IMG/VR virus record: IMGVR_UViG_3300035182_001904
Origin: a virus
Strand: one strand, 5' to 3'
Length of the DNA stretch: 64,000 nucleotides
The position numbers were made by a program, and so were the translations under genes. The notes under the pieces are model-generated. The model had not been told where the DNA came from. It did not search any database and worked only from the letters and a program-made list of their open reading frames with translations. Below are positions 1 to 64,000 of the stretch, piece after piece; the first letter of the stretch is position 1; the number at the start of each line of letters is the position of its first letter.

Positions 1-6
1 TGCCCG

Positions 7-327
7 ATGCTCAGGTCAAACGACGTACTTCGTGAACGCTGGTCCGAACGGGCAGCAGTAGCGATCGACGACTCGAGCAGTTACTTACGTGACATCGTGC
101 GAGACATCCTCGCCAACCCACAGATTCGCGCCATCGTGTTCGATGGACCCGCATGTGGGCGTGAGGGTTATGACAAGTTCTGGCGTGGGACAGAAGACCC
201 AGGCTGGCGCATCGACAAGGAACACCTCGACCTGATACGCCAGTTCGTAGACCTGTTTGACGACGACTTTGGATGGCGTGTGCCGCCACAGCCGTTCTGG
301 CCTGTGCGGGTCATGTACCTAGAATGA
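7..327 (+). CDS. hypothetical protein (possibly 5'-truncated by window edge)
   Basis: Frame is open from base 1, codons are GC3-biased, and the stop overlaps the next start (ATGA at 324-327). Confidence 0.5.
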   Translation: MLRSNDVLRERWSERAAVAIDDSSSYLRDIVRDILANPQIRAIVFDGPACGREGYDKFWRGTEDPGWRIDKEHLDLIRQFVDLFDDDFGWRVPPQPFWPVRVMYLE

Positions 328-980
328 AGTCCTTCACCATCTACGGGCTTGCGCATCCGCTTACAAAGCGCATTCGTTATATTGGAAAGACGACATCCGT
401 ACCATCACGCCGAAACAATCACTTGTACAAGGCCCGATCGGGACGCAACAAGACGCGCGTTGGTGATTGGATACGCGGTCTTCTGGTTAGAGGGCTTCAG
501 CCGGTGGTGATAGTTTTGTGCGTTGGTACCATTGATTGGCAGAAAATGGAGAGAGCTTGGATCAAACGGCTTCGGCGACGTGGTTGTCGTTTGCTGAATT
601 CGAGCGACGGTGGAAACGGTGCACATACACGGACAACCCTCCCTGCGAAATTAGTTCGATTACTCGGCCAAATATCCGACGCGCGCATTGCTGAACAATG
701 CAGTCTGACACGTGAGGCTATTCGGTATCACCGCGTACGTCTTGGCATACGTGCATCTTATGACCCGTCACGTAAAGGGCGCCCGTTAGGCGGTGTGCCT
801 TGGAACAAGACGTCCATTTCAGCAAAGGAATTACGTCGGCTGGGGATACAAAGCGACTATTCGCTCGCGAAGGAATGGGGCCTTACTAAAGTAGCTGTAC
901 GTGCCCGGCGCGTACGTCTAAACATCCCGGCGTGTCCTAATCGCCGGTTACATCGGAACAAGGAGACTGTATGCGTCTGA
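324..980 (+). CDS. GIY-YIG homing endonuclease with two C-terminal HTH-like repeats
   Basis: N-terminal TIYGL...RYIGKT motif, followed by repeated modules LGQISDARIAEQCSLTREAIRYHRVRLGI and LGIQSDYSLAKEWGLTKVAVRARRVRLNI. More AT-rich than neighbours. Start taken at ATG 324. Confidence 0.85.
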   Translation: MKSFTIYGLAHPLTKRIRYIGKTTSVPSRRNNHLYKARSGRNKTRVGDWIRGLLVRGLQPVVIVLCVGTIDWQKMERAWIKRLRRRGCRLLNSSDGGNGAHTRTTLPAKLVRLLGQISDARIAEQCSLTREAIRYHRVRLGIRASYDPSRKGRPLGGVPWNKTSISAKELRRLGIQSDYSLAKEWGLTKVAVRARRVRLNIPACPNRRLHRNKETVCV

Positions 981-1651
981 TTGGTTTATGCGGCAAAGCA
1001 CACTCGGGTAAGGACACCGTCGGACAGATGCTCGTCGAGCACAACTCGAAGGGAGCGACGTTCGCATTCGCCGACAAGCTCAAGGAGGTCTGCATGGACC
1101 TCTTCGGACTCACCCACGACGACTGCTACACCGAGGAGGGTAAGGCGAAGGTGACCGACCTGCCGCTCTTCAAGTGTCCCGCGTGCGGCTCGATCAACTG
1201 CATGCTCGTCGCAACGTCACAGGTCCTCTGCAACGGCTGCACGGCGGTGGGTGCGCCAGCCGCGTTCGCGTCGTTCTGGACGAACCGCATGATCCTGCAG
1301 TTCATCGGCACCGAAGGCGTTCGCCGCGTCGACAAGGACGCGTGGGTGAAGCACGCGATCAAGCGTGCGAGCGCGATGCTCGATGGCCAGAAGCTCTTCA
1401 TCGCCATCACCGACTGCCGATTCAAGTCCGAGATGGTGGCGATCAAGAAAGCCGGAGGCGAGATCTGGCGCATCCGCCGTCCCTCGACCGACAACAGTAC
1501 ACAAGGCTTCGCAGGACACGCATCCGAGACGGAGATGGATGCCATCCCGGACAGCGAGTTCAGCTACGTCATCAACAACAACGCGTCGCTCGAGGTGCTG
1601 CGTGCCAAGGCCGTCGAGGGCCTCGGCGAGTTCCTCCGCGCGCGTGCCTAG
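971..1651 (+). CDS. deoxynucleoside monophosphate kinase
   Basis: P-loop GKAHSGKDT, then FAFADKLKE, RMILQFIGTEGVR, ITDCRFKSE and HASETEMD, as in phage dNMP kinases. Confidence 0.9.
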   Translation: MRLIGLCGKAHSGKDTVGQMLVEHNSKGATFAFADKLKEVCMDLFGLTHDDCYTEEGKAKVTDLPLFKCPACGSINCMLVATSQVLCNGCTAVGAPAAFASFWTNRMILQFIGTEGVRRVDKDAWVKHAIKRASAMLDGQKLFIAITDCRFKSEMVAIKKAGGEIWRIRRPSTDNSTQGFAGHASETEMDAIPDSEFSYVINNNASLEVLRAKAVEGLGEFLRARA

Positions 1652-1899
1652 GCTTCGGCAGCAGCGCCGTCGCCGTCGCACAGGCGCAGGATGTTGACCT
1701 GATGCTTGTAGCGGTCGGCAGCGGCCTGCATCGCCTTGCTGCGTGCGAGGCGCCCGTCGCTGTAGCCCTGGTCGTACGCTGCCGCGATCTTCAGGTCGTG
1801 GTGGCTGGTGATCAGCCCATCCATCGCACGCATCGCAGCGCCGGCGCTCCAGCCCTTCTGGTAGGCCAAGTACTGGTTCGCCGCGTCAGCGGTTGGCAT
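1648..1899 (-). CDS. hypothetical protein
   Basis: ORF track; coding-like codon bias; overlaps the upstream - strand gene. Confidence 0.6.
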   Translation of the reverse strand: MPTADAANQYLAYQKGWSAGAAMRAMDGLITSHHDLKIAAAYDQGYSDGRLARSKAMQAAADRYKHQVNILRLCDGDGAAAEA

Positions 1900-2191
1900 C
1901 GTAGTACTTCCTCGCCTCGGCAGCGATGCGGTCGAACATGGCCTTGCCGCCGTACTTCTCGGGGAGGCTCTCGCGGTAGTTGATGGTCACGAGCGCGAGT
2001 GCGAACACGCACTGTTCGGGCGTGAACCCTCGGTCGCCCCACAGCTCGCCCAGGTAGCGGATGATCTCTTCCGCGTTGCCCGCTGCCTCGAGCGAATGCT
2101 CGTTCATCGCGCCCGCTGCGATCGTCTGCCGGGCCTTCTCGACGTTCGCAGGCGACTTCGAGACGTTCCGGGCGAATTCTTCTTCACTCAT
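1886..2191 (-). CDS. hypothetical protein (MSEEEFARN...)
   Basis: True start is probably ATG 2191 (ATGA overlap with stop of 2188..2439); the track ORF is over-extended. Confidence 0.65.
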   Translation of the reverse strand: MSEEEFARNVSKSPANVEKARQTIAAGAMNEHSLEAAGNAEEIIRYLGELWGDRGFTPEQCVFALALVTINYRESLPEKYGGKAMFDRIAAEARKYYDANR

Positions 2192-2439
2192 CGCTTCACC
2201 TTGGTCGCGGGCTTGGCCCGGAACTGCAAGCAGCCCCGCACGATCTCTGAACCGACGACGATGGCCGGCTTGGCCAGCTCGCCGGGCTCTGCGCGCGCCA
2301 CGCCAGGCGGGAAGATCTGACCCTTCTGTTCGGCGGCCGGATAGACCGACTGCACGGCGCAACGACCGTGACGGCCTTCTTTGGCACCGCGGATGATGGG
2401 GTCGTAGTTCTGACAGTCTTTGCAGGGTTTGTCGGCCAC
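2188..2439 (-). CDS. small Cys-containing hypothetical protein
   Basis: CKDC...RC motif; translationally coupled to the next gene. Confidence 0.6.
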   Translation of the reverse strand: MADKPCKDCQNYDPIIRGAKEGRHGRCAVQSVYPAAEQKGQIFPPGVARAEPGELAKPAIVVGSEIVRGCLQFRAKPATKVKR

Positions 2440-2448
2440 AGAAGTCTC

Positions 2449-2952
2449 CTAGCTGGCGGTCATCATGACCGTGATGCCATAGCGGTGCAAGGTTGGTGCT
2501 GCGTAGGGAGAGCGGAGGATGCGTGCAAGCACCAACACGCCCTGGTCGAGCGGTTTCTGTACGAACCAGAAACAGGATGTCGCGTTCTTGAGCGTCGAGG
2601 CCACTTCGTCTTCCGTCGGAACGTTGAACATGCGGTCCTTGCAACGAACGCCGATTCCTGTCGCAGTCAACATGGTGCTGACATCGCGTACAGAGAACAG
2701 GTCCGCAGTACAGTCCGCCAAAGCATCGAGTGCATCACTCGCCGTCTGTACACGCGTTGACGTTACGTCGAAGCACACGTGCGTGAACCGCAGTACCTGC
2801 TTGTTGGGGATGGCGAGGTCTGCGTCTCGGTCGACCTCATCTAGGTTGATCCGCTTGCGTGTTGATGACGGGGGTGTCAGGCGTGGTGCGGGCCTTAGGG
2901 GTTCGACTGTGCGCCACGGATCTACGATCCCCTTCGGCTTCTTGTCGCTCAC
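2449..2952 (-). CDS. hypothetical protein
   Basis: GTG start at 2952 overlaps the stop of the upstream gene (GTGA). Confidence 0.55.
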   Translation of the reverse strand: MSDKKPKGIVDPWRTVEPLRPAPRLTPPSSTRKRINLDEVDRDADLAIPNKQVLRFTHVCFDVTSTRVQTASDALDALADCTADLFSVRDVSTMLTATGIGVRCKDRMFNVPTEDEVASTLKNATSCFWFVQKPLDQGVLVLARILRSPYAAPTLHRYGITVMMTAS

Positions 2953-3176
2953 GCCACCACCAGAACACGTCCATCCAAACACGGGTCCACACACGACGCG
3001 TGAACGAACTCGAACTCGCCCGACATGTGGATCCCCATCTCCTGCGTCTGAGGATCCCGCGCGTTGGGGTTGAAGATGATGTGTGCCGGCAGGACGCGAT
3101 CGCCAGCTTTGAACTTCTTGCGGCAACGCGCACACGTCGTGTGGGGAACCCGCTGCTTGAGGATGTCGAAGTCCAT
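2949..3176 (-). CDS. small putative Zn-finger protein
   Basis: CARC...HASC motif; coupled overlaps on both sides. Confidence 0.6.
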   Translation of the reverse strand: MDFDILKQRVPHTTCARCRKKFKAGDRVLPAHIIFNPNARDPQTQEMGIHMSGEFEFVHASCVDPCLDGRVLVVA

Positions 3177-3844
3177 CAGTCCTCGATCCCTTCAGAACGA
3201 GGCATCACCGCACGCACGGGACGGTAGGATTTGCGATGTGCGACGGTCGGGCCGCGCTTGACCAAGAGCGCCTTGTGCTCGCGTGTTGGGTACCCGCGGC
3301 TCTTGTCGAAACCCCAGTTGGGGTACTCCTTGTGTAGCTCGTCGATCCGCTTGTCATGCGTTGCCTTCGCGACGATCGATGCCGCGCCGATGTGCCAGTC
3401 GAGCTTGTCGCCGTTGGGGATGCACTTGACCTGACATGGGAGGTCAGGGCGTTCGAGGTCCCCGTCGATCAAGACCAGAAAGTCATCTGGCTCGAGCGAA
3501 GGGTCGAGCGTCTTCAGGCGCTCGAGACACCGCGAGGCCGCCAGCTTGATCGCCTCGGGGAAGACGGACCCCAAGAGCCGCGCGTCGATCTCGGCGGACG
3601 TCTTCTCGATGATGGTCACGGCGGAACAGGTCGCCTGCACCGCAATCGAGAGTGCCGCCCGGTGTGCGGGGTTCTTGATGCCCTTCGAGTCTCCTGCCAC
3701 CAAGGTCTTGTCGTCGTACACACCCTTCCACATCGATGTGACACGTTCGGCGTCGACAGGGAATGCCACTGCGACGACGACCAACGGTCCGATCAGAGCG
3801 CCGCACCCGGATTCATCCACACCCACCACGTACTTGTGCGTCAT
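3176..3844 (-). CDS. rnhB: ribonuclease HII
   Basis: GVDESGCGALIGPLVV, DSK, LIDG, IGAASIVAKATHD, KSRGYPT and HRKSY motifs. Start at ATG 3844. Confidence 0.92.
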   Translation of the reverse strand: MTHKYVVGVDESGCGALIGPLVVVAVAFPVDAERVTSMWKGVYDDKTLVAGDSKGIKNPAHRAALSIAVQATCSAVTIIEKTSAEIDARLLGSVFPEAIKLAASRCLERLKTLDPSLEPDDFLVLIDGDLERPDLPCQVKCIPNGDKLDWHIGAASIVAKATHDKRIDELHKEYPNWGFDKSRGYPTREHKALLVKRGPTVAHRKSYRPVRAVMPRSEGIED

Positions 3845-3990
3845 GCGACCGCCTTGATGCGAGGCTGTTTCTTGTTGAGAGATACGCGCCGCCCACACGA
3901 AGTACAACTCGCCGATTTGCCCTTCCCAGTCACGCGCCACCCACAAGGGCACACGACGACCTTTGTGCCTTTGGGGCGGCCCGCCTTCAT
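3841..3990 (-). CDS. 49-aa Zn-ribbon protein (below track cut-off)
   Basis: Hand translation MKAGRPKGTKVVVCPCGWRVTGKGKSASCTSCGRRVSLNKKQPRIKAVA; ATGA overlaps at both ends. Confidence 0.65.
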   Translation of the reverse strand: MKAGRPKGTKVVVCPCGWRVTGKGKSASCTSCGRRVSLNKKQPRIKAVA

Positions 3991-4193
3991 GCGCCGATGG
4001 TCCAGCTGGTCTTGAGGAACTTGGCCAGCTTGTGCAGGTGGCGCCAGTTCAGAAGGCTCCGCCCTTGTTCGATGGCGGTGTACTGCGCGCGACTGAGCTG
4101 GATACCCGCGGCGACCTCCGCCTGCGTCAAGTTCTTTGACAGGCGTTTGTCTTTGAGTTCCTTCAGCAGCGATACGTAAGGGTCACGACTCAT
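3987..4193 (-). CDS. XRE-family helix-turn-helix regulator
   Basis: LKDKRLSKNLTQAEVAAGIQLSRAQYTAIEQG is a canonical HTH_3 pattern. Confidence 0.9.
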   Translation of the reverse strand: MSRDPYVSLLKELKDKRLSKNLTQAEVAAGIQLSRAQYTAIEQGRSLLNWRHLHKLAKFLKTSWTIGA

Positions 4194-4202
4194 GGCGACG
4201 GA

Positions 4203-4231
4203 ATGATAGGTCTTATGGGTTTATTACGCAA
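4203..4231 (-). promoter_or_regulatory. sigma70-like promoter TTGCGT-N17-TATCAT
   Basis: AT-rich intergenic sequence with 17-nt spacing, just upstream of the XRE gene. Confidence 0.55.
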
Positions 4232-4233
4232 AC

Positions 4234-6357
4234 TCACGCGGCGGGCGTGCGCCGGAAGTGCGCGACGAACCGCGGGATGAAGCGCTCGCATACTTTCATG
4301 TCCGACGTGATCGCAGCGTTCGACCACGGCAATGCACGTCGAACAGCGCCTCCGTAGGTCTTGTCCCAGATGCGGCTGTCGAGAATGGCGACGCATCCGC
4401 GGTCGTCTTTGCTACGAATCAGGCGCCCCACGCCTTGGCGCAAGTCGATCAACATGTCGACCATCTGGACGTCACGGAAGGCGTCCTTGCCTGCCAGACG
4501 TTCTCGCGCCTTGATGATGGGGTCGTTGAACTGCGGGAACGGGAGCTTCGCCATGATGACGAGTCGCAACGCGCCGCCAGGCACATCCACGCCTTCCCAG
4601 AAGGACTTCGAACCCACCAGGATCGAATCGGGTGTCGCCTTGAACAACTTGAGCGCAGCGTTCGGATCGCCGTCCCACGGGTTCTTGCGATGCCCCTGCA
4701 CGAACGTCCGTCCGGGGAAGCGTTGCTTGAGCGCGACAGCGAACGCATCGAGTTCATCGTTCGCGGTGGTCAAGATGAACGCGCCACCGTCGGACAGCTC
4801 GACGAGCTTGACTGCCATGTCGACACGGCGCTGCATGACGACGGCGTAGTCAGGGTTGTTCCGTCCGATCGCAGGCAGCTCGCGAGGCACGAACACGAAG
4901 CCCTGCGCGTCGTAGTTGAACGACGTCGGGAGCACCTCCGCCTTTGCCGGCGACAAGCCTGTCATGCTGGTCACGTGGTCGAAGGCGTCGTTGACCGCCA
5001 GCGTCGCGCTGCAGACCACGATCGTCTTGATGGCGCTGAAGTACTTGCCCGCAATACCGCCCACGCTCACCGGCGCACAGTTGATGCCGAATCGACCACG
5101 GTCATCCTGCGTCGCGTAGATCGCGGTGTTCGCGAGGATGCGTTCCCGGCGCATCGCCTGCTCTTCGGGATTGGTGACCTCGAGGTCTGGGTCGACGACA
5201 CCTTGGGCCGTCTGTAGGCCGCGTAGCAACGAATCGACACGCCGCGTGGCTTGCGCGAGGAACGCGAGGTCGCGGGCGTTGCCTTCTTCCTTTCGCACCG
5301 CCTCGTGTGCCAGGTCGACTTCGATGCCGCGCATCTCTTCGTCGAACTCCGACAGCCCATCGTCGATCGGCGCGTACTCGCGCGGTTCTTCGGACTCGTC
5401 TTCCTTGGAGAACACCTCGGTGGACTTGGCCAGCTCGACCGCCAAGGCGCGCAGCCCGTCGATGGCGGCGAGCGCGAGCACGGGTTGGAAGACCGGGATC
5501 TCCTTGGCGTTGGCCTCTTGGTAGTGCCGGTTGGGCACCGCCTCGAACATCGCCTTCCAAGGCTCGAGCAGCTTGCCGATCGAAGGGAACGTGCTGCTCG
5601 TACGCTTGAGCAAGTCGTTCAGCGCGGTGATCGAATCTTCGCTCACCCGGTGCGTGAACGCCGAGCGGATCCCTGCCGCGAGCGTGTGCGCCTCGTCGAT
5701 GATGAGGACGTCGTACGGCCCGCCCACCAGCTTGCCGTGACCGAAGTACATCTCGGCCCCCAACACGTGGTGGTTGATCACGATGAGCTTGGACTGGGAG
5801 ACGTCCCGCTTGAGACGGACGTAGCCGCAGTTGTCGAAGTAGTCGCAGCGCTTGCCAACACAGTCTTCGGCGGACGCAGAGCCCCACCATCGCGGGGGCA
5901 TTCCAGGGTACTCGGCCCGATCGCCGTAGAGGTTACGCCGGAGGAAGTCCATGTACGGCGCGCCGTCGTCGGGGTTCTTGGCGAGGATCGTCATCGCGGA
6001 CAACTCGCAGGCGTAGTTGCCCTTCCCCTTCAAGGGGATCGCGGTCGCGGAGGGCTGGTTCAGCACACGCTTCAACGTCGGGAAGTCTTTGCCGACGATC
6101 TGGTCCTGAAGCCCTTTTTTGGCCGTTGCCACCACGACCCGACGCCCCGCAGCCAGAAGCGCCGGCAGGAGGTACGCATAGGTCTTGCCGGTGGCCACCG
6201 GGGCCTCGCAGAAGTAGGCTCCCCCGTCTCGAAGAACCTCCTCGATGGAGTTCGCCATGATGATCTGGGGAGGCCGCGCTTCACGCACCAAGCCGTGCGC
6301 GGGATCGGTCAAGTAGTCGGTTACCGTGCGCATGCTGGGTGAGTCTGCCTTGCTCAT
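4234..6357 (-). CDS. DinG/YoaA-family Fe-S DNA helicase
   Basis: EAPVATGKT, Fe-S cysteines (C...CVGKRCDYFDNC), DEAH, SATL, FWEGVDVPG and QGVGRLIRSKDDRG. Start taken at ATG 6357. Confidence 0.92.
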   Translation of the reverse strand: MSKADSPSMRTVTDYLTDPAHGLVREARPPQIIMANSIEEVLRDGGAYFCEAPVATGKTYAYLLPALLAAGRRVVVATAKKGLQDQIVGKDFPTLKRVLNQPSATAIPLKGKGNYACELSAMTILAKNPDDGAPYMDFLRRNLYGDRAEYPGMPPRWWGSASAEDCVGKRCDYFDNCGYVRLKRDVSQSKLIVINHHVLGAEMYFGHGKLVGGPYDVLIIDEAHTLAAGIRSAFTHRVSEDSITALNDLLKRTSSTFPSIGKLLEPWKAMFEAVPNRHYQEANAKEIPVFQPVLALAAIDGLRALAVELAKSTEVFSKEDESEEPREYAPIDDGLSEFDEEMRGIEVDLAHEAVRKEEGNARDLAFLAQATRRVDSLLRGLQTAQGVVDPDLEVTNPEEQAMRRERILANTAIYATQDDRGRFGINCAPVSVGGIAGKYFSAIKTIVVCSATLAVNDAFDHVTSMTGLSPAKAEVLPTSFNYDAQGFVFVPRELPAIGRNNPDYAVVMQRRVDMAVKLVELSDGGAFILTTANDELDAFAVALKQRFPGRTFVQGHRKNPWDGDPNAALKLFKATPDSILVGSKSFWEGVDVPGGALRLVIMAKLPFPQFNDPIIKARERLAGKDAFRDVQMVDMLIDLRQGVGRLIRSKDDRGCVAILDSRIWDKTYGGAVRRALPWSNAAITSDMKVCERFIPRFVAHFRRTPAA

Positions 6358-6415
6358 GGGATAAACATCAAGACGATAGGTTGCTTTCCTAGTCCGTTCC
6401 TTGTACCAAGATTCC

Positions 6416-7018
6416 ATGCCAACTACGGATGACGCTCGCATCGGTGACTTCTCGCGCCCCGTGGTCGATCTGCCCAAGGCAGGCACCTCTCCGACCAAGG
6501 ACGCGCTCGACCACGCCGAGCAAAAGCTCGAGGAGGCCGTCCAGCAAGACGAGGCGACCCTCAAGCCGATGGTCTCCTACGAAGAGCGTCTCAAGGAGAT
6601 CGGCGTCACCAAGGTCAAGGCTGCCGAGATCATCGACGCCGTCCTTCTCAAGGGCTACTACGCTGAGGACGTCGCGATCACGAAGTCCATCAAGGCCCGC
6701 TTTCGCACGCGCAACTCGCGCGACACGAAGCGCGCCCAAGAGCAGATCGAAGCCCAGCGCCTGACGTACGAGGTGCACTACAGCGAGCTGCTGGCACGCT
6801 TGCTGTTGGCGGCGTCGCTCGAGCGCTTCGCCGACGACGCGTTCACTCACCTGCCCCGGGGCAGCAAGCACGACGCCATCGAAAAGTCCTTCTTCGACCG
6901 CTTGAGCTACGTCGAGAACCTGTCGGATCCGGCGATGCGGCTGCTCATCACCAAGCTCACCAAGTTCGACCGTATGATCAGCACCGTCCTCGAGGAGGGC
7001 GCCATCGAAAATTTCTAG
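6416..7018 (+). CDS. tail assembly chaperone (lambda G-like, by position)
   Basis: Two genes upstream of the tape measure; ends in slippery heptamer A AAT TTC immediately before TAG. Confidence 0.65.
   Translation: MPTTDDARIGDFSRPVVDLPKAGTSPTKDALDHAEQKLEEAVQQDEATLKPMVSYEERLKEIGVTKVKAAEIIDAVLLKGYYAEDVAITKSIKARFRTRNSRDTKRAQEQIEAQRLTYEVHYSELLARLLLAASLERFADDAFTHLPRGSKHDAIEKSFFDRLSYVENLSDPAMRLLITKLTKFDRMISTVLEEGAIENF
7009..7015 (+). promoter_or_regulatory. -1 programmed ribosomal frameshift slippery site (A AAT TTC)
   Basis: X XXY YYZ heptamer in correct phase; the -1 frame is open into 7045..7404. Confidence 0.7.
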
Positions 7019-7044
7019 GTCGCCCGGGAGGCAACGCACGCGCG

Positions 7045-7404
7045 GTGTTGTTCTCGCGCGGCATGCATCTGGCGCCCTACGGTTCTATTGAGGATCGCGT
7101 GATGCGCGAGATGGTCTTCCGGGAGCGCCAGGAGCGCGTGTCTCATGTCGATGCGATCGCCAAAATGATCGCGCGCGTGTTCAATGTGGATGCTGGAAAA
7201 GCGTTCGGCGGGATCGTTGCGGAGTACGCAGCCGAGGTCTTCCAAGAGACGTACGACCCCGAAGTCCTCAAGCGAAAGGTCGCGCGGCGCCGTGCTGCCC
7301 AAGCAGAGATCGTCGCGAAGCGTGAGCATGACGAGCGGCTGATCGAGCGGCTGAACCGGATGGGTGAGTTCTACGATCGCCAAAACCCGAAGAATGCCAA
7401 GTAA
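7045..7404 (+). CDS. frameshift extension of tail assembly chaperone (T-like)
   Basis: Lies in the -1 frame of the preceding gene, has only a GTG start, and sits directly before the tape measure gene. Confidence 0.6.
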   Translation: MLFSRGMHLAPYGSIEDRVMREMVFRERQERVSHVDAIAKMIARVFNVDAGKAFGGIVAEYAAEVFQETYDPEVLKRKVARRRAAQAEIVAKREHDERLIERLNRMGEFYDRQNPKNAK

Positions 7405-7432
7405 CTGCTGGAATACGCTACAATAACCCCAA

Positions 7433-10400
7433 ATGGCAGACCAGCAGTCGAACGACACCATCCGCCAGATGATGTCGGGCTTCTCGGCGATGCAATTCAA
7501 CCTTGGATTGCTGCCGATGCCGCAAGCCCAAGCGATGGGCGGCGCGGGTCAGCAGTTCCAAGCACCACCCCCACCACCGCCCGTGATGCACCCCGGTGAG
7601 GCGGCACTCCAGGCGTTGCAACGCCACGACAACATGGTGCAGCAGACGCTGCAGGCTGCACAGGTCACGCGCTACCAGCCGCCACCGTCAGCTCCGACGC
7701 CGTCGGTGAGCGCGATGGTCGGCATGGGCGCGATGAACCCCTTCATGGCACCGCCGGTCGGCGGCGGGTTCAGTGGCGGGAACGGCGGGGGCGGCTATGG
7801 AGGCGGTGGATTCGCAGGCGGCGGCGCGTTTGCTGGTGGCGGCTTCGCAGGCGGCGGCGCTCCGCGGATGCCTTCGATCTTCAACCCGTTCGCACCCACG
7901 ATGCCGCAGGCACACTTCGCATCGCCTGCAATGCGCAACTTGCAAATGATGCAACACGCGCAATCAAGCGCGATGAGTATGGCGGCAGGCGTCACCGAAG
8001 GCGTGATGGGTGTTGGCGGCAGTGTGATCGGCGGCGCATTGGGGTCGGCACTGGGTCCGCTTGGCACGATGGCAGGGTCGTGGCTCGGCGGCAAGATTGG
8101 CGGAGCTGTGTCGGGCGTGATGACGGGCAACGTCACACAGGACTTTGCACGTGGACGACAGATTCAGCAGATGACGTCACCGTTCATGGTGTCAGGTTCG
8201 AACTTGAACATGATGACGGGTCAAGGGATGGACCCGACAGCGGCACGTCAGACTGCGACAGGTCTCCGACACATGCAGCGTGACTATGACTTCGAGCGCA
8301 CGGGGTTCAACTCCCAGGACGCGATGAAGATCATGCAGCTATCCGGGCAGCAAGGACTCCTGACGGGCGCGCAGTCACCGGACCAGCTCGTTGCGAAGGT
8401 CAAGGAGATCTCCAAGGCGGTCAAGGTGCTGATGAAGATCACCGGCGACCCGGATGTGCGTGACGCCATCCATTCGCTCGGCGAGATGCGGACGATGGGC
8501 TTCCAAGGCCTCGCGGCGCAAGCAGGCGCTGTTGCGAACCGTGCGGCGTTCGCACGCATGGCCGGTGTTTCCCAGGCGGAGATGGGTCAGTACGGTCAGA
8601 TGGGCGCAGGCATGGCCCAACAGATGGGCCTTGCAGGTGCGACGGGTGTGATGGCGGGACAGGCAGGCGCAGGTCTAGCAAACATCGCGGGGTCGACGGG
8701 AGCGCTCAACGATCTGCAGATGGCGCGCGCTGGCGGTCACCAAGGCGTCGCACAGATCCTGGCGAAGGCGCAGCTCGGTGCGATGGACGACGGTCGTTAC
8801 CTCGCGGCGTCACTCACACGGGACAAACACGGCGCACTGACCGTCGATCCGAACCTCTATCGGCGCGCACAGGGCCTTTCGATGCAGGAGGTCTCGCAGA
8901 TGGCGGCGACCAAGCGGCGCGAGATCGGCGTCTCGGGCAACCTCGAGTTCGCCAACCGCACCCAGGAGTTCACGGACCAGATCGCTCAGAAGCTCAGCCC
9001 GCTCGAGATGCAGCTGATGTCGTACCGCCAAGCGCAGGCGCTCCAGCAGAAGATCGGCCATGGTGCGGACCTCGCGGTAGGCTTCCGTGCGATGGGGATG
9101 TCGGAGACCGAATCGCGCACGATGGCGAAGATGGGTGAGAGCCGTGAGTTCTGGGACGCACAGGTCGATCAGCTCAAGGTCCGTCGTCGCGATGCCGCCG
9201 ATGAAGATCGTGCGCGTCGCGAGCAGTACCGGACGCCTGGGCTCGGTACGCGAGCACGCCGTGCGATCGGGCGGTTTGGTGCGGGCGTGAGTGAGGCCAT
9301 CTCATCACCCTTCCGGTCGATCTCGGAACACTTCGAGCGGGTTCACGAAGACGAGGCGGCTGCAGGGCGCGGCGAGCTTATCGATCGCTACAGCGAAGGT
9401 GAGATGGCGCGTACCGAAGGCGAACGTGGCATGGCACGAGCGGGCCTCCGTCGCTTCGGACGACAATACGGCGAAGGCGCTGGCGAGAGCCCCATGGACC
9501 GTATCGGCACGACCCAGGGTCTTGGCGGGCACGCGGACCGGCAGATGAACCGCATGGTTAGCTGGCTTGGCCTCACGGGCGAGAGTGATGAGAACCGGTT
9601 CGTCGAGATCGCAAGCCATTCACGGGGCAGCTTCGGCGGCTGGCACCCGTTTGCGTCGTTCGGCAACGTCGGCGACGCCGTTACACGCGTGCGTGACGTG
9701 AGCGAGGCGGGTCAAGCGGTCACACGCGGTGAGGCGATGACGCGCGAGAAGGCGATGGCAGCCTACTCCGAGCTTCAGACCTCGGGGCAAGACACCCAAC
9801 ACAAGGACTTCAACGTACACAAGGGCCTGCAGGCGGCTGTGACCACGTTGCGTTCGAGCCTCGACGATCTGAAGGCTAGCGGTGTAGACAGTGCGTCGGC
9901 GGTAGGCGCTAGCGAACTACGTAAAGCGGGCATCGAGATGTACAAGTCGCAGGGCTTTTCCGATAGCGACGCGGCGCAGAAGTACGAGGCCAACAAGCCC
10001 ACCGTCAACGCCATGCTGACGCGTGAGATCATGCGCGGCGGTAACAAGGGCCACATCGAAACACTGATGAAGGCAAAGGACGTGCAAGAGGCGATCGGCG
10101 GTGTGGACTGGAAGCGCTCTCGAGAAGGTCACGAGAAGGCTATCAAGGCGCTGTACCGCAAGGCCGGACTCACGGGTACCAAGTACGGGTGGTTCAACAA
10201 GACCTCTGAGGAAATCTCCATCGACGAGAAGACGCGGGCGAGTCTGAAGGCGACGTTCGGTGCGGCAGACGTTGAGCGTGACAAGGACGGCAACCTCGCC
10301 AAGCGCGGCAAGGACATGCTTACACTTGCGGCTGCGTACGCCACCGTTGCAGCCAATTCGACCCCGGCAGAGAAAGACAAGGCCAACGCGATCATCACGG

Positions 10401-11059
10401 CCATGCAAGGGGAATACGGTGACAAGTTCAGCGCACTCAAAGAAGACGCTGAAGAGAAGATGGGCCATATGGATGAGGACACGCGTAAAGCCCTCATCAA
10501 GACCGTGACGACAGGCGCGAGTCCGAAGGAAGCGGGAGAAGGCGTCGAAGCAATCGAAGGCGCGCTGGAGATGACGCTCGAAGGTGCCACCCAGAAGAAG
10601 TTCCTCCAGACATTGTCGGAGAAGGTGGGGGACAAGGGGCTTGCTGACGCTAAGTTCGCGGTCGACGCCGTCGAAGGGTTGACGGACACGCAGATGAAAA
10701 ACCTCGAAGACACATCTCCGGCGCTCCACAAGAAGCTGCTGGCGGCGAGGGCCAAGCCCAAGGGTGCTGATCGAGACGCAGCAATCCAGAAAGTCATCTC
10801 GGAAGTTGGTGGCGTCACCAAGACAAAAGAGATCTCCGGCGGCGGCACCGACCGCTCCGCACAGGCTATCGACGATCAGATCTCCGCAGTCGAGGAGATG
10901 CGTGACAAGGTTGCCAAGGGCGACGCCAGCTCGTCGGACATCGGACAACTCACGGCGGACAGCACGGTGTTGTTCTCGTCGTCGGTGAAGGACTTCCAAG
11001 AGTCGGTCACCACCCTCAAGCAAGTACTCAACAACTCCAGCCAACAGTCGAGATTTTAG
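7433..11059 (+). CDS. tail tape measure protein
   Basis: 1208 aa, Ala/Gly/Gln/Met-rich and helical-looking, with a glycine-zipper hydrophobic stretch; lies between chaperone and baseplate genes. Confidence 0.75.
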   Translation: MADQQSNDTIRQMMSGFSAMQFNLGLLPMPQAQAMGGAGQQFQAPPPPPPVMHPGEAALQALQRHDNMVQQTLQAAQVTRYQPPPSAPTPSVSAMVGMGAMNPFMAPPVGGGFSGGNGGGGYGGGGFAGGGAFAGGGFAGGGAPRMPSIFNPFAPTMPQAHFASPAMRNLQMMQHAQSSAMSMAAGVTEGVMGVGGSVIGGALGSALGPLGTMAGSWLGGKIGGAVSGVMTGNVTQDFARGRQIQQMTSPFMVSGSNLNMMTGQGMDPTAARQTATGLRHMQRDYDFERTGFNSQDAMKIMQLSGQQGLLTGAQSPDQLVAKVKEISKAVKVLMKITGDPDVRDAIHSLGEMRTMGFQGLAAQAGAVANRAAFARMAGVSQAEMGQYGQMGAGMAQQMGLAGATGVMAGQAGAGLANIAGSTGALNDLQMARAGGHQGVAQILAKAQLGAMDDGRYLAASLTRDKHGALTVDPNLYRRAQGLSMQEVSQMAATKRREIGVSGNLEFANRTQEFTDQIAQKLSPLEMQLMSYRQAQALQQKIGHGADLAVGFRAMGMSETESRTMAKMGESREFWDAQVDQLKVRRRDAADEDRARREQYRTPGLGTRARRAIGRFGAGVSEAISSPFRSISEHFERVHEDEAAAGRGELIDRYSEGEMARTEGERGMARAGLRRFGRQYGEGAGESPMDRIGTTQGLGGHADRQMNRMVSWLGLTGESDENRFVEIASHSRGSFGGWHPFASFGNVGDAVTRVRDVSEAGQAVTRGEAMTREKAMAAYSELQTSGQDTQHKDFNVHKGLQAAVTTLRSSLDDLKASGVDSASAVGASELRKAGIEMYKSQGFSDSDAAQKYEANKPTVNAMLTREIMRGGNKGHIETLMKAKDVQEAIGGVDWKRSREGHEKAIKALYRKAGLTGTKYGWFNKTSEEISIDEKTRASLKATFGAADVERDKDGNLAKRGKDMLTLAAAYATVAANSTPAEKDKANAIITAMQGEYGDKFSALKEDAEEKMGHMDEDTRKALIKTVTTGASPKEAGEGVEAIEGALEMTLEGATQKKFLQTLSEKVGDKGLADAKFAVDAVEGLTDTQMKNLEDTSPALHKKLLAARAKPKGADRDAAIQKVISEVGGVTKTKEISGGGTDRSAQAIDDQISAVEEMRDKVAKGDASSSDIGQLTADSTVLFSSSVKDFQESVTTLKQVLNNSSQQSRF

Positions 11060-11061
11060 CC

Positions 11062-12183
11062 ATGGCCAACCCACTTGATTTCGGTCTGTTCGAACCTGCG
11101 AACAACAAGGGGCAGGACGTCTCGACGCTAGACGGGACGCTGTTTGCGGTGCTCTCGCAAGGGCGAGTCAACGCGGTGACGGCAGCAGCGTCCAAGCCGG
11201 ACATGTACAACCGCGGCCAGCAAGGCGTCTTCGGGGCGAACCCGTTGATGACGCCGAAGTACGCGCGGAACGACGGCAGGCTGCGTGACGCGGAGTTCCG
11301 CGACACGATGGCGCGGCTGTACATCTCGCTTGCCGACGCAGGCAACCCGGCCATCGACGCCTACCTTGCGAGCCTGCCCAACCAGGAGACGAAAGCGCTC
11401 GCGCAGGTCCTGCTCTCGAGCGGGAAGGGCGGCTCCGCAGGTACCGGCTTCATCGACTTCTTCTTGACGTCAGCCAACGAGTCGTTCCAAGAAGTGATGC
11501 AGGTCGACAAGGTTCTCGCAGACGACTACGTCGCGTTCTACTACGGACAAAGCCCGCCGATGTTCCAGTACTCGGGCGTCCTGCTCAACTCGATGCAGGA
11601 CGATCACCGCTCGGGATTCGCCCGCGCGTACCTCGAGCTGCTCCGAGGCACACAGCTCGCACGTCGCGGTGCTCTTGCCCGCCTGCGCTACGACTCCGTC
11701 ATCGTGTCCGGCACGATGAACGCGCACCAACAAGTTCTGGTGGCTGACAACGAGCTGGCTGTTCAGTTCTCGTTCTCCTTCCTCGTGAAGGAGTACGTCA
11801 TCCTGCCCAACGCCAAGTTCACCAAGATGCGTCCCGAGCAATACGTGCAGCTCGCCGCGCAGGCGGAGATCGCCAAGCTGGCGCCGACGGGCGTAGCCAA
11901 CGACCAGCGTGTGCGCACGGTCTCGGTGACACCGCCCATCCCTGCAGGTCAGTCAGCCGCAGGCACTCCCGCACCCACGACTGTGATCGACACGAGCCAG
12001 AACTCGATGGTGCAAACGGACGGCGCGGCTGCACAGTACCGCCCGGGCTTGGACCCAACGGCGAACACCAAGGGCACGATTCAAACGCCGGCCCCAGCAC
12101 CGCAGCAATCCTTCGCAACGATCAACCCGGCCAACAACGTCTTGACGCCCACGCCCAACTCCTCTTTCCGCACGGTGCCGTGA
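11062..12183 (+). CDS. putative tail tube initiator / baseplate protein
   Basis: Follows the tape measure; beta-rich central domain (YYGQSPPMFQYSGVLL...FSFSFLV) and Pro/Thr-rich tail. Confidence 0.4.
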   Translation: MANPLDFGLFEPANNKGQDVSTLDGTLFAVLSQGRVNAVTAAASKPDMYNRGQQGVFGANPLMTPKYARNDGRLRDAEFRDTMARLYISLADAGNPAIDAYLASLPNQETKALAQVLLSSGKGGSAGTGFIDFFLTSANESFQEVMQVDKVLADDYVAFYYGQSPPMFQYSGVLLNSMQDDHRSGFARAYLELLRGTQLARRGALARLRYDSVIVSGTMNAHQQVLVADNELAVQFSFSFLVKEYVILPNAKFTKMRPEQYVQLAAQAEIAKLAPTGVANDQRVRTVSVTPPIPAGQSAAGTPAPTTVIDTSQNSMVQTDGAAAQYRPGLDPTANTKGTIQTPAPAPQQSFATINPANNVLTPTPNSSFRTVP

Positions 12184-12186
12184 CCC

Positions 12187-12630
12187 ATGACCACCTGTTG
12201 GAACGGAACCGCGTCCCTCTTCGAGAAGCAGCTCCTGTTGCCGCTTCCGTCCTACCCGCTCGAGCAACTGCGGCAGCGGTTCTTGTATGCCGTCGTGGAT
12301 CCGAACGACCTGAAGAAAGGCGCACGGATCGTCTTTCAGATGGCCTTCGAGACCGAACTCAGCGCGGTGCTGAACAAACTGATCACGCTTCCTGCAGACG
12401 TTCCTGAGTCGAACGTGTGTGAGCGTCGTCGCTTTCTTGACATCGATGGAAGCATGCGTTTGCAGCGCTACTTGATCGGGCCCGCAATCGATGCGCTCGG
12501 TGAGGTCCCCGCTATTCCACAGTCTTATGTCGAATTGATCCGGCTCTACGCAATGGCGCCATATCCTCGATACCGTACGTGCGCGTTGGCCGCGACCGTG
12601 TGTCTCGCAACCCAGATGTTGATCGCATGA
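12187..12630 (+). CDS. hypothetical protein in baseplate cluster
   Basis: ORF track; ATGA overlap with the hub gene. Confidence 0.55.
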   Translation: MTTCWNGTASLFEKQLLLPLPSYPLEQLRQRFLYAVVDPNDLKKGARIVFQMAFETELSAVLNKLITLPADVPESNVCERRRFLDIDGSMRLQRYLIGPAIDALGEVPAIPQSYVELIRLYAMAPYPRYRTCALAATVCLATQMLIA

Positions 12631-15600
12631 CCACTGCTTCCAAGACCACGTTCTCTGCCAGTGCGCCGCGTCAGGCTGCATTCATCGTCTATATCAACGG
12701 CATCGAAGTGCCGGCGAAGTCCGTCTCGATGCGTTATGGCGTCTGGCAAGTCCCCGAGATGCAGATCGAGATGACCGCAGACCCGACGTTGACGCGTCTC
12801 GGGGCTGAAGACCGTGTGCAGGTCGCTGTGTTCTACCTCGATGACTGTGACGTCGTACCCGGCGTCGCGCCGGCGTTCCGTCTGTTCGGCGAAGGGGAGA
12901 TCACCGGGTGGGGCTACCGCAACACTGGTGCAGGCCGGTCGATCATGTTCACAGCCGTGAACCAGATTGCAATCTACACACAGCTGACGGTTCACTTCCT
13001 GAACACGTTCGATGATCTCGTTGGAGATGCGACCAACCCCGCCCAGGGCGTCACCAACCTGTCGACGCCCTCCTCACACCTGGTCTATCCCCTCGCGCTG
13101 TTCACCCAAGGGTTGCTCGAGGTCGGAGACGCGAAGGTCGACTTCATCAAGCGCCCCTTTGACTTCCTCTACAACACCGTGCGCGGAATGCTCGACGTGC
13201 GCGTCCCCGCCGATCACCAAGCCATCCCCGCATCCAACTTCTTTGCACGCTGGGCACGGCTGACCAACTTCCTCAACAAGTTCGTCGCGTCGCCGTTCTT
13301 CGACGAAGTTTCTGCGTTCAGCGACAACATCTTCCCCGCGCTCAAGGCGATTCAAAGCGTCTCGGCCGTCAGCACGATCGTCAAGAACCTCATCCCTCCG
13401 GTTCAAAACGCAGGCTCGATCTGGGACATGCTCGAGACCGTCATTCAGACGCTCTTGACCGAGATCGCGATGATCCCGTCGATGCCGCTGGTCACCGTCG
13501 ACCTGGCAACGAGCCTCATCCAGCCCACGAACTTCAACGAGCACACGCTCGCCCCGGCACCCGGCTGGACGGACCAACTTCTCACGGTCACCGGGAACCA
13601 GCTTCGTACGTTCGATGGCACGTTGATCACGGGCCTCGTGAACGGTCACCAGATCGCGCTCGTCAACGGTGTTGCCATCGACAGCGTCACGAAGGCGCCG
13701 ATCAAGTACGGAGACACGCTCGAGAGCGCGACGGCCAAGGCGAACGCGAAGAAGTGGGTCCCGACGCTGAGCCTCGACAGCCGCAAGACCAAGCCCAAGC
13801 GCATCCCCAACTACTTCGTCAAGCCACAGAGCTTGTTCAGCATCCCGCCAGCGTGCAACACCGTCTTCCCGTCACAGCTCCTCAACATGACGTACGAGGA
13901 GAACTATGCGACGCAGCCCACGCGCCTCTACTTCAATGACGGCACCGTCAACCGGCTCCTGAACACGCAGGGCGCCGCGATGAAGCAGACCATCCTGGAT
14001 GCGCTGGCCATCGGATACCCCGAGGAGGTCGACCTCTACGAGAAGGAGCGTCACGCGTCCCCCGCCTACAACTCGAAGAACTTCCTCCTCTACCCCGAGG
14101 AGTTCTTCAAGGGTCCGGTGATGGACCGTCGCGACATCCCGCCGTGGATGTTCTTCCTGAGTGCCCAGGAGAACCACATCAACCCAACACCTGTGGGCGG
14201 GATTCCTCCAACACCGCCAGCGCCGGCGCAGACCGGGGCAACGCCCGCACCGCAGCCACACTTCCCGACGCCTGCGATTCGAACGCCTGGCGAGACGGCC
14301 AACACCAACCCGACGCTGCCGCTACCGGGACGTTGGGTGTGGCCCGTCGCGATGTTCGAAGGACGGAAGCCGGTTATCGGGCACGAGTTTGACCCGACAC
14401 CCGGCAAAGAACGTGGTGTGGTTCACCCCGGGCTCGACCTTTTTTTCGAACACAAAGCGACAGACCCGTGGACGAAGAATACGCCCAATCGGTCCAAGGG
14501 TGGCGGCTTCGTCATGCCCAACGGCGTGACCGTCGTGGCAGCACATGATGGTGTTGTATGGTCTGCTGGTCAAACGCCGGTCGGTTACACGATTGTTATC
14601 GACCACGGTCCGTTGAAGTGCTGCACGTACTATACACACATGTCTTCCATGTATATGGAGCCCACGCAAAGGGCTGCATCGGGACAGCGTGTCACCGCAG
14701 GTACACCACTCGGGATCGTCGGGTACTCCCCACGCGACGAAGCCAAGTTGATGCACTTGCACTTCGAACTCTGGTTTCCGGGACCTACCAACTTCGTTAA
14801 TCCTGCGCCCTACATGAAGGCGGGCCCGTGGGAGTATGTGACCGCGGGGCAAGCATTGCCTCCTGCAGCGCCTGCGCCTGCAACACCACAAGCCGCAACA
14901 TCCAACCAACCGGCACCGGCAGCTCCGACACCCCCGACGCCGACGCCTGCAGCCTTCGACGCCACGCAGACGGATACCGACACCGTCTACAAGCTCTACG
15001 CGAAGTTCGAGTACTTCCGCGAACGCTACGCCAAGCGAACGGGTTCCGCTTCCATCTCGTGGAACCCCTACGTCGTCCCCGGCTTTCCAGCGGTGATTCT
15101 GGATCAACGCGCGTCTCGCGTGGACCTGTTCGTCTACGTCACGACGGTTCAGCAGTCGATGTCACACGACGGTCGGCGCGGCACTACGCTCTCCTTCTCT
15201 TACGGACGTCAGATTCAGGAGATGTTTCAACTCTTGAACGAAGAGTTCTCGAGGAATGACGCGACAGCGCGCGGCGCAGCGCCTGAAGAACCCATTCGCG
15301 ACGTCAGCAAGATCCTGCAGTCGTTTCCCAAGGCCGAGGCCTACTACCAGAACTTGTTCTACGGGGCCCAGCCGCTCTACGGTAAGGACGCATCCTTCGA
15401 CTTCCGGAAGATCTTGGCATTCGCTGCCAAGGTCCCCGGCGCATCACCCGAACCTATCTACGTCAACGGGCCGGACGCCGCGACGGATGACGCTGTAGTG
15501 CAAGCGACACAGGACTACGCGACACTGCTAGCCAAACGGACCCCGTTGGCCATACAGGTCACGACGCTACAAACGCAGATTGATGTTCATCTAGGAATCA

Positions 15601-16241
15601 TCAAACAGAACACGTCTTCGTTTGGTGCGTCGTCTACCACGCTGAACTCGCCGTTGGACGACAATCTCAATCCCAATGCACTGCAGTCTCTGGTCAAGGA
15701 AATCTCGACCGCGGAAGCGGAAGCGGCTATCGCAACACTCACACCACCGTTGACGATCGCCAAGGCGGCGCTGGCAGACCTTGACGCACAGATTTTGTCT
15801 GTGTTGGCCATCAAGAACCAAACGTCGGTCGGCTCTGTGACACGCGTGGCCCATAACCTGGGCGGAAACAACGCTAACCGAGAGCTAGTTCCAACCGCGT
15901 TCTCTAGCGCCTGTTTCGAGAGTCGAGACGCAGCCATGCGCTACAACTGGCGGCCTATCTGCACGCTCGATGAATACATCGTGTTCTACAACTCCGCAGG
16001 TGAGGGAGAGGTCCCCGCATTCGGGCATGCACATAGCGTGGGCGCACGGTACTTCTCGCGCATCCGCCGCATCGTGTATCAGGACCTCCCGGACGCAGTG
16101 CCGCCCAACATCACGGGGCTCGACTCACCTGCGGTGACGGGGCTGACCTCGACCAGCTTCTCCCAATCCCGAAGCGATTGGGACGCGATCCTTCTGGCCT
16201 ATCGCAACAACGTCTTGGCCATCAAGACACCGAGAACCTAG
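12627..16241 (+). CDS. baseplate hub-like protein with internal M23 peptidase domain
   Basis: Hub-like N-terminus (FIVYINGIEVP) and NPYVVPGFP. The M23 motifs HPGLD, YYTHM and HLHFE sit between Pro/Ala/Thr linkers. Start at ATG 12627. Confidence 0.7.
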   Translation: MTTASKTTFSASAPRQAAFIVYINGIEVPAKSVSMRYGVWQVPEMQIEMTADPTLTRLGAEDRVQVAVFYLDDCDVVPGVAPAFRLFGEGEITGWGYRNTGAGRSIMFTAVNQIAIYTQLTVHFLNTFDDLVGDATNPAQGVTNLSTPSSHLVYPLALFTQGLLEVGDAKVDFIKRPFDFLYNTVRGMLDVRVPADHQAIPASNFFARWARLTNFLNKFVASPFFDEVSAFSDNIFPALKAIQSVSAVSTIVKNLIPPVQNAGSIWDMLETVIQTLLTEIAMIPSMPLVTVDLATSLIQPTNFNEHTLAPAPGWTDQLLTVTGNQLRTFDGTLITGLVNGHQIALVNGVAIDSVTKAPIKYGDTLESATAKANAKKWVPTLSLDSRKTKPKRIPNYFVKPQSLFSIPPACNTVFPSQLLNMTYEENYATQPTRLYFNDGTVNRLLNTQGAAMKQTILDALAIGYPEEVDLYEKERHASPAYNSKNFLLYPEEFFKGPVMDRRDIPPWMFFLSAQENHINPTPVGGIPPTPPAPAQTGATPAPQPHFPTPAIRTPGETANTNPTLPLPGRWVWPVAMFEGRKPVIGHEFDPTPGKERGVVHPGLDLFFEHKATDPWTKNTPNRSKGGGFVMPNGVTVVAAHDGVVWSAGQTPVGYTIVIDHGPLKCCTYYTHMSSMYMEPTQRAASGQRVTAGTPLGIVGYSPRDEAKLMHLHFELWFPGPTNFVNPAPYMKAGPWEYVTAGQALPPAAPAPATPQAATSNQPAPAAPTPPTPTPAAFDATQTDTDTVYKLYAKFEYFRERYAKRTGSASISWNPYVVPGFPAVILDQRASRVDLFVYVTTVQQSMSHDGRRGTTLSFSYGRQIQEMFQLLNEEFSRNDATARGAAPEEPIRDVSKILQSFPKAEAYYQNLFYGAQPLYGKDASFDFRKILAFAAKVPGASPEPIYVNGPDAATDDAVVQATQDYATLLAKRTPLAIQVTTLQTQIDVHLGIIKQNTSSFGASSTTLNSPLDDNLNPNALQSLVKEISTAEAEAAIATLTPPLTIAKAALADLDAQILSVLAIKNQTSVGSVTRVAHNLGGNNANRELVPTAFSSACFESRDAAMRYNWRPICTLDEYIVFYNSAGEGEVPAFGHAHSVGARYFSRIRRIVYQDLPDAVPPNITGLDSPAVTGLTSTSFSQSRSDWDAILLAYRNNVLAIKTPRT

Positions 16242-16245
16242 TACC

Positions 16246-16998
16246 ATGCGACCCATGCCGAACACGCTCGCCCGTTTTGCGAAGTTGGCTGCCACGAGCC
16301 GCCAAACGCAGGACATCGACGCGTGGCACGCGTGGAAGAAGAGCCCGACGGATGCGAACGCCAGCGCGCTCCTCGCGCAGGTCAACCCGCTCATCCACCG
16401 TGAAGCCAACAAGTGGGCAGGTACCCTCGCACGGCCGTTGCTCGAGTCGGAGGGTAAGCGCCTCGCGATGGAGGCGTTCCACAGCTACGACCCGAACAAG
16501 GGTGCGGCGCTTGGCACACACGTCGTCAACCAGCTCCAGCGGCTGTCTCGGCTCAGCTACGCGAACCAGAACGTCGCACGGCTACCCGAGAACAAGATGT
16601 TGCTCTACCACAGCTACAACGTCGCCCACTCGGATCTGGCGGATGCCCTCGGACGCGCACCGACGACGGACGAGCTGGCGGATCAACTCGGGTGGCCGAT
16701 GCATCGCGTCGAGGAGTACCGCAAGTCGATCGGACGCAAGGAGCTGCTCGAGTCGGGTGGGCTCTTCGAGACGGGCGACGCAGGGCTCTACGATGCGGAC
16801 AAGCAAGAGCACGTCGTCGACTTCATCCACCACGACTTGTCTCCACAGCAGAAGGCAATCTTCGAACACCTGACGGGGTACGGGGGTGCTGAGCAACTCT
16901 CGAATCAAGAGATCCAGAAGAAGCTCAACATGACGCAGGGCCAATACAGCTACGCCAAGGCGAAGCTCATCGAGCACGTGGAGAAGGTCCATGGCTAA
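16246..16998 (+). CDS. divergent sigma70-family factor (regions 2, 3, 4)
   Basis: AFHSYDPNKGAALGTHV (region 2), LADALGRAPTTDELADQLG (region 3) and LSPQQKAIF...LSNQEIQKKLNMT (region 4 HTH). Confidence 0.8.
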   Translation: MRPMPNTLARFAKLAATSRQTQDIDAWHAWKKSPTDANASALLAQVNPLIHREANKWAGTLARPLLESEGKRLAMEAFHSYDPNKGAALGTHVVNQLQRLSRLSYANQNVARLPENKMLLYHSYNVAHSDLADALGRAPTTDELADQLGWPMHRVEEYRKSIGRKELLESGGLFETGDAGLYDADKQEHVVDFIHHDLSPQQKAIFEHLTGYGGAEQLSNQEIQKKLNMTQGQYSYAKAKLIEHVEKVHG

Positions 16999-18055
16999 CC
17001 CTCCCAACAACAACGATTCGACTGAGGTGATGGGGATCGGGCTGACGCGCGTCGCGTCCGCACAGGACGCCAAGACCCAGTCCGACGTAAACGAGAAGTC
17101 TCCCTCGATCGAATACGACCCGAGCACCAAGCAGCGCTTCTACGATACAGCACCCGTTCCCACGAAGCGCTTGTTTGCGTCCCCTCTGGCAATCAAAGGA
17201 CCTTACGTTCGTGGAGGCGTGCGCAGCATCGACGATGGTTGGTCCTCCAGTCACCGCGCACTCGACTACCAGGTCGAACTTGGCGAACCGGTCTACGCGA
17301 TGGGTGATGGCACCGTGGTGTTCGTTGGATACCAGTCGAAAGCACTCCATCTGGACCTGGTCAATGTCGAAGGCGCACATGCCGATGCCCACGGAAACAT
17401 CCTGAGCAGCAACTCCACGGTGGTCTCGACGGTTGATCAGATCGGGCTGGGTGGCATCGTCGTGCAGATCCTACACAACGGAGACTTCGAGGGGTATCGC
17501 ACCGAGTACTACCGTCTCGGCAGCGTCGACGTCAGCGCGATTGCGCCAGGCAACTCGGTGACCGAAGGACAGAAGATCGGGACGACGGGCGGGACCGGCG
17601 GTCCGACGGGCTTCTCGACGACCTCACCGATTCTCTCCCTGCAGATCTCGTTCGTTTCAGGCACGACATCTTCCTTGGTCCCACCGACATCGATCGTGCC
17701 GAACTCTTGGCCGGGTCACCAAGACTCCACGACGGGTGCAGGGATTTCCAACAGCATCCTCATGGCGCCCGAGGCGCCATTCGGTTCGCAGATGATGTCG
17801 AGCTTCGCCGCGGTCTTCCTACAGGGCGCGGATCGCGGCACGTCCCTACAGAACCAAGACACGTCAGACATCAAACTGGCGCAGGCGCGCCACGCAACGT
17901 TCATTCAACAAGCAGCCAACGCGCGGCTGAGCAGCTTGTACGCCGCAACTTCCGCGTTCAAAACACAGCCGCTCGAAAAGGTCAGCGCACCCATGGTGTT
18001 CGACTTCGATAAGGGTGTGTGGATCATCAACGGCGTCGAACAAGGGCCGGTATAG
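16991..18055 (+). CDS. M23-peptidase-like protein, probably catalytically inactive
   Basis: HRALD, PVYAMGDGTV and VTEGQKIGTTGGTG are retained; YxH has become YYR and HxH has become ILS. Confidence 0.7.
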   Translation: MANPPNNNDSTEVMGIGLTRVASAQDAKTQSDVNEKSPSIEYDPSTKQRFYDTAPVPTKRLFASPLAIKGPYVRGGVRSIDDGWSSSHRALDYQVELGEPVYAMGDGTVVFVGYQSKALHLDLVNVEGAHADAHGNILSSNSTVVSTVDQIGLGGIVVQILHNGDFEGYRTEYYRLGSVDVSAIAPGNSVTEGQKIGTTGGTGGPTGFSTTSPILSLQISFVSGTTSSLVPPTSIVPNSWPGHQDSTTGAGISNSILMAPEAPFGSQMMSSFAAVFLQGADRGTSLQNQDTSDIKLAQARHATFIQQAANARLSSLYAATSAFKTQPLEKVSAPMVFDFDKGVWIINGVEQGPV

Positions 18056-18056
18056 C

Positions 18057-18503
18057 ATGGCGTATGACGTCAACATCCAGATCGTTCCCGCGTCCCAGTA
18101 TACGGGGATGGGTTTTTACTCGTTCGGGCAGACGCGGTCACTAGGCGTGCGTGGAATCCAGAAACTGGTCAACATCTTCGCCAAGTACCTGCTGACGCCT
18201 GTCGGGACAGACCCGCTGGACCTCACGTATGGAACCAACCTGACGTACCTCATCGGCACTAACGTGTCTTTGAATGACGCACGTGAGGTCTTGGACATGG
18301 CCGTCGACACGGCGGCTACAGCCATCCGTACATTTCAATCCCTTCAGTCGTCCGTGGATGATGACGAACGTCTTGCAACCGCTGTCGTTACCGACTACAT
18401 CGTCATTCCTGATGGTCCTGGGTTCGCCGCTCAGGTTCTGATCACCAACGTCGCGAATCAACAGCTGCAAATCGTGCTCCCCACGCTCGAGGTACGCCAA
18501 TGA
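18057..18503 (+). CDS. baseplate wedge gp25/W-like protein
   Basis: GIQKLVNIFAKYLLTPVGTDPLDLTYGTNL matches the gp25-like pattern; start at ATG 18057. Confidence 0.75.
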   Translation: MAYDVNIQIVPASQYTGMGFYSFGQTRSLGVRGIQKLVNIFAKYLLTPVGTDPLDLTYGTNLTYLIGTNVSLNDAREVLDMAVDTAATAIRTFQSLQSSVDDDERLATAVVTDYIVIPDGPGFAAQVLITNVANQQLQIVLPTLEVRQ

Positions 18504-20533
18504 GTACGACCGTCACGATCAGCCCGTCCGACGTTTCGACAGCGGCGGATTTCCTCGAGCAATTCCTGACAGACCAAGTACCTGACGGCGATTTCAGCCG
18601 AGGGACGGCGCTGCGTGACCTCAGCGTGCAAGCCATCGCCGCGGTGGTCGCGTTTCTTCGTGCGGATGCCGCTCAGATCCGGCAAATGCAGTCGCTGGTG
18701 ACGGTGGAGGCCGCCGTCAACTCGGTTGGAGGGGATGCCCAGGCGTTGACGGATGCCGTCACCGCGATCCTGTCCAACTTCTTCGTCGCACCCAAGAGCG
18801 GAACGTTCGCGCGTGGCTTCGCCATCGGCCACGCGTCGCAACAGGTCGACATCTTCATCGCAGTGACCATCCGCTTCACGTACAGCCGGGGAATCGTGTT
18901 CGCGGTCGACTCGGCCGATACGCTCTTCATCCCGAAGTCCGAGCTGGTGCCGATCGTCCAGGCAGACGGCTCCATCGTCGACTACGAATTCCGGATCCCG
19001 CTGGTCGCGGTCGCCCCCGGCGAGACCTACAACATCGCTCCGGGTCTGTTCGCAGCGTTCGACCGCTTCAATCCGTACGTCACGCGCGTCGAGAACACTG
19101 CGACCTTCGCTGGCGGGCGTGGCGCCGAGACCATCTCGGAAATCCTGGCACGCGCACCTACCGTCGTGGCCGTTCGTAACCTCATCAACGCGCGGTCCAT
19201 CATCGCGACGCTCGATGACAACTTCGAAGGGATCCAGAACATCCTGGTCGTGGGGATGGGCGACCCTGAGATGCAGCGCGACATCGTTCCGACGATCGCG
19301 CCCAACCTGAAGTTTCACATCGGCGGTGCCGTCGACATCTACCTGCGCACGGCCTTGGTGGAGACGTCGTTCACCGGCTCCGTCGGTGGATTGTTCGCCC
19401 GTCCTGACGGCATCTCCACGGTCTTCCGTGATGGTGCCGTGAGTTTCGCGTCCGTGCTGCCAGGCGACATCATCCGCGTCACCGCCGGGTTCCCGACGAC
19501 TCCGGCGGAGTTCTTGGTGGTGGAGAACGCGGGCACGTCGCTCATCGTGAGCAACCAGTCGCCGTTTCCGATCGCGACCGATGAAGCAGCACCCCCGACC
19601 ACGGTCAGCTATGTGATCGGACGGATCGGTCCAACGTACAACGACGTCGTCTTCGACCTTGGCGGGCTGCCATACACGACAGGTTCGACGTCGCGCAAGG
19701 TCGCGACGTCTGGACGCATCACACTTCCCGGAGGTCCTGTCATGGACATCCTGGACGTGGCGATCATCAACCCGGCCGCGCCCGAAGCCGCGTTCAAATC
19801 GACGCTCGACGGCTTCGTCCACTTCCCCAACCAGGTCAACCAAGCCCCTCAACAGACCGCGACGCCTACCCAGGGGCTGCAGTTCCAGACGATCGTGCAC
19901 GCGCCGCTGCAAGCACAGAGCGCGCTCCAGTGGATGGAGGTCGTCGTCGGCACCGACTCGTTCCGGTCGCGGTTCGACACGTACCTGCTGCGCGTTCGCT
20001 ACCGCACGCTGCAGACGTTCGCGAGCATCGATGCGTTCGTGCGCAGCCCTCGAGAACGGGTCAGCGCCGCCTTCCAACTTCCCCGTGGACATCACCCTGT
20101 CGCGGTGTCGATGGTGCTCACGTACACTCTCAAGGCGACGGCCGCCTCAACGCTCGACAACACCGCCATCGCGCAGACCATCGTGGACTACGTCAACACG
20201 TTCGACGCAACCGCCGCGTCTATTGACGTCGCGGCCATCATCCAACTGGTCATGAACACCTACCCGGACATCGGGAACATCGTTCCGTCGTATCCGGGGT
20301 ATCCGATCCTTCGCATCAACTACGCACTACGCGCTCCCACTGGCGACGTGTTGACGTACAGCACGGCGGACGCAGTCAGCATCGACCTGACCAAACAAAC
20401 CGCCGGACCCGTACCACCCACGTGGACCTTCAACGGCGAGCCTGTCACCCTTGACAGTCTTGGCGTTACGAACCGGACACTGCGGTACATCGCAAACACG
20501 ACCACGATCGTGGCGACCCAGGCAGGTACCTGA
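18500..20533 (+). CDS. baseplate J-like wedge protein
   Basis: DFSRGTALRDL N-terminus, AVAPGETYN, GGRGAETISE and GGAVDIY; follows the gp25-like gene. Confidence 0.75.
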   Translation: MSTTVTISPSDVSTAADFLEQFLTDQVPDGDFSRGTALRDLSVQAIAAVVAFLRADAAQIRQMQSLVTVEAAVNSVGGDAQALTDAVTAILSNFFVAPKSGTFARGFAIGHASQQVDIFIAVTIRFTYSRGIVFAVDSADTLFIPKSELVPIVQADGSIVDYEFRIPLVAVAPGETYNIAPGLFAAFDRFNPYVTRVENTATFAGGRGAETISEILARAPTVVAVRNLINARSIIATLDDNFEGIQNILVVGMGDPEMQRDIVPTIAPNLKFHIGGAVDIYLRTALVETSFTGSVGGLFARPDGISTVFRDGAVSFASVLPGDIIRVTAGFPTTPAEFLVVENAGTSLIVSNQSPFPIATDEAAPPTTVSYVIGRIGPTYNDVVFDLGGLPYTTGSTSRKVATSGRITLPGGPVMDILDVAIINPAAPEAAFKSTLDGFVHFPNQVNQAPQQTATPTQGLQFQTIVHAPLQAQSALQWMEVVVGTDSFRSRFDTYLLRVRYRTLQTFASIDAFVRSPRERVSAAFQLPRGHHPVAVSMVLTYTLKATAASTLDNTAIAQTIVDYVNTFDATAASIDVAAIIQLVMNTYPDIGNIVPSYPGYPILRINYALRAPTGDVLTYSTADAVSIDLTKQTAGPVPPTWTFNGEPVTLDSLGVTNRTLRYIANTTTIVATQAGT

Positions 20534-22917
20534 TGCCGACCATTGGGTACGAGTACAACTTCATCCGAGGTCTTTCGGACTTCTGGCAGCGGTTCTTCGC
20601 GGATGCCGACCAGCTCGAGGCACTCTATCGAGGTTCTGCCATCCTCATCGGACAGGCGTACCTGGACCTCATGTCCGCGACGCTCGGCGTGGCGCTCAAA
20701 GATGCGATCGCGCTCGATCGCGAGTACTACCACATGCTCGCGATTCGCGAGGATGAGGTCCGTTTCGTCGAGGGTGCCACGGTCGCCGACAATCGTTGGG
20801 CCTACGCGCTGCCCGACCCCGTTGTCACGTTCATCTCGATCGACAACCGCGTCGTCGAACCGACAGCCTCGCTCGAACCGCAACGAGATTTCGACGTGAT
20901 CGATCGCGTCGTCTTGTTCAAGACTGACCCGACCAACCCGGCAGGCGATGGTCTGCCGCTCGCGGGATTCGCGCGTCGATCGATCGACGTCTCTGTGGGT
21001 GGAAGCTTCACGGATACGCTCGTGTCTTTGTGGACCACCACCACCTTCGTCAAGAAGGGCGACACCCTGAGGATCCTCGATGTGGGGACTGACGGTGCCC
21101 AGCGTAAGCGCGAAGACCATGAGATCATCCTCGTCCGCGACCCTGCGTTGTACGTCTCTGCAGATTCCGCACTGGCGACACCGACATCCAACATCAAATA
21201 CGTCGTCTTGCGCGTACCGGCAAACACGGCGGTCGTTGCAGAAGCGTTCACGCTGGTCTTGAATACTGCGACGTTTGTGCACAACCGCATCGATCATGGG
21301 TCGGTTCGCGTGTTCGCACGCCGCGTCTCTGACGGCATGGACGTCGTCGAAAACGTCGACTACACCATCAACTATGAGGGTGGCATCATCTACCAGTTGA
21401 CGTCCTGGTTGGGGGTGAGCCCGTACGCCGTCGACTACACGTGGCGCGAGGAGGTCTACCCTTCCGCGGGGCCAGAGCCGCGCCTGTCCATCACAGGCAA
21501 GATCGTCTCAGCAGCGACATCGACGCGAGTGATTCAGATCGCGGCATGGACGCCTGAAACGCTTGTGGACCGTCGCACGTTGGCGAACAACTTCGGCGCG
21601 CTGATCGGCCGTCAGGAGAACAGCACCGAAGCCTACCGTTCGTTCCTCGAAGGCATCTTCCAGCTCTACATCCTGGGCCCTGTCCTCGAGCGTATCGAGA
21701 GCGCGTTGAACGTCGTCCTGAACCTGCCGGTGGTGCGTGAAGATGGCGAGATCTACCAATCCACAGATCTCACAGACCCCGTAGTCGACCGTATCCTGAC
21801 CACGCGCCCGTCGACAGGGCAGACCGTGACATACGAGTTCCCCAAGGGAACGCCACTTCGTACCGATCTCGTCGTAGGCCAGTCTCTCCTGTCGTTCGAC
21901 CCTCTCACGACCGCAGTCGCGGTGACCGACTACGTGGAGACGCCGTCGTGGTGGTATGGCGAAGCGATTCCCGAAGAACTGTTCTCGCTCGTGAACGGCA
22001 GCGTGCCGCCCATCTTCCGGCGCCTTGCCAGCCCGTTCTATGTCGAGAACATCGTCGGAGCACCCGACGATCCCCAGGTGGGAGACCCGGGGCTTCATGT
22101 TGGAACCGATGAGACGGGCATCGTGCTCTCCCCTCTGCCTGCCCGCATCTATCGGCACCGCATGGCGTTCGTGTTGATGGATCGCTACCTGAAGTTCCAC
22201 ACGTTCTCGGTCCGATTCGACGCGCTTGCGCTATCGGCTGCGGGCGGTACCGCCTTCGCACAGAGCCTCAAGGACCTCAACAAGCTGGTCCTATCTGCCA
22301 AGCCGTCGCATACGTACGTGTTCACGACGCCGACGACAGGGTTCAAAGACATCATCGACGTGGAGGAAGGTCCGATCGATTTTGCGCGGCAAGTCGGTTC
22401 GCGCGTCTACGGTCCAGACAAGGTGCTGTTCGCCGATTCAGAGCCTGTGGTGGGTGCAGGCATCTGGTTGGTGGGCGACTACTTCAAGTACGAGTACTTC
22501 ACTGCGTTGACAGCCTTTCCAGCGCTCTTCGCGCCTGTGACGCTAGCGAACACTCCGACACCTCCTCGACATGGACGGTTGGTTCGTGCGTACGTTGCAG
22601 GCAATGTCGGCGGCGTGGCCTTGGTCGAGAACGTCGACTACACCGTCGACTACGCCAACCGCACCATCACACGTCTGACGGCATGGATTTCAACAACCGT
22701 GAACGTGACGTACACCCAGCTCAGTATCGAGAACCTGGCGGATGCACCCGTCAGCATCGGTGACATGCCGCTCTTGGTTAACGGGGTCGATCCCGCGCTC
22801 ATCACAGGCGCGTTCAGTGCTTCTGCTGCGGGCTGGGACGGTGTTATAGAGGGGCCGACTTCCCCACGCGATATCGGCTTGGTCGAACGAGCCCTCATCG
22901 TGTCTGCCCACCCCTGA
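20533..22917 (+). CDS. baseplate wedge protein (I/gp7-like)
   Basis: Follows baseplate J; contains LANNFGALIG and KPSHT, and repeated VENVDYT motifs. Confidence 0.55.
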   Translation: MPTIGYEYNFIRGLSDFWQRFFADADQLEALYRGSAILIGQAYLDLMSATLGVALKDAIALDREYYHMLAIREDEVRFVEGATVADNRWAYALPDPVVTFISIDNRVVEPTASLEPQRDFDVIDRVVLFKTDPTNPAGDGLPLAGFARRSIDVSVGGSFTDTLVSLWTTTTFVKKGDTLRILDVGTDGAQRKREDHEIILVRDPALYVSADSALATPTSNIKYVVLRVPANTAVVAEAFTLVLNTATFVHNRIDHGSVRVFARRVSDGMDVVENVDYTINYEGGIIYQLTSWLGVSPYAVDYTWREEVYPSAGPEPRLSITGKIVSAATSTRVIQIAAWTPETLVDRRTLANNFGALIGRQENSTEAYRSFLEGIFQLYILGPVLERIESALNVVLNLPVVREDGEIYQSTDLTDPVVDRILTTRPSTGQTVTYEFPKGTPLRTDLVVGQSLLSFDPLTTAVAVTDYVETPSWWYGEAIPEELFSLVNGSVPPIFRRLASPFYVENIVGAPDDPQVGDPGLHVGTDETGIVLSPLPARIYRHRMAFVLMDRYLKFHTFSVRFDALALSAAGGTAFAQSLKDLNKLVLSAKPSHTYVFTTPTTGFKDIIDVEEGPIDFARQVGSRVYGPDKVLFADSEPVVGAGIWLVGDYFKYEYFTALTAFPALFAPVTLANTPTPPRHGRLVRAYVAGNVGGVALVENVDYTVDYANRTITRLTAWISTTVNVTYTQLSIENLADAPVSIGDMPLLVNGVDPALITGAFSASAAGWDGVIEGPTSPRDIGLVERALIVSAHP

Positions 22918-22919
22918 AC

Positions 22920-22929
22920 CCCTATAATT
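22920..22929 (+). promoter_or_regulatory. candidate phage late promoter CCCTATAATT
   Basis: Identical 10-mer at 22920, 31920 and 36692, each just upstream of a + strand gene; no -35 seen. Confidence 0.6.
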
Positions 22930-22939
22930 ACGCGGAACC

Positions 22940-23476
22940 ATGCGCAAAACCTTACGTACGAGCGAGGGCCTTCCGATGATGGGGACCATCAGCATGGTCA
23001 TCCGCGATGCGACAACGCGGAGGGTGAAGAAGCGGATCACGATCCGCAACAAGATCACCTACCTCGCGGCCGATGTTCTGGTCGAGCTGATCGCACAACG
23101 TGCCACCGACCCCGTTCCTGGAAAAGACCTCATCTACTCCATGCGCATGGGGAGTTCGAACACGGCGGCGGCTCGGTCGGACACGAACCTCGGCGCGTTC
23201 GTTATCGGCAAGGTGATTGGGGATGTTGGCAAGGTCACCGGGGCGCCTGGCGAGATCAAGTTCATCGCAACGCTCGAGGCTGCCGACGCGAACGGGTTCA
23301 CGTTGCGTGAGGCGGGTCTCTTCACCGCGGGCGCAACGCCTGGCACCAGCAACGCGCCTGGAACCGCTCCCGGCGTGACCCGCATGTTCGCTCGTCAGGT
23401 CTACCCTGACATCCCGAAGACGATCGCCATCGTGGTCGACTACACCTGGACGATCGCCTTCACCGCTGTTCCCTGA
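22940..23476 (+). CDS. tail collar/fibre attachment protein (DUF3751-like)
   Basis: NKIT...MGSSNTAAARSDTNL...ANGFTLREAGLF...MFAR...YTWTIAF pattern. Confidence 0.65.
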   Translation: MRKTLRTSEGLPMMGTISMVIRDATTRRVKKRITIRNKITYLAADVLVELIAQRATDPVPGKDLIYSMRMGSSNTAAARSDTNLGAFVIGKVIGDVGKVTGAPGEIKFIATLEAADANGFTLREAGLFTAGATPGTSNAPGTAPGVTRMFARQVYPDIPKTIAIVVDYTWTIAFTAVP

Positions 23477-23491
23477 GACCAAGAGGTTCCT

Positions 23492-26400
23492 ATGCCCGGC
23501 ACCGTCAAGCAGTTCCTCGACTTCACGAACAACACGAACAACGACACGGGCGAGAACAACGTCGCGTCGGTGCAGCCGATCGCGAACGGTGAGACGGTGG
23601 TTCAGGCCGTCCTGAACCGCCCGAGCGAGAGTCTCCGCCAACGAACCGAGGCTGTTCGCAGCGTCGAGATGGACACGCTCTACCTCCGCGACGCTGACCG
23701 GCAGCTCATCTTGTCCGGCCCCGGCAAGATCACGTGGCCGGGCAGCACGACAGCAGCCGCGAACGGCATTCCCGTCATCAGCGACAACCTCTACATCCTG
23801 CCGATGCTCACACCGGGCTTCGCCCAGGCAGCGCCCGTGCCTCCGGTCGCGTCGGCCTACGGCACGCTCCACCTCAAGCGCGCCAGCGACAACATGAACT
23901 CGATCCTGGTGACCAGCCAGCGTCGGAGCTACGCCGCGGGTGACCAGATCAACATCACCGTGACGCCGGGGCTCGCGTTCACGTGCGTCCTCGACAGCGA
24001 GATGACGTACCAGCGCACGATCAAGATCACGGCCGTAGTCGGCGTCACGACGCTGTCGCAGACCATCACGGCGCTCGTGGCACTGACTCCGTCGGCCCCG
24101 GACAACACGCCGCTCGTGCTCGCAGTGCTCGAGGGAGGCGCGCTCGCAGGAGACTTCCTCCTGACGTCGCAGGCACAGCAGTACGTCTCGGGCAACTACG
24201 ACGGCGAAGGTCACACCATCACGCCGGCGAACCTCGCGAGCTTCTTCGTGAGCAACCCGCTGCAGGCCCTCGCCGAGGGCGACACGCTCTGCGTCAACTA
24301 CGCGATGGTCACAGACACTGCCTCAACGGGCGGCCGTCGCCAGGCGATTCCCGAGAACTCGAACACGGCGATCCCTGCGGGGGCCTACTTCAACAGCCGC
24401 GTTCACCCAGAGAACCTCGTCAACGCGTTGCCGATCTGCAAGGTCGTCAACGGTTCGCTCGTGTTCGGCACCGGCATCGAGATCTTGGCGGGTGACGCCA
24501 ACGTCTCGCTCAGCGCGGTCAGCAACGGATCGGCGATCATCCGCAACCCCGGCTTCGAGCACGGCATCACGCTGAGCACGGTCCGCTTCGGGATCTCGGA
24601 CTGGGAGAACCGTGCAGACCTTGCGGTCAACGGCGCCTTCCGTCTCAACACCACGACGCCGAGCACTGGCGTCAAGCAGCTCGAGTTCAACCAGACCAAC
24701 GTCGCGGCGGCGACAGGTCGCATCGAACAGCCTCAGGAGATCCCGGTCAATCCCGGCCAGGATATCCGGGTCCGCATCGCGATTCGCCAGCTGATCGCGC
24801 CGACCGCAGGGGCCTACTCGGTGGTGCTCTACTGGGGTGATGCTGACAGCACTGCATCGGGCAGCACGACCGTCGCATGTCAGGTCCTAGCCTCCACGGA
24901 CGTCGCCTATCGGACCGTGGCGCAGACCGTCGCGGTTCCCGCGGCCAAGCGCTTCCTCAAGCTGGTGACCGTCGAGGTCGCGGGCGTGACGCTTGGGGCG
25001 CCTGGCGTCTCGGTTCTCTTCGACGACCTCCAGGTCACCGTCGAGACGCAGACAGACATGACGCCGGCGGTCGACAACACGCACATGAAGCCGGAGATCG
25101 TCGACGCGCTGATCGTCGAAGACCCGACGACGTACGCGCTCGGCCAGCTCGCGGCACTTCTGCGCATGAACAAGGCGTCGCCTTCCAGCGAAGGAAGCGT
25201 GATCCTCGAGCGCAAGGACCAGGACTACTCTGGGGCCAACATCCCGCCGGCGCTGGCGCACTTCGGGCGGCTCTTCCAGCTCGGCTCGAAGCTGCTCAAC
25301 ACGGAAGCGCACGCGCTTCTGCCGCGCGTGTCGGCGGACTACAGCTCCGTCGCAGGCGTCGACTTCACGCTCATGTGGGAGTCGGGACGCAACGGCGAAA
25401 CGACCGGCGGCTACACGCAGCCGTGCGTGCGCCTCTACAGCTCGAACGACGGGCAGTGGGTGCTGACGTCGAACGCAATCTGGGGCGGCACAACCTGGAC
25501 CAAGGACGTCGCGGGCCAGAACGCGACGAAGCAGGGCCTCGCCAAGGACGGCATGCGTACGTTCACCCGCACGGCCGACGCCGCGTGGACTGATGGTGCG
25601 TGGGCTGACGCGCTGCGAATCACGAACCCGCTCGAGACTGCGGCAGACGCGCGGACCCCCCGCATCTCGGCGGGACTCTACAACGGCGCGTTGACGGACT
25701 TGACGTTGATCTCGCAGTTCACTTTCACAGGTGTTGCCATCCGTCTCTACGCAACGAACACGGCGCCAGAGACGGACGTTTACCTGACGTTCAACGCGGC
25801 GTGGAACGGGACCAACTGGGTCAAGGACACGAGTGGGAAAGTCTCCTCACGCATGTTGTTGGTCAACACGCTTGGAACTACTGCGGGGGAGAACAACTTC
25901 ATCTACCGCTACCAGACCTGCAAGACGACCGATACATTCCCCGAGTCTGACTGGACATCGGTCGGAACGTCTTCGACCATCACGTCGACAGGCGGACAAC
26001 TGCAAACCGGACAGGTCATCGCCGGCGCCGCGAACTCGACCGTCGCCCCCACCAGCGCGATCCTTCAAGCGATCCCGGACTTCGGTGACGCCATCGCCTC
26101 GGGCAACGAGCGGATGGAGTTCCGAGACCTCATCGAGCCGGGGGTCTACAACGTCGTCGACAGCTTCGGCCTCATCTCACCACGCGGCCCTCGCATCGTC
26201 GAAGAGTTCATGGACACGGCGGCACCGAGCGGCTGGACCACGGTGACTTCGGGTTCTGGTGCTGTCACGTTCAACTTCGAGAACCTGACCCGCGTCAAGC
26301 TGGCGGGTGGTTCTGGTACAGCAGCAGTTCGAACCAACGCTTTCGTCGTACCAGGCGCCTACGCATGCTTCAACGCAATCATGCGTTGGACCAACGTGAC

Positions 26401-26791
26401 GGGCACCTCGTTCGTGGGCCTCGTCGATGGCGGCGCCGCACATGACTTCGGTTTCGAACAGGACAGCGCAACCTACGGCGACGAGAAGCTTCGCATCGTC
26501 GTTCGGACAGGCGGCGGTCTGCAAGTTTTCGACACCGGCGTCGATGTGTCGACGAAACTCGACGACTGGTTCCTGCTCCGCGCCTGGTGTGCGGGCGGCA
26601 CAGGACTCATCACCACGTCGCGTGTCTACTGGGCTATCACAGGCAAGATCACCGCAACCGGCGTGTTCAACCCAGGCGGCGCTATCGTCAACCCGACGGC
26701 GGGACGCGTCTTCCGTGCGGAAGCCCTTAGCAACGGCATCGTTGTTCTCGACCGCGTCGCGGTTGGCGGCCACAGCAACTTCGGTCTGTAA
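23492..26791 (+). CDS. tail fibre / receptor-binding protein
   Basis: N-terminal VLNRPSESLRQRT attachment motif, CBM-like RNPGFE domain, duplicated internal module and lectin-like C-terminus. Confidence 0.7.
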   Translation: MPGTVKQFLDFTNNTNNDTGENNVASVQPIANGETVVQAVLNRPSESLRQRTEAVRSVEMDTLYLRDADRQLILSGPGKITWPGSTTAAANGIPVISDNLYILPMLTPGFAQAAPVPPVASAYGTLHLKRASDNMNSILVTSQRRSYAAGDQINITVTPGLAFTCVLDSEMTYQRTIKITAVVGVTTLSQTITALVALTPSAPDNTPLVLAVLEGGALAGDFLLTSQAQQYVSGNYDGEGHTITPANLASFFVSNPLQALAEGDTLCVNYAMVTDTASTGGRRQAIPENSNTAIPAGAYFNSRVHPENLVNALPICKVVNGSLVFGTGIEILAGDANVSLSAVSNGSAIIRNPGFEHGITLSTVRFGISDWENRADLAVNGAFRLNTTTPSTGVKQLEFNQTNVAAATGRIEQPQEIPVNPGQDIRVRIAIRQLIAPTAGAYSVVLYWGDADSTASGSTTVACQVLASTDVAYRTVAQTVAVPAAKRFLKLVTVEVAGVTLGAPGVSVLFDDLQVTVETQTDMTPAVDNTHMKPEIVDALIVEDPTTYALGQLAALLRMNKASPSSEGSVILERKDQDYSGANIPPALAHFGRLFQLGSKLLNTEAHALLPRVSADYSSVAGVDFTLMWESGRNGETTGGYTQPCVRLYSSNDGQWVLTSNAIWGGTTWTKDVAGQNATKQGLAKDGMRTFTRTADAAWTDGAWADALRITNPLETAADARTPRISAGLYNGALTDLTLISQFTFTGVAIRLYATNTAPETDVYLTFNAAWNGTNWVKDTSGKVSSRMLLVNTLGTTAGENNFIYRYQTCKTTDTFPESDWTSVGTSSTITSTGGQLQTGQVIAGAANSTVAPTSAILQAIPDFGDAIASGNERMEFRDLIEPGVYNVVDSFGLISPRGPRIVEEFMDTAAPSGWTTVTSGSGAVTFNFENLTRVKLAGGSGTAAVRTNAFVVPGAYACFNAIMRWTNVTGTSFVGLVDGGAAHDFGFEQDSATYGDEKLRIVVRTGGGLQVFDTGVDVSTKLDDWFLLRAWCAGGTGLITTSRVYWAITGKITATGVFNPGGAIVNPTAGRVFRAEALSNGIVVLDRVAVGGHSNFGL

Positions 26792-26800
26792 GGAGCACAC

Positions 26801-27382
26801 ATGTCCAACACGCTTTCTATCGACCTGCTCCAAAGCAAAGGTGCTTGCGCACGCGAGTGCATTGCACTTCGCGAGATCTATCCCGACGGAACGATCATCT
26901 TCGATATGTCGTTCTACCCACAGGTACGCGACAAGCCCATCAACGTGATGTGGGCCGTGCTGCTGCTGCCGTCCAACATCCAACTTCAACTGGCCTTGGG
27001 TTGGTTCGATCGCGCTCTCGCCGGCCAGGCAGTGCCCTGGAAGTCTGACTTGCGTACACTGGTCATCGCGCCGCAAGGTACGGCAGCGGCTGCACAGCTC
27101 GGCGCACGTCTGGCGGATCGCCGTCTCGTGAGCGCTGCAGACGAGCTGGCCACGGCGGTGGCAGGTGTCGGCTACGCTGCGGCAGCGCTGGCAGGCAAGT
27201 TCGCCGAGACGCCCATCGACCCTCTTCGAACTCAATCGGCCATGGCGGTCATGGCAGGGTGGTGTTCTCGGTGCGCGGCAGTGGTTGAGACCAAGGCCGA
27301 CACTGTCGTTCTGGACGACCTCAAGTCCGCGGTGTGGCAAGCGTTGTCGCAACATGGCGCAACGTTGCCAACGATGCGTTAG
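26801..27382 (+). CDS. hypothetical protein (possible fibre chaperone)
   Basis: AAGGAG Shine-Dalgarno; follows the fibre gene. Confidence 0.55.
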   Translation: MSNTLSIDLLQSKGACARECIALREIYPDGTIIFDMSFYPQVRDKPINVMWAVLLLPSNIQLQLALGWFDRALAGQAVPWKSDLRTLVIAPQGTAAAAQLGARLADRRLVSAADELATAVAGVGYAAAALAGKFAETPIDPLRTQSAMAVMAGWCSRCAAVVETKADTVVLDDLKSAVWQALSQHGATLPTMR

Positions 27383-27670
27383 TCAGGGGACTTCGCGAAC
27401 GATCGGCTCGCCGCCGCCACCGATGACGCGGCACCCGAACTCGACCCAGCGCACGCGCTTGCCGTCTTTGTGGAACTCGACCACGAGGCCGCCCTGGCTC
27501 GGGATGGCGTCGTCCATCGGCGTCTGCCAGTCGTAGAGCGAACGCACCACCACGGCGTCGTAGGCAGGGTGGTCGCTTGCGTAGCGGCCCTCCCCACGAA
27601 GGAGGTAGTGGAAGGCGCGGCGCTTAAGCATGGGCGTCAGACCGAGCTTGTGGTCAGTCCTCGAGGTCAC
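27383..27670 (-). CDS. hypothetical protein
   Basis: ORF track; GTGA overlap with the upstream gene. Confidence 0.55.
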   Translation of the reverse strand: MTSRTDHKLGLTPMLKRRAFHYLLRGEGRYASDHPAYDAVVVRSLYDWQTPMDDAIPSQGGLVVEFHKDGKRVRWVEFGCRVIGGGGEPIVREVP

Positions 27671-27891
27671 GCCGTCCGCTTGGCGGAGGACATGCCTCCG
27701 ACCGTCTCGATGACCGAGAACTGCTCGTAGGTGAAGCTGCCGATGTCACCACGGCGAAGCACCAGCTTGATCAGCCGTGCGTTCGTCATGCAGGCGTCAC
27801 AGATGGCCGTGACAGGTAGGATCTTGGAGGAAACGACGACGCCTTCGTTGGCGCCATTGAACTCGGCCATGCAGTTGCTGCAGGTGTGCAT
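27667..27891 (-). CDS. small Zn-finger protein
   Basis: CSNC...CDAC motif. Confidence 0.6.
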   Translation of the reverse strand: MHTCSNCMAEFNGANEGVVVSSKILPVTAICDACMTNARLIKLVLRRGDIGSFTYEQFSVIETVGGMSSAKRTA

Positions 27892-27900
27892 CCCGTATGT

Positions 27901-28191
27901 TTACCGCGCAATCCAGCGTGACTCAATAGCGATGCACTGGAGACAGGTCAGGCAATCCTGCAGGTCCGTTTCGCGAATCTCGTCCGAGGCTGCGTGCCCG
28001 AACTCGATGTCCGTTTCAGCGCGTTCCCCGGACATGAAGCGCTCGGCAGCGTTGCACGACATCAGCAACGTGAAAGGCGGGTAGTACTCCGACGCCTTGT
28101 CGTCTTCCATGCGATGGACGAGGCCGTGTTCGTCTCGCCAACGGAACCGTTTGTCGTCTATGCGTGCCACTCGCACGCGCCATTGGCGCAC
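27901..28191 (-). CDS. small His/Cys protein
   Basis: WRDEHGLVH...TCLQC motif; start uncertain. Confidence 0.5.
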   Translation of the reverse strand: MRQWRVRVARIDDKRFRWRDEHGLVHRMEDDKASEYYPPFTLLMSCNAAERFMSGERAETDIEFGHAASDEIRETDLQDCLTCLQCIAIESRWIAR

Positions 28192-31100
28192 GCGGCCTCG
28201 CCCGTCAGGTTCGTGCCGTCCTCGGCCTCGAACACCGAGAGGTAGTCGATCGGCTTGTAGCCGGCGATCAGCTCGTTCCAGCGCCGCTCCTGTGCCTCCG
28301 TCTTCACCGCCTCGAATGGCGCGAACGCGTAGACCATGTCGCCCGAGTCTGGCAGGAGCGACACGCCGGTGAAGTTGTCACGGTGGTCCCACAGGTAGTC
28401 CGCGACGGTGACCCACTCCGTCGGACGAACGGAGATCGTGTTCGAGACGTTGTGCGAGAGGCCCGGCATGTGGCTCGGCCGTGTCGCGCCCGGCATCACC
28501 CAGTGCTGTTGGGTGGACCGCACCATGTTCATGAATTCCTCGGCGGTCAGGTCTTCCTTGAGCACCGCACCCTCGGGAGCCTCGACGGGGAACTCGATGA
28601 CCCACTTGCCGTCGGGCTTCTTCACGCACATGTGCGGGTTCGCGGTCTGGAACGCCTGGAACACGACCTCCAGCTCGTCGGCGGTGACGCGGCGGATGTA
28701 GCGACGCGCGTGGTGCGGGTGGATGCCCGAGCCCACGTTGCCCAGCTCGAGGGACGTCGTGCCCGACGGCTTCACGCACGTGGTGCGCGCGGCCTGGTTG
28801 ATGCCGATCATCGCGGCGTACTCCGCGTTCCACGCGACGACCTTGCCTGCGATGGCGCGTTGGTAGTCGGGGTTGCACGCGATGTGCGGTGCGTCCTGCA
28901 TCCCCGTCATCCCGATGCCGAGTAGCGCATCACGCCGAACGATCGCCTCGGTGACCTTGCCCAGGAACGGCATGTCCGTGTACGTCGCCTGCATCGTACC
29001 GATGAGCGCGGCGGCCCACGCGGCCTCGGAGAAGTCCTCGTACGAGGTGAGCTTGGCGGCGTTGATCTCGCAGAGATTGCACATCGCCCAGCCGGTGCTG
29101 GTGGTGCCGTCCTCGTTGAGGAGAAGTGGGTCGAGTCCGATCTCGGCACACGGGTTGGTCACGTGGTTGTAGTCCGAGACGAACAGGACGCCGGGCTCGC
29201 CGTAGTTCTTGGTCATCCCGAAGATGCGCTTGAACTGCTTCTCCTTGACCTCGTCACGCTTGAGCACGACGGAGTTGTTGGCGTTGGCGAGCCACGGCTC
29301 CTTCGAGTACCAGTCACGATCCGACTTGGCGTACATCAGTTCGCTGTCCTCGAGTGAGAACAGACAGATCATCGCGGAGCGCCGGATGCCGCCCGAGAGC
29401 ACCGCATCGGCGGCATGGCACAGAACGCGATGGCACTCGATCGGACGGAGCTTGCGTCCCTGTGCGCTGTGGAGCACGCCACGGATGCGCTCGAGCGCAA
29501 GCTTGAGCTTGCGGTGCCCGGGGGCGCGGCCGCCGCTGGTCTTGAGCGCAGCCCCTGCGGCACGGATCTGGTGATAGGCGAACTCGACGTGGTAGCCACG
29601 GGTGTAGCCGTTGACGAGCGCGTCGAGTGCGCCTGCCCAGCCCTCGATCGTGTCCTCGATCACGTGGTGAACGACCAACGTCTCGTCGATGTCCGCGAGT
29701 GGCGGGAGCTTGTCGACGTGCTCGAACTGCACGGAATAGCCGACGCCACAGCCGGACAGGAGCAGGAACATCGCCTCGGCGAACGCGCGCGGCCGATCGA
29801 TCAGAGTCGCGGAACAGTTGCCTGTAACAACCCCGTTATCGAGCACGAACGAATGGTCGTCCTCGACTTCGAGACACCAGACGACCTCTTCAGCGTCGGG
29901 CTCGATCGACTTCACCTTGTAGGTCGCGGGCCCGGCAACCCCGAAATTAAACGTCAACCCAAACATCGACGTCGTTGGACGCGTACCATAGTTGGTAGTC
30001 TGGCCGGTCAAGTCACGCTCGCGTGTTATATACGCGCCCACCGTCGGAAACACAGTCCGGATGAAGGAAATCGCGGCTTCGTTGCTGGTCTGGATACCGT
30101 CGAATGGAGACAAGTGTGTCTCGTCTTTGTTCGCGTTCGCGTTCTTGTGACCATCCGCGTCGAGATACCCACGGACAAACGCGGCCACGTTCGCGTGTCC
30201 GTCCGTCTCGAGCGTGGGGAGTGTTTTGAGGTACTTTCCCGTGTAAGCCATTGCGTCACCGTTGCAAGACGGTGGACGGCTGATTTTGAATCCTAGTTCC
30301 TCAAAGCGAGCGACAAAACGGCCGTCGTCTCCACAGAGGCGGACCATCGAGTACGTATACTGCCCTTCGCGGTTCTTGACGCACGTACCGTCGCCATACA
30401 CGTACCCCATTGCCCAGTACCAGCGCTCTTCGGGGTTCGCGTCCTCGTAACGCCACGCGCCAACGATAGTTGGAGGGCGGGCCAGAACCTGTCCGACCTG
30501 AAGTTCACGGGTCCGTTCTCCGCCGGAGAGCACCCATTGGTGATTACGTGTTGCGCGAACGGTCTGTGTCCCGCTGCCGCGCTGCAGCTCTACTTTGTAG
30601 AGTTGTTGTTTGCCGTAGCTAAACACCTTCGCCGGCTTCCAATTGCCGGCGTGCGTGAGCACCGTGACACGGTCACCGTGCTCGAAATCTGAAAACCGAC
30701 GGACGCCTGTGCTCGTGATGAACGCAGTGTCTTCGCTAAGACAGTTGTAGATGCGGTTGTGATTCGCCTCGATCGCCTTGCCGCCGAACTGCATCGAGCG
30801 CATCGACGGAAGCACCTTTTTCTCGCGCACCAGATCGTGAGCGCGCTTGATGAGCGGGAGCAGTTCAGGGATGTGCGCGAAGCGGCGCAGGTGCATGCCC
30901 TCCACACGGTCGACCGTCTCGTCGTAGACCTCGCGGCGCTGGATCTCGGGGACGTAGCGCGCGTACTTGCTTGCGTGGATGTAGTCGCTGACAGCCGAGG
31001 CGTCGGGCTTCCTGCGAACCGTGCGCGCCTCGGTCCGCTTCTGACGGTAGATGATGAACGCCTTGGCGACCTTGAACTGCTTGGCACGCATGAGCGCGAC

Positions 31101-31340
31101 TTCGACCGCGTCTTGGATTTGTTCGACGTCCGCGACGTCAGCACGCAGCGTCGCGGAGACGAACGTAGCAACGCGATGAAGACCCTCCTCATCGACAGCG
31201 CCCTCGGCCTCGATCCATGCCTTGCGTACCGCGCTCTCGATCTTCCCGACGTCAAACGGCTGTGTGGTCTGCCCATCACGCTTGCGAACAGTTACTGGTT
31301 GAACGACAGGAAGGTTGAACGGGGCGTCGGCAGATTGCAC
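28158..31340 (-). CDS. nrdJ: class II (B12-dependent, RTPR-like) ribonucleotide reductase with ATP cone and intein
   Basis: ATP cone VRKRDG, PSMRSMQFGG, GCGVGYSV, GGIRRSA, TNPCAEI, CNLCEIN, KPSGT and C-terminal CANGAC; AAGGAG Shine-Dalgarno. Confidence 0.92.
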   Translation of the reverse strand: MQSADAPFNLPVVQPVTVRKRDGQTTQPFDVGKIESAVRKAWIEAEGAVDEEGLHRVATFVSATLRADVADVEQIQDAVEVALMRAKQFKVAKAFIIYRQKRTEARTVRRKPDASAVSDYIHASKYARYVPEIQRREVYDETVDRVEGMHLRRFAHIPELLPLIKRAHDLVREKKVLPSMRSMQFGGKAIEANHNRIYNCLSEDTAFITSTGVRRFSDFEHGDRVTVLTHAGNWKPAKVFSYGKQQLYKVELQRGSGTQTVRATRNHQWVLSGGERTRELQVGQVLARPPTIVGAWRYEDANPEERWYWAMGYVYGDGTCVKNREGQYTYSMVRLCGDDGRFVARFEELGFKISRPPSCNGDAMAYTGKYLKTLPTLETDGHANVAAFVRGYLDADGHKNANANKDETHLSPFDGIQTSNEAAISFIRTVFPTVGAYITRERDLTGQTTNYGTRPTTSMFGLTFNFGVAGPATYKVKSIEPDAEEVVWCLEVEDDHSFVLDNGVVTGNCSATLIDRPRAFAEAMFLLLSGCGVGYSVQFEHVDKLPPLADIDETLVVHHVIEDTIEGWAGALDALVNGYTRGYHVEFAYHQIRAAGAALKTSGGRAPGHRKLKLALERIRGVLHSAQGRKLRPIECHRVLCHAADAVLSGGIRRSAMICLFSLEDSELMYAKSDRDWYSKEPWLANANNSVVLKRDEVKEKQFKRIFGMTKNYGEPGVLFVSDYNHVTNPCAEIGLDPLLLNEDGTTSTGWAMCNLCEINAAKLTSYEDFSEAAWAAALIGTMQATYTDMPFLGKVTEAIVRRDALLGIGMTGMQDAPHIACNPDYQRAIAGKVVAWNAEYAAMIGINQAARTTCVKPSGTTSLELGNVGSGIHPHHARRYIRRVTADELEVVFQAFQTANPHMCVKKPDGKWVIEFPVEAPEGAVLKEDLTAEEFMNMVRSTQQHWVMPGATRPSHMPGLSHNVSNTISVRPTEWVTVADYLWDHRDNFTGVSLLPDSGDMVYAFAPFEAVKTEAQERRWNELIAGYKPIDYLSVFEAEDGTNLTGEAACANGACEWHA
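29817..30743 (-). mobile_element. 309-aa intein with LAGLIDADG homing endonuclease in nrdJ
   Basis: Begins CLSEDT, block B ATRNHQW, GYVYGDG and GYLDADG, ends VVTGN with +1 Cys; more AT-rich than the extein. Confidence 0.92.
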
Positions 31341-31359
31341 GGTCAGGCTCCTTGGGTTT

Positions 31360-31908
31360 TCAGAGTGCGTTTTTGATCAAGCGGCGTGCGCGTCGCTTGG
31401 GCTTCTTGTCTTTCGGAGGACTTCGCAGCGTTCGCAGCACGTCCATCTCGCATCGATGCTGTGCGGTGTTCTTCGCATAAGCCAGGGCGATATGGGCCAA
31501 AAAAAAGGCGTCGGCTTGATCGTCGTTGTTGCCGAAATCGTGGCCGCGACGAACCGCCGCAGCGAGCATCGCGTCCTTGTCCGCGTGCGTGGTGCCCGTG
31601 GCAAATTTCTTGACGAGCACGGGCGGCACGATGACGTACGGGATCTCGTGCTCGACGAGGAGCACCTTGAGGGCGCCACCGATCTCGCCGAGTTCGAACA
31701 CGTGGCCCACAGAATTGTAGGAGTAGCCCTCCATGGCCACAAATTCGACGCCGGGAAGCATCGAGGCCACCGCCGTCTTGATGAAGACCAGGCGCTTTCC
31801 GTCGCGAAGAAAGTCCGGGGTGACCAGGGCTGACGACACCAGCTTGCCGACGTCCGAAAGGCGGCAGAGCCCAGTTCCCGTCAACGACTGATCGATGCCT
31901 AGGAACAC
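31360..31908 (-). CDS. ruvC: RuvC-like Holliday junction resolvase
   Basis: FLGIDQSLTGTG, VAMEGY, VKKFATG...ADKDAM and DDQADA. Start taken at GTG 31908. Confidence 0.85.
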   Translation of the reverse strand: MFLGIDQSLTGTGLCRLSDVGKLVSSALVTPDFLRDGKRLVFIKTAVASMLPGVEFVAMEGYSYNSVGHVFELGEIGGALKVLLVEHEIPYVIVPPVLVKKFATGTTHADKDAMLAAAVRRGHDFGNNDDQADAFFLAHIALAYAKNTAQHRCEMDVLRTLRSPPKDKKPKRRARRLIKNAL

Positions 31909-31919
31909 GAGGACGAAAA

Positions 31920-31929
31920 CCCTATAATT
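31920..31929 (+). promoter_or_regulatory. candidate phage late promoter CCCTATAATT
   Basis: Second exact copy of the motif, in a divergent intergenic region. Confidence 0.6.
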
Positions 31930-31977
31930 TCTACACGCCGCGTTGCAAGCACCGCGTCCGAAATCCGAGGAGATCTC

Positions 31978-32346
31978 GTGGTCAGCTTCACGCTTCACCA
32001 AGTTACGGCCATCGTCGACGGTCCTGCGTACCAGGTGACCAACGAAGTCACGGCAGCCACGGACGCAAGCACGGCTACTTACGTCTTCAAAACCTCGACC
32101 AAGGTGTTCAACCACTACGCCGGCGCGAGCGACATGGTGCAGTGGCCTGACAGCTACGAGAAGGCGACCTTGTCGGGGGCCGCGTTCTATCGCTTGCCCA
32201 GCGTGGTTCGGACGTGGGACACCGTGGTGTTGATGAACGCGGACTTGGCGATGTCTCTTCAGAGGTTGCAGTTCCTGGCCGATGAGCTGAATGCCCAGCA
32301 GGACGCCCTGGTCATCGACCGCACCATCGTGGTTCAAGGAGCCTGA
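31978..32346 (+). CDS. hypothetical (probable virion) protein
   Basis: GAGGAG Shine-Dalgarno with GTG start, downstream of the CCCTATAATT motif. Confidence 0.65.
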   Translation: MVSFTLHQVTAIVDGPAYQVTNEVTAATDASTATYVFKTSTKVFNHYAGASDMVQWPDSYEKATLSGAAFYRLPSVVRTWDTVVLMNADLAMSLQRLQFLADELNAQQDALVIDRTIVVQGA

Positions 32347-32347
32347 C

Positions 32348-33370
32348 ATGGCGGTCTTCGAACAAGAGCGGCATGTCGAGCTGGTCCCGTACGCTGATGA
32401 ATCCTTCGTGATCACCAGCCGGATGGTCTCGGCGATCATCCCCGACCAGCTCCCGCACCTGAACGTCTTCGTGTTGTCGGTTCCCAACACCCTGGACCCA
32501 ACCCAAGACGTGCTTGCGCGGGTCGCCAACCTTGCGGACCTCTCCTTGATTCCGATCGGGCGAAACCCTGGGATCGCTGCACCAGGTCTCAACGGCATCG
32601 AGTACCTTGCGGACTCGTCGACCAATCGCTACGACACGCTCGAGACCGCCAACGCCGCAGCGAAAGCGTTCCAAGACCGCGTCAACGCGCTCATCACCGA
32701 CTGGATCTCGTTCCGCACGAACTTCAACGCGCCCGATCCGACGCCGGCGTACTACACGTTCCCGACGGTCGACCCGTCGCAGAAGACCGCGCTCATCAAC
32801 GCGTACGCGGCTGCCAAACAGGCAGGTTACACGCAGCTGCAGACGAAGAACGCCGCGGACGCCGCGCTCCTCGCGGCTCAAGCTGACTACACGTACAAGT
32901 CGAGCCTGGTCCTGGGCGCCGCGACGCTCGTCACCAACACAACGCTCGTCAAGAACGAGTTCACGACGACGGTCACGCAGTACGGCACGCAGCTCACAGC
33001 GTTCATGTCGCTGTACACTGCAGGTCAGACGTTCGCATCAGCGAACCCGGCAGGTGTCGGCATCGCCGCGTTCAACGCAGCGCTGGCAACGGCCAACGCT
33101 GCGATCGGAACGGCCACCGCACAGCAGAGCGCGATGCCGGGGTACTTGACCGACGCGCAGACGGCGCTCACGAATGCGACGAACTACCAGATCGCACGGC
33201 AGAACGACCTCACGACCTCGTCCACGGCGCTGGGAACTGCACAGGGCAACCAGATCACTCAAGCGCAGCTCTTGACGGCGGCCAATGCAACGACTGCCGC
33301 GGCACTCGCCGCCGTCTACGTGGTGTGTCCGGACTTCGACCCGACATCGATCCCGTACGTCCCAGGCTGA
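32348..33370 (+). CDS. hypothetical Ala/Thr/Gln-rich helical protein (probable virion)
   Basis: AAGGAG Shine-Dalgarno, ATG 32348; coiled-coil-like C-terminal half. Confidence 0.65.
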   Translation: MAVFEQERHVELVPYADESFVITSRMVSAIIPDQLPHLNVFVLSVPNTLDPTQDVLARVANLADLSLIPIGRNPGIAAPGLNGIEYLADSSTNRYDTLETANAAAKAFQDRVNALITDWISFRTNFNAPDPTPAYYTFPTVDPSQKTALINAYAAAKQAGYTQLQTKNAADAALLAAQADYTYKSSLVLGAATLVTNTTLVKNEFTTTVTQYGTQLTAFMSLYTAGQTFASANPAGVGIAAFNAALATANAAIGTATAQQSAMPGYLTDAQTALTNATNYQIARQNDLTTSSTALGTAQGNQITQAQLLTAANATTAAALAAVYVVCPDFDPTSIPYVPG

Positions 33371-33372
33371 TC

Positions 33373-33409
33373 AAAAAAAACGCATCCCCTCTACAGCGCG
33401 CTTGAGGGG
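33373..33409 (-). terminator. intrinsic terminator of - strand operon
   Basis: CCCCTC/GAGGGG stem followed, on the - strand, by ATGCG and T8. Confidence 0.65.
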
Positions 33410-33492
33410 GTAGTGTCCGCAAAGGTCGCGCGCGGCATCCGAGCCCAGGCCTTCGTCGTCCTTGCGGACTCCAGCTTCGGGCGCGTATCGAA

Positions 33493-33915
33493 CTACGTCG
33501 ACTTCACCTTCCGCTTCGTCGGGATAGCGAAGGGGCCGACCTGCACAGAACCGTCGCTACGCTCCTCGCGAATCGCCTGACGCAGGCGAGCCTCGTAGCG
33601 ATCGCCACGCCACGAGTTTTCACCGAACGCGATACCGATCTCCGGGTTCGACAGCTCGGCGATGGCGTAGACCGCCACGTGCCCCGGCGAAGGGAACACG
33701 CTCGCCACCATCTTCCGCGCCTCCGTCTTGGGAGGGCCGTCGTGCTGGTTGTCGCATGTCATGGTGCCATCGCCACGGGTCCAACCCCATGCCGTGCCGC
33801 AGATCGCGCAGGACTGGTAGTCGATCGTGAAGATCACCGCGTGAAAGCCTTCACCGCTGACGCCGTTGCGGTGATAGGCCACCTGAACGATGGTGACGTT
33901 CTCGAGGTCCTTCAT
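33493..33915 (-). CDS. hypothetical protein
   Basis: ORF track; ATGA overlap. Confidence 0.65.
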   Translation of the reverse strand: MKDLENVTIVQVAYHRNGVSGEGFHAVIFTIDYQSCAICGTAWGWTRGDGTMTCDNQHDGPPKTEARKMVASVFPSPGHVAVYAIAELSNPEIGIAFGENSWRGDRYEARLRQAIREERSDGSVQVGPFAIPTKRKVKST

Positions 33916-35063
33916 GCAGCGGCCTTCACCTTCGCCGGCGGCAGCAGCAACTGTCCGGCGATCTCCTCCAGCTCGAGGCGGCGCTCGGCCGTCGCCGCGC
34001 TCTTGGCGAACCAGCTCACGGCGTTCGACAGCCGTGCCTGAGTCGTGCCCCGGGGGAGCATCTCGACATCACCGTCGGTGAACAGCTCCTTGACCTTGTC
34101 GACCTCACCCTTGAGCAGACCCATCTTGGGCAGCGCGGTCCACGCCTCCTTCGGATCGATGCGCTTCTCGAGCGCCTCGCCGATGCGCGCGACGAGCGTG
34201 TTCACCTTGTCGGGCGCGAGCACCTGGTGAACCATGTCGTGGATGGCAGAGACCTGGGTCTTGGTGTCGAGCAGGTAGGTCTCCTTGCTGAACTCCATGT
34301 CGTCCGACAGGCGCTTGCCGAGGTGGACCTGCCGCATGACCTGCTCGAGCGTTGCCGTGTTCGTGCAGACCAGGCGAGTGCAGAACGCGTTGAGCCCGAG
34401 CACGCCCTTGCCGAAGTCGGAGTTGGAGAGCTGCAGCCCGAACGCCAGGACCTCCTCCATGCCACGCTTCGCGGAGGGCTGGAACACCATCGGCAGGATG
34501 GCCTTGACCGCCCAGCGCAAGTCTCCGCCGATACCCTCGACGGGCACCGCGCCGATCTTACTGCACGCCGCCGCGAACGCTTCGATGATGGGACCCGAGT
34601 CCATCCGCTTGAAGCTGTTGGACAGGACGCCACGCACCTGGTCCCCGACCGACCGGACGAGGAGCTTCTTGTTCTCCTCCTCCTTGAAGATGCGCGCCAG
34701 GTTCTCGACGATCAGCTCGCGGCCGTAGGGCCGCTCGAGCAGCCGGTTGACGTACGTCCCGGGCACGCCCGCGCGCTCGCAGACTTGGTCGAGCGCGTTC
34801 TTGTGGAGACCCTCCTCGAAGTAGTTCTTGGCCTTCTTGTTGCGCAGCCCCATCACGATGGTCTTGGTGTCGTTGCCGTTGACCATGAACTGGAGCGTCG
34901 TCGAGTCCGCGATGCGGTCGACAGGCGTCTCGCGCTGCACCTTCTCGATGACGGTCATCGCGCTCTGCTGCGTGTTGTGGATCATCTCCTCGAGCTTGGC
35001 CTTGAAGCCCGCCGTGGCCTCGCCGAGGGCGACGTCGTAGTCCTTCTCGCTGTGGTGGATCAT
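33912..35063 (-). CDS. DUF932-like protein
   Basis: LQLSNSDFGKG...RLVCTN and VMRQVHLG pattern. Confidence 0.65.
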   Translation of the reverse strand: MIHHSEKDYDVALGEATAGFKAKLEEMIHNTQQSAMTVIEKVQRETPVDRIADSTTLQFMVNGNDTKTIVMGLRNKKAKNYFEEGLHKNALDQVCERAGVPGTYVNRLLERPYGRELIVENLARIFKEEENKKLLVRSVGDQVRGVLSNSFKRMDSGPIIEAFAAACSKIGAVPVEGIGGDLRWAVKAILPMVFQPSAKRGMEEVLAFGLQLSNSDFGKGVLGLNAFCTRLVCTNTATLEQVMRQVHLGKRLSDDMEFSKETYLLDTKTQVSAIHDMVHQVLAPDKVNTLVARIGEALEKRIDPKEAWTALPKMGLLKGEVDKVKELFTDGDVEMLPRGTTQARLSNAVSWFAKSAATAERRLELEEIAGQLLLPPAKVKAAA

Positions 35064-35230
35064 CTTCTTGTCCTTCTAACTCTTGGTGTTTTCTTGTGAA
35101 TTGATTGGACGCACCATAGGCACGTCACGAAACGGTGTGTCTTGCGCTTTCTTCCCACACGCGGATGGCCGTCTACACGAGCCATGCCGAGGCCGTAATG
35201 AACGATGCCGCTGTCGTCCACCCAGTTCAT
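35060..35230 (-). CDS. 56-aa His/Cys protein
   Basis: Hand translation MNWVDDSGIVHYG...VTCLWC; ATGA overlap with the DUF932-like gene. Confidence 0.5.
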   Translation of the reverse strand: MNWVDDSGIVHYGLGMARVDGHPRVGRKRKTHRFVTCLWCVQSIHKKTPRVRRTRR

Positions 35231-35232
35231 GG

Positions 35233-36684
35233 TCAGCTCTTGTAGCGCTCGTTGTGCGCAGGGTCGCAGACGAGAATCTCGCCATACCCCTGCTGAAAGT
35301 GCTCGCTGTGCTGAGGCGTCACGAGCCACAGCACCGGAATTTCGTGCGGCAGATGATTCGACGGGCTGACCGCAGGTGCATAGCCGTCGGTGTACACCAC
35401 GACGATGTCGGGTGCTTTGCTGTCGTCCTTGGTGTACTGCTTCATGTGGATGAAGTAGGCATCGAAGTCAGTACCTCCGCGTCCTGTTATGGTCTTGGGG
35501 ATCTCGTCTCCCGAACGCAGCAACACGTCGAGGTGCGTTGCGGAATCTCCCTGCATGTAACGAATTTCCATGTTGTCATCGACGGCCAACATGTGCTGTA
35601 GCTCGCTCTTGACGATCTCCAGGGACTCGGTGGACATCGAGCCGGATGTGTCGACATAGAGAAACACGCGCCATGCTTTGTCCCGCACACGCCCCGGCGT
35701 GGGGATGATGCAGACATCCTCCTCAGCCAACGCCAACAGCATGCGGTTGGGTTGAGCGACGCTGCGTCGGTACTTCGACGTGCGCGACATCTTCGCGCGC
35801 GTCGCGAAGATCTCCCACCACGGTACGATGGGCTCGGCCAAGTAGGCCTCGAGCCACTCCTCCACACCGCCGGGCAGCGTGCCGCGCCCGATGCCACCCA
35901 TCGAGCGAACGACGGAACGCATCGTTTGCTTGAGCTGCTCTCGGATGCGGTGAGCCTGAGACAGCAGCTCGTCGGACGTCAGGTCCTTGAACGTCGAACC
36001 GCCGAAGCTTCGGTTCTTCACGTCTTCACCGTCACCGTCGCCACCTCCTTGACCCGGTTGGTCACCCACACCGTCACCGGGGGCTGATTTTTCTTCGTTG
36101 TCTTCTTTCTCACCGTCAGTCCACATCGAGTGGTCGGTGCCGCCCAGTAAACTCGAGAGGTCGATGACCTTGACCTTGCGCATCAACGACCACTGGTAGA
36201 ACTCGAAGGACCTTTCGAGAGGCAGGTCGAACTTCTCGGGCAGGCACATGCCGTTCCGTGGGTCGTCCGGAGCGCTCGGATTGGCCGCCTTGATCCGCCC
36301 GATCACAAGGTCTTCCGTTTCCTGAAAACCCTCATGCATTCGCAGCATTGTGTTGATCGCGCAGTCCATGCTGATGTTGGCGACCGCGCCTGCCTTCTTG
36401 CGCTCCAGCTCGTCCCGGCAAAGCGCCAGCAGCTCGAGGTAGCGTGGAATGTGGTCGAGCACCAGGTGCAGCATCTCGTGCTCGAGCACGAACAGCGCCG
36501 ACTTCAACGTGAGGAGTCCGAGGAACGCCGGATCGTAGAACAGCACGGCGCGCCCCTCACGGATGCCCACCGCGATGGTGCCCATGCCCGGCCGTGCCAC
36601 CCGCTCCAGGCTTGAAGCCAGGCGTCCGTAGAAGCTCTTCTTCTGGATCAGGTAGATGAAGAACTCGTTGAGCTTCAACTTCAT
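35233..36684 (-). CDS. DUF2201-type metallopeptidase/VWA protein (MoxR partner)
   Basis: HEMLH zincin motif, acidic Gly-rich linker, VDTSGSM MIDAS motif and GRGGTDF. Confidence 0.85.
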   Translation of the reverse strand: MKLKLNEFFIYLIQKKSFYGRLASSLERVARPGMGTIAVGIREGRAVLFYDPAFLGLLTLKSALFVLEHEMLHLVLDHIPRYLELLALCRDELERKKAGAVANISMDCAINTMLRMHEGFQETEDLVIGRIKAANPSAPDDPRNGMCLPEKFDLPLERSFEFYQWSLMRKVKVIDLSSLLGGTDHSMWTDGEKEDNEEKSAPGDGVGDQPGQGGGDGDGEDVKNRSFGGSTFKDLTSDELLSQAHRIREQLKQTMRSVVRSMGGIGRGTLPGGVEEWLEAYLAEPIVPWWEIFATRAKMSRTSKYRRSVAQPNRMLLALAEEDVCIIPTPGRVRDKAWRVFLYVDTSGSMSTESLEIVKSELQHMLAVDDNMEIRYMQGDSATHLDVLLRSGDEIPKTITGRGGTDFDAYFIHMKQYTKDDSKAPDIVVVYTDGYAPAVSPSNHLPHEIPVLWLVTPQHSEHFQQGYGEILVCDPAHNERYKS

Positions 36685-36691
36685 GTTTTTC

Positions 36692-36701
36692 CCCTATAAT
36701 T
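36692..36701 (+). promoter_or_regulatory. candidate phage late promoter CCCTATAATT, leaderless geometry
   Basis: TATAAT at 36695-36700 and ATG at 36706. Confidence 0.6.
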
Positions 36702-36705
36702 CAGC

Positions 36706-37695
36706 ATGGCCGTTGTGGACCAGTTTTCCGACCCCGTGATGGCGCACCTGGTGCGCCGCGTCTCCGATCGTCCGAAGCTCGCAGCAGCGATCCAGGACTT
36801 CGACGTCGACCGCGATGAACAGGACACGCTTCCTGCGACCGCGTTCGCGTGGTCCGAGAAGCGTGCCTTTCCTGTGCACACGCGCGAGCACACGATGCTC
36901 TCGCGCGTCTACCGTGAGGGCATTCCCAACGTGCCAGCACACGTCGACCGCGCTCTCAAGGAAGCGTGCGAGGTCTACGGCATCGACGACGGGCTCTACG
37001 CACGTCCCAAGGTCGCAGCGGCTCCCGAGTCCGCTGACGCCTTCCTCCTGCCCGACATCCGCCGGATGCGTGTCACCGAGGTCGGACACGTCAAGGAGGC
37101 CGAGGAGAAGCTGCGCACCGAGGGTCGTAAGCTCTCGATCGAGCACCGTGCTCTTGCCAGCCGACGCCTCGTCGAGAAGGCAGCATTCTTCGGCACAGGC
37201 GTTCGTGACGAGATCCGCAAGATGGCAGGCCTGACGGTCACCGACCGTCAACCGCTGGTCGACTGGCTCGAGGCTCGCCGCGAAGCCGCACCCGTCGAAC
37301 ACAAGGACGGCTACCAGAAGCTCGCGAACGCAGCGAAGCGGATGCCCGCCGAGCTGCGTGACCGTCAACAGCAGATCAAGCTGGCCGAGGCGATCGGCGA
37401 GCTGGACGAGATGTCCGGCCTCGATCGTTACTACGACCGCAAGCTGCCCGACCCGCTCATGACGGTCTTCAACTCGAGCAAGATTGCAGGGCAGGGTGTC
37501 ACGCTCGCGGGACGCTTCCTGCCGATCGAGCGCGTCGCGTCCTACCCCTCGACGTTCTACTCTGACATCCTCGGTCCCGACATCGTCCGTGAAGCCTCGG
37601 ACATGTCCGGCCAGATGGACCCCCAGCGCCTCGCACAGGTGCTCGAGACCCTGCCCGTCGACATGCAGCGCATGTTGTCCGCGCAGATGCGCTAG
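36706..37695 (+). CDS. hypothetical protein rich in K-x-A motifs (candidate head core/scaffold)
   Basis: ORF track; 10 of 15 Lys are followed by Ala at +2. Confidence 0.7.
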   Translation: MAVVDQFSDPVMAHLVRRVSDRPKLAAAIQDFDVDRDEQDTLPATAFAWSEKRAFPVHTREHTMLSRVYREGIPNVPAHVDRALKEACEVYGIDDGLYARPKVAAAPESADAFLLPDIRRMRVTEVGHVKEAEEKLRTEGRKLSIEHRALASRRLVEKAAFFGTGVRDEIRKMAGLTVTDRQPLVDWLEARREAAPVEHKDGYQKLANAAKRMPAELRDRQQQIKLAEAIGELDEMSGLDRYYDRKLPDPLMTVFNSSKIAGQGVTLAGRFLPIERVASYPSTFYSDILGPDIVREASDMSGQMDPQRLAQVLETLPVDMQRMLSAQMR

Positions 37696-37704
37696 AGATC
37701 TTGC

Positions 37705-38349
37705 ATGAGCAAAGACCTCCTCCAGAATCCGGACACCGCTGCCGTTGTCCTGATGCAGGCTGCGCACGCACGGCTGGGCGACTTTCTCGCGTGGGAACCC
37801 GAGTCGATCTGGCTCGAGCTGCAGCATCGAGGCATCGATCTGCCGGAGAGCAACCGCGCCAAGCTCATGGCGGCTCTGACGCTGCGCCTCATCCCTTCGT
37901 TCTACTGGGATGCGATCACGTTCGAAAAGACGGCCATCGCCTTCGACGGCGCCATGCCCAATCCCGACACCCTCGAAGAGGCGTCGCCCGGACGCCTCGC
38001 GTGGGCCGTGGTCGAAGCTGCGTGGATCCTCCGTCTCGCGAAGGACGCGACGTGGGAATTCAACAGCGAGCCCCGCGCCTACGCCGGCGTGATCCTGGCG
38101 CGTGCGGGCTTTGTGCTCGCGCCCGAACAGCTCGCCTTCGCGCAGCCTACGTTGAATCGCGAGCGCTTTCACACGCACCTCTTCGAAGAGGTCAAGGAGC
38201 GTTGGGCACGTGTCGACAAGGATCACTTGGCAGCGTTGAGCCTGCAAGAGACGCCTGTCGACGTTCAGATCGCGCGTCTTGCCGCGGTTGAACTCCACGT
38301 GCGCGAACGCCACGCACGCGCTGAGCGGGACCTGGCCCGCGTTGCATGA
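37705..38349 (+). CDS. hypothetical protein
   Basis: ORF track; strong codon bias. Confidence 0.7.
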   Translation: MSKDLLQNPDTAAVVLMQAAHARLGDFLAWEPESIWLELQHRGIDLPESNRAKLMAALTLRLIPSFYWDAITFEKTAIAFDGAMPNPDTLEEASPGRLAWAVVEAAWILRLAKDATWEFNSEPRAYAGVILARAGFVLAPEQLAFAQPTLNRERFHTHLFEEVKERWARVDKDHLAALSLQETPVDVQIARLAAVELHVRERHARAERDLARVA

Positions 38350-38351
38350 CG

Positions 38352-39638
38352 TCACGACGGGCTCGCAGCCTGCGCTTCCTTCTGTGCTGCGATCTTGGCC
38401 TGGTGCAGACGCTTGAGGCCGTCCATGAAGACGGGCTCCTGTCCCAGCTTCTGATTCAGGACCAGCAGGAAGTTCTTGGCCTCGGTGCCCATGCGGTTGG
38501 CTTCATCGGTGAGCTTCTGGATGAACGACACCAGGATCTCCTCGGGCAGGTCTCCGATGAAGACGGACAACTGCTTCACGATCGACTCGGGCTTCTTGGA
38601 GAGATCCGCGAAGATGCGCGTCGCCAGGCCCATCGACAGCTCGGTGACCTTGTCCAGGCGGCCCTCACCCTCCTTGGGGATGTACTTCTTGAAACGCTTG
38701 CGCGTCTCCGTGTCGGGGCCGTAGCTGTTCAGCACGTCGTCCGGCGTGACGACCATCGTGTTGTCACGCACGAAGTCGAGAAACGCAGTGGCCGATGCCG
38801 AGCCGATCGCGCCTGCGATGGCCGCTCGTCCGATGGAGCTGTTCAGCGGGACCTTGGCCTCCTCGAACTGCACGCAGATGCGCGAGACGGTCTCCCAGGT
38901 GGCCGGGCAAGCGAACGCCTTGCCGGCGAGCGCGGCCATCTCGTCGTACCCGTGGCTGGGCTGCGCGCCGAGATGTCCGATGACGTGCTCATGGAAGCTC
39001 GCGTCCATCGCGTACTTCATGAAGTCGCCGTAGTTGTAGGCGACGCCGACGGACTGCAGGCGTCGACGCATCGCCGGGTCCCGCTCGAACTCGTTGACGT
39101 TCATGCCGCCGCCCGACGGGTTCATCGTCACCACGATCTGGATGCAGTCGTGGAGCTTGATGTCGCCGATCATGCGATCGCCGATCAGCACGAAGGCCGC
39201 ACGTGTCACCGACTTGTCGACGGCACGATTCAGCTCCTCGATCGAGAGGATCGGGCACATGTCCTTGGGGACCTTGCCCTTGAACTTCTTGCCCATCTGC
39301 TCAGCCCACTCGATGATGGGCTGGAACAGACGCGGCACGCGCTGGTCGAAGTACTGCTTCGTGTCGCTCGCCGTGGTCGGGATGAAGAAGCCCTCCTGGG
39401 TCGCGGTCGGCATGTGCAACGCGACGTAGGGCACGCCCTTGCCGCCGTTCCGGCGCTTGGCAACCTGCGTCGGGATGGCCGTCTTACCGATGCCCGACGG
39501 ACCGATCGCACACACCACCGTGCGTGTGCCGGCGTTCAGATTGATCAACTCCTCGAACACGCGAGGTGTGACCATCTCGACGCCGAGCTTGGAGGCGAAG
39601 GTTTCTTCCATCGAAGCCTTGGTGTCAGCAGTACTCAT
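38352..39638 (-). CDS. MoxR-like AAA+ ATPase
   Basis: Walker A GPSGIGKT, Walker B ILSIEELNRA, sensor TMNP and arginine finger MRRRL; AGGAG Shine-Dalgarno. Confidence 0.88.
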   Translation of the reverse strand: MSTADTKASMEETFASKLGVEMVTPRVFEELINLNAGTRTVVCAIGPSGIGKTAIPTQVAKRRNGGKGVPYVALHMPTATQEGFFIPTTASDTKQYFDQRVPRLFQPIIEWAEQMGKKFKGKVPKDMCPILSIEELNRAVDKSVTRAAFVLIGDRMIGDIKLHDCIQIVVTMNPSGGGMNVNEFERDPAMRRRLQSVGVAYNYGDFMKYAMDASFHEHVIGHLGAQPSHGYDEMAALAGKAFACPATWETVSRICVQFEEAKVPLNSSIGRAAIAGAIGSASATAFLDFVRDNTMVVTPDDVLNSYGPDTETRKRFKKYIPKEGEGRLDKVTELSMGLATRIFADLSKKPESIVKQLSVFIGDLPEEILVSFIQKLTDEANRMGTEAKNFLLVLNQKLGQEPVFMDGLKRLHQAKIAAQKEAQAASPS

Positions 39639-39663
39639 TTCATTCTCCTAGGTTCCCGTTGAT

Positions 39664-41277
39664 ATGTCGGAAGAGGTTTATCGTTCAACCATCGCGCAGG
39701 GGATGTTCTACGTCGACGGCAAGCCTTTGTCGCTCGAGGACTACCCGATGTTTGGCGCGGTGTACGACGGCAAGTACCCGCGCCTGCTCTTGAAGACGGG
39801 ACGACAGGTCACCAAGTCGACCACGCTCGCCGCCTTCATGATCGCGGAGGCCGTCGCGACCCCGAACTTCAAGTCCTACTACGTCTCGCCGACGCAGGAA
39901 CAGACTCGTAAGTTCTCGCACACCCGCGTCGCCAAGATTCTCGCCTACAGCCCAGACCTTCGGAAGGGTTTCGTCAACGCGAACTCCATTGACAACGTGC
40001 TCCTGCGAATGTTCAGGAACGGGTCCGAGATGGCGTTCACGTATGCGCTCGATGACCCTGATCGCGCACGCGGGTACTCCGCTGATCGTTGCAATTTCGA
40101 CGAGGTGCAAGACATTCTCTACGAGTCGGTCATTCCCGTCATCGAGGAATGTATGGCCAACTCGAGCTATCAGTATTCGGCCTACGCTGGAACGCCCAAG
40201 ACGATGGAGAACACCATCGAATTCTTGTGGTCCCAGTCATCACAGACCGAATGGTGCATGCGCTGCAAAGCATGCAACAAGTGGACGTTCATCGATAGCG
40301 TGAAGGGGTTGGGCAAGCTGGGCCCTGTCTGTATTGGCTGTGGTACGTACCTCGATCCGCGTAAGGGTCAGTGGGTCGACATGTCCAAGGACAAGGCGGC
40401 CGGCATCAAAGGTTTTCACATCTCGCAGGCCATCATGCCTGTCAACGTACCTGCGTCCTGGCAGCCCGGAACGTCAGGGTACGAAGCCGCAATCGAACGC
40501 TGGAACAAGCTGCTCTACAAGATGGACTCGCCCCTCTACGGCGAGTCGCGCTTCCTGAACGAGTGCATCGGCGTCAGCACGTCGACAGGCGTGCGTCTCT
40601 TGACCAAGGAGATCCTCGAGGCGCTCTGTGATGAGAAGCACGAGATGACACGTCTGCCGCTGCCGTTGTCGAAGGAAGGCATCGTGCGCACGGTTGCCGG
40701 CGTCGACTGGTCTGGCGGTGGCGCTGAGATCAAGGGCAGCGAGGGCATGTTCAAGTCGCGCACGGTGCTCCACATCTGGGGCCAGCAAGCCGATGGACGG
40801 CTCAAGACGCTCTTCTACAAGATCTTCCCCAACGGCCACGCGATCGGGTGGGTCGAGGAGATCGTCGAGCTGTGCAACGCCTGGGCAGTCCAGATGGTGG
40901 TGGGCGACGCCGGCGAAGGCGCCATCGGCAACTCGTTCTTGCGCGCGAAGCTCGGCGACCACCGCGTCACCTCCATTCGATACATGGCGCTGTCCAAGCC
41001 CTACGAGTGGAACCCGAACGGCATGGTCTACAACGCCGACCGCACCACGATGATCGACAACTTCGCACGGCAGCTCCTGCACAAGCAGCTGATCTACCCG
41101 ATGCTGAAACAGGCCCAGCCTGCCATCAACGACATCCTCAACGTCTACGAGGAAGTCACGATGCAAGGACGCAAGGTGTGGCGCCACTCTCCGACGATGC
41201 CCGATGACTGCCTGCATGCACAGCTGTTCGGCTGGTTCGCGTGGATCATCCTGACGCAGAACTACAAGTTCTTGTGA
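39664..41277 (+). CDS. terL: terminase large subunit (GpA-like)
   Basis: KTGRQVTKSTT, DRARGYSADRCNFDEVQD, Zn knuckle CKAC...CIGC, AGVDWSGG and DDCLHA. Confidence 0.85.
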   Translation: MSEEVYRSTIAQGMFYVDGKPLSLEDYPMFGAVYDGKYPRLLLKTGRQVTKSTTLAAFMIAEAVATPNFKSYYVSPTQEQTRKFSHTRVAKILAYSPDLRKGFVNANSIDNVLLRMFRNGSEMAFTYALDDPDRARGYSADRCNFDEVQDILYESVIPVIEECMANSSYQYSAYAGTPKTMENTIEFLWSQSSQTEWCMRCKACNKWTFIDSVKGLGKLGPVCIGCGTYLDPRKGQWVDMSKDKAAGIKGFHISQAIMPVNVPASWQPGTSGYEAAIERWNKLLYKMDSPLYGESRFLNECIGVSTSTGVRLLTKEILEALCDEKHEMTRLPLPLSKEGIVRTVAGVDWSGGGAEIKGSEGMFKSRTVLHIWGQQADGRLKTLFYKIFPNGHAIGWVEEIVELCNAWAVQMVVGDAGEGAIGNSFLRAKLGDHRVTSIRYMALSKPYEWNPNGMVYNADRTTMIDNFARQLLHKQLIYPMLKQAQPAINDILNVYEEVTMQGRKVWRHSPTMPDDCLHAQLFGWFAWIILTQNYKFL

Positions 41278-41280
41278 GGG

Positions 41281-41353
41281 TGGACTCGAGGGGGATCGAA
41301 CCCCTGACATCTAGCTTGCAAAGCTAGCGCTCTCCCAGCTGAGCTACGAGCCC
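41281..41353 (-). tRNA. tRNA-Ala(TGC)
   Basis: Cloverleaf GGGCTCG/CGAGTCC with G3:U70 pair, anticodon loop TTTGCAA and GTTCGATCC T-arm. Confidence 0.95.
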
Positions 41354-41355
41354 GG

Positions 41356-41426
41356 TTCGCGGAGAAGGACTCGAACCTTCATAAACGGCGTCAAAGGCCG
41401 TTGTCCTGCCATTGAACGATCCGCGA
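41356..41426 (-). tRNA. tRNA-Gln(TTG)
   Basis: Cloverleaf TCGCGGA/TCCGCGA with U1:A72 pair, anticodon loop CTTTGAC and GTTCGAGTCC T-arm. Confidence 0.93.
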
Positions 41427-41433
41427 GAAGCCG

Positions 41434-42000
41434 TCAGTGTACGGTCGGAAACACGGAGACGTACATCTCCATCAGCTTCAGGTAGACCTCGCGACACGCG
41501 CGAGCGTCTCCCATCGCGCGGTGCGCTTCGTGCTCGATGCCGAAGTGCGCTGACAGCGTCACGAGCTTGAGGTTCGGAACGTGACCTGCCTTGAGCAGTG
41601 GCGTCGCGAGCGCGACCGTGTCGATCTTGTGGTAGTCGCCGTTCCAGCGTTGGCTGCGTTGCGCCATCGCCATCTCGAAGAAGGACCAGTCGAACGGCGT
41701 GTTGTGCGCGACGAACACCGAGTCGCGCCCCAAGCCCAACATCTTCACCATGGCGATGTCGAGGTCGATGGCCTCCGATGCCCACTTCTCGGTGGTGTAG
41801 CCGTTGATGCGTGCCGCCCCAGGGTCGACGGGCTTCTTCGGGATGACCTTGGCGGAGTACTCGTTCAGGACATGTTGTCCTGACGGGTCCGTCACGATAC
41901 AGGCCACCTCGACCATGTCAGCGACGGCGGGGTTGAGCCCTCCGGTCTCACAGTCGAAGAAGAAGAGGTTGCAGTCCTTCATGGCGGGGCGTGGCGGCAT
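41434..42000 (-). CDS. DEDDh 3'-5' exonuclease (DnaQ-like)
   Basis: FDCETGGL, VAHNTPFD and HRAMGDA motifs. Confidence 0.9.
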   Translation of the reverse strand: MPPRPAMKDCNLFFFDCETGGLNPAVADMVEVACIVTDPSGQHVLNEYSAKVIPKKPVDPGAARINGYTTEKWASEAIDLDIAMVKMLGLGRDSVFVAHNTPFDWSFFEMAMAQRSQRWNGDYHKIDTVALATPLLKAGHVPNLKLVTLSAHFGIEHEAHRAMGDARACREVYLKLMEMYVSVFPTVH

Positions 42001-42019
42001 TGATGGTCCTCTGCGAAAT

Positions 42020-42050
42020 CTTATACCAGAAAGGTAGGTTTATTTAGCAA
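42020..42050 (-). promoter_or_regulatory. candidate promoter TTGCTA-N19-TATAAG upstream of exonuclease/tRNA unit
   Basis: Shares TTGCnnAATAAACC with the promoter at 4203-4231. Confidence 0.4.
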
Positions 42051-42204
42051 GCACGACGGCGCGCGGAAGACGGTCCTGGAGATCTTTTTCGTGACCACAC
42101 GTCCAGCCGTCTCCGCCGCACGTGACCTCCAGGTCGATCGATACCTGACACACCCCAGGCGGGATCCGGAGGAGCACCACCACCAGGAATGCGATGAGCC
42201 ACAT
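42040..42204 (-). CDS. 54-aa protein with hydrophobic N-terminus
   Basis: Hand translation MWLIAFLVVVLLRIPPGVC...; start overlaps the polymerase stop. Confidence 0.35.
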   Translation of the reverse strand: MWLIAFLVVVLLRIPPGVCQVSIDLEVTCGGDGWTCGHEKDLQDRLPRAVVLAK

Positions 42205-45161
42205 CACGACGCGACCTCTGCAATCTCGGCGATCGCCTCGCGCTCCTTGCGCTCCTCGTCGTCTTCACGCAGATCGTTGAGGGATTCCTCGTCCAGTTCG
42301 ACCAGGAACTCCTCGTCGGGCGTCATCACCTTCTGAGGGTTCCGGGTGATGTAGTCGGACAGGGCGATCGTTTCGCCGTAGCTCGGACCGACGCTCACGT
42401 CGTGTGCGAACGCGACGGGCAGCCAGGGGAACTTCTGACTGACACGCTCCACGCAGTAGTAGTCGAAGAATGCCTGCGCCTGGGGGAGGTACTTCTTCTT
42501 GATGGTGCCGACGATCGAGTCGTGCACCGTGATGCAGCAACGGCCGCCCAGCTGGCCGATGTTCTCGAAGATCTCGATCAGCTGCGCCACGACGATATCC
42601 GACGACGTCGACTGGATCTTCATGTTCTTGCCACGACGTTCGGCCTGCCCCCGGAAGAAGCCGTTGACCGTCTGAAGCGGGAACCGACGGCGGCGTCCGA
42701 ACAACGTCTCGACGAAGCCCTTCGAGTGGATCTGCGACACCACTTCGTCCATGTAGTCGCGCAAGGACGGGAAGCGGTTGAACAGCTTGTCGATGACGTT
42801 CTGCGCAGCCTCTTCCGAGATGCCGGCTGTTTCGGCGATCTTCTTCGCCATCGCACCATAGAGAATGCCGAACACGACACGCTTCACGGTCGTGCGTGTC
42901 TTGCCCATCTCGTCGCTAATGTCCTTCTGTGCCTCGACCTCCTCGTACGGGATGCCGAAGATCTCCTGCGTGAACCAGCTGTGGACATCGAGCCCGTCGT
43001 TCAGCGCCTTGATCAACTGCGGGTCAGGCGCGTACGCCGTGAACACGCGAATCTCCGCACCTTTCCAGTCCACGTTGAAGATCAGCTCTTCCTCGGGGTC
43101 ATCCGGGATGAAGATTTTCTTGATGTTGACGCCGGCCAGCTTCTTCGGCTGGTTCTGCATGTTGACGTTCGAGGAGGACAGTCGCCCCGTCGATGTGCCG
43201 TGCAGGTGGAAGCTGGTGTGCAGATAGCCGTCGTACTCCGACAACATCTTGATGTCGTGGACGAACCCGGTCAGCGCTTTGTGTGCCGACCGATACTCGA
43301 GCAGCGTCTTGGAGAACGGACATTTCATGCGCTCGACGAGCGCCTTGAGCATCTTCTTGTCGGTCTTGTACTTGTTCGACTTCTTGTTTCGCTCGAGCCA
43401 GTCGTTGTCGTAGGCGACACGTGTGCCGTCTGGCTGAGGCACCCCCTTGTTGTAGAGGATGTATGCGATGTCTGCCGTCGAGTTGGGATTGAACTCGGTC
43501 CCCTTTTCGGGATCCCACATCTCGGCGAGGATCTTCTTCTTCTCATCGACGATCTTGCTCAGGTCGATCTCGAGCTTCTCGATGTACGGCCGGTCGACAC
43601 GGAAGCCCGTGAACTCCATGCTCCCAAGCACACGCGACGCTGGAACACAGTGCGAGGCCATGAGCGCACGCGCGTGCTGCTGGAAGCCTTCTTGTTGCAT
43701 ACGCACGAACTGATGACGCAGAAGACGGCGCGTCAGGTCCGTGTCGACAGCGGCGTAGATGAGCAGCGTATCGAGGGCCACGCGCTCGTAGCCTTCATCG
43801 AAGACCTGCTTCTTGCGGTCCTTCTTGGTCCCGAACAAGTAGGCCTCGAGTTCCTTCTTGCTCATCTCCATCGTCAGGCCGTCTTCGATGCCCGCGATGC
43901 CCTTCTTCGGCTTGCCCTTGCGCGCCTTGACGAGAACCGTGCGCACCCCCTCCTCTTCCGGGGTGAGCTGTTCGGCCAACTCCTGCACCTTGTCAGCGTA
44001 GTTGCTGAACATCGGGAAGTAGCTGCGCCCCAACGTCTTGAGGCCATACGAGCCTGTCATGTCCTCGCGGAGCAAGTGCTCCCCAAGCATCGAGTCCCAG
44101 GCGACGTTGTTGACGCGCCAGCCGTGTCGCAGCTCGAGGAACTTGAGGTCGAACTTGGCGTTGTGGAAGACCTTGGGCTTGGGACACTCGAGCACGCGCT
44201 TGACATGTCCGATGACCTCTTCAAGCTCTTCGGGACTCCACGGAGATTCCCGATGGAACAATGGGATTGCAGTCGCGCACCCAGTGTCCCATGCGAACGA
44301 GACACACAGAACCTTCGCATCCTTGCGATGCGGGTTGACGGTGTTGGTCTCAGTATCCACCGCGATGGCACACTGCGCGGCGGTCTTGGCACCTGTGACT
44401 ACATGGTCAATAATCGTGTCACAGACCTCTTTGACCTCCGCAACCGTTTGCGGAATCCGATAGTCCTTGGTGATCTCCTCGATCGTAGCGTTGGTCCCCG
44501 CTTCATCAACACCACCCGCGATGCGGATGGCGCGTACAACGTCCGCGTAGAACAGGTTGTAAAGGCCCGTCTTGGAGACCAGGTGCTTAGTCGAAAAGGT
44601 TGGAAGGACCTTGTACGCAACGCCGTCGATTTCGATGTTGAGAAGCCGCCCGCGCGATTCCATGAACGCGTTGTCGCGATACCCGAGAGCCTTGAGAGCG
44701 GTCGCTCCGAACGCCACGACGATCTTCGGCTTGTGGTCCTTCAACTCACGGCGGAGATAGTCCGAGCAGCGTTTGATGGTCGCGGCACTCGCAGTCGCGC
44801 TCTGGTCACGCCCGTCTTCGACCTGACACTTGACGGCGTACGTGTCCCATTTGGTCAGGAACTCCATGCGCAGGTTTCCGCCCGTGCGCTTGTCCAGCTC
44901 CTTCAACTCCTTCCAGAGAGTACGGATGATGCGTCCACCGCGCCCGTAGAACACCTGCTGGTTGTTGGTGGACCAGGACGACGGGGACTCGGACACGAAC
45001 ATGATGTCCACGCTGCCACGCCAACCCTGACCCTTCACACACGCCTTGTCGAACAGGTCGCAGCCCCGGCAGGGGAACGGTTTCTGTTTCGATTCACCCT
45101 CCAGGCTCAGGGACGGATCGTCCACGGAGATCGCCGGAGGCTTGTCTTTCTTGGCAGCCAC
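42204..45161 (-). CDS. family A DNA polymerase with N-terminal family-4 UDG-like domain and 3'-5' exonuclease
   Basis: Exonuclease motifs VDTET, HNAKFD and YAAVD; polymerase motifs TGRLSS, DWKGAEIR, KRVVFGILYG and VHDSI; UDG-like CRGC...SESPS...VKC...KRC. Confidence 0.93.
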   Translation of the reverse strand: MAAKKDKPPAISVDDPSLSLEGESKQKPFPCRGCDLFDKACVKGQGWRGSVDIMFVSESPSSWSTNNQQVFYGRGGRIIRTLWKELKELDKRTGGNLRMEFLTKWDTYAVKCQVEDGRDQSATASAATIKRCSDYLRRELKDHKPKIVVAFGATALKALGYRDNAFMESRGRLLNIEIDGVAYKVLPTFSTKHLVSKTGLYNLFYADVVRAIRIAGGVDEAGTNATIEEITKDYRIPQTVAEVKEVCDTIIDHVVTGAKTAAQCAIAVDTETNTVNPHRKDAKVLCVSFAWDTGCATAIPLFHRESPWSPEELEEVIGHVKRVLECPKPKVFHNAKFDLKFLELRHGWRVNNVAWDSMLGEHLLREDMTGSYGLKTLGRSYFPMFSNYADKVQELAEQLTPEEEGVRTVLVKARKGKPKKGIAGIEDGLTMEMSKKELEAYLFGTKKDRKKQVFDEGYERVALDTLLIYAAVDTDLTRRLLRHQFVRMQQEGFQQHARALMASHCVPASRVLGSMEFTGFRVDRPYIEKLEIDLSKIVDEKKKILAEMWDPEKGTEFNPNSTADIAYILYNKGVPQPDGTRVAYDNDWLERNKKSNKYKTDKKMLKALVERMKCPFSKTLLEYRSAHKALTGFVHDIKMLSEYDGYLHTSFHLHGTSTGRLSSSNVNMQNQPKKLAGVNIKKIFIPDDPEEELIFNVDWKGAEIRVFTAYAPDPQLIKALNDGLDVHSWFTQEIFGIPYEEVEAQKDISDEMGKTRTTVKRVVFGILYGAMAKKIAETAGISEEAAQNVIDKLFNRFPSLRDYMDEVVSQIHSKGFVETLFGRRRRFPLQTVNGFFRGQAERRGKNMKIQSTSSDIVVAQLIEIFENIGQLGGRCCITVHDSIVGTIKKKYLPQAQAFFDYYCVERVSQKFPWLPVAFAHDVSVGPSYGETIALSDYITRNPQKVMTPDEEFLVELDEESLNDLREDDEERKEREAIAEIAEVAS

Positions 45162-45196
45162 TACAAGTCCTCCGATGTTGGCGACATAAACATATC

Positions 45197-48100
45197 CTAC
45201 ACGATGATGTCGTCGTCGTCCGTTCCGCTCCCGATGATCTGCGGCTTGTCTTCGTCCACCTTGATCTCGGGATCGCCAGGGGCTGGTGCCTTAGCGTTTC
45301 CTTCGGCATAACGGGCCCGTGTCGCGTCCAGCAAGTGCTTGATCGAGAACACGGAGATCAGGTCGATGGGTTGACAGGGGCCCATCACGTCGACGAGGCG
45401 CTCGAGCACCCGCGCACGCTTCACTTCATCGTTGCCGATGTGATGCGGCGAACGCTCCGACACCTGCTTGAGGAACGTCGGCGTCTCGGTGCGGTACCGC
45501 GTCTGCGCCAAAAGCCCCTGCGAGGCCTCGACCCAGTTCACGACCAACCACTCCTGCTTGACGTCGAGGTAGACGCCCTTCTTCGTCTTGTTGATGTCGT
45601 CCAGCTTGTTCAAGTCGCCAAGCATGACGCGGATGGTCGTCATGCCGGACATCTGGTCCTGCGTTCCGACGGTTGCCGTTTGGATCGCCGAGCCCAGGAT
45701 GGTCTCGAAGATCTGCTCGTTCTCCGACGTCGTCTTGAGCCGCGCGAGTTGTTCCCGCCGGGACTCCGCGAAGTCGTACGCGAACGTCTGGTAGTTCGGG
45801 ATGGGGTTGGAACCGCCGCGCTCCTTGGCCAGTTCATCGAGCAGCTTGAGCATGGCCATCTCAGGGAACATGGCTTCACGGAAGCGCGAAGACGCATGGG
45901 CGGGCAGCTTGTTGCCTGTCACGTACTCTTGCTCGATCGCTGCCTGGTGTTGGCGCAGCCGCAGCATGTACGGAAGCAAGCCCACCACCATGTCGTGACG
46001 GGTCTTGCTGATCAGGTGGTCGCCGAACTTGCCTGCGAGCGCCAGGACGGGGTCCTTGTGGCTTGCGTCCTTGACCAGCTCGAACTGCACGAAGCGCGAC
46101 AGCGACGCGGCGTCACGCAGCGGTCGAATCGCACAGGCCACCAACGGGAAGCGTAGGTGGTAGGTCCGGCTCTCGCCGGTCGTGGTCCCGATGGACCAGT
46201 TGACGGCGGTCTCCGAGATCAAGTCACGACACAACTCGAGCACCTTGCGCACCGCGATGGACTTCGCGTCGTTGCCGCCGTAGTCCTCGAACTCCTCGAG
46301 ACACAGGGTGAGGCTCGAGTTGTTGCGTTGCTGGCGGATAGACGCGGCCGTGTAGCCCTGCATCGTGATCGCGTGCGCCACGATGTTGATGCGTGACGAG
46401 CTTCCGCCGCCTACGAAGCCCGCGGTGAACTTGCTCTTGCCGGACTCGTGTTCGGCGTTGAGGATGACCGCGGTCTGACGTGTGAAGACGTTCATCATGG
46501 CCAAGCACATCACGTAGGCCGCCAGGAACGTGCAGTCGAGTTGCTGATAGCGGAAGGCCCACCCCGTCTCGATCATGTCCTTGACCCGCACGAACAGGTC
46601 GACCAGGTCAACCGGCGTGGTCAGGTCCTTCGCGTCTACGACGGTCTCGATCCAGGCGGCTCCCGAGTTGTCGAAGATCACGCCTTCGTGACGCGGTCCG
46701 TCGAGGGGTGTCGCGGTGAAGTTCGCACCGTCGTGCGTGAGGCAGTACACGTCACGTCCGTTCACGAGGTACGAGCGCATGCGCGTCTCCGTAGACTCGA
46801 TCATGTGAATGCCCTGGCTCTTGATCGGTGCGTGGTCCATCGAAGGTAACCCCTTTGCCATCATGAGAAACGCGAAGTTCAAGTACTCACGGTACTTCTT
46901 GGACTTCATCGAGATGTTGAACTGGGACGCCTCGGGGTCGTCGCCCACGATGAACGGCGGATCTCCCACAGTGTCCTTGATGAAGTCGTAGATCGGGCCG
47001 TACTGACGCGAGACAAGCGTCTCCGCGCTGCGCTCGTCGTTCAAGACGACGGTGTCGGTTGTCCGGCTCGCCTTGTTCCAGAGTGACAAGATACGCTTAC
47101 GTCCTTCGCCGTTCTGGATGCCTACCGGATGGTAGCGGTCCAGCAATGCTGTATGCAGGCGTTTGATGAACTCTTCCTCGTTGTCGTTCTTGACCAGGAT
47201 GTCGTGTCGAAGAATGACCGCGTCTAGGTTGTGGTCTTTTGCTACCGCAACACAGAACGCATTGCAGACATGTTCGTCTTTGAGATAGAGGCCCCAGCGC
47301 TTGGCCGCTTGGCTGATGGTTGAAACGTCAGTCGTTCCGCTCTTGGCAATCTCCGCAGAGAATTGGTCGTAGCACCACACATCGGTGGACTCGTACATCT
47401 TCTCGTTGGTGATGTACCGAACCCACCGCGGATACCCGATTTCTCGGATGGCGTCGTCGGGGTCTTTGATCCAGACGTCAGGACGCGTCGGGTCACGCCA
47501 ATCGACGTACTCCTCGGGCCAGGTGAAAACGCGGAAGGCGAGGGCCTTCGTCTTCGTCTGATCCAGGAGACGTGCGACCAGCTTGTCGCCGCCGCCGTCA
47601 CGGTCAGGGACGATCCACGCACGGCTGATGCCCATCATCAGAAGGCGATCGACGCCTTGGGCACCGCTGCCGCTGAGACCGAGTGCGATGAAGTCATCCG
47701 ACTGACGCCGGATCTGTTGTGCGATCGAACAGAGCGCGTCGAACTCTCCCTCGGAGAGGTGCCCGACGAAGCCTTTGTCGGGACCGTCCATGCCGTGGTC
47801 TTCGGAGCTGAGGTACGTGCGGTAGTAGCGCAGGCCGTAGAACCCGTGGAACCCGTCCATCTCGGCTTCGTAGGAGTCCTCGACCCAGGCTTGACTGACA
47901 CAAGGCTTGGCAGGCTCGCGTAGCTTGAACCGACAGATTGACGTCGGGGTGTCATCGTACGGGAAGACAAGGTGCCCGATATACGTCTGACCCTCGGTGT
48001 ACTTGCCGAAGTAGCTGCGGAAGAACTTGTACTCCTCCGACGTCACGCCGAAGTGGTTCTCGACGTCCACGATGCGCGGGAAGATACCGATCAGTTCGCG

Positions 48101-48709
48101 TGAGCAAAGCGTCACCCAGACGCCGAACTGATCGAACGTTCCATCCGACTGGTCCTTCTCTGCAACCAGTTCGTTGGGCGCGCTCTCGCCCAGACGCCGT
48201 GCGAGTAGGTAGTCGAGCGTGGGCTTGGTCCAGTTCAGGTGATCGGTCTCGAGCGTGCCTGCGGCATACGAGCCGAGCGCCTTGAACAACAAGGTGCTGA
48301 AGAACGTCATCAGCGCGGTCTTGTTCTTCTGGTAGACCTCGTGGCTCTGAACCTTCTCGAACAGCTCCTTGGGAATCGACGCGGAGAGGCCCCAACGCTT
48401 CTTGGCGAAGACGAGTGCGTCGGAGACGGACGTGTTGTTGACCGCAGCGATGAGGTGGATCGGGTTGACGAAGTGCTTGTGGCAGCCGAAACACCGCGCG
48501 AGCCCTTTGAAGGGTGTAACGATGAACGATGCCGTCCCATCAGAATGGAACGGGCAACGGCCTTTGATGTGTGGCCCCGACGAATGAAAAGCCGCTTCGG
48601 GCTGTGCCTCCGCAAGCCAACTGAGCCAGTCGCTGTTCTGGACGTCGGTCCAGACCCGGTTGAGCCGCGTGAACGCGACCTTCGAATCACCCTTCGCTTT
48701 ACGCGCCAC
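45197..48709 (-). CDS. primase-helicase (CHC2 Zn finger, TOPRIM, P-loop)
   Basis: CPFH...CFGC; SEGEFDA...PDRDGGG; AEHESGKS and LCLEEFE. Confidence 0.85.
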   Translation of the reverse strand: MARKAKGDSKVAFTRLNRVWTDVQNSDWLSWLAEAQPEAAFHSSGPHIKGRCPFHSDGTASFIVTPFKGLARCFGCHKHFVNPIHLIAAVNNTSVSDALVFAKKRWGLSASIPKELFEKVQSHEVYQKNKTALMTFFSTLLFKALGSYAAGTLETDHLNWTKPTLDYLLARRLGESAPNELVAEKDQSDGTFDQFGVWVTLCSRELIGIFPRIVDVENHFGVTSEEYKFFRSYFGKYTEGQTYIGHLVFPYDDTPTSICRFKLREPAKPCVSQAWVEDSYEAEMDGFHGFYGLRYYRTYLSSEDHGMDGPDKGFVGHLSEGEFDALCSIAQQIRRQSDDFIALGLSGSGAQGVDRLLMMGISRAWIVPDRDGGGDKLVARLLDQTKTKALAFRVFTWPEEYVDWRDPTRPDVWIKDPDDAIREIGYPRWVRYITNEKMYESTDVWCYDQFSAEIAKSGTTDVSTISQAAKRWGLYLKDEHVCNAFCVAVAKDHNLDAVILRHDILVKNDNEEEFIKRLHTALLDRYHPVGIQNGEGRKRILSLWNKASRTTDTVVLNDERSAETLVSRQYGPIYDFIKDTVGDPPFIVGDDPEASQFNISMKSKKYREYLNFAFLMMAKGLPSMDHAPIKSQGIHMIESTETRMRSYLVNGRDVYCLTHDGANFTATPLDGPRHEGVIFDNSGAAWIETVVDAKDLTTPVDLVDLFVRVKDMIETGWAFRYQQLDCTFLAAYVMCLAMMNVFTRQTAVILNAEHESGKSKFTAGFVGGGSSSRINIVAHAITMQGYTAASIRQQRNNSSLTLCLEEFEDYGGNDAKSIAVRKVLELCRDLISETAVNWSIGTTTGESRTYHLRFPLVACAIRPLRDAASLSRFVQFELVKDASHKDPVLALAGKFGDHLISKTRHDMVVGLLPYMLRLRQHQAAIEQEYVTGNKLPAHASSRFREAMFPEMAMLKLLDELAKERGGSNPIPNYQTFAYDFAESRREQLARLKTTSENEQIFETILGSAIQTATVGTQDQMSGMTTIRVMLGDLNKLDDINKTKKGVYLDVKQEWLVVNWVEASQGLLAQTRYRTETPTFLKQVSERSPHHIGNDEVKRARVLERLVDVMGPCQPIDLISVFSIKHLLDATRARYAEGNAKAPAPGDPEIKVDEDKPQIIGSGTDDDDIIV

Positions 48710-49544
48710 CGAACTTCTCCTTGTAGGCAGGACACACGTCCGAGTACTGACACCAACCGCACGGCCAGCCGACCTTCTTGTCGCGACGACGCCCTCCTGC
48801 GGGACGCGCCTCGAACGGCTCGGTCAGGTTGTCCGCCGCAGCGTTGATGCGACCGTACAACCAGGGCGCGTACTGCAACCGCAAACGGTCTGCAGGGATG
48901 AACGGCGTCCACTGGAGCCGGAGATCTGCCGGACCTTGTAGGAAGTTGATGCCCCCACGCACGCCGGCGATATCCGGCATGTTGGGGAGCGCGAGCACGC
49001 CATAGGCCTGAAGCTGTTGTCGCTTCTTCTGGTCACGTTCGAGGGGCTTGGCGACGCCAGACTTGTGATCGATCAAGTAGAGGTCGTTGTCGCGGGTGAG
49101 CGCCCCTAGGTCGAGCTTGCCGCGGAAGAACACATTCTCGGCAAAGAAGCCTGCGGGCTCGTACGTGTCCGTGATGCCCCAGTCGGCCTCGACGAACACC
49201 TTCGTCACGCCCTGCGTTTTGCAGAAACGATCGAAGCGCGCGAGGAACTCATCCATGCACTCGTTGAGCATGTGCAGTGACTCAACTTCGGACGAGGTCA
49301 GCGGCGTCTTGTCGACGGCGACCTTCCGTGCTTCCTCTGCCGGTTTGCCCAGGACGCGGTGCTCGAGCACAGCGTGAGCGACGATCCCGACCTTGGTGTC
49401 GGAGGGCGCGGCACTCGCGGCGGTCTTGGCAATGTGCTTGTGTCCGAACTGCGCGGGGCAGGACTCGGACGTCTCCATCTTGGAGAAGGACCAGGGGGCG
49501 TACTTGCGCGCGAGTGCAGAGATCTCGTAAGCGGCCACATCCAC
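48699..49544 (-). CDS. PD-(D/E)XK (Cas4/RecB-like) nuclease
   Basis: WSFS...CP, GKLD, IDHKSG and C-terminal CGWCQYSDVC. Confidence 0.85.
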   Translation of the reverse strand: MDVAAYEISALARKYAPWSFSKMETSESCPAQFGHKHIAKTAASAAPSDTKVGIVAHAVLEHRVLGKPAEEARKVAVDKTPLTSSEVESLHMLNECMDEFLARFDRFCKTQGVTKVFVEADWGITDTYEPAGFFAENVFFRGKLDLGALTRDNDLYLIDHKSGVAKPLERDQKKRQQLQAYGVLALPNMPDIAGVRGGINFLQGPADLRLQWTPFIPADRLRLQYAPWLYGRINAAADNLTEPFEARPAGGRRRDKKVGWPCGWCQYSDVCPAYKEKFGGA

Positions 49545-49557
49545 CCCTGTTCAGTTG

Positions 49558-49583
49558 AAAAAAAGAAGTGCCGTCTTTCCGGC
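49558..49583 (-). terminator. candidate intrinsic terminator after SSB-like gene
   Basis: GCCG-GAAAGA-CGGC hairpin followed by TTCTTTTTTT on the - strand. Confidence 0.45.
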
Positions 49584-49701
49584 TGTCAGTTGTCTCTCCA
49601 ACCGTCACGAATGTTCCTGGCGGCGACCAATTGCCTTGTTCCGTACGGGTGCGACCCGCATCAACTATCCAGAGGCTCTTCGTTTCCTTGGTCTCGCTGC
49701 C

Positions 49702-50742
49702 CTACATGGGCTTGTTCGACGAACGCGCCGACGATCCCTTCGTCGGCTTGGCCGTCTCGACCACCGGGCTCAGATCCGGCTCGACGCCGGCGTTGTCAGC
49801 CAGGCCTGCCTCGAGCGCACCCGCGGCGAACTGGCCCTCGGCCTCGACCGCAGCCTGCGGCGCCCGCTGCGGACGCGCGTACCAGTCCGCGAGGAACAGC
49901 TTGCGACCCGCGACGTACATCCCGTAGAGCGCCTCGGCGAGACGCATGACGTGCTCCGGGTTGTCCTTGCCGGTGGGCTCGACCTTGTAGACGTAGTAGA
50001 GGCCGAGATCGCCGGTCTTCTTCTCGGTGTTGAGCATGTAGCTCTGCCGCCAGACAGCCGTCTGCTGGCCCGCGAGCGAGATCAGCGCCGAGCCCGCCTT
50101 GCGCGACGTCTTGCCGAACTGCGCCATGTAGACCGCGGGGTTCGCGAGATCGGCCGACATCACGATGGCCACGATGTTGTTCTGGCAGTCCGTCCGCTGC
50201 TGATCACCGCGACCGCTGTTCTGCTTGCCGAACGGCAGGTGCGGGCACTTCAGGCACTCGCCGAACGGGGAGCCGAGCTTCGCATCGGGCGCCTGGCACG
50301 CGGGGTTCTTCCCGTTCTGCGGGAAGTTGATGTTCTCCTCGAAGAAGTAGAGCGGGATGACCGGGCACGGGCGCTCGAGCAGCTGGCCCGCCGAGGTGTA
50401 GAGGTCGCCGTTCTTGGCGGCTTCCGGCTTGGCCTCCGACTGCGAGGTCGGCTGCACGATGCTGATGCGCGGCACCTTCCAGGCCGAGATCATCTCTTCC
50501 ATGCCCGGCTTGTTCGGCGACGCGAGCGCGGCCAGGATGCGGACCGCTTGACGCGCCACGTCGGGCAGCGTCGTGTCATCAGCCAGCGCGCTCAGTGCAT
50601 CGCGGCGCTTGATGACCATCGCTTCCAGCTCGGCGGGATCCTGCGCAGCGGCGAGTGCCCCCATCGAGGGCTTGGTGACCAAGGCCTTGGCCGGGATGAT
50701 CTGGGTGGAGTTATCAGAGGTTCCGTTGGTGGGTTCGGTCAT
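49702..50742 (-). CDS. putative ssDNA-binding / recombination protein
   Basis: VPRISIVQPTS motif, position in the replication cluster and acidic low-complexity tail. Confidence 0.45.
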   Translation of the reverse strand: MTEPTNGTSDNSTQIIPAKALVTKPSMGALAAAQDPAELEAMVIKRRDALSALADDTTLPDVARQAVRILAALASPNKPGMEEMISAWKVPRISIVQPTSQSEAKPEAAKNGDLYTSAGQLLERPCPVIPLYFFEENINFPQNGKNPACQAPDAKLGSPFGECLKCPHLPFGKQNSGRGDQQRTDCQNNIVAIVMSADLANPAVYMAQFGKTSRKAGSALISLAGQQTAVWRQSYMLNTEKKTGDLGLYYVYKVEPTGKDNPEHVMRLAEALYGMYVAGRKLFLADWYARPQRAPQAAVEAEGQFAAGALEAGLADNAGVEPDLSPVVETAKPTKGSSARSSNKPM

Positions 50743-50966
50743 GTCATGTCCTTTTGGAATGCGAGAAAGGGGAAGTCACTCTAGTGATTTCGATGTTTGT
50801 TTGGCAAGCATCGCGAACCGAAATTCGTCGCGCTAGGGCTGGGGTGTATAGGCGAACCCCACCCAAGCGTTTCTGGTGTACGTGTCGGGATCGACACCCA
50901 ACGGGTAGCGTCCGATCGTGGAACTATTTGATCACACGTGGCGCGCTTGGTAGGTTGTTCTTCAAT

Positions 50967-51758
50967 ATGGTGATTCCTCAGGCTCGGACCGCTTCGACGT
51001 ACTACGCGGAAGTTGCGCGGATGCCGTTGGTGGACGATCCCGCGGAAGAGCGCCGCCTGTTGCAACGCTGGCAACAGCGCAAGGACGTCAAGGCGCGCAA
51101 CGCCATCGTGCAGACGCATCTCCGGTTCGTCGTCAAGCTGGCTCACAAACGCAGCAAGGATCCCGAGGCGGTCAAGGACTTCATCGCCGCCGGGAACCTC
51201 GGGCTTCTCAAGGCCACCGACAAGTTCGACTGGGCTCGCAAGCCGTACATCCGCTTCCTGACGTACGCCGGTTGGTGGGTCTACGAAGAGATGTCGAACC
51301 AGGACTACACAACGGCGACGCTCGTGCACGTCCCCGCCCACCGCCAGAAGGCGCAGCGCCGGAACGCACGCGAGTATCGCGCGGCAGTGCAAGAGCACGG
51401 ACCGGACAACGCGGACGTGCAGGCGATGAACCCGGGATTGTCCGAGAGCATCGTCATGCCGATCGAAGCGGCGCGCTACACGCCGGACATCTCCGACACG
51501 GAGCCGACCTCCACCTATGGGTCGGACCGCTTGCGTGCGCTCGTGCGTGAGGGCATCAGCCGCCTGCCCTCACGAGAGCAGACAGTGCTCAACCTCTTCT
51601 ATGGTGTCAAAGACGACCCGCGGAACCTGGTCCAGATCGCTTCCATCATGGGCATGTGCCCCGAGCGCGTCCGTCAGATCAAGCTCAGCGGGATGCAGCT
51701 CCTGCACAACGAGCTGAAGCAGCGTGTCGGCCTGTCGACTGAAGACGCGTACCTCTAG
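50967..51758 (+). CDS. sigma70-family factor (RpoH/RpoS-like layout)
   Basis: Region 1.2 YYAEVARMPL, region 2 HLRFVV...GNLGLLKATDKFD...RFLTYAGWW and region 4 LPSREQTV...CPERVRQI. Start at ATG 50967. Confidence 0.9.
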   Translation: MVIPQARTASTYYAEVARMPLVDDPAEERRLLQRWQQRKDVKARNAIVQTHLRFVVKLAHKRSKDPEAVKDFIAAGNLGLLKATDKFDWARKPYIRFLTYAGWWVYEEMSNQDYTTATLVHVPAHRQKAQRRNAREYRAAVQEHGPDNADVQAMNPGLSESIVMPIEAARYTPDISDTEPTSTYGSDRLRALVREGISRLPSREQTVLNLFYGVKDDPRNLVQIASIMGMCPERVRQIKLSGMQLLHNELKQRVGLSTEDAYL

Positions 51759-52222
51759 AAGCCCAGGTACTTCAGCTCGTCGTAGCCGATGGTGAACTTC
51801 TTGATGTACGCCGTGCCGTCCGGTGCGTACGCCGTGATGTCCTTCAGGTTGCGGTTGATGGCGTCGAGCTTCTCGACCTCCGCCTTCTCTGCATCGATGT
51901 AGTCCTGCTCGGTCAGCAGAAAGTTGATGACGCCGGCACCAACGGTCACCTCTTCCTGCGAACCGCCACCGCTCGAGCGAGCGTTCGACGTGTAGGACTG
52001 GGACTCGACGCCACGCTTCTGCTGCGCCCGCATCTGGTTCTGGATGTCGAGCAGGACGGCATCCGTGACCTTGTGCTCGTCACGCATCTTCTTGATACGC
52101 AGGCCGCGCTCTTCGATCTTGTTGCGGGTCTCCATCGCCTTCTTGGTGGAGGCGGTGACGATCTCGGCAGTGGTCTTCTCGAACGTGAAGTTGAACATGT
52201 GGTCGATCCTTTTTGGAATCAC
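51755..52222 (-). CDS. hypothetical coiled-coil protein
   Basis: ORF track; start may be a few codons downstream. Confidence 0.65.
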   Translation of the reverse strand: MIPKRIDHMFNFTFEKTTAEIVTASTKKAMETRNKIEERGLRIKKMRDEHKVTDAVLLDIQNQMRAQQKRGVESQSYTSNARSSGGGSQEEVTVGAGVINFLLTEQDYIDAEKAEVEKLDAINRNLKDITAYAPDGTAYIKKFTIGYDELKYLGF

Positions 52223-52230
52223 GGGAACTC

Positions 52231-52719
52231 CTATGGTTTGGTCTCACGTACTGCGGCAGCGACAGTCTCGTCGCACAGTGCTTGGATGTTGTTGAGGGTG
52301 TCAGGTCCTGGCTTGACCTCGAGCGTTTTGAAGATCGTCAGCCGACCCGCCTGGTTCAATGCGAGCCCAGAAATCGACGCGCCCATGAGGTCGACATGGA
52401 GGGCGGCTGAAACCGTCTTCTTAGAGGTACGTGCAAGCACGCGCATCATCGAGAAATCGATTGGAGAGAATCTCCAACTGTCAGGAGCCATCTGCATGAG
52501 CGTGGCCATCAGGTTGATGGGGTCGATGGGGGCTTGACCCACCAGTGACATGATTGCTTCGGGCGTACAGATGCCGAGCTTCTTCAGCTTAGCGAGGTTC
52601 TTGAAGACCGACGGCGTCGGACGCTCGCTGAGCCGCATCTCGAGGTCGATGGGCAGTGGCAGGTCGAACACCTCGTCGGTGTCGAACGCCGCCAACCCTT
52701 CGAGCGTCAGCTTGCTCAC
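52231..52719 (-). CDS. hypothetical protein
   Basis: ORF track; GTGA overlap. Confidence 0.55.
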   Translation of the reverse strand: MSKLTLEGLAAFDTDEVFDLPLPIDLEMRLSERPTPSVFKNLAKLKKLGICTPEAIMSLVGQAPIDPINLMATLMQMAPDSWRFSPIDFSMMRVLARTSKKTVSAALHVDLMGASISGLALNQAGRLTIFKTLEVKPGPDTLNNIQALCDETVAAAVRETKP

Positions 52720-52844
52720 AAGGCACGGGCCTTCTTGATCAGCCCCAAGACGGACGCTCGCAGTGCGGGGTCTTTCCCGAATCGGTCAACGACCAACAAG
52801 GCCACCGCGGCCACTTCGAGCAATAGGAATCCGACGGCACGCAT
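52716..52844 (-). CDS. 42-aa single-TM protein
   Basis: Hand translation MRAVGFLLLEVAAVALLVVDRFGK...; stop overlaps the next start. Confidence 0.35.
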   Translation of the reverse strand: MRAVGFLLLEVAAVALLVVDRFGKDPALRASVLGLIKKARAL

Positions 52845-52872
52845 GCGTGCCGACGTTACAATGCGCATGGAG

Positions 52873-53115
52873 TTACTCCTCAGCGTGCGCGATGACGCGC
52901 GCGCGATCGATGTTGCGCAGCGATAGCGAGCGGAGGGTCCGCCCCTCCAAGATCTCGCCCACGGCGTAGTAGAACTCCGCGGCGACGTCCGCCACGGTCT
53001 TGTTGGGGTCGTTCTGCACAGCGAACCAGACGGCGCGGATGTCGCGCAGGCGTCCAGCCACGTCGTTGGCGACGCGGACGCTAACTCCGCTCCGACCTCC
53101 ACGACGACGACTCAC
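52873..53115 (-). CDS. hypothetical protein
   Basis: GTG at 53115 overlaps the HNH stop. Confidence 0.5.
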   Translation of the reverse strand: MSRRRGGRSGVSVRVANDVAGRLRDIRAVWFAVQNDPNKTVADVAAEFYYAVGEILEGRTLRSLSLRNIDRARVIAHAEE

Positions 53116-53618
53116 GTTTTTTCCTTGTGAGTTCGTTTGTTTCTGTGAGGACAGCACCCATAGCGGAATGTTGCGTAGTTACAGTTGAAACACAACACTT
53201 GAAATCCCGGAGGAAACCCCTGGTCACGAAGCCAACGATACATTTTGTCTCCAGTACCAACTTCCTTTCGGTGAGCACTCCCTCCGCCGCCGATGTGATC
53301 GAGTGTTAAAAACTCAAGTTGAGTTTCTAAACAGCACACACAAACAGGACCTCCATACACGTTAAGAACTTCTGCACGTAAACGTTCACGATACGCCTTC
53401 CCGTTCCTACGGGTACGTTCCAAACACTCTTGGCAAACCACAGACGTGCTTAGATGTTCTCGGCGTCCGCACTGGGCACATAGCCCTGCCGCACGGTATC
53501 GTGCCTGTGCCGTTGCATTTCTCAAACGTGAATCACGCCCGTATCGGGCTCTGTATTCAGGCGTGCGACTAGGCCTAGCTTTCCTCACACGGATTCGTTT
53601 CCCAAGGTTTGGTACCAC
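53112..53618 (-). CDS. HNH endonuclease (putative homing)
   Basis: CVCC...LTLDHI...QVLCFNCN, N-terminal CAQC...CQEC; AT-richer than neighbours. Confidence 0.85.
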   Translation of the reverse strand: MVPNLGKRIRVRKARPSRTPEYRARYGRDSRLRNATAQARYRAAGLCAQCGRREHLSTSVVCQECLERTRRNGKAYRERLRAEVLNVYGGPVCVCCLETQLEFLTLDHIGGGGSAHRKEVGTGDKMYRWLRDQGFPPGFQVLCFNCNYATFRYGCCPHRNKRTHKEKT

Positions 53619-53745
53619 ACCGTGGACACATCGGTACGTTGGTTGATGGCACCAACGCGCTACTGCACAACGGACACCTAGGGTCCTCTTTCAATGCGGC
53701 TGTCTTCACAGCTTCAGGGTCAACATCAACGCCAAGTTTCTCCAT
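53575..53745 (-). CDS. 56-aa Zn-ribbon protein (below track cut-off)
   Basis: Hand translation MEKLGVDVDPEAVKTAALKEDPRCPLC...CPRCGTKPWE. Confidence 0.6.
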   Translation of the reverse strand: MEKLGVDVDPEAVKTAALKEDPRCPLCSSALVPSTNVPMCPRCGTKPWETNPCEES

Positions 53746-53754
53746 GTCGCTACT

Positions 53755-54156
53755 CTAGCGCAGGGAGACCTTCTTGCTGGTACCGATTCGGTTGCCGCGA
53801 AGCACCGAGTACTCGGCCGGGGCTCCGTCGGCGTTCAGGAACTTCTCGGCCTTGTTGACCGAGTCGAACTCGTGGACTTGGCCGACGACCACGTAGACCT
53901 TGCGTGAGACGCGCGACTTCTTGTCGTCAGCGTCGTCGTCCTTCTCGCCATCCGGCTTGGCGTCCGGCTTGGCGTCCGGCTTGGCGTCCGCGGCCTTGGC
54001 GTCCGCGGCCTTGGCGTCCGCGGCCTTGGCGTCCGCGGCCTTGGCGTCCGCGGCCTTCTTGTCGTCCGGCTTCGCAGCGTTGGAGGTGGTGGCGGCGGCC
54101 GCAGCCTGAACGCCGAGCGGCTTGTTCTGATTCGTGTGTGCTTGCGTCATAAACAT
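53755..54156 (-). CDS. hypothetical protein with (AKAAD)/(AKPD) repeats
   Basis: ORF track. Confidence 0.7.
   Translation of the reverse strand: MFMTQAHTNQNKPLGVQAAAAATTSNAAKPDDKKAADAKAADAKAADAKAADAKAADAKPDAKPDAKPDGEKDDDADDKKSRVSRKVYVVVGQVHEFDSVNKAEKFLNADGAPAEYSVLRGNRIGTSKKVSLR
53951..54057. repeat. perfect tandem repeats: 3 x 12 nt plus about 4.7 x 15 nt
   Basis: (TCCGGCTTGGCG)3 followed by (TCCGCGGCCTTGGCG)4 and a partial unit. Confidence 0.95.
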
Positions 54157-54186
54157 GACGTAGCACGCACGCGAATCGCGCGTCTA

Positions 54187-55113
54187 CTATTTGCCGCGAC
54201 AATGGCGCCACATGGAGCACCACTTCTTGTCGCACCACCAGTTCGAGGGATCGGTCATCTGGAAGTGCCCCGTGGACACGCCGTAGGCGATCCCGTGTGC
54301 AACGCCCATGACGACCGCTTCGGCGTGCTTGACCATCTTGTCCGAGATGACGCCGGTGAGCTTCTCGTAGCGAGGACGTGGCACCTTCGCCCGTCCCTTG
54401 ACGACCATGTCGACCTGAACATCGGGAACATGCTCGACGCCGGCGTAGACTGCGAACTGCAGGTCGTTGGCGAGGTCGCTCTCGGACCACTTGTCCGTGA
54501 CGACCTTGAGGTCATGTACACGCTTGGGCTTGACGGGCTGCTTGGACCCGAGTGCCTCGCGGATGTCCTGGTACTCCTGCTCGGTGTGCGACTGCACCTG
54601 GATGCTGTCGATACGGCCGAGCACCGGAAGCTTGACCTTGCCATCCGCGGAACGGAACACGGCGTGGAAGGTCTTCTCGACCTCGATCGGCGTCGCATCG
54701 ACCGCCGCCTCGTCATAGTAGGCGTTCGTGCACTTCACGCCGGTGTCCTTGACCGAGCCCTCGTCCTCACCCTCCCAGTCCTCGATCAGCTTCTTCGTCT
54801 CGTTGAACGAGTCCGAGTAGGCGTCCATCGCCATCTCCCGCGTGGGCAGGGTGCCGGTCTCGAGCCGCCCCTTGAGCACCTTCTCGACCGCGTTGTGCAC
54901 CTGAATCCCCTGGAACATGCGCGCGACGGTGCGTCGCGGCTTGTGCTCGAGATAAGCGAGCTGCCACGACTTGGGACACTTGAGGAACATGCCGACCTGT
55001 GACGGCGACAGATAGCCGCGAGGCAAGATGTCGACCAGCTCGGGTTCGACGTCAGCGGGCACTTCGATCGCGGGGTCGAGAAACGCTTCGACCTCTTCCA
55101 TTCCTGTGGTCAT
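54187..55113 (-). CDS. second PD-(D/E)XK (Cas4/RecB-like) nuclease
   Basis: YLSPSQ...CPKSW, GRID, HDLK and C-terminal WCDKKWC...C. Confidence 0.8.
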   Translation of the reverse strand: MTTGMEEVEAFLDPAIEVPADVEPELVDILPRGYLSPSQVGMFLKCPKSWQLAYLEHKPRRTVARMFQGIQVHNAVEKVLKGRLETGTLPTREMAMDAYSDSFNETKKLIEDWEGEDEGSVKDTGVKCTNAYYDEAAVDATPIEVEKTFHAVFRSADGKVKLPVLGRIDSIQVQSHTEQEYQDIREALGSKQPVKPKRVHDLKVVTDKWSESDLANDLQFAVYAGVEHVPDVQVDMVVKGRAKVPRPRYEKLTGVISDKMVKHAEAVVMGVAHGIAYGVSTGHFQMTDPSNWWCDKKWCSMWRHCRGK

Positions 55114-55502
55114 CGCTTTCCTCCTGGGAAGTCAAGGGACTCCCCTTCCATGAGTTGACGTTCGGGTGTCGGAAACTTGCCTGGGTTGGTCGCGGCTGCT
55201 TTGGCGGAGGCCCGCAGGATTGCATCCATGTCGACAGGCGCCTGGCCTCCATCAACAACAGCGAGTGCGGGCGGTGCCGCCGCCGACTCTTGTCGCGCGT
55301 ACTCGTCGAGGGTGGTTACACCGCTCGAGGTGATCACCGGCGATGACGACGGCACATCATCGCGCGTCACCTCGACCGACACGACCGCCTTGTTCTTGGA
55401 GAACTTGATGTCGTCCTCCGAGGCTGAAATGCCTTGTTGGGCCAAGTCCTGTTTGATCAGGCGCGTGATGTCGGACGCCTCGTACGTGACTACAATCTTC
55501 AT
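55110..55502 (-). CDS. hypothetical protein
   Basis: ORF track; ATGA overlaps. Confidence 0.65.
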   Translation of the reverse strand: MKIVVTYEASDITRLIKQDLAQQGISASEDDIKFSKNKAVVSVEVTRDDVPSSSPVITSSGVTTLDEYARQESAAAPPALAVVDGGQAPVDMDAILRASAKAAATNPGKFPTPERQLMEGESLDFPGGKR

Positions 55503-57484
55503 TTGGCCCTCTCAGGTAGCATGGGCAAGGCATACGCCTTGATGACGGGGCGGTCCACCTTCTTGGGGTGGATGCACCCTAGCTGAAAGGGTTCAATCCC
55601 CTTCGCAAGACATATGATGTTTTTCGGACATAGCGCGCATTCAATCTTGTTCGTGAGCATCGAATCGACATCGATTTTGTGATCGAGCAAATGGGCTACC
55701 GCCAGCTCAAGCGTTCCCTGCCCGATCATCCTGTACACGGTAACCTTGTCGTTCTGTCCAATCCGATAGTTTCGGTCCAAGCATTGCGAGTACGAATTCA
55801 GCGAATACGGCAACGAGCTGTAGATCATGTACGTCGCCGAATTCAACGTGATGCCGAGGCCTGTGGTGACTTGGCCGATGTAGACGCGGACGGCAGGGGC
55901 GTCGTTGAACGCGTCGACGGAGGCCATCGGGTCTCGTGAACCGCCATCGACCCGTACGTACCCAATCTCTTCGGCGTTCAACCGCTCCTCGATCAGGTCC
56001 ATCTCAATGTGAAACGCGCACCAGATGATCACCTTGTGGTGCGGCGTTTCAAGAATCCCGTCGAGCAGCTCCATGATCGATTCGAGCTTGGGGTGCTCGT
56101 CAAACGTGATGGTCGTGGAGGGCCATGGCGTCGCGTCAACCAGGCACCGTGGGGTGCGTGGTTGAATCTGCCGCGCGACACAGGCGTCACGGTGTTCACA
56201 CGGCAAGCCTCCCCGGGCCGAGTCGCAGTAGAAGGGATCCTTCTCGCTCTTGATGAGGAAGCCTGACGTGATCTGCAAAAGCTTCATCAAGGCCGCCGCT
56301 CGGTGCGGCATCTCGATGGCAGAAAGTTGGTGCGGGAGAATGGGCTTCGCACCAATCTCCCCGGACCGAATCTGGATCCCTAGCTTACCCAGCACCTCGG
56401 GGTCGATGCCCATGTCGATGACGATCTTGTCGTACGCAACGGTCTGAGCGCGTGTAAGGGTATACTCTACGTCCACAAAGGAGCGTGTTGGCAGGTCCAA
56501 GCACTGCTCTTTGGTACGACGGATCGACAAGAAGGTCGTACGTGCATTGATGACGTCGAGATTCTTGTAACCAACCACGATAGGAGAGTTGGCGCCTCGC
56601 GTGACAACGAACGTTTTTTTGTACTTCCAGTACGTCTCGGGCATGAAGCAGTCGCCCAGGATTTTGTAGGGGCCGTACAGGTCGAGAGGATTCCCCTCGG
56701 TGGGGGACCCCGTCATGAGGATGCGGCGCATCGCCTTCTGTGCGATCTCATGCGTCGTCTTGGTGCGCTCGGACTGCCAGGTCTTCACGCCATGGCTTTC
56801 ATCGCAGACCAGAACGCCGTAAGGCAGCCGTTCTACGAGGAAATCCACTAAACTTCTCGCAGTGTCGTACGTCGAAAGAACCATGTCGGTGCCCTCGGCG
56901 GCAGCGCGTTCGATGATCTCGCGCTTCTGCTTGGGCGTTCCGACCAGCGCGGCCCACGTGAGCTGGCGGCCCGAGTGAAGGTCGATCTGCCGACCCCAGT
57001 TCCGCACGGTGACGCGCGGCCCGAGCACCAGGGCCGTGGCGCGGTTGCCGGTGTGGCGCAACAAACGCAGGAGATCGATCGCGATCTTCGACTTGCCGAG
57101 ACCAGGATCGTAGAACAACGCCGCCCGCATGTTGTAGAACACGTGGCAGAGTCCTTCAACCTGATGCTGGTATGGCGCCGTGACGTATTCAAATCCCGTG
57201 GGCAAGGTCAGCGCTTCCAAGCGTCGGCGCACATCCTCGAGCGCCTCGATGTGGCGTTGGGCCACGTCCGAGATCACCACGTCAACGTCGGAAGCCACTG
57301 CTTGAAGGTCCGCGATGACCTTGCTGGATGCAGGGAAGAACGCGGGGTACATCCACAAGGCCCGCGAAGCGTCCCATGTAGCGCCAAACACGCGACTGTA
57401 CGTAGCATTCTGTCCGTGAACCAGAAACACGGGCGTGCCGTTGCCCGCGCGTCCGACGCGGATCTCCATTCGGGGTCGACCCAT
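55499..57484 (-). CDS. SNF2-family helicase
   Basis: DPGLGKS, CDESH, MTGSP, GLGITLNSA and DRNYRIGQ. Confidence 0.9.
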   Translation of the reverse strand: MGRPRMEIRVGRAGNGTPVFLVHGQNATYSRVFGATWDASRALWMYPAFFPASSKVIADLQAVASDVDVVISDVAQRHIEALEDVRRRLEALTLPTGFEYVTAPYQHQVEGLCHVFYNMRAALFYDPGLGKSKIAIDLLRLLRHTGNRATALVLGPRVTVRNWGRQIDLHSGRQLTWAALVGTPKQKREIIERAAAEGTDMVLSTYDTARSLVDFLVERLPYGVLVCDESHGVKTWQSERTKTTHEIAQKAMRRILMTGSPTEGNPLDLYGPYKILGDCFMPETYWKYKKTFVVTRGANSPIVVGYKNLDVINARTTFLSIRRTKEQCLDLPTRSFVDVEYTLTRAQTVAYDKIVIDMGIDPEVLGKLGIQIRSGEIGAKPILPHQLSAIEMPHRAAALMKLLQITSGFLIKSEKDPFYCDSARGGLPCEHRDACVARQIQPRTPRCLVDATPWPSTTITFDEHPKLESIMELLDGILETPHHKVIIWCAFHIEMDLIEERLNAEEIGYVRVDGGSRDPMASVDAFNDAPAVRVYIGQVTTGLGITLNSATYMIYSSLPYSLNSYSQCLDRNYRIGQNDKVTVYRMIGQGTLELAVAHLLDHKIDVDSMLTNKIECALCPKNIICLAKGIEPFQLGCIHPKKVDRPVIKAYALPMLPERAK

Positions 57485-57527
57485 AGGGCGTCCGCCTTTC
57501 TATCATGTGATGATTGCGGGGTAAACC

Positions 57528-59318
57528 ATGGCCACTGATGGAATGTTCGACCCGGGTATCTCCGACCTGTCGACGCAAAACACGTCGTCGCACGGAAGTC
57601 CGCTCTTCGATTTCCTCACGGCGTTCGCGCCACGGAAGCTCAAGGACCTCTTCCGACTGTGCGAGTACCTCTACTTCAACAGCGCGCAGATCTACGCCGC
57701 GCTCCAGAAGTTCTGCACGTACCCCGTCACCGACATCATCTACGAGACGCAGAACGAGGCGCTCAAGAACTACTACGAGGACCTCCACGACAAGACGCTG
57801 AAGACGAAGCGCGTCTTGATCCGCGCGGCCGTCGACAAGTTCGTTTACGGCAACGCGTTCTTCTCGATGTACGCGCCGTTCGTGCGCTTCCTGAAGTGTC
57901 CGCGCTGCCAGTCGCTGACGAACATCCACCAGGTCACCTACAAGTTCAACCTGAAGAAGCTCGCCTTCAACTACGCATGCAAAGGCTGCAACGTGAAGGT
58001 GGACATCGGTGAGAAGGACGTCATCGACCGCAAGATCACACGCAAGGACCGCATCTCGGTGATCCGTTGGGACCCGAAGTTGATGGACATCGACTACAAC
58101 CCCATCACCGGGCACAGCGAGTACTACTACACGATCCCCAAGGAGATTAAGGAACGCTGCGCCAAGGGGAACAAGCACCTCATCGACACGATGCCGATGG
58201 AGTTTTTGAAGACGATTCGCTCGGACAAGATCTTCAAGTTCGCGGAAGGTCAAGTCTTCCACATGCGCATGGACGCGCCCGCGGGCATCGAGGCTCAATG
58301 GGGCTTCCCGCCGCTCGCATCGACGATCAAGCTGTTCTTCTACGCGGCGGTGCTGCGCAAGGCGAACGAAGCGATCGCGCTCGACTACATCGTCCCGCTG
58401 CGCATCATCTCGCCGAAGCAGTCGTCGGCGAACGCCGATCCGATGACCACCATCTCGTTGGCCAAGTGGTCCGACGAGATGAAGACCAGCGTCAAGAAGT
58501 GGCGGCGAGATCCCCTCCACATCATGTGGTCACCGATCCCCGCGGAGGTCACGCACCTTGGTGGCCAAGCCCGTGCGCTCATGACGCTCGGCGAGGTCCA
58601 GGCTGCCGAAGACAACATCATCGCTGCAATGGGCCTGCCCAAGGAGTTCATCTACGGCGGCTTCTCTGCGATGGGCTCGGGCATCCAGCTTCGCGTGCTC
58701 GAGAACCAGCTCGTTCACCAAACGGGTGACCTCAACGACCTCCTGCAGTGGGTCACAGACAAGTCGGCCAAGCAGCTGGGGCGTGGCACGGTGACGTGTT
58801 CGCTCGCACCCTTCCGCTTCATCGATGACGTTCAGCAGAAGGCGCTGCTCCTGCAGCTCAACGGCGCCGACCCTTCGACGGGCCCGTGGATCTCCAAGCG
58901 GACCATGGGCGAGGCGTTCGACATCGACCCGTCCGACGAGCGCAAGTGGCGCATGCAGGAAGCAATCGACGACGCGCGAACTGCACAGGAGCTGCAGGTC
59001 GAGATGCAGAAGCGTCAGAACAATCTGGGCTCACAGGCACGAGCCCAAGCGCAGATGGGTCAGCAGGGTCTCTCCTACGACCAGCAGGCGGTGATCGCGC
59101 AGGCAGATCAGGTGATCCAGCAGCTGATGGGCCTGGACCCCGGGAGCCGGCAATCGCAGATGCACGCGCTGCAGACCGAGGACATGGTGATGTACGCGGT
59201 CGTCAAGGAACGCATGCATGACCAGACCACTCAGCAGAACCAACAGGCGATCGCGGCAGCCCGTCAAGGCGGCGATCCTTCCGGCGGTGGCGCACCACCC
59301 GCAGCGCCAGGTATGTAA
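57528..59318 (+). CDS. putative portal protein
   Basis: About 600 aa helical protein with the portal-like sequence AALQKFCTYP...YGNAF, WGFPPL, IIAAMGLPKEFI and a Gln-rich tail; inferred without a search. Confidence 0.55.
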   Translation: MATDGMFDPGISDLSTQNTSSHGSPLFDFLTAFAPRKLKDLFRLCEYLYFNSAQIYAALQKFCTYPVTDIIYETQNEALKNYYEDLHDKTLKTKRVLIRAAVDKFVYGNAFFSMYAPFVRFLKCPRCQSLTNIHQVTYKFNLKKLAFNYACKGCNVKVDIGEKDVIDRKITRKDRISVIRWDPKLMDIDYNPITGHSEYYYTIPKEIKERCAKGNKHLIDTMPMEFLKTIRSDKIFKFAEGQVFHMRMDAPAGIEAQWGFPPLASTIKLFFYAAVLRKANEAIALDYIVPLRIISPKQSSANADPMTTISLAKWSDEMKTSVKKWRRDPLHIMWSPIPAEVTHLGGQARALMTLGEVQAAEDNIIAAMGLPKEFIYGGFSAMGSGIQLRVLENQLVHQTGDLNDLLQWVTDKSAKQLGRGTVTCSLAPFRFIDDVQQKALLLQLNGADPSTGPWISKRTMGEAFDIDPSDERKWRMQEAIDDARTAQELQVEMQKRQNNLGSQARAQAQMGQQGLSYDQQAVIAQADQVIQQLMGLDPGSRQSQMHALQTEDMVMYAVVKERMHDQTTQQNQQAIAAARQGGDPSGGGAPPAAPGM

Positions 59319-59326
59319 GATAACCC

Positions 59327-59710
59327 ATGCCGCAAGACTCAGAAGACTTCGCCGACGTCATCGAAAAGGCCCAGAAGGTCAGCAACGACCTGGGCAGCTT
59401 GTTCGGTGCGCAGAACGGACCGGGGCGTGTTGCGTTCGAACAGCGCGGCAACCGCGGCGGCCCCGAGCTGGACTACGAAGCCCACTCCGAGGTCTTCGCG
59501 CTGCCCGCGGATCGCGACAGCTACGAAGACGTCATGAACCAGGTGCTGCGTGGCGAAGCCATCATGCGCTACGAGGACCGGACCTTCTCGAAAGAGGGCG
59601 ACTTCCTGGTGGCCTTGGTCTACCTGACGCCCCGTGCACGTCCAGCTCCCGTGAACAACCAAGACGCAGGCGACGCCGAACCTGCTGAACGACCGCGACG
59701 GCTGCCCTAA
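59327..59710 (+). CDS. hypothetical protein
   Basis: ORF track; TAAGAT 5 nt before the ATG. Confidence 0.65.
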   Translation: MPQDSEDFADVIEKAQKVSNDLGSLFGAQNGPGRVAFEQRGNRGGPELDYEAHSEVFALPADRDSYEDVMNQVLRGEAIMRYEDRTFSKEGDFLVALVYLTPRARPAPVNNQDAGDAEPAERPRRLP

Positions 59711-59727
59711 CGGAGCCTTGTACCAAA

Positions 59728-62700
59728 ATGCTGCCAAATCTACGACCGATACTCGAGGACGCGGCAACGCGGCGCGAGATGATCCGCAAGAAGGTCGTCG
59801 AAGGCCTCGAGCAGTCGTTCCCGCTCAAGGCCGGCAAGCACACGGTCGAGGTATCGAACGTGCGCGTCGACCCGCAGGACTACTCGTCCCGGGACCAGAA
59901 GCGTGCCGTGCTCGAAGGCAAGACCTTGTCGGAACGTGTGCGCGGTGACGTCACCGTCAAGGACGCGGCGGGCGGCGTAGTCAACCACGCCAAGGACTTC
60001 ACGCTGCTGCAACTGCCGTACTTCACGCCACGGCACACCTTCATCCTCGATGGCACGGAGTACTCCGTCTCGAACCAGCTGAGGACGAAGCCAGGCGCGT
60101 ACGTACGTCGCCGTGGCAACGACGAGCTGGAGGCGACGTTCAACCTGTCGAAGGGCGCGAACTTCCGCGTGTCGATGGAGCCCGAGAAGGGTCTCCTCTA
60201 CATGCAGCCATCGCACACGACCACGAAGATCCCGCTGCATCCAATCCTCCGCGCGCTTGGGATGCCTCACCAGGACATCGCGGCGAGCTGGGGCCCTGAG
60301 ATCGCGGGCATGAATCGCGACGCTTGGAAGAACCCGGACAAGCACGTCAGCAAGCTCTACGAGACGCTCGTGCATCCGGCCAAGCAGACCGCGACCACGA
60401 CGGAAGAGAAATCCCGCGTGCTGCGCGAGTACTTCGACCAGACCTCGATGGACCCCGAGGTCACGACCCACACGCTCGGCTACCCGTACGACAAGGCGTC
60501 GGCGTCTGCAATCCTGGCGGCGTCCAAGAAGCTGCTCGACGTACACAAGGCAGCCGCCGACGTTGACGATCGGGACTCGCTGGCGTTCAAGACGTTCCAC
60601 TCGGCGGACGACTTCATCAAGGAACGCGTGCAGCTCGAGGCTCGGGCGATGCGTGCGAAGCTTGGCTGGAAGCTCGACGCGAGCCACGGGGACCTGAAGA
60701 AGGCGTTGCCGGCAGGCCCGTTCACGCGATCGATGCACGGGCTCCTGGTGGGGTCATCGCTCTCGGCAGTCCCGATGCAGATCAACCCGATGGAGTTGCT
60801 CGACGAAGCGTCACGCGTCACGATGCTCGGCGAGGGTGCGATCGCGTCCGAGCGCGCCATCCCGCTCGAGGCTCGCGACGTCCATCCGACGCACTTCGGA
60901 ATCCTTGACCCTGCAAGGACCCCAGAGTGCTACGACGCCATGACCGAGGTCTTCACGTCACGCGGGTGGAAGCGGTGGCCGGATGTCACTGCGAACGACT
61001 GGCTCGCATGTCGTGTCGATGAACGTCTCGAATTCCACCGCGCGACCAACCTCACGGCACAGCCGTATGAGGGCCTCATGTATGGCCTAGAGACGGGCAA
61101 AATCAATTACCTGGTAACGCCCAACCACCGCGTCTTGTGTAAGCCGCTCGAAACGCGCGGACTCCAACACTGGCGCATCAACCGAGCGGACGAGGTACAC
61201 GGCAAACCGCGTACATTCGACACGGGACACCTGCCGTACGTTGGGGAGAGTGTTGATACGTTTCAGCTCCCCCGGGCCGCCGGCGGCAACGCGGTAAAGA
61301 ATGTTGGCCCGATTGCCATGACGGACTGGGCGTCCTTTATGGGATGGTATCTGTCCGAAGGGTGTTTCAACTTCACCGAAAAAACATTCACGTATCACGT
61401 CCTGATCTCACAGGACGTGAAAAAGAATCCACAAAACTGCGAGATTATCGAAGCACTGCTCCGGCGTATGCCGTTTGCATGGTCACAACGCGGGGGTGAC
61501 ACGTATGTCATCGGCGTTAAGCAGCTAGCGGCATATGTGCAGCAGTTCGGGCACGCGGGGGATAAATACATCCCGGAATACTTTTTTCAGGCGTCGTACG
61601 AAGTACGAGAGAATCTATTCGAAGCTCTCCTGTTGGGAGACGGTCGAAGGTGTAAGGTTCCGTTGCCAGGTGCAACACACGACCGAAATGTACTCTGTAC
61701 TACCAGCGCACGCTTGGCCGTCGATTTTGACCGCCTCGCGATTTCCCTGGGACGCCCAACACGCACCGCGCGCTACGTCGACAAGCGTGAAGAGCGGTAT
61801 CTGGACACGTACGAAGTACGTCCGTTGAAACAACGTTTTCGACAATCGCGGACACGTGAGGAGCAGCGGGGCTACTACACCGAGCACTATCGCGGCAACG
61901 TGTACTGCGCTGAAGTCCCCGGGGGACTGTTGTACGTGCGGCGGAACGGCAGCGTCCCGATTTGGTCGGGCAACTCGTTCAAGGTCGGCGTCGACCTTCG
62001 TGCCACGATCGGTGCGCGGCGCGACGACAAGGGCAACCTCTACGCGCCGGTCTACGACGTCGCTGCGAAGAAGTCGACGTACCTCAAGGCCGGTGACATG
62101 GCGAAGTCGATCATCGCGTTCCCTGGTGAACACCTGGGACCGGGGAAGATCGTCGATGCGATGGCGCATGGCGTCGTATCGCGCGTGTCGTCGGATCGCG
62201 TGACCCACCAACTGGAGCATGTCGCAGACCAGTATGGGCCCACGTCGAACCTCCTGCCGCTGCTCTACGGCATCCAGGCGAACCGCGTGCTCATGGCGAG
62301 CAAGCACCAGGGCCAAGCACTGCCGTTGACGCATCGTGAGGCGCCGCTCGTCCAGGTTGCATCGTGGAAGCCAGGGACGTCGGTCGAACGGGAGATGGTC
62401 AAGCTGATCGTCCCGACCGCACGACAGGCCGGCACGATCACGAAGATCGATGACGACTGGATCCACATCGAGCCGGACGCGAAGACGGCCGCGCTCACGA
62501 CGAAGCTCCACTACGACACCAACCTTCCGCTCGCCGCCAAGACGATGCTGCACAACACGCTGACCGTGAAGGTCGGCGACCGTGTCGAGAAGGACCAGCT
62601 CCTCGCTGACTCGAACTTCACCAAGGACGGCACGCTCGCGTTGGGCACGAACCTGCGGGTGGCATACATGCCGTACCGCGGCCTCAACACCAACGACGGC

Positions 62701-64000
62701 ATCGTCGTCTCGCAGGGCGCAGCGGACAAGCTGACGAGCGAACACATGTACCAGCACGCGCTTTCGCGTGAAGGGGACGTGCAGCTCGGACGTGAGAAGC
62801 ACCGGACCTACTTCGGCAGCCGCTACACCAAGGACCAGTACGACAAGCTCGACGAAGACGGCGTTGTCAAGCCGGGGGTCACTCTTCACAAGGGCGACCT
62901 GATCGCTGCGGGCATCCGCGAGAACAAGGTGACGGGTGACGCACTCCTGCTGGGTAAGCTGTCCAAGTCGCTGGTCAAGCCCTACGAAGAAGTGGTCGAG
63001 ACTTGGACGCACGATCGACCCGGCATTGTCGTAGACGTGGCGAAGACCGCCCGACAGGCAGCTGCGTCGATCCGCACCCAGGAGACACTGCAGATCGGCG
63101 ACAAGCTGTGCAACCGCTTTGGCAACAAAGGCGTGATCGCGAAGATCATCCCTGACCACCAGATGATCCAGGATGCGCAGGGGCGCCCTGTCGATCTTCT
63201 CTTCACGTCGGCGGGTATCGTCTCGCGCATCAACCCAGCGCAGGTCATCGAGACGGTGCTTGGAAAGGTTGCCGAAAAGACGGGTAAGCCGATCGTCATC
63301 CCGCAATACATGCCAGGCCGTGACAACGTCGCCTTCGCAAAGAAGTTGCTCGAGGAACACGGTCTCTCGGACAAAGAGACGGTCCTTGACCCTATCACGG
63401 GCAAGAAGGTTCCCGACGTGTTGGTCGGCAAGAGCTACATCCTGAAGCTCTTCAAGACCACAGATTCCAACTGGGCAGCGCACGGCGCCGAGAAGTACGA
63501 CTACAACCAACAACCGGCGCGTGGTGGTGACGAAGGTGCCAAGGGCATCGGCAAGATGGAATTCGATGGACTCGTCGCGCACAACGCACGCAACGTGCTG
63601 CGTGAAGCGGCGTCCATCAAGAGCCAGCGCAACGACGAGTTCTGGCGCGCGATCCAACTCGGGCTGCCGACGCCTTCGCCCAAGACGCCATTCGCCTACG
63701 ACAAGCTGCAGAGCATGCTCACGGGCGCCGGCGTCAAGGTGACGAAGACCGGCTCACGCTTGGCGCTTGGTCCGCTCACCGACGCGGACGTCAAGTCGAT
63801 GTCCTCAGGAGCGCTCAAGGACCCGAGCAAGTTGATCCGCGCGAAGGACCTACGCCCCGAGACCGATGGCCTCTTCGACCCAGGGATCACCGGCGGCATG
63901 TCGGGCACGAAGTGGTCGCACGTCGACCTGCACGAGCCGATCGTCAACCCCGTGTTTGAGGAACCCGTGCGACGCCTTCTCGGACTGACACAGAAGGAGT
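59728..64000 (+). CDS. phage multi-subunit RNA polymerase beta subunit (with intein) fused to beta-prime N-terminus; 3'-truncated
   Basis: Hand-translated without a stop to the window end. Beta motifs: TFILDGTEY..NQL..PG, RDVHPTHFG..P..TPE, ANR.LM, ALGTNLRVAYMPY.G.NTND, GDKL.NR.GNKG and SRINP. Beta-prime motifs follow: RPETDGLF and SHVDL.EP. Confidence 0.92.
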   Translation, partial: MLPNLRPILEDAATRREMIRKKVVEGLEQSFPLKAGKHTVEVSNVRVDPQDYSSRDQKRAVLEGKTLSERVRGDVTVKDAAGGVVNHAKDFTLLQLPYFTPRHTFILDGTEYSVSNQLRTKPGAYVRRRGNDELEATFNLSKGANFRVSMEPEKGLLYMQPSHTTTKIPLHPILRALGMPHQDIAASWGPEIAGMNRDAWKNPDKHVSKLYETLVHPAKQTATTTEEKSRVLREYFDQTSMDPEVTTHTLGYPYDKASASAILAASKKLLDVHKAAADVDDRDSLAFKTFHSADDFIKERVQLEARAMRAKLGWKLDASHGDLKKALPAGPFTRSMHGLLVGSSLSAVPMQINPMELLDEASRVTMLGEGAIASERAIPLEARDVHPTHFGILDPARTPECYDAMTEVFTSRGWKRWPDVTANDWLACRVDERLEFHRATNLTAQPYEGLMYGLETGKINYLVTPNHRVLCKPLETRGLQHWRINRADEVHGKPRTFDTGHLPYVGESVDTFQLPRAAGGNAVKNVGPIAMTDWASFMGWYLSEGCFNFTEKTFTYHVLISQDVKKNPQNCEIIEALLRRMPFAWSQRGGDTYVIGVKQLAAYVQQFGHAGDKYIPEYFFQASYEVRENLFEALLLGDGRRCKVPLPGATHDRNVLCTTSARLAVDFDRLAISLGRPTRTARYVDKREERYLDTYEVRPLKQRFRQSRTREEQRGYYTEHYRGNVYCAEVPGGLLYVRRNGSVPIWSGNSFKVGVDLRATIGARRDDKGNLYAPVYDVAAKKSTYLKAGDMAKSIIAFPGEHLGPGKIVDAMAHGVVSRVSSDRVTHQLEHVADQYGPTSNLLPLLYGIQANRVLMASKHQGQALPLTHREAPLVQVASWKPGTSVEREMVKLIVPTARQAGTITKIDDDWIHIEPDAKTAALTTKLHYDTNLPLAAKTMLHNTLTVKVGDRVEKDQLLADSNFTKDGTLALGTNLRVAYMPYRGLNTNDGIVVSQGAADKLTSEHMYQHALSREGDVQLGREKHRTYFGSRYTKDQYDKLDEDGVVKPGVTLHKGDLIAAGIRENKVTGDALLLGKLSKSLVKPYEEVVETWTHDRPGIVVDVAKTARQAAASIRTQETLQIGDKLCNRFGNKGVIAKIIPDHQMIQDAQGRPVDLLFTSAGIVSRINPAQVIETVLGKVAEKTGKPIVIPQYMPGRDNVAFAKKLLEEHGLSDKETVLDPITGKKVPDVLVGKSYILKLFKTTDSNWAAHGAEKYDYNQQPARGGDEGAKGIGKMEFDGLVAHNARNVLREAASIKSQRNDEFWRAIQLGLPTPSPKTPFAYDKLQSMLTGAGVKVTKTGSRLALGPLTDADVKSMSSGALKDPSKLIRAKDLRPETDGLFDPGITGGMSGTKWSHVDLHEPIVNPVFEEPVRRLLGLTQKE
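60928..61974 (+). mobile_element. 349-aa intein with LAGLIDADG endonuclease in RNAP beta
   Basis: Begins CYDAMTEV, block B VTPNHRV, GWYLSEG and LLLGDG, ends VYC...WSGN with +1 Ser. Confidence 0.92.

Follow-up and report, generated by a model that had tools for sequence, protein, structure and literature searches.

The stop-free frame beginning at position 59,728 is the first of two genes that together specify the catalytic core of a bacterial type RNA polymerase (RNAP) encoded by the phage. To our explanation as a whole, inferred steps included, we assign a probability of roughly 0.78. In brief, the gene encodes an unsplit beta subunit that carries an intein and is fused to the N-terminal half of beta-prime, and a second gene encodes the C-terminal half of beta-prime. 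The enzyme adds a new member to the RNAP-encoding Caudovirales lineage reported before (PMC7481178; for phage Arash, PMC10585845, as far as its text was available), to which an earlier sequence-only reading had already pointed. It is a real and previously reported kind of enzyme, with a predicted polymerase activity.

The window, the whole stretch of 64,000 nucleotides that was analysed, corresponds to positions 10464-74463 of a 137.5 kb phage contig, an IMG/VR virus record that is 74% complete. The phage is uncultured, originates from sediment or mat metagenomes and has a GC content of 61%. The contig encodes a large terminase subunit and is therefore derived from a tailed phage. The coordinates of the features in the window are given in Table 1.

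Table 1. Features of the window that are discussed in the text
Feature	Position	Strand	Evidence
Sigma-A, divergent sigma70 family, 250 aa	16246..16998	+	Sigma70_r3 26.7 bits; phrog_351; Arash gp10 orthologue
Large terminase subunit	39664..41277	+	Pfam GpA_ATPase and Terminase_6N; Arash gp1, E 7e-74
Sigma-B, sigma70 family, regions 2 and 4, 263 aa (ATG 50967) or 245 aa (ATG 51021)	50967..51758	+	Arash gp196 orthologue
SNF2/Rad25-type helicase, 661 aa, divergent from the portal-RNAP block	55499..57484	-	PHROG 62
Portal protein, 596 aa, directly upstream	57528..59318	+	29% identity, E 4e-94 to Arash gp204
Conserved gene of 127 aa, located between portal and RNAP	59327..59710	+	Found at this place in related contigs too
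Beta-coding portion of the RNAP fusion (aa 1 to ~1342, intein included)	59728..63753	+	Pfam; alignment to E. coli rpoB
Predicted LAGLIDADG intein, 349 aa (aa 401-749)	60928..61974	+	Absent from intein-less homologues; invariant motifs; fold matches
Beta active-site residues N989-D990, K1126, K1134, R1167	62692..63228	+	Alignment to E. coli rpoB
First stretch of the beta-prime N-half in the fusion (window covers aa ~1343-1424)	63754..64000	+	Pfam; alignment to E. coli rpoC; goes on to contig position 75599

The fused gene and the separate beta-prime C-half

An ORF scan allowing open ends gave an ATG-started frame that is stop-free to the end of the window (1424 codons), in agreement with the more than 1420 codons noted previously. 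In the whole contig the frame encodes 1802 aa and ends with two tandem stops. The frame had been described as invisible in the ORF track, which is correct; the default list omits it because it runs off the window.

The sequence-only reading took the frame to encode beta alone. This was not borne out, as the order of Pfam domains and the alignments to rpoB and rpoC identify a beta fused to the N-terminal half of beta-prime. Rpb2_2, Rpb2_3 and Rpb2_6 (beta) are followed in one chain by Rpb1_1 and Rpb1_2 (beta-prime). Rpb2_6 (hybrid-binding/DPBB, E 2e-45) and Rpb2_3 (fork, E 7e-7) score above Pfam's cut-off, while the Rpb2_2 and Rpb1_1 matches fall under it. The end of the beta part, VKVTKTG, aligns with the C-terminus of E. 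coli beta. Without the intein the beta part comprises approximately 993 aa, and the estimate of a compact beta of about 990 aa was thus accurate.

The equivalents of E. coli D814, K1065, K1073 and R1106 are D990, K1126, K1134 and R1167, all kept as claimed and invariant in 17 family members with identities down to 34%. The rpoB alignment also confirms the divergence from NFED to NTND (E813 to N989) and from KMHAR to NWAAH (H1237 to A1250), and these changes could alter function. The rifampicin pocket carries the equivalents of D516M, H526E and S531T, which suggests that the polymerase would be insensitive to rifampicin.

The final ~80 codons inside the window already belong to beta-prime. This N-half of approximately 460 aa is joined to beta without a linker and contains the magnesium site, NADYDGD, at aa 1707-1713. 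Here D1709, D1711 and D1713 are invariant in the family down to 34% identity, and the chain stops about 90 aa beyond the motif. Both here and in Arash the N-half has lost the four-Cys zinc-binding domain that cellular beta-prime carries, with ~35 residues reduced to ~5; this loss, too, could alter function. The C-half of beta-prime is encoded by a separate gene of 593 aa, located 2.5 kb downstream of the fused gene, and matches Rpb1_5 (Pfam) and solved beta-prime chains (E 1e-36). It aligns to the bridge helix and trigger loop of E. coli rpoC, including the trigger loop His, and to the second zinc site (C814/C888/C895/C898 in E. coli). The trigger loop is without SI3, and the C-terminal module is present. 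The catalytic part of beta-prime, which was to be sought beyond the window, is accordingly found on the contig in the form of the NADYDGD motif and this separate C-half. The outcome named beforehand as refuting the polymerase, a genome in which beta-prime is missing, thus did not occur. The N-terminus of the C-half lies ~10-15 residues from the start of cyanobacterial RpoC2, and the same end residue was observed in all 193 complete split-form homologues.

A single RNAP set was found in the contig. The sequence-only reading proposed to extend the search to alpha and omega substitutes, but none were recognised in the 74% complete contig by the RNA_pol_L and Rpb6 profiles, which matched the controls in 14 of 14 genomes. 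The missing part of the contig could still encode another polymerase or partners that resemble alpha or omega, and the phage RNAP may use host subunits.

A predicted intein in the fork domain

The insertion in the beta part is predicted to be a class 1 type intein with a LAGLIDADG homing endonuclease, capable of both splicing and homing. It is located between TPE and S in the fork domain, which corresponds to the position between E565 and G566 of E. coli beta (TPE and G). A metagenomic homologue that is 98% identical lacks the intein to the residue (TPE-SFKVG), and in DNA the insert is absent to the base. The intein-less homologues compared were P0002, P0005, P0010 and Arash. The candidate splice residues are Cys1 (C401), a block B TPNH at intein residues 64-67, and a terminal WSGN that ends at the N749-S750 junction. 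Two LAGLIDADG dodecapeptide motifs, GWYLSEG and LLLGDG, include the acidic residues E144 and D238. Seven homologous inteins share C1, T64-H67, E144, D238 and N349 without exception. It should be mentioned that every member, whichever of two insertion sites it occupies, has Gly rather than the block G His as its penultimate residue; this could alter function. The GC3 of the intein is 0.67 vs 0.83 in the host gene. Searches of the intein sequence against Pfam and PDB gave no match. The fold of the intein model, which is of modest quality (pLDDT 60.6), matched TliVMA, PI-TkoII, PI-SceI and I-DmoI, with intein endonucleases at E 7e-8.

LAGLIDADG inteins are known from the second-largest RNAP subunits of eukaryotes and their viruses. 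There they occupy those cleft-facing motifs of the fork and hybrid-binding domains that are conserved best, and splicing must precede assembly (Goodwin et al. 2006, PMC1635734). The phage intein resembles these in being a LAGLIDADG intein in a conserved RNAP motif. It differs in that its host protein is a bacterial type beta in a phage, in that its sequence is too divergent for Pfam and PDB, and in its penultimate Gly.

Phage context, relatives and origin of the split

The placement of the RNAP gene behind a portal gene on the late strand, as first proposed, is supported by the similarity to the Arash portal and by a tail sheath and a baseplate hub on the same strand. The portal protein had no match in PHROG or Pfam; Arash gp204 is annotated as portal and was detected in virions according to the available part of the Arash paper (PMC10585845). 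The 127-aa gene likewise had no family match in PHROG or Pfam. The helicase orthologues match SNF2-rel_dom and Helicase_C, and the helicase is a homologue of Arash gp198c. The order helicase, portal, small gene, beta-beta-prime-N and, after intervening genes, beta-prime-C is common to two independent metagenome contigs and Arash.

Among cultured phages, Salmonella phage Arash and the Vibrio phages D69 and D181 are the closest, with 35% identity and a shared gene order and architecture. For Arash gp206 this identity extends over the full length. From what was available of the Arash data, gp206/gp216 (OQ632216; PMC10585845) form the same arrangement as in D69, D181, D148 and the present phage, that is, a beta-beta-prime-N fusion with the same end residue. 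These Arash-type phages also have the separate beta-prime-C of ~600 aa and the helicase, portal, small gene and polymerase in order. Arash further resembles the present phage in its two sigma70-family genes, both of which have orthologues in the window, and in its large, myovirus-type genome of ~180 kb. Unlike the present phage, Arash is without an intein and has opposite-strand genes between its two polymerase genes, and D181 and D148 have a group I intron in the polymerase gene instead of an intein. The sections of the Arash record and paper that were accessible call the chains simply beta and beta-prime, and the fusion is undiscussed there (PMC10585845). The sequence-only reading knew of no biochemical characterisation of the lineage. 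The lineage is not wholly uncharacterised, since virion proteomics exist for Arash in the same partly available paper (PMC10585845).

The mReC contigs are metagenomic tailed-phage contigs whose beta and beta-prime can be aligned to the cellular COG0085/COG0086 models and branch separately from the cellular sequences (Weinheimer and Aylward 2020, PMC7481178). The present contig is similar to these in combining terminase, portal and tail genes with both beta and beta-prime, and it fits their habitat range and genome sizes. In the text of PMC7481178, 'fused' and 'fusion' are used for crAssphage only, and 'sigma', 'intein' and 'split' are absent. We found no description of the fused and split architecture with its many selfish-element insertions in the literature searched.

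The family is bacterial type and not phiKZ-type, judging from sequence; phiKZ-type sequences are far more divergent (YerA41, 23% identity over part of the query). The statement that the gene is not split in the phiKZ/AR9 manner is right for beta, which is unsplit, but not for beta-prime, which is split after the catalytic barrel as in phiKZ-type enzymes and rpoC1/rpoC2. The phiKZ/AR9 enzymes are likewise phage two-barrel polymerases in which no alpha or omega was found, one version is packaged in virions, and a SNF2-type helicase is encoded nearby. They differ in that beta is also split (into two or three chains) and in having two paralogous sets and no sigma70 homologue, whereas the present phage has one set, two sigmas and an unsplit, fused beta.

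Natural rpoB-rpoC fusions occur in Helicobacter and Wolbachia, where the C-terminus of beta is joined directly to the N-terminus of beta-prime. In cyanobacteria and plastids beta-prime is split as rpoC1/rpoC2. The phage fusion resembles the former and its beta-prime break the latter. Cellular fusions retain the zinc-binding domain, alpha and omega, and we know of no cellular enzyme with both the fusion and the split.

Beta-beta-prime fusions were found in more than 150 metagenomic clusters, and some metagenomic relatives encode both subunits in a single chain of ~2040 aa. A tree was built from a sample biased to best matches, with E. coli as its root and its single, very long cellular outgroup (branch length 1.77). 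In this tree the split forms constitute one clade (support 1.0, 102 tips) that is nested within the fully fused forms. Fission of a one-chain beta-beta-prime enzyme, which persists in sister lineages, is therefore the most likely origin of the two-chain form.

Sigma factors, virion packaging and alternative explanations

Two sigma70-family genes are present in the window, as had been noted. Private promoter motifs had also been claimed, but a k-mer scan revealed no shared or private motif. The Sigma-A match to Sigma70_r3 (region 3) is above cut-off, and its matches to phrog_351 and Arash gp10 have E values of 1.1e-10 and 1.5e-35, respectively. A complex prediction of Sigma-A with beta-prime-N scored 0.59 vs 0.01 for the best control, with a contact agreement between runs of at least 58% and a partner pLDDT of at least 67. 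The mark that it passed is also reached by 58 of 80 complexes with solved structures and by 2 of 110 mismatched pairs, and scores up to 0.60 comprise only 7 of the 80 solved complexes plus both passing mismatches. Since the sigma-clamp contact with beta-prime is a textbook example among solved structures, the pass may reflect likeness or memory only, and the prediction is a weak indication that the phage sigma may bind the phage core.

In our working model the intein would splice itself out after translation to give a 1453-aa beta-beta-prime-N chain, which would pair with beta-prime-C into a compact two-chain core of ~2050 aa. One or the other phage sigma would guide this core to phage promoters, and transcription may be largely host-independent. 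By analogy with Arash, the core and Sigma-A may be packed in the capsid, injected and used for transcription of early genes, with Sigma-B taking over later; we give this part slightly better than even odds. In the portions of the Arash proteomics that were covered, gp206 ranks first among the virion proteins by number of spectra and has 100% coverage, gp216 and the sigma gp10 were detected too, and gp196 is absent from the virion table (PMC10585845).

The polymerase could also be real and unpackaged, made after infection for middle or late genes only, with early genes transcribed by a host polymerase that one of the phage sigmas could redirect. This would agree with a gene that lies among late structural genes, and in RNAP-less phages the phage sigmas usually act on the host polymerase (PMC7824862; PMC13282480). 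The Arash authors themselves, in the text available, allow that proteins abundant during infection could be carried over into virion preparations (PMC10585845). However, genes of packaged proteins are typically late genes as well, Sigma-A is encoded within a baseplate/M23-peptidase structural block, and the Arash orthologue is the top-ranking virion protein by spectra and was detected together with beta-prime-C and one sigma. We regard an unpackaged polymerase as unlikely. A phiKZ-like, sigma-independent polymerase, with both sigmas just reprogramming the host polymerase, is in our opinion a little less likely again. No known phage multisubunit polymerase employs a sigma70 homologue, and the missing zinc-binding domain is an aid to promoter opening. 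Against this, sigma genes accompany the polymerase in Arash, L009, L010 and the present contig, Arash packages gp10 along with its polymerase as far as its paper was available (PMC10585845), the family is of the bacterial type, and the complex prediction, weak as it is and possibly due to memory, favours binding of Sigma-A.

Misassembled or recently captured cellular rpoB/rpoC DNA, or a decaying pseudogene, is already contradicted and has next to no probability, even though the sole homology that can be recognised is to the beta and beta-prime subunits of bacteria. Identity to any solved bacterial enzyme is ~30%, with no one phylum preferred. The fusion is shared by 120 of the 120 best matches among 5.8 billion proteins and by all of the 150 best 50% clusters, and the same neighbours are found in independent contigs and cultured phages. 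Positions 57000-64000 of the window are matched identically by a 13,057-base contig in each of four public runs, which may represent the source sample. The catalytic residues are invariant, the frame has no internal stops, and its codon bias is that of the phage, with a GC3 of 0.80-0.83 similar to the remaining phage genes.

Organization of the polymerase genes

The RNAP gene opens with an ATG and, when open-ended frames are allowed, runs stop-free for 1424 codons to the end of the window. This agrees with the sequence-only reading, which had claimed a frame of more than 1420 codons absent from the ORF track; it is missing from the default ORF list because it runs off the window. In the full contig, an IMG/VR virus record of 137,503 bases in which the window spans 10464-74463, the frame has 1802 codons, closes with two tandem stops and has a GC3 of 0.80-0.83, on par with other phage genes. 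That reading of the gene was largely right but incomplete: it took the frame as beta alone, and the last ~80 codons within the window are already beta-prime. The frame is a fusion of beta with the N-terminal half of beta-prime (beta-prime-N).

In brief, the single chain carries the Pfam domains Rpb2_2 (below cut-off), Rpb2_3, Rpb2_6, Rpb1_1 (below cut-off) and Rpb1_2, in that order. Alignment to E. coli rpoB places the equivalents of D814, K1065, K1073 and R1106, expected to be kept, at D990, K1126, K1134 and R1167, and also bears out the divergence of NFED to NTND and of KMHAR to NWAAH. In rifampicin cluster I, the positions of D516, H526 and S531 hold M, E and T. Without its intein the beta part measures about 993 aa, in line with the ~990 aa first estimated. 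Its C-terminal helix, ending in VKVTKTG (aa 1336-1342), continues directly into sequence that aligns from about residue 20 of E. coli beta-prime, and the four-Cys zinc-binding domain of beta-prime has shrunk to a few residues. The part bearing NADFDGD, which was to be sought by extending the contig, lies in the continuation of the frame itself as NADYDGD (aa 1707-1713), and the chain terminates about 90 residues beyond it.

The rest of beta-prime (beta-prime-C) is encoded by a separate gene 2.5 kb downstream of the fused gene. It contains Rpb1_5, the bridge helix, a trigger loop without SI3, a second zinc site and the C-terminal module. The protein begins no more than about 10-15 residues away from where cyanobacterial RpoC2 does, so the break in beta-prime is rpoC1/rpoC2-like. 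With NADYDGD and beta-prime-C both in the contig, the lack of a catalytic beta-prime that would have spoken against the first reading is not what we found. Judged by sequence, the polymerase is complete, consisting of beta, beta-prime-N with the catalytic motif, and beta-prime-C. The contig, which has no terminal repeat and is 74% complete according to CheckV, encodes one polymerase set, and no alpha or omega was recognisable in this 74%-complete contig.

A portal gene (29% identity, E 4e-94 to the portal of Salmonella phage Arash) lies upstream on the same strand, as the putative portal had been placed, together with a conserved 127-aa gene; an SNF2-type helicase gene upstream is divergent. 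Tail sheath and baseplate hub genes follow downstream on the same strand, and terminase, DNA polymerase, primase and exonuclease genes are found elsewhere within the window. Directly upstream of beta-prime-C, the contig has an insertion of ~0.8 kb relative to a 90%-identical metagenomic contig (L010). Apart from a tandem repeat, the insertion contains only ORFs of doubtful standing, one with a glycine zipper (GC3 0.52) and one of 145 aa that is repetitive. A 439-aa gene after beta-prime-C was considered as a counterpart of the Arash gp217 helicase and rejected.

A 13,057-base contig in each of four public sediment or microbial-mat runs is identical to window 57000-64000; the runs possibly represent the source sample and are counted as assembly support only. 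Among the sequencing runs, no RNA data set was listed. Bases 68 and 87 of the window are A and are G in the genome record, which is otherwise identical. A megablast search of window 40000-64000 against phage genomes gave zero matches. The sole match among 185,579 species genomes was a 1.9-kb contig binned in a Candidatus Sulfotelmatobacter MAG, too small for the host to be named from it.

Coordinates of the polymerase genes and other features (L001 and L007 are stretches of the same phage contig; L014 is Vibrio phage D181)
Feature	Window	Contig or other record	Strand	Remarks
Fused beta to beta-prime-N gene	from 59728	to 75599		
Intein in beta	60928-61974		+	residues 401-749, 349 aa
Beta-prime-C		78114-79895		593 aa
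Sigma-A	16246-16998			region 3, phrog_351; orthologue of Arash gp10; within baseplate/M23-peptidase block
Sigma-B	~50967-51758			regions 2 and 4; orthologue of Arash gp196
Free-standing LAGLIDADG endonuclease gene		75606-76154 (L001:5606-6151)		182 aa, single-motif; Hom_end and LAGLIDADG_3 just below cut-off
Conserved 153-aa gene		76141-76602 (L001:6141-6599)		after the polymerase gene
~0.8 kb insertion		77304-78111 (L001:7304-8111)		
42-base tandem repeat		L001:7496-7603		2.6 copies
HNH homing endonuclease		8100-8579 (L007:1171-1650)		C-terminal HTH; before window start
Weak Sigma70_r4 match		8430-8543		
M23-peptidase-domain proteins	12579-16241 and 16991-18055		+	1220 and 354 aa
Ribonucleotide reductase large subunit	28158-31340		-	ATP-cone, Ribonuc_red_lgC; Intein_splicing, LAGLIDADG_3
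Group I introns of D181		L014:7515-7795 and L014:3718-3925		RF00028, about 100 bits

Relatives, fusion and fission

The best cultured matches of the fused protein are from Arash and the Vibrio phages D69, D181 and D148, at about 35% identity over the whole chain including the junction, and the gene order is common to these phages and the phage studied here. Among 5.8 billion proteins, the best 120 matches (60-98% identity) all unite beta domains with beta-prime domains in a single chain; their contigs reach 197 kb. An exhaustive search of 50%-identity representatives gave the same picture, with all of the best 150 clusters spanning the junction; the family comprises more than 150 clusters at 50% identity. 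The suggested membership in the RNAP-encoding Caudovirales was supported: the enzyme belongs with those of the lineage described in 2020 (PMC7481178) and with that of Arash (2023). The phage, uncultured and carrying an intein, adds a new member to this group.

We collected 268 family proteins, 193 of which end at the same residue as the chain of this phage. Another 28 run through the entire beta-prime, giving one chain of ~2040 aa with Rpb1_3, Rpb1_4 and Rpb1_5, and the remainder are partial (37) or have other tails (10). One-chain enzymes of about this length (2876 aa where an intein is present) are found in sister lineages, in the metagenomic homologues P0179, P0172, P0184 and P0211. The 159-kb contig of P0179 (L015) also encodes a TubZ-like tubulin, a MoxR/VWA pair and a large glycosyltransferase.

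In a maximum-likelihood tree rooted on E. coli, the split forms, including Arash and this phage, make up one well-supported clade nested among the fully fused forms. This topology speaks for one fission event in a one-chain enzyme as the origin of the split form, with the root placed on one long E. coli branch, the only cellular sequences, and with a biased sample. A free-standing endonuclease gene starts one codon past the double stop of the fused gene, in the same frame. It has a GC3 of 0.63 and is missing from L010, so it inserted recently, and at precisely the position where beta-prime is broken; the break is a present-day landing site for a homing endonuclease. This fits, but does not show, fission by insertion of a mobile element.

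Inteins and other selfish elements

Exactly the residues of the intein in beta are lacking in a 98%-identical homologue, in other family members and in Arash, leaving the junction TPE|SFKVG, and the DNA of the intein-less allele is joined at exactly the same point. The intein opens with Cys, carries TPNH as its block B and two LAGLIDADG motifs with acidic residues, and ends in WSGN followed by Ser; these motifs are invariant across seven homologous inteins. Neither Pfam (E up to 1) nor a sequence search of the PDB gave anything meaningful, so the identification rests on boundaries, motifs and fold. The best fold matches of a modest model (pLDDT 60.6) are the intein endonucleases TliVMA, PI-TkoII, PI-SceI and PI-PfuI, and I-DmoI.

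The intein site corresponds to E565|G566 of E. coli beta, in the fork domain. RNAP inteins of eukaryotes and their viruses occupy cleft-facing, highly conserved motifs of a like kind (PMC1635734). The GC3 of the intein is 0.67, against 0.83 for the host gene, as expected if it arrived recently. No contig spanning the empty site and no variants were found among the contigs of public runs; contigs drop rare variants, so this is uninformative about intein-free genomes in the population.

Inteins are found at three sites in the family: after aa 400, as in this phage, after aa 1127 and after aa 1713. The second, one residue past the catalytic K1126 (the Lys of GDK), holds an intein of ~352 aa in P0027, P0030, P0034, P0036 and P0076; the third, directly after NADYDGD, holds one of ~514 aa in P0105 and P0112. 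P0082 has two inteins. In the phage studied here, the empty second site has Cys at +1, where Ser is usual. In about twenty relatives, a variable loop of beta is enlarged near aa 918 by roughly 80-180 inserted residues, with matches to GNAT acetyltransferases (PF00583, PF13508) in six (P0006, P0032, P0051, P0086, P0090 and P0093); this phage has only a short loop at aa ~918. Vibrio phage D181 has two group I introns. One, accompanied by a gene for a homing endonuclease, interrupts the beta to beta-prime-N gene at the conserved NR(L)MA(G)K motif (aa ~846-856), and the other is just upstream of the portal gene region. Selfish elements have invaded this essential enzyme where its motifs are most conserved, as seen from the three intein sites, the group I intron and the free-standing endonuclease. 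A second intein in the window lies in the ribonucleotide reductase large subunit.

Sigma factors, packaging and mode of transcription

The two sigma genes that had been claimed were both found in the window. The second, sigma-A, was detected only via Arash gp10, and a phmmer search gave no paralogues of sigma-B. A weak Sigma70_r4 match outside the window was rejected as a sigma, being part of an HNH endonuclease with an HTH tail. The private promoter motifs of the first reading could not be upheld: no promoter that was convincingly shared emerged from k-mer enrichment over 59 intergenic regions or from inspection of CGTTGAC and CGCTCGAGCG sites. Scanning the stretch between the two polymerase genes for the sigma70 consensus gave no promoter.

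A predicted complex of sigma-A with beta-prime-N scored 0.59 against 0.01 for the best control, with contact agreement of at least 58% and a partner pLDDT of at least 67. Of 80 solved complexes 58 attain the mark applied, as do 2 of 110 mismatches; with scores of 0.60 or below, it is passed by only seven of the solved complexes and by both mismatches. The structure of sigma bound to the beta-prime clamp is solved and textbook material, and the pass may therefore reflect likeness to such structures. The prediction lends weak support to binding of sigma-A to the beta-prime-N of the phage.

The phiKZ-type enzymes have a beta-prime split like the break seen here (PMC7824862). The claim that the gene is not split in the phiKZ/AR9 manner hence holds for beta and not for beta-prime. 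In contrast to phiKZ/AR9-type phages, this phage has a whole beta, one set and sigmas, and its enzyme is therefore not of that type. Reviews up to 2026 describe phage multisubunit polymerases without sigma homologues, and phage sigmas that serve the host enzyme (PMC7824862; PMC13282480). In the papers covered by our search, we found no description of the fused and split architecture, of the zinc-domain loss or of the inteins.

We suggest that the 1802-aa precursor would splice to a chain of 1453 aa, splicing being required because the insert sits in the cleft, and that this chain would pair with beta-prime-C. Fusion and loss of the zinc domain may take over some of what alpha and omega do in assembly, and promoter specificity would come from a phage sigma. 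The enzyme would then work as a stripped-down bacterial holoenzyme. In Arash, the orthologue of the fused gene had the top spectra count among virion proteins, the orthologues of beta-prime-C and sigma-A were also in the particles, and gp196 was not among the proteins in the portions of the virion table covered here (PMC10585845). By analogy, these data suggest, with a slight balance in favour, that the core would be injected with sigma-A for early genes and that sigma-B would act later.

Taken as a whole, the reading of a sigma70-dependent, two-chain RNAP free of alpha and omega, packaged in the capsid with its own sigma and injected, and derived from a one-chain enzyme by fission at a site targeted by homing endonucleases, is tentative; we give it a probability of roughly 0.35. 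If true, it would be the first sigma-dependent virion polymerase. The family combines a bacterial-type core with sigma70-type factors in about 2050 residues, in two chains (one in sister lineages) and apparently without alpha and omega. Reconstitution of this naturally minimal holoenzyme of bacterial type could probe the real need for alpha, omega and the beta-prime zinc domain, and the enzyme might yield an orthogonal transcription system. Its interest lies in sigma dependence, packaging and the minimal two-chain or one-chain core. The family is large, and its cultured representatives (Arash, Vibrio phages) make a direct test of the question feasible.

The conserved 153-aa gene after the polymerase gene has a HVRGIADALEQFGFKQA motif. 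We rejected HVRGIADALEQFGFKQA/AYxxG as a capsid-targeting signal of the polymerase, as the motif is absent from both polymerase chains and the sigmas. AYHRGDIAL at the end of beta-prime-N was likewise rejected as a targeting motif; E. coli has a matching stretch, and the sequence is normal for beta-prime. In the baseplate block, two M23-peptidase-domain proteins flank sigma-A, and the Arash counterpart of this region holds a virion cell-wall hydrolase.

Follow-up and report, generated by a model that had tools for sequence, protein, structure and literature searches.

The window analysed here, a stretch of 64,000 nucleotides, lies inside an IMG/VR phage record of 137.5 kb that is 74% complete, and is cut at its right edge within a long open reading frame (ORF) that combines sequences of two RNA polymerase (RNAP) subunits. 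Translation of nucleotides 59728-63999 yields 1424 residues, open throughout and with zero stops, and the complete frame of 1802 codons, followed on L002, carries Pfam domains of beta and beta-prime in the correct order (Table 1). The beta part matches Rpb2_6 (PF00562, E=1.3e-45) and Rpb2_3 (PF04565, E=5e-7), that is, domain 6 (the DPBB with its flap) and domain 3, and BLASTP aligns it, as three collinear segments, with residues 85-1356 of Acinetobacter RpoB, up to the C-terminus; a manual alignment suggests that the flap-tip helix is retained. The C-terminal 479 aa match Rpb1_2 (PF00623, E=5.7e-22) and Rpb1_1 (PF04997, E=1.8e-9, with 37.8 bits slightly under the 39.7-bit cut-off). The INPHARED match named 'Acinetobacter phage MD-2021a' is in fact a contig with a bacterial rplKAJL-rpoBC region rather than a phage, and served as a bacterial reference only.

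Table 1. Features of the polymerase locus and its surroundings (window coordinates, except where L002 is named).
Feature	Position	Strand	Basis and remarks
Sigma70-family gene (334 aa; regions 2 and 4)	50754..51758	+	PF04542 and PF04545 above cut-offs; phrog_351 sigma factor, E=2e-31
SNF2-family helicase	55499..57484	-	PF00176 and PF00271; position beside the RNAP locus kept in relatives, same in L012
Portal gene	57528..59318	+	29% identity, E=4e-94, to Arash portal gp204; same gene order
Beta-(intein)-beta-prime-N ORF (1802 aa)	59728..64000 in window	+	Full ORF L002:1192-6600; would finish at window coordinate 65136, past the window edge
LAGLIDADG intein in beta (349 aa, residues 401-749)	60928..61974	+	Clean insertion relative to the intein-less homologue P0003
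Beta C-terminal helix and last strand (PFAYDKLQSMLTGAGVKV)	63688..63741	+	Aligns with Acinetobacter RpoB up to residue 1356 of 1362
Junction, five-residue turn TKTGS from last beta strand to first beta-prime strand	63742..63756	+	AlphaFold2 hairpin; collinear in relatives
Beta-prime N-half start (RLALGPLTD...)	63757..64000	+	Runs on past the window: lid, clamp helices, rudder region, NADYDGD at residue 1707
Site of zinc-binding domain loss, loop I-TGG-MSGT-KW	63886..63915	+	~4 residues in place of ~36 carrying CxC...CxxC
Beta-prime-C gene (593 aa)	L002:9115-10896		~2.5 kb downstream of the fused ORF; PF04998 (Rpb1_5)

The segment following the junction is a genuine beta-prime N-terminal half (beta-prime-N), with Rpb1 domains 1-2 and the Mg-binding loop in the form NADYDGD. 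It aligns with bacterial beta-prime (RpoC) residues 17-552 in a single collinear HSP (E=6e-50), matches beta-prime chains in a phmmer search against the PDB (E=1e-47), and its rudder and clamp-helix regions are still alignable to the bacterial subunit, the identity to the closest bacterial subunits being 26-29%. The ORF stops approximately 90 residues past NADYDGD, and beta-prime thus ends after its N-terminal half. The downstream sequence, called for by the initial annotation to decide whether the whole of beta-prime is included, shows that the fusion does continue into beta-prime, but with the N-half only, beta-prime-C being a separate gene. The latter holds the bridge helix, the trigger loop and a second Zn site (DCGT...MTCEA...GVCQRCQG) that aligns with bacterial RpoC, where it corresponds in E. 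coli to C814/C888/C895/C898. A free-standing homing-endonuclease gene sits between the fused ORF and beta-prime-C, and no Rfam family reaches the gathering score in L002 that would indicate a group I intron between beta-prime-N and beta-prime-C.

The beta part is itself interrupted by an intein, inserted at the conserved ...DPARTPE/SFKVG... site. The element starts at C401, contains a block B TPNH and two LAGLIDADG-like motifs, and ends in SGN749/S750, with Ser at +1 and a penultimate Gly rather than His. It is precisely absent from P0003, a close homologue that is 95-97% identical to the window protein in the intein flanks and 98% over the junction region. This intein, a mobile element, would have to splice out of beta.

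Across nucleotides 63688-63940, the frame reads ...PFAYDKLQSMLTGAGVKV-TKTGS-RLALGPLTDADVKSMSSGALKDP...RPETDGLFDPGITGGMSGTKWSHVDLHEP..., identical to the initial reading, and the beta C-terminus and beta-prime N-terminus each align with the bacterial subunits right to the junction. An AlphaFold2 model of ORF residues 1100-1802 (pLDDT 90, pTM 0.80) folds the junction (model residues 239/240) as a confident beta-hairpin, with flanking strands at 237-242 and 245-250 (pLDDT 89-96). In VIA-align, superposition on bacterial beta-prime (Z ~22) begins two residues past the junction, at residue 3 of the Thermus subunit and 16 of the E. coli subunit, and reaches E. coli residue 571.

The same arrangement recurs throughout the relatives. 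The junction is collinear in 121/121 close sequences (the window's own and 120 cluster representatives), and in these 120 clusters, at 65-98% identity, both the junction and the Cys-free loop that follows it are kept. At greater distance (38-75% identity), the beta C-terminus and the beta-prime N-terminus are found on one chain in 139 of 150 diverse representatives. Two isolated phages, Arash and Vibrio D181, also carry the same in-frame junction. Six representatives without an upstream beta were considered as unfused relatives and rejected, being fragments on contigs of 1.4-3.5 kb; one of them has a cluster member on a longer contig (L013, 47.5 kb), in which beta is frameshifted and the junction is still fused. 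Owing to this conservation, the fused junction is neither chance nor sequencing error, and the proposal that beta is joined in frame to a true beta-prime N-terminus is borne out by translation, alignments, structure prediction and homologues alike. Separate genes with an intact zinc domain do occur, only in distant phage lineages at 23-27% identity and not among true relatives.

The organization of the chains varies within the clade: 42 of the 150 representatives are full beta-beta-prime proteins on a single polypeptide, unlike the protein of the window phage. In the tree, obtained by a quick search and rooted by a single distant outgroup, a single clade (72 rows, SH-aLRT 98) unites the two-chain forms, with the single-chain forms branching basally to it, and P0174, a single-chain protein, runs without interruption across the break point. 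These data favour an ancestor with beta and beta-prime on a single chain, from which one split gave the two-chain form; with such a tree and outgroup, the direction (split versus fusion) is not secure.

The second part of the initial proposal, deletion of the four-Cys zinc-binding domain (ZBD), holds equally. The BLASTP alignment to bacterial beta-prime leaves a 32-residue gap exactly over the CxC...CxxC domain, and a second one, of ~53 residues, at beta-prime ~112-165. All 142 homologues lack the ZBD, and within a 125-aa segment 138 of 143 clade sequences are devoid of Cys, the other five having one. The replacement loop has a constant length across the clade and is modelled with a pLDDT of ~94. 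The N-terminal four-Cys ZBD, absent here, is described as common to all multisubunit RNAPs (Lane & Darst 2010, as cited in PMC7618050).

Which partners accompany this enzyme? Homologues of the sigma70-family gene are found in Arash and Vibrio D181, and the gene is syntenic in L012; its product is probably the specificity factor of the phage polymerase. Each genome has one RNAP set, with a single Rpb2_6 match and a single Rpb1_2 locus. Searches for alpha (PF01000, PF01193) and omega (PF01192) gave no match in the record, nor in the whole Arash and Vibrio D181 genomes, the positive controls being recovered in 14/14 cases; alpha may be host-supplied, or very divergent and beyond the reach of Pfam profiles, the record being 74% complete. 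Loss of the ZBD had also been presented as consistent with -10-only promoters and few terminators, a link that was not confirmed: consensus scans compared with shuffled sequences gave 3 promoter-like sites (4.1 expected) and 15 terminator-like sites (14.5 expected), neither enriched nor depleted, and the phage sigma possesses region 4. These flat scans thus bring no independent sign of altered transcription signals. Genome-wide 10-mer and upstream 7-mer enrichment, on crude gene calls, revealed no convincing phage promoter motif. A weak TTGAC-containing signal was observed in five upstream regions in the k-mer analysis.

Protein evidence comes from Salmonella phage Arash, whose gp206 is a 1525-aa orthologue with the same junction and ~36% identity to the protein of this phage. 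In virion mass spectrometry, gp206 was covered at 100% by 128 unique peptides, and had the top spectra count among virion proteins, above the major capsid protein; the virions also yielded beta-prime-C (gp216) and a sigma factor (gp10), while the authors note that abundant proteins may be carried over into virion preparations (PMC10585845). In both Arash and this phage the RNAP gene lies two genes after the portal gene, and the polymerase gene consequently belongs to the structural module.

Taken together, the product of the ORF is very probably the larger of two chains that make up a bacterial-type RNAP encoded by the phage, with beta-prime-C as the second chain, and with a ZBD that is absent clade-wide. 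The first chain would comprise a complete beta, a tight five-residue hairpin turn, and beta-prime-N with the clamp core, lid, clamp helices, rudder region and NADYDGD loop, while the second would provide the bridge helix, the trigger loop and the retained second Zn site. In bacteria, core assembly takes place on a platform formed by the alpha dimer; with neither an alpha nor an omega gene in the phage genomes, this role probably falls to the covalent tether between beta and beta-prime. The sigma70-family factor would probably confer promoter specificity by docking on the clamp helices and the flap, both of which are retained. The homology to the Arash protein and the position beside the portal gene make it probable that the enzyme is packaged in the virion and injected, starting transcription independently of the host. 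In bacteria the ZBD is a contact surface for spacer DNA, exiting RNA and host factors; as its loss removes this surface, host control of termination and antitermination probably does not reach the enzyme. That ZBD loss would alter sigma4/-35 contact, termination and antitermination, as initially suggested, is a reasonable inference from bacterial RNAP biology.

Could the fusion instead be an artefact, a sequencing or assembly error masking a stop or a frameshift between separate rpoB-like and rpoC-like genes? The record is one metagenomic contig, and a relative (L013) does have a frameshift within beta, but an error of this kind would have to recur in the 120 independent clusters and the 139 distant representatives, from many assemblies, as well as in two isolated phages, and to be compatible with the complete peptide coverage of Arash gp206 and the confidently folded hairpin, which leaves it a negligible probability. 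Equally negligible is the idea that the gene is what remains of a bacterial rpoBC operon, captured, now in decay and without function, which the intein, the adjacent homing-endonuclease gene and the loss of a domain otherwise deemed universal might evoke: the catalytic NADYDGD and the second Zn site are preserved, conservation is strong over hundreds of clusters, the closest bacterial identity is merely 26-29% in a phage structural context, and the Arash orthologue is abundant as a protein.

Two further alternatives concern the function of a genuine enzyme. The zinc domain could act in trans, as a separate small zinc-ribbon protein docking at the vacated site, in line with the frequent splitting of phage RNAP modules into separate polypeptides (PMC7824862); this is improbable, as the loop is of fixed length, conserved and confidently modelled, which is what is expected of a settled deletion, and as the AR9 non-virion RNAP (nvRNAP) functions without a ZBD (PMC7618050). 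It is less improbable, while still unlikely, that the polymerase is unpackaged in this phage and serves as an intracellular middle/late enzyme only, the phage sigma serving the host RNAP. The evidence for packaging is limited to Arash, a relative at ~36% identity for which carry-over was envisaged by its authors, and there are well-known examples of phage sigmas redirecting host RNAP, such as T4 gp55 and SPO1 gp28. Against this stand the conserved position of the gene after the portal gene in both phages, the spectra of gp206 that exceed those of all other Arash virion proteins, major capsid protein included, and the presence of just one RNAP set in each genome.

Since hundreds of related phage sequences share both the fusion and the ZBD loss, the enzyme seems to be a naturally occurring minimal form of multisubunit RNAP that had not been described, and no paper describing a fused, ZBD-less beta/beta-prime-N architecture was found in the literature. 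A broader scenario is put forward more tentatively, with somewhat less than even chances of being right: a large, unrecognized clade of ~185-197-kb tailed phages, including Salmonella phage Arash and Vibrio phages, might possess a self-sufficient sigma70-directed RNAP without need for alpha or omega, with beta and beta-prime covalently joined (ancestrally as a single chain of ~2050 aa) and the ZBD discarded, so that the injected enzyme would be freed from docking host factors (Rho, antiterminators, the coupled ribosome). If true, this would be a natural minimal bacterial-type RNAP. A tethered polymerase without the ZBD, in a genome with no alpha or omega gene, offers a natural test of the need for the ZBD and for alpha. 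With one or two genes plus sigma, it is also a candidate of small size for studies in structural and synthetic biology, and Arash is a cultivable model. The database label 'RNA polymerase subunit beta' given to such proteins conceals the fusion, and the annotation is corrected here.

Among known systems, the fused enzymes of the Helicobacteraceae and Wolbachia likewise have the beta C-terminus in frame with the beta-prime N-terminus, exploiting the closeness of these termini in the clamp, and they retain the ZBD. They differ in being cellular, with a full-length beta-prime and an alpha2 plus omega core, whereas the phage chain has the N-half only, a linker of ~5 residues and no ZBD, and Pfam profiles reveal no alpha or omega genes, host alpha possibly serving instead. 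The rpoB-rpoC fusion in these bacteria has been reported previously (Zakharova et al. 1999; Lane & Darst 2010, as cited in PMC7483510).

Another comparison is with the multisubunit RNAPs of phiKZ/AR9 jumbo phages, which are devoid of alpha, have a beta-prime split after the catalytic domain, and exist in a virion form (PMC7598289, PMC7824862, PMC7618050). The present polymerase resembles them as a phage beta/beta-prime-type enzyme without alpha and with beta-prime split past the catalytic domain, and the AR9 nvRNAP also has no N-terminal ZBD (PMC7618050). In phiKZ/AR9, unlike here, the beta subunit is also divided, there is no fusion, a virion and a non-virion set coexist as paralogues, no sigma-family factor is used, and the similarity to bacteria is far weaker; this phage has one set, a sigma70-family gene, and alignable rudder and clamp helices.

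The mReC phages are also tailed phages with bacterial-like, alignable beta and beta-prime (PMC7481178), and an identity of the present clade with this published lineage was considered and rejected, because the mReC table gives separate genes of other lengths (beta ~1000-1560 aa, beta-prime ~900-1370 aa; Weinheimer & Aylward 2020, PMC7481178, Supplementary Data 2); the paper makes no mention of fusion, zinc or sigma. Rhizobium phage TM30 and Vibrio phage Va2 differ in having an unfused beta-prime with the CxC...CxxC motif kept. Finally, the cyanobacterial and plastid rpoC1-rpoC2 pair shares the cutting of beta-prime into a catalytic N-half and a C-half, and the AlphaFold2 model can be superposed on residues 7-559 of the 617 in Synechococcus RpoC1. 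RpoC1, in contrast, keeps the ZBD and is not fused to beta, and the break in the phage protein, at approximately E. coli residue 571, falls some 55 residues upstream of the RpoC1 end.

The virus record is linear, 137.5 kb long and estimated to be 74% complete; the window spans its bases 10464-74463, with a G+C content of about 61% all along. The frame opening at window 59728 is free of stops up to the window end, and forms in the full record an ORF of 1802 codons, whose first 1300 residues match Pfam domains of the RNA polymerase (RNAP) beta subunit (Rpb2_6, E=1.3e-45; Rpb2_3) and whose last 479 match those of beta-prime (Rpb1_1; Rpb1_2, E=5.7e-22). When aligned to a bacterial rpoB-rpoC locus, the beta part extends through RpoB residue 1356 of 1362 (last residues ...LTGAGVKV), while the part following the junction gives, from RLALGPLTD on, one collinear HSP to RpoC residues 17-552 (E=6e-50). 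Translation, Pfam order and these alignments bear out the in-frame fusion described in the initial annotation. The deletion of the N-terminal four-Cys zinc-binding domain (ZBD) of beta-prime, also proposed there, is likewise seen: CxC...CxxC falls in a 32-residue gap of the RpoC alignment, MSGT standing for about 36 bacterial residues. Another ~53 residues (beta-prime ~112-165) are missing as well, and the lid, clamp-helix and rudder regions are still alignable; manual alignment suggests a flap-tip-like segment. The reference locus was taken from a mislabelled record (CAKLQF020000005.1, 'Acinetobacter phage MD-2021a' in INPHARED), which in fact holds a contig from a bacterial chromosome with secE-nusG-rplKAJL-rpoBC.

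Features of the polymerase locus and its surroundings (L002 is a stretch of the same record running past the window end; L012 is the locus of a close relative)
Feature	Position	Strand	Remarks
Probable primase or primase-helicase, 1170-aa ORF	window 45197-48709	-	DnaG-type CHC2 zinc finger and Toprim domain
Sigma70-family gene	window 50754-51758	+	regions 2 and 4, ~115-residue N-terminal extension; homologues in Arash and D181
SNF2-family helicase	window 55499-57484	-	position near RNAP locus kept in L012
Fused RNAP ORF	L002:1192-6600
Intein in beta, 349 aa, LAGLIDADG	window 60928-61974	+	conserved ...DPARTPE|S... site
Junction TKTGS, five residues between beta and beta-prime	window 63742-63756	+	alignments on both sides
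Free-standing homing-endonuclease-like ORF	L002:6607-7155		just past window, directly after the stop of the fused ORF; weak LAGLIDADG_3 and Hom_end matches below Pfam cut-offs

Structure prediction, one of the checks proposed initially, agrees with this reading. In an AlphaFold2 model of ORF residues 1100-1802, built with 56 homologues as input (pLDDT 90, pTM 0.80), the junction is a beta-hairpin formed by the final strand of beta and the initial one of beta-prime (pLDDT 89-96), and the loop replacing the ZBD reaches a pLDDT of ~94. Model residues 241-703 superpose on bacterial beta-prime (Foldseek, VIA-align; Z ~22, rmsd 2.6-3.9 Å over 418-456 residues), from residue 3 in Thermus or 16 in E. 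coli as far as E. coli 571; the match sets in two residues past the junction.

Could the fusion be a sequencing error? A query of 301 residues around the junction matched 815 proteins, and the best 120 clusters (65-98% identity over 97-100% of the query, most ~1450 aa) are, together with the window's own sequence, collinear across the junction in 121/121 cases and Cys-free in 119. An exhaustive search with the beta-prime N-terminal half (beta-prime-N) yielded 1416 proteins at E≤1e-30; among the 150 best representatives (38-75% identity), 139 carry the beta C-terminus and beta-prime N-terminus on one chain, and the other 11 are short pieces, those looked up sitting on 1.4-3.5 kb contigs. One of these pieces has a cluster mate on a 47.5-kb contig (L013) whose beta is frameshifted in its C-terminal part (L013:6700-7100) and which is therefore called as two genes, an 855-aa beta and a 'beta-prime' of 534 aa, with the junction still fused; this frameshift could be a sequencing error or genuine. 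No four-Cys ZBD occurs in 143 junction segments (no Cys in 138, one in five), and loop length is constant. The isolated phages Arash (Salmonella) and D181 (Vibrio) have the same junction and loop, and the Arash orthologue gp206, annotated by its authors merely as 'subunit beta', gave the most spectra of all virion proteins, with 128 unique peptides and 100% coverage (PMC10585845). Taken together, the two surveys, the isolated phages and the gp206 peptides rule out an error.

Whether the fusion includes the whole of beta-prime was answered by the downstream sequence: the fused chain holds the N-terminal half, ending ~90 residues past NADYDGD, and the remainder is a separate gene (beta-prime-C), which encodes the bridge helix, the trigger loop and the second zinc site in intact form and follows the endonuclease-like ORF and two small ORFs. 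It likely starts at MATTLGQ (L002:9115; 593 aa), as called in L012. In the single-chain homologue P0174, the stretches matching the beta-prime-N end and the beta-prime-C start directly adjoin, and a single polypeptide of ~2000-2100 aa comprising beta and both halves occurs in 42 of the 150 best representatives. A quick ML analysis of beta-prime-N with one bacterial sequence as root unites the two-chain forms in a single clade (72 rows, SH-aLRT 98), the single-chain forms being basal to it; as far as so weak a rooting can show the direction of change, this would fit an ancestral single chain that split once. In the Vibrio phages (D181, L004:5457-10971), a homing-endonuclease gene additionally interrupts beta, leaving an N-terminal part of 514 aa and a beta-C-beta-prime-N chain of 1006 aa, and so three RNAP genes in all.

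The intein ends in Gly-Asn, not His-Asn, and is precisely absent from P0003, a homologue with 95-97% identity in the parts on either side. Beta-prime-N and beta-prime-C lie ~2.5 kb apart here vs ~0.9 kb in L012, which lacks the endonuclease gene. Since L012 has neither, comparison of the loci marks both intein and endonuclease gene as mobile insertions. In many relatives (P0136, P0137, P0144, P0146 and others), the beta-prime-N match is interrupted right after NADxDGD in proteins hundreds of residues longer, which suggests another hotspot for inteins; a GNAT acetyltransferase domain (PF00583/PF13508) lies within the polymerase chain of some ~1560-1590-aa forms. Such interrupted, longer or GNAT-bearing proteins also include P0006, P0043, P0082 and P0086 from the junction-region search.

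Two genes upstream of the RNAP ORF is a gene for a portal homologue (Arash gp204, E=4e-94), and the nearby SNF2 helicase recalls the co-occurrence of jumbo-phage RNAPs with Swi2/Snf2 helicases (PMC7824862). There is one RNAP set per genome, and no Pfam-model match to alpha or omega was obtained in this record or the whole Arash and D181 genomes (controls positive in 14/14 genomes). A further weak region-4-like match lies upstream of the window (G000:C1:8430-8543). From the sigma gene, these missing matches, the single set and the retained clamp regions, we infer a core that would lack alpha, be kept together by the covalent beta-beta-prime tether, be directed by the phage sigma, and probably be packaged in virions. 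In bacteria the ZBD makes contact with spacer DNA, with the path of the exiting RNA and with a number of host factors; an enzyme deprived of it would plausibly be shielded from host control. The observation made initially is confirmed, its interpretation in part only: the link to '-10-only promoters and few terminators' is unsupported, because consensus scans and k-mer searches showed no distinctive promoter or terminator signal.

The polymerase is a real, conserved and, it appears, so far undescribed variant of the phage-encoded bacterial-type enzymes; no description of the fused ZBD-less clade was found in the literature searched, outside subscription journals. Beta-beta-prime fusions are known from Helicobacteraceae and Wolbachia (PMC7483510), but these are full-length cellular enzymes, whereas only beta-prime-N is fused here. 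ZBD loss has a precedent in the AR9 nvRNAP, while phiKZ, unlike this phage, retains the domain (PMC7618050). The phiKZ/AR9 enzymes are split, present in two sets and sigma-less (PMC7824862), in contrast to the fused single set accompanied by a sigma70-family gene. In mReC phages, beta and beta-prime are separate genes, in a paper silent on fusion and zinc (PMC7481178), and the beta-prime of Rhizobium TM30 and Vibrio Va2 is unfused and keeps its four Cys, whereas the present one is fused and ZBD-less.
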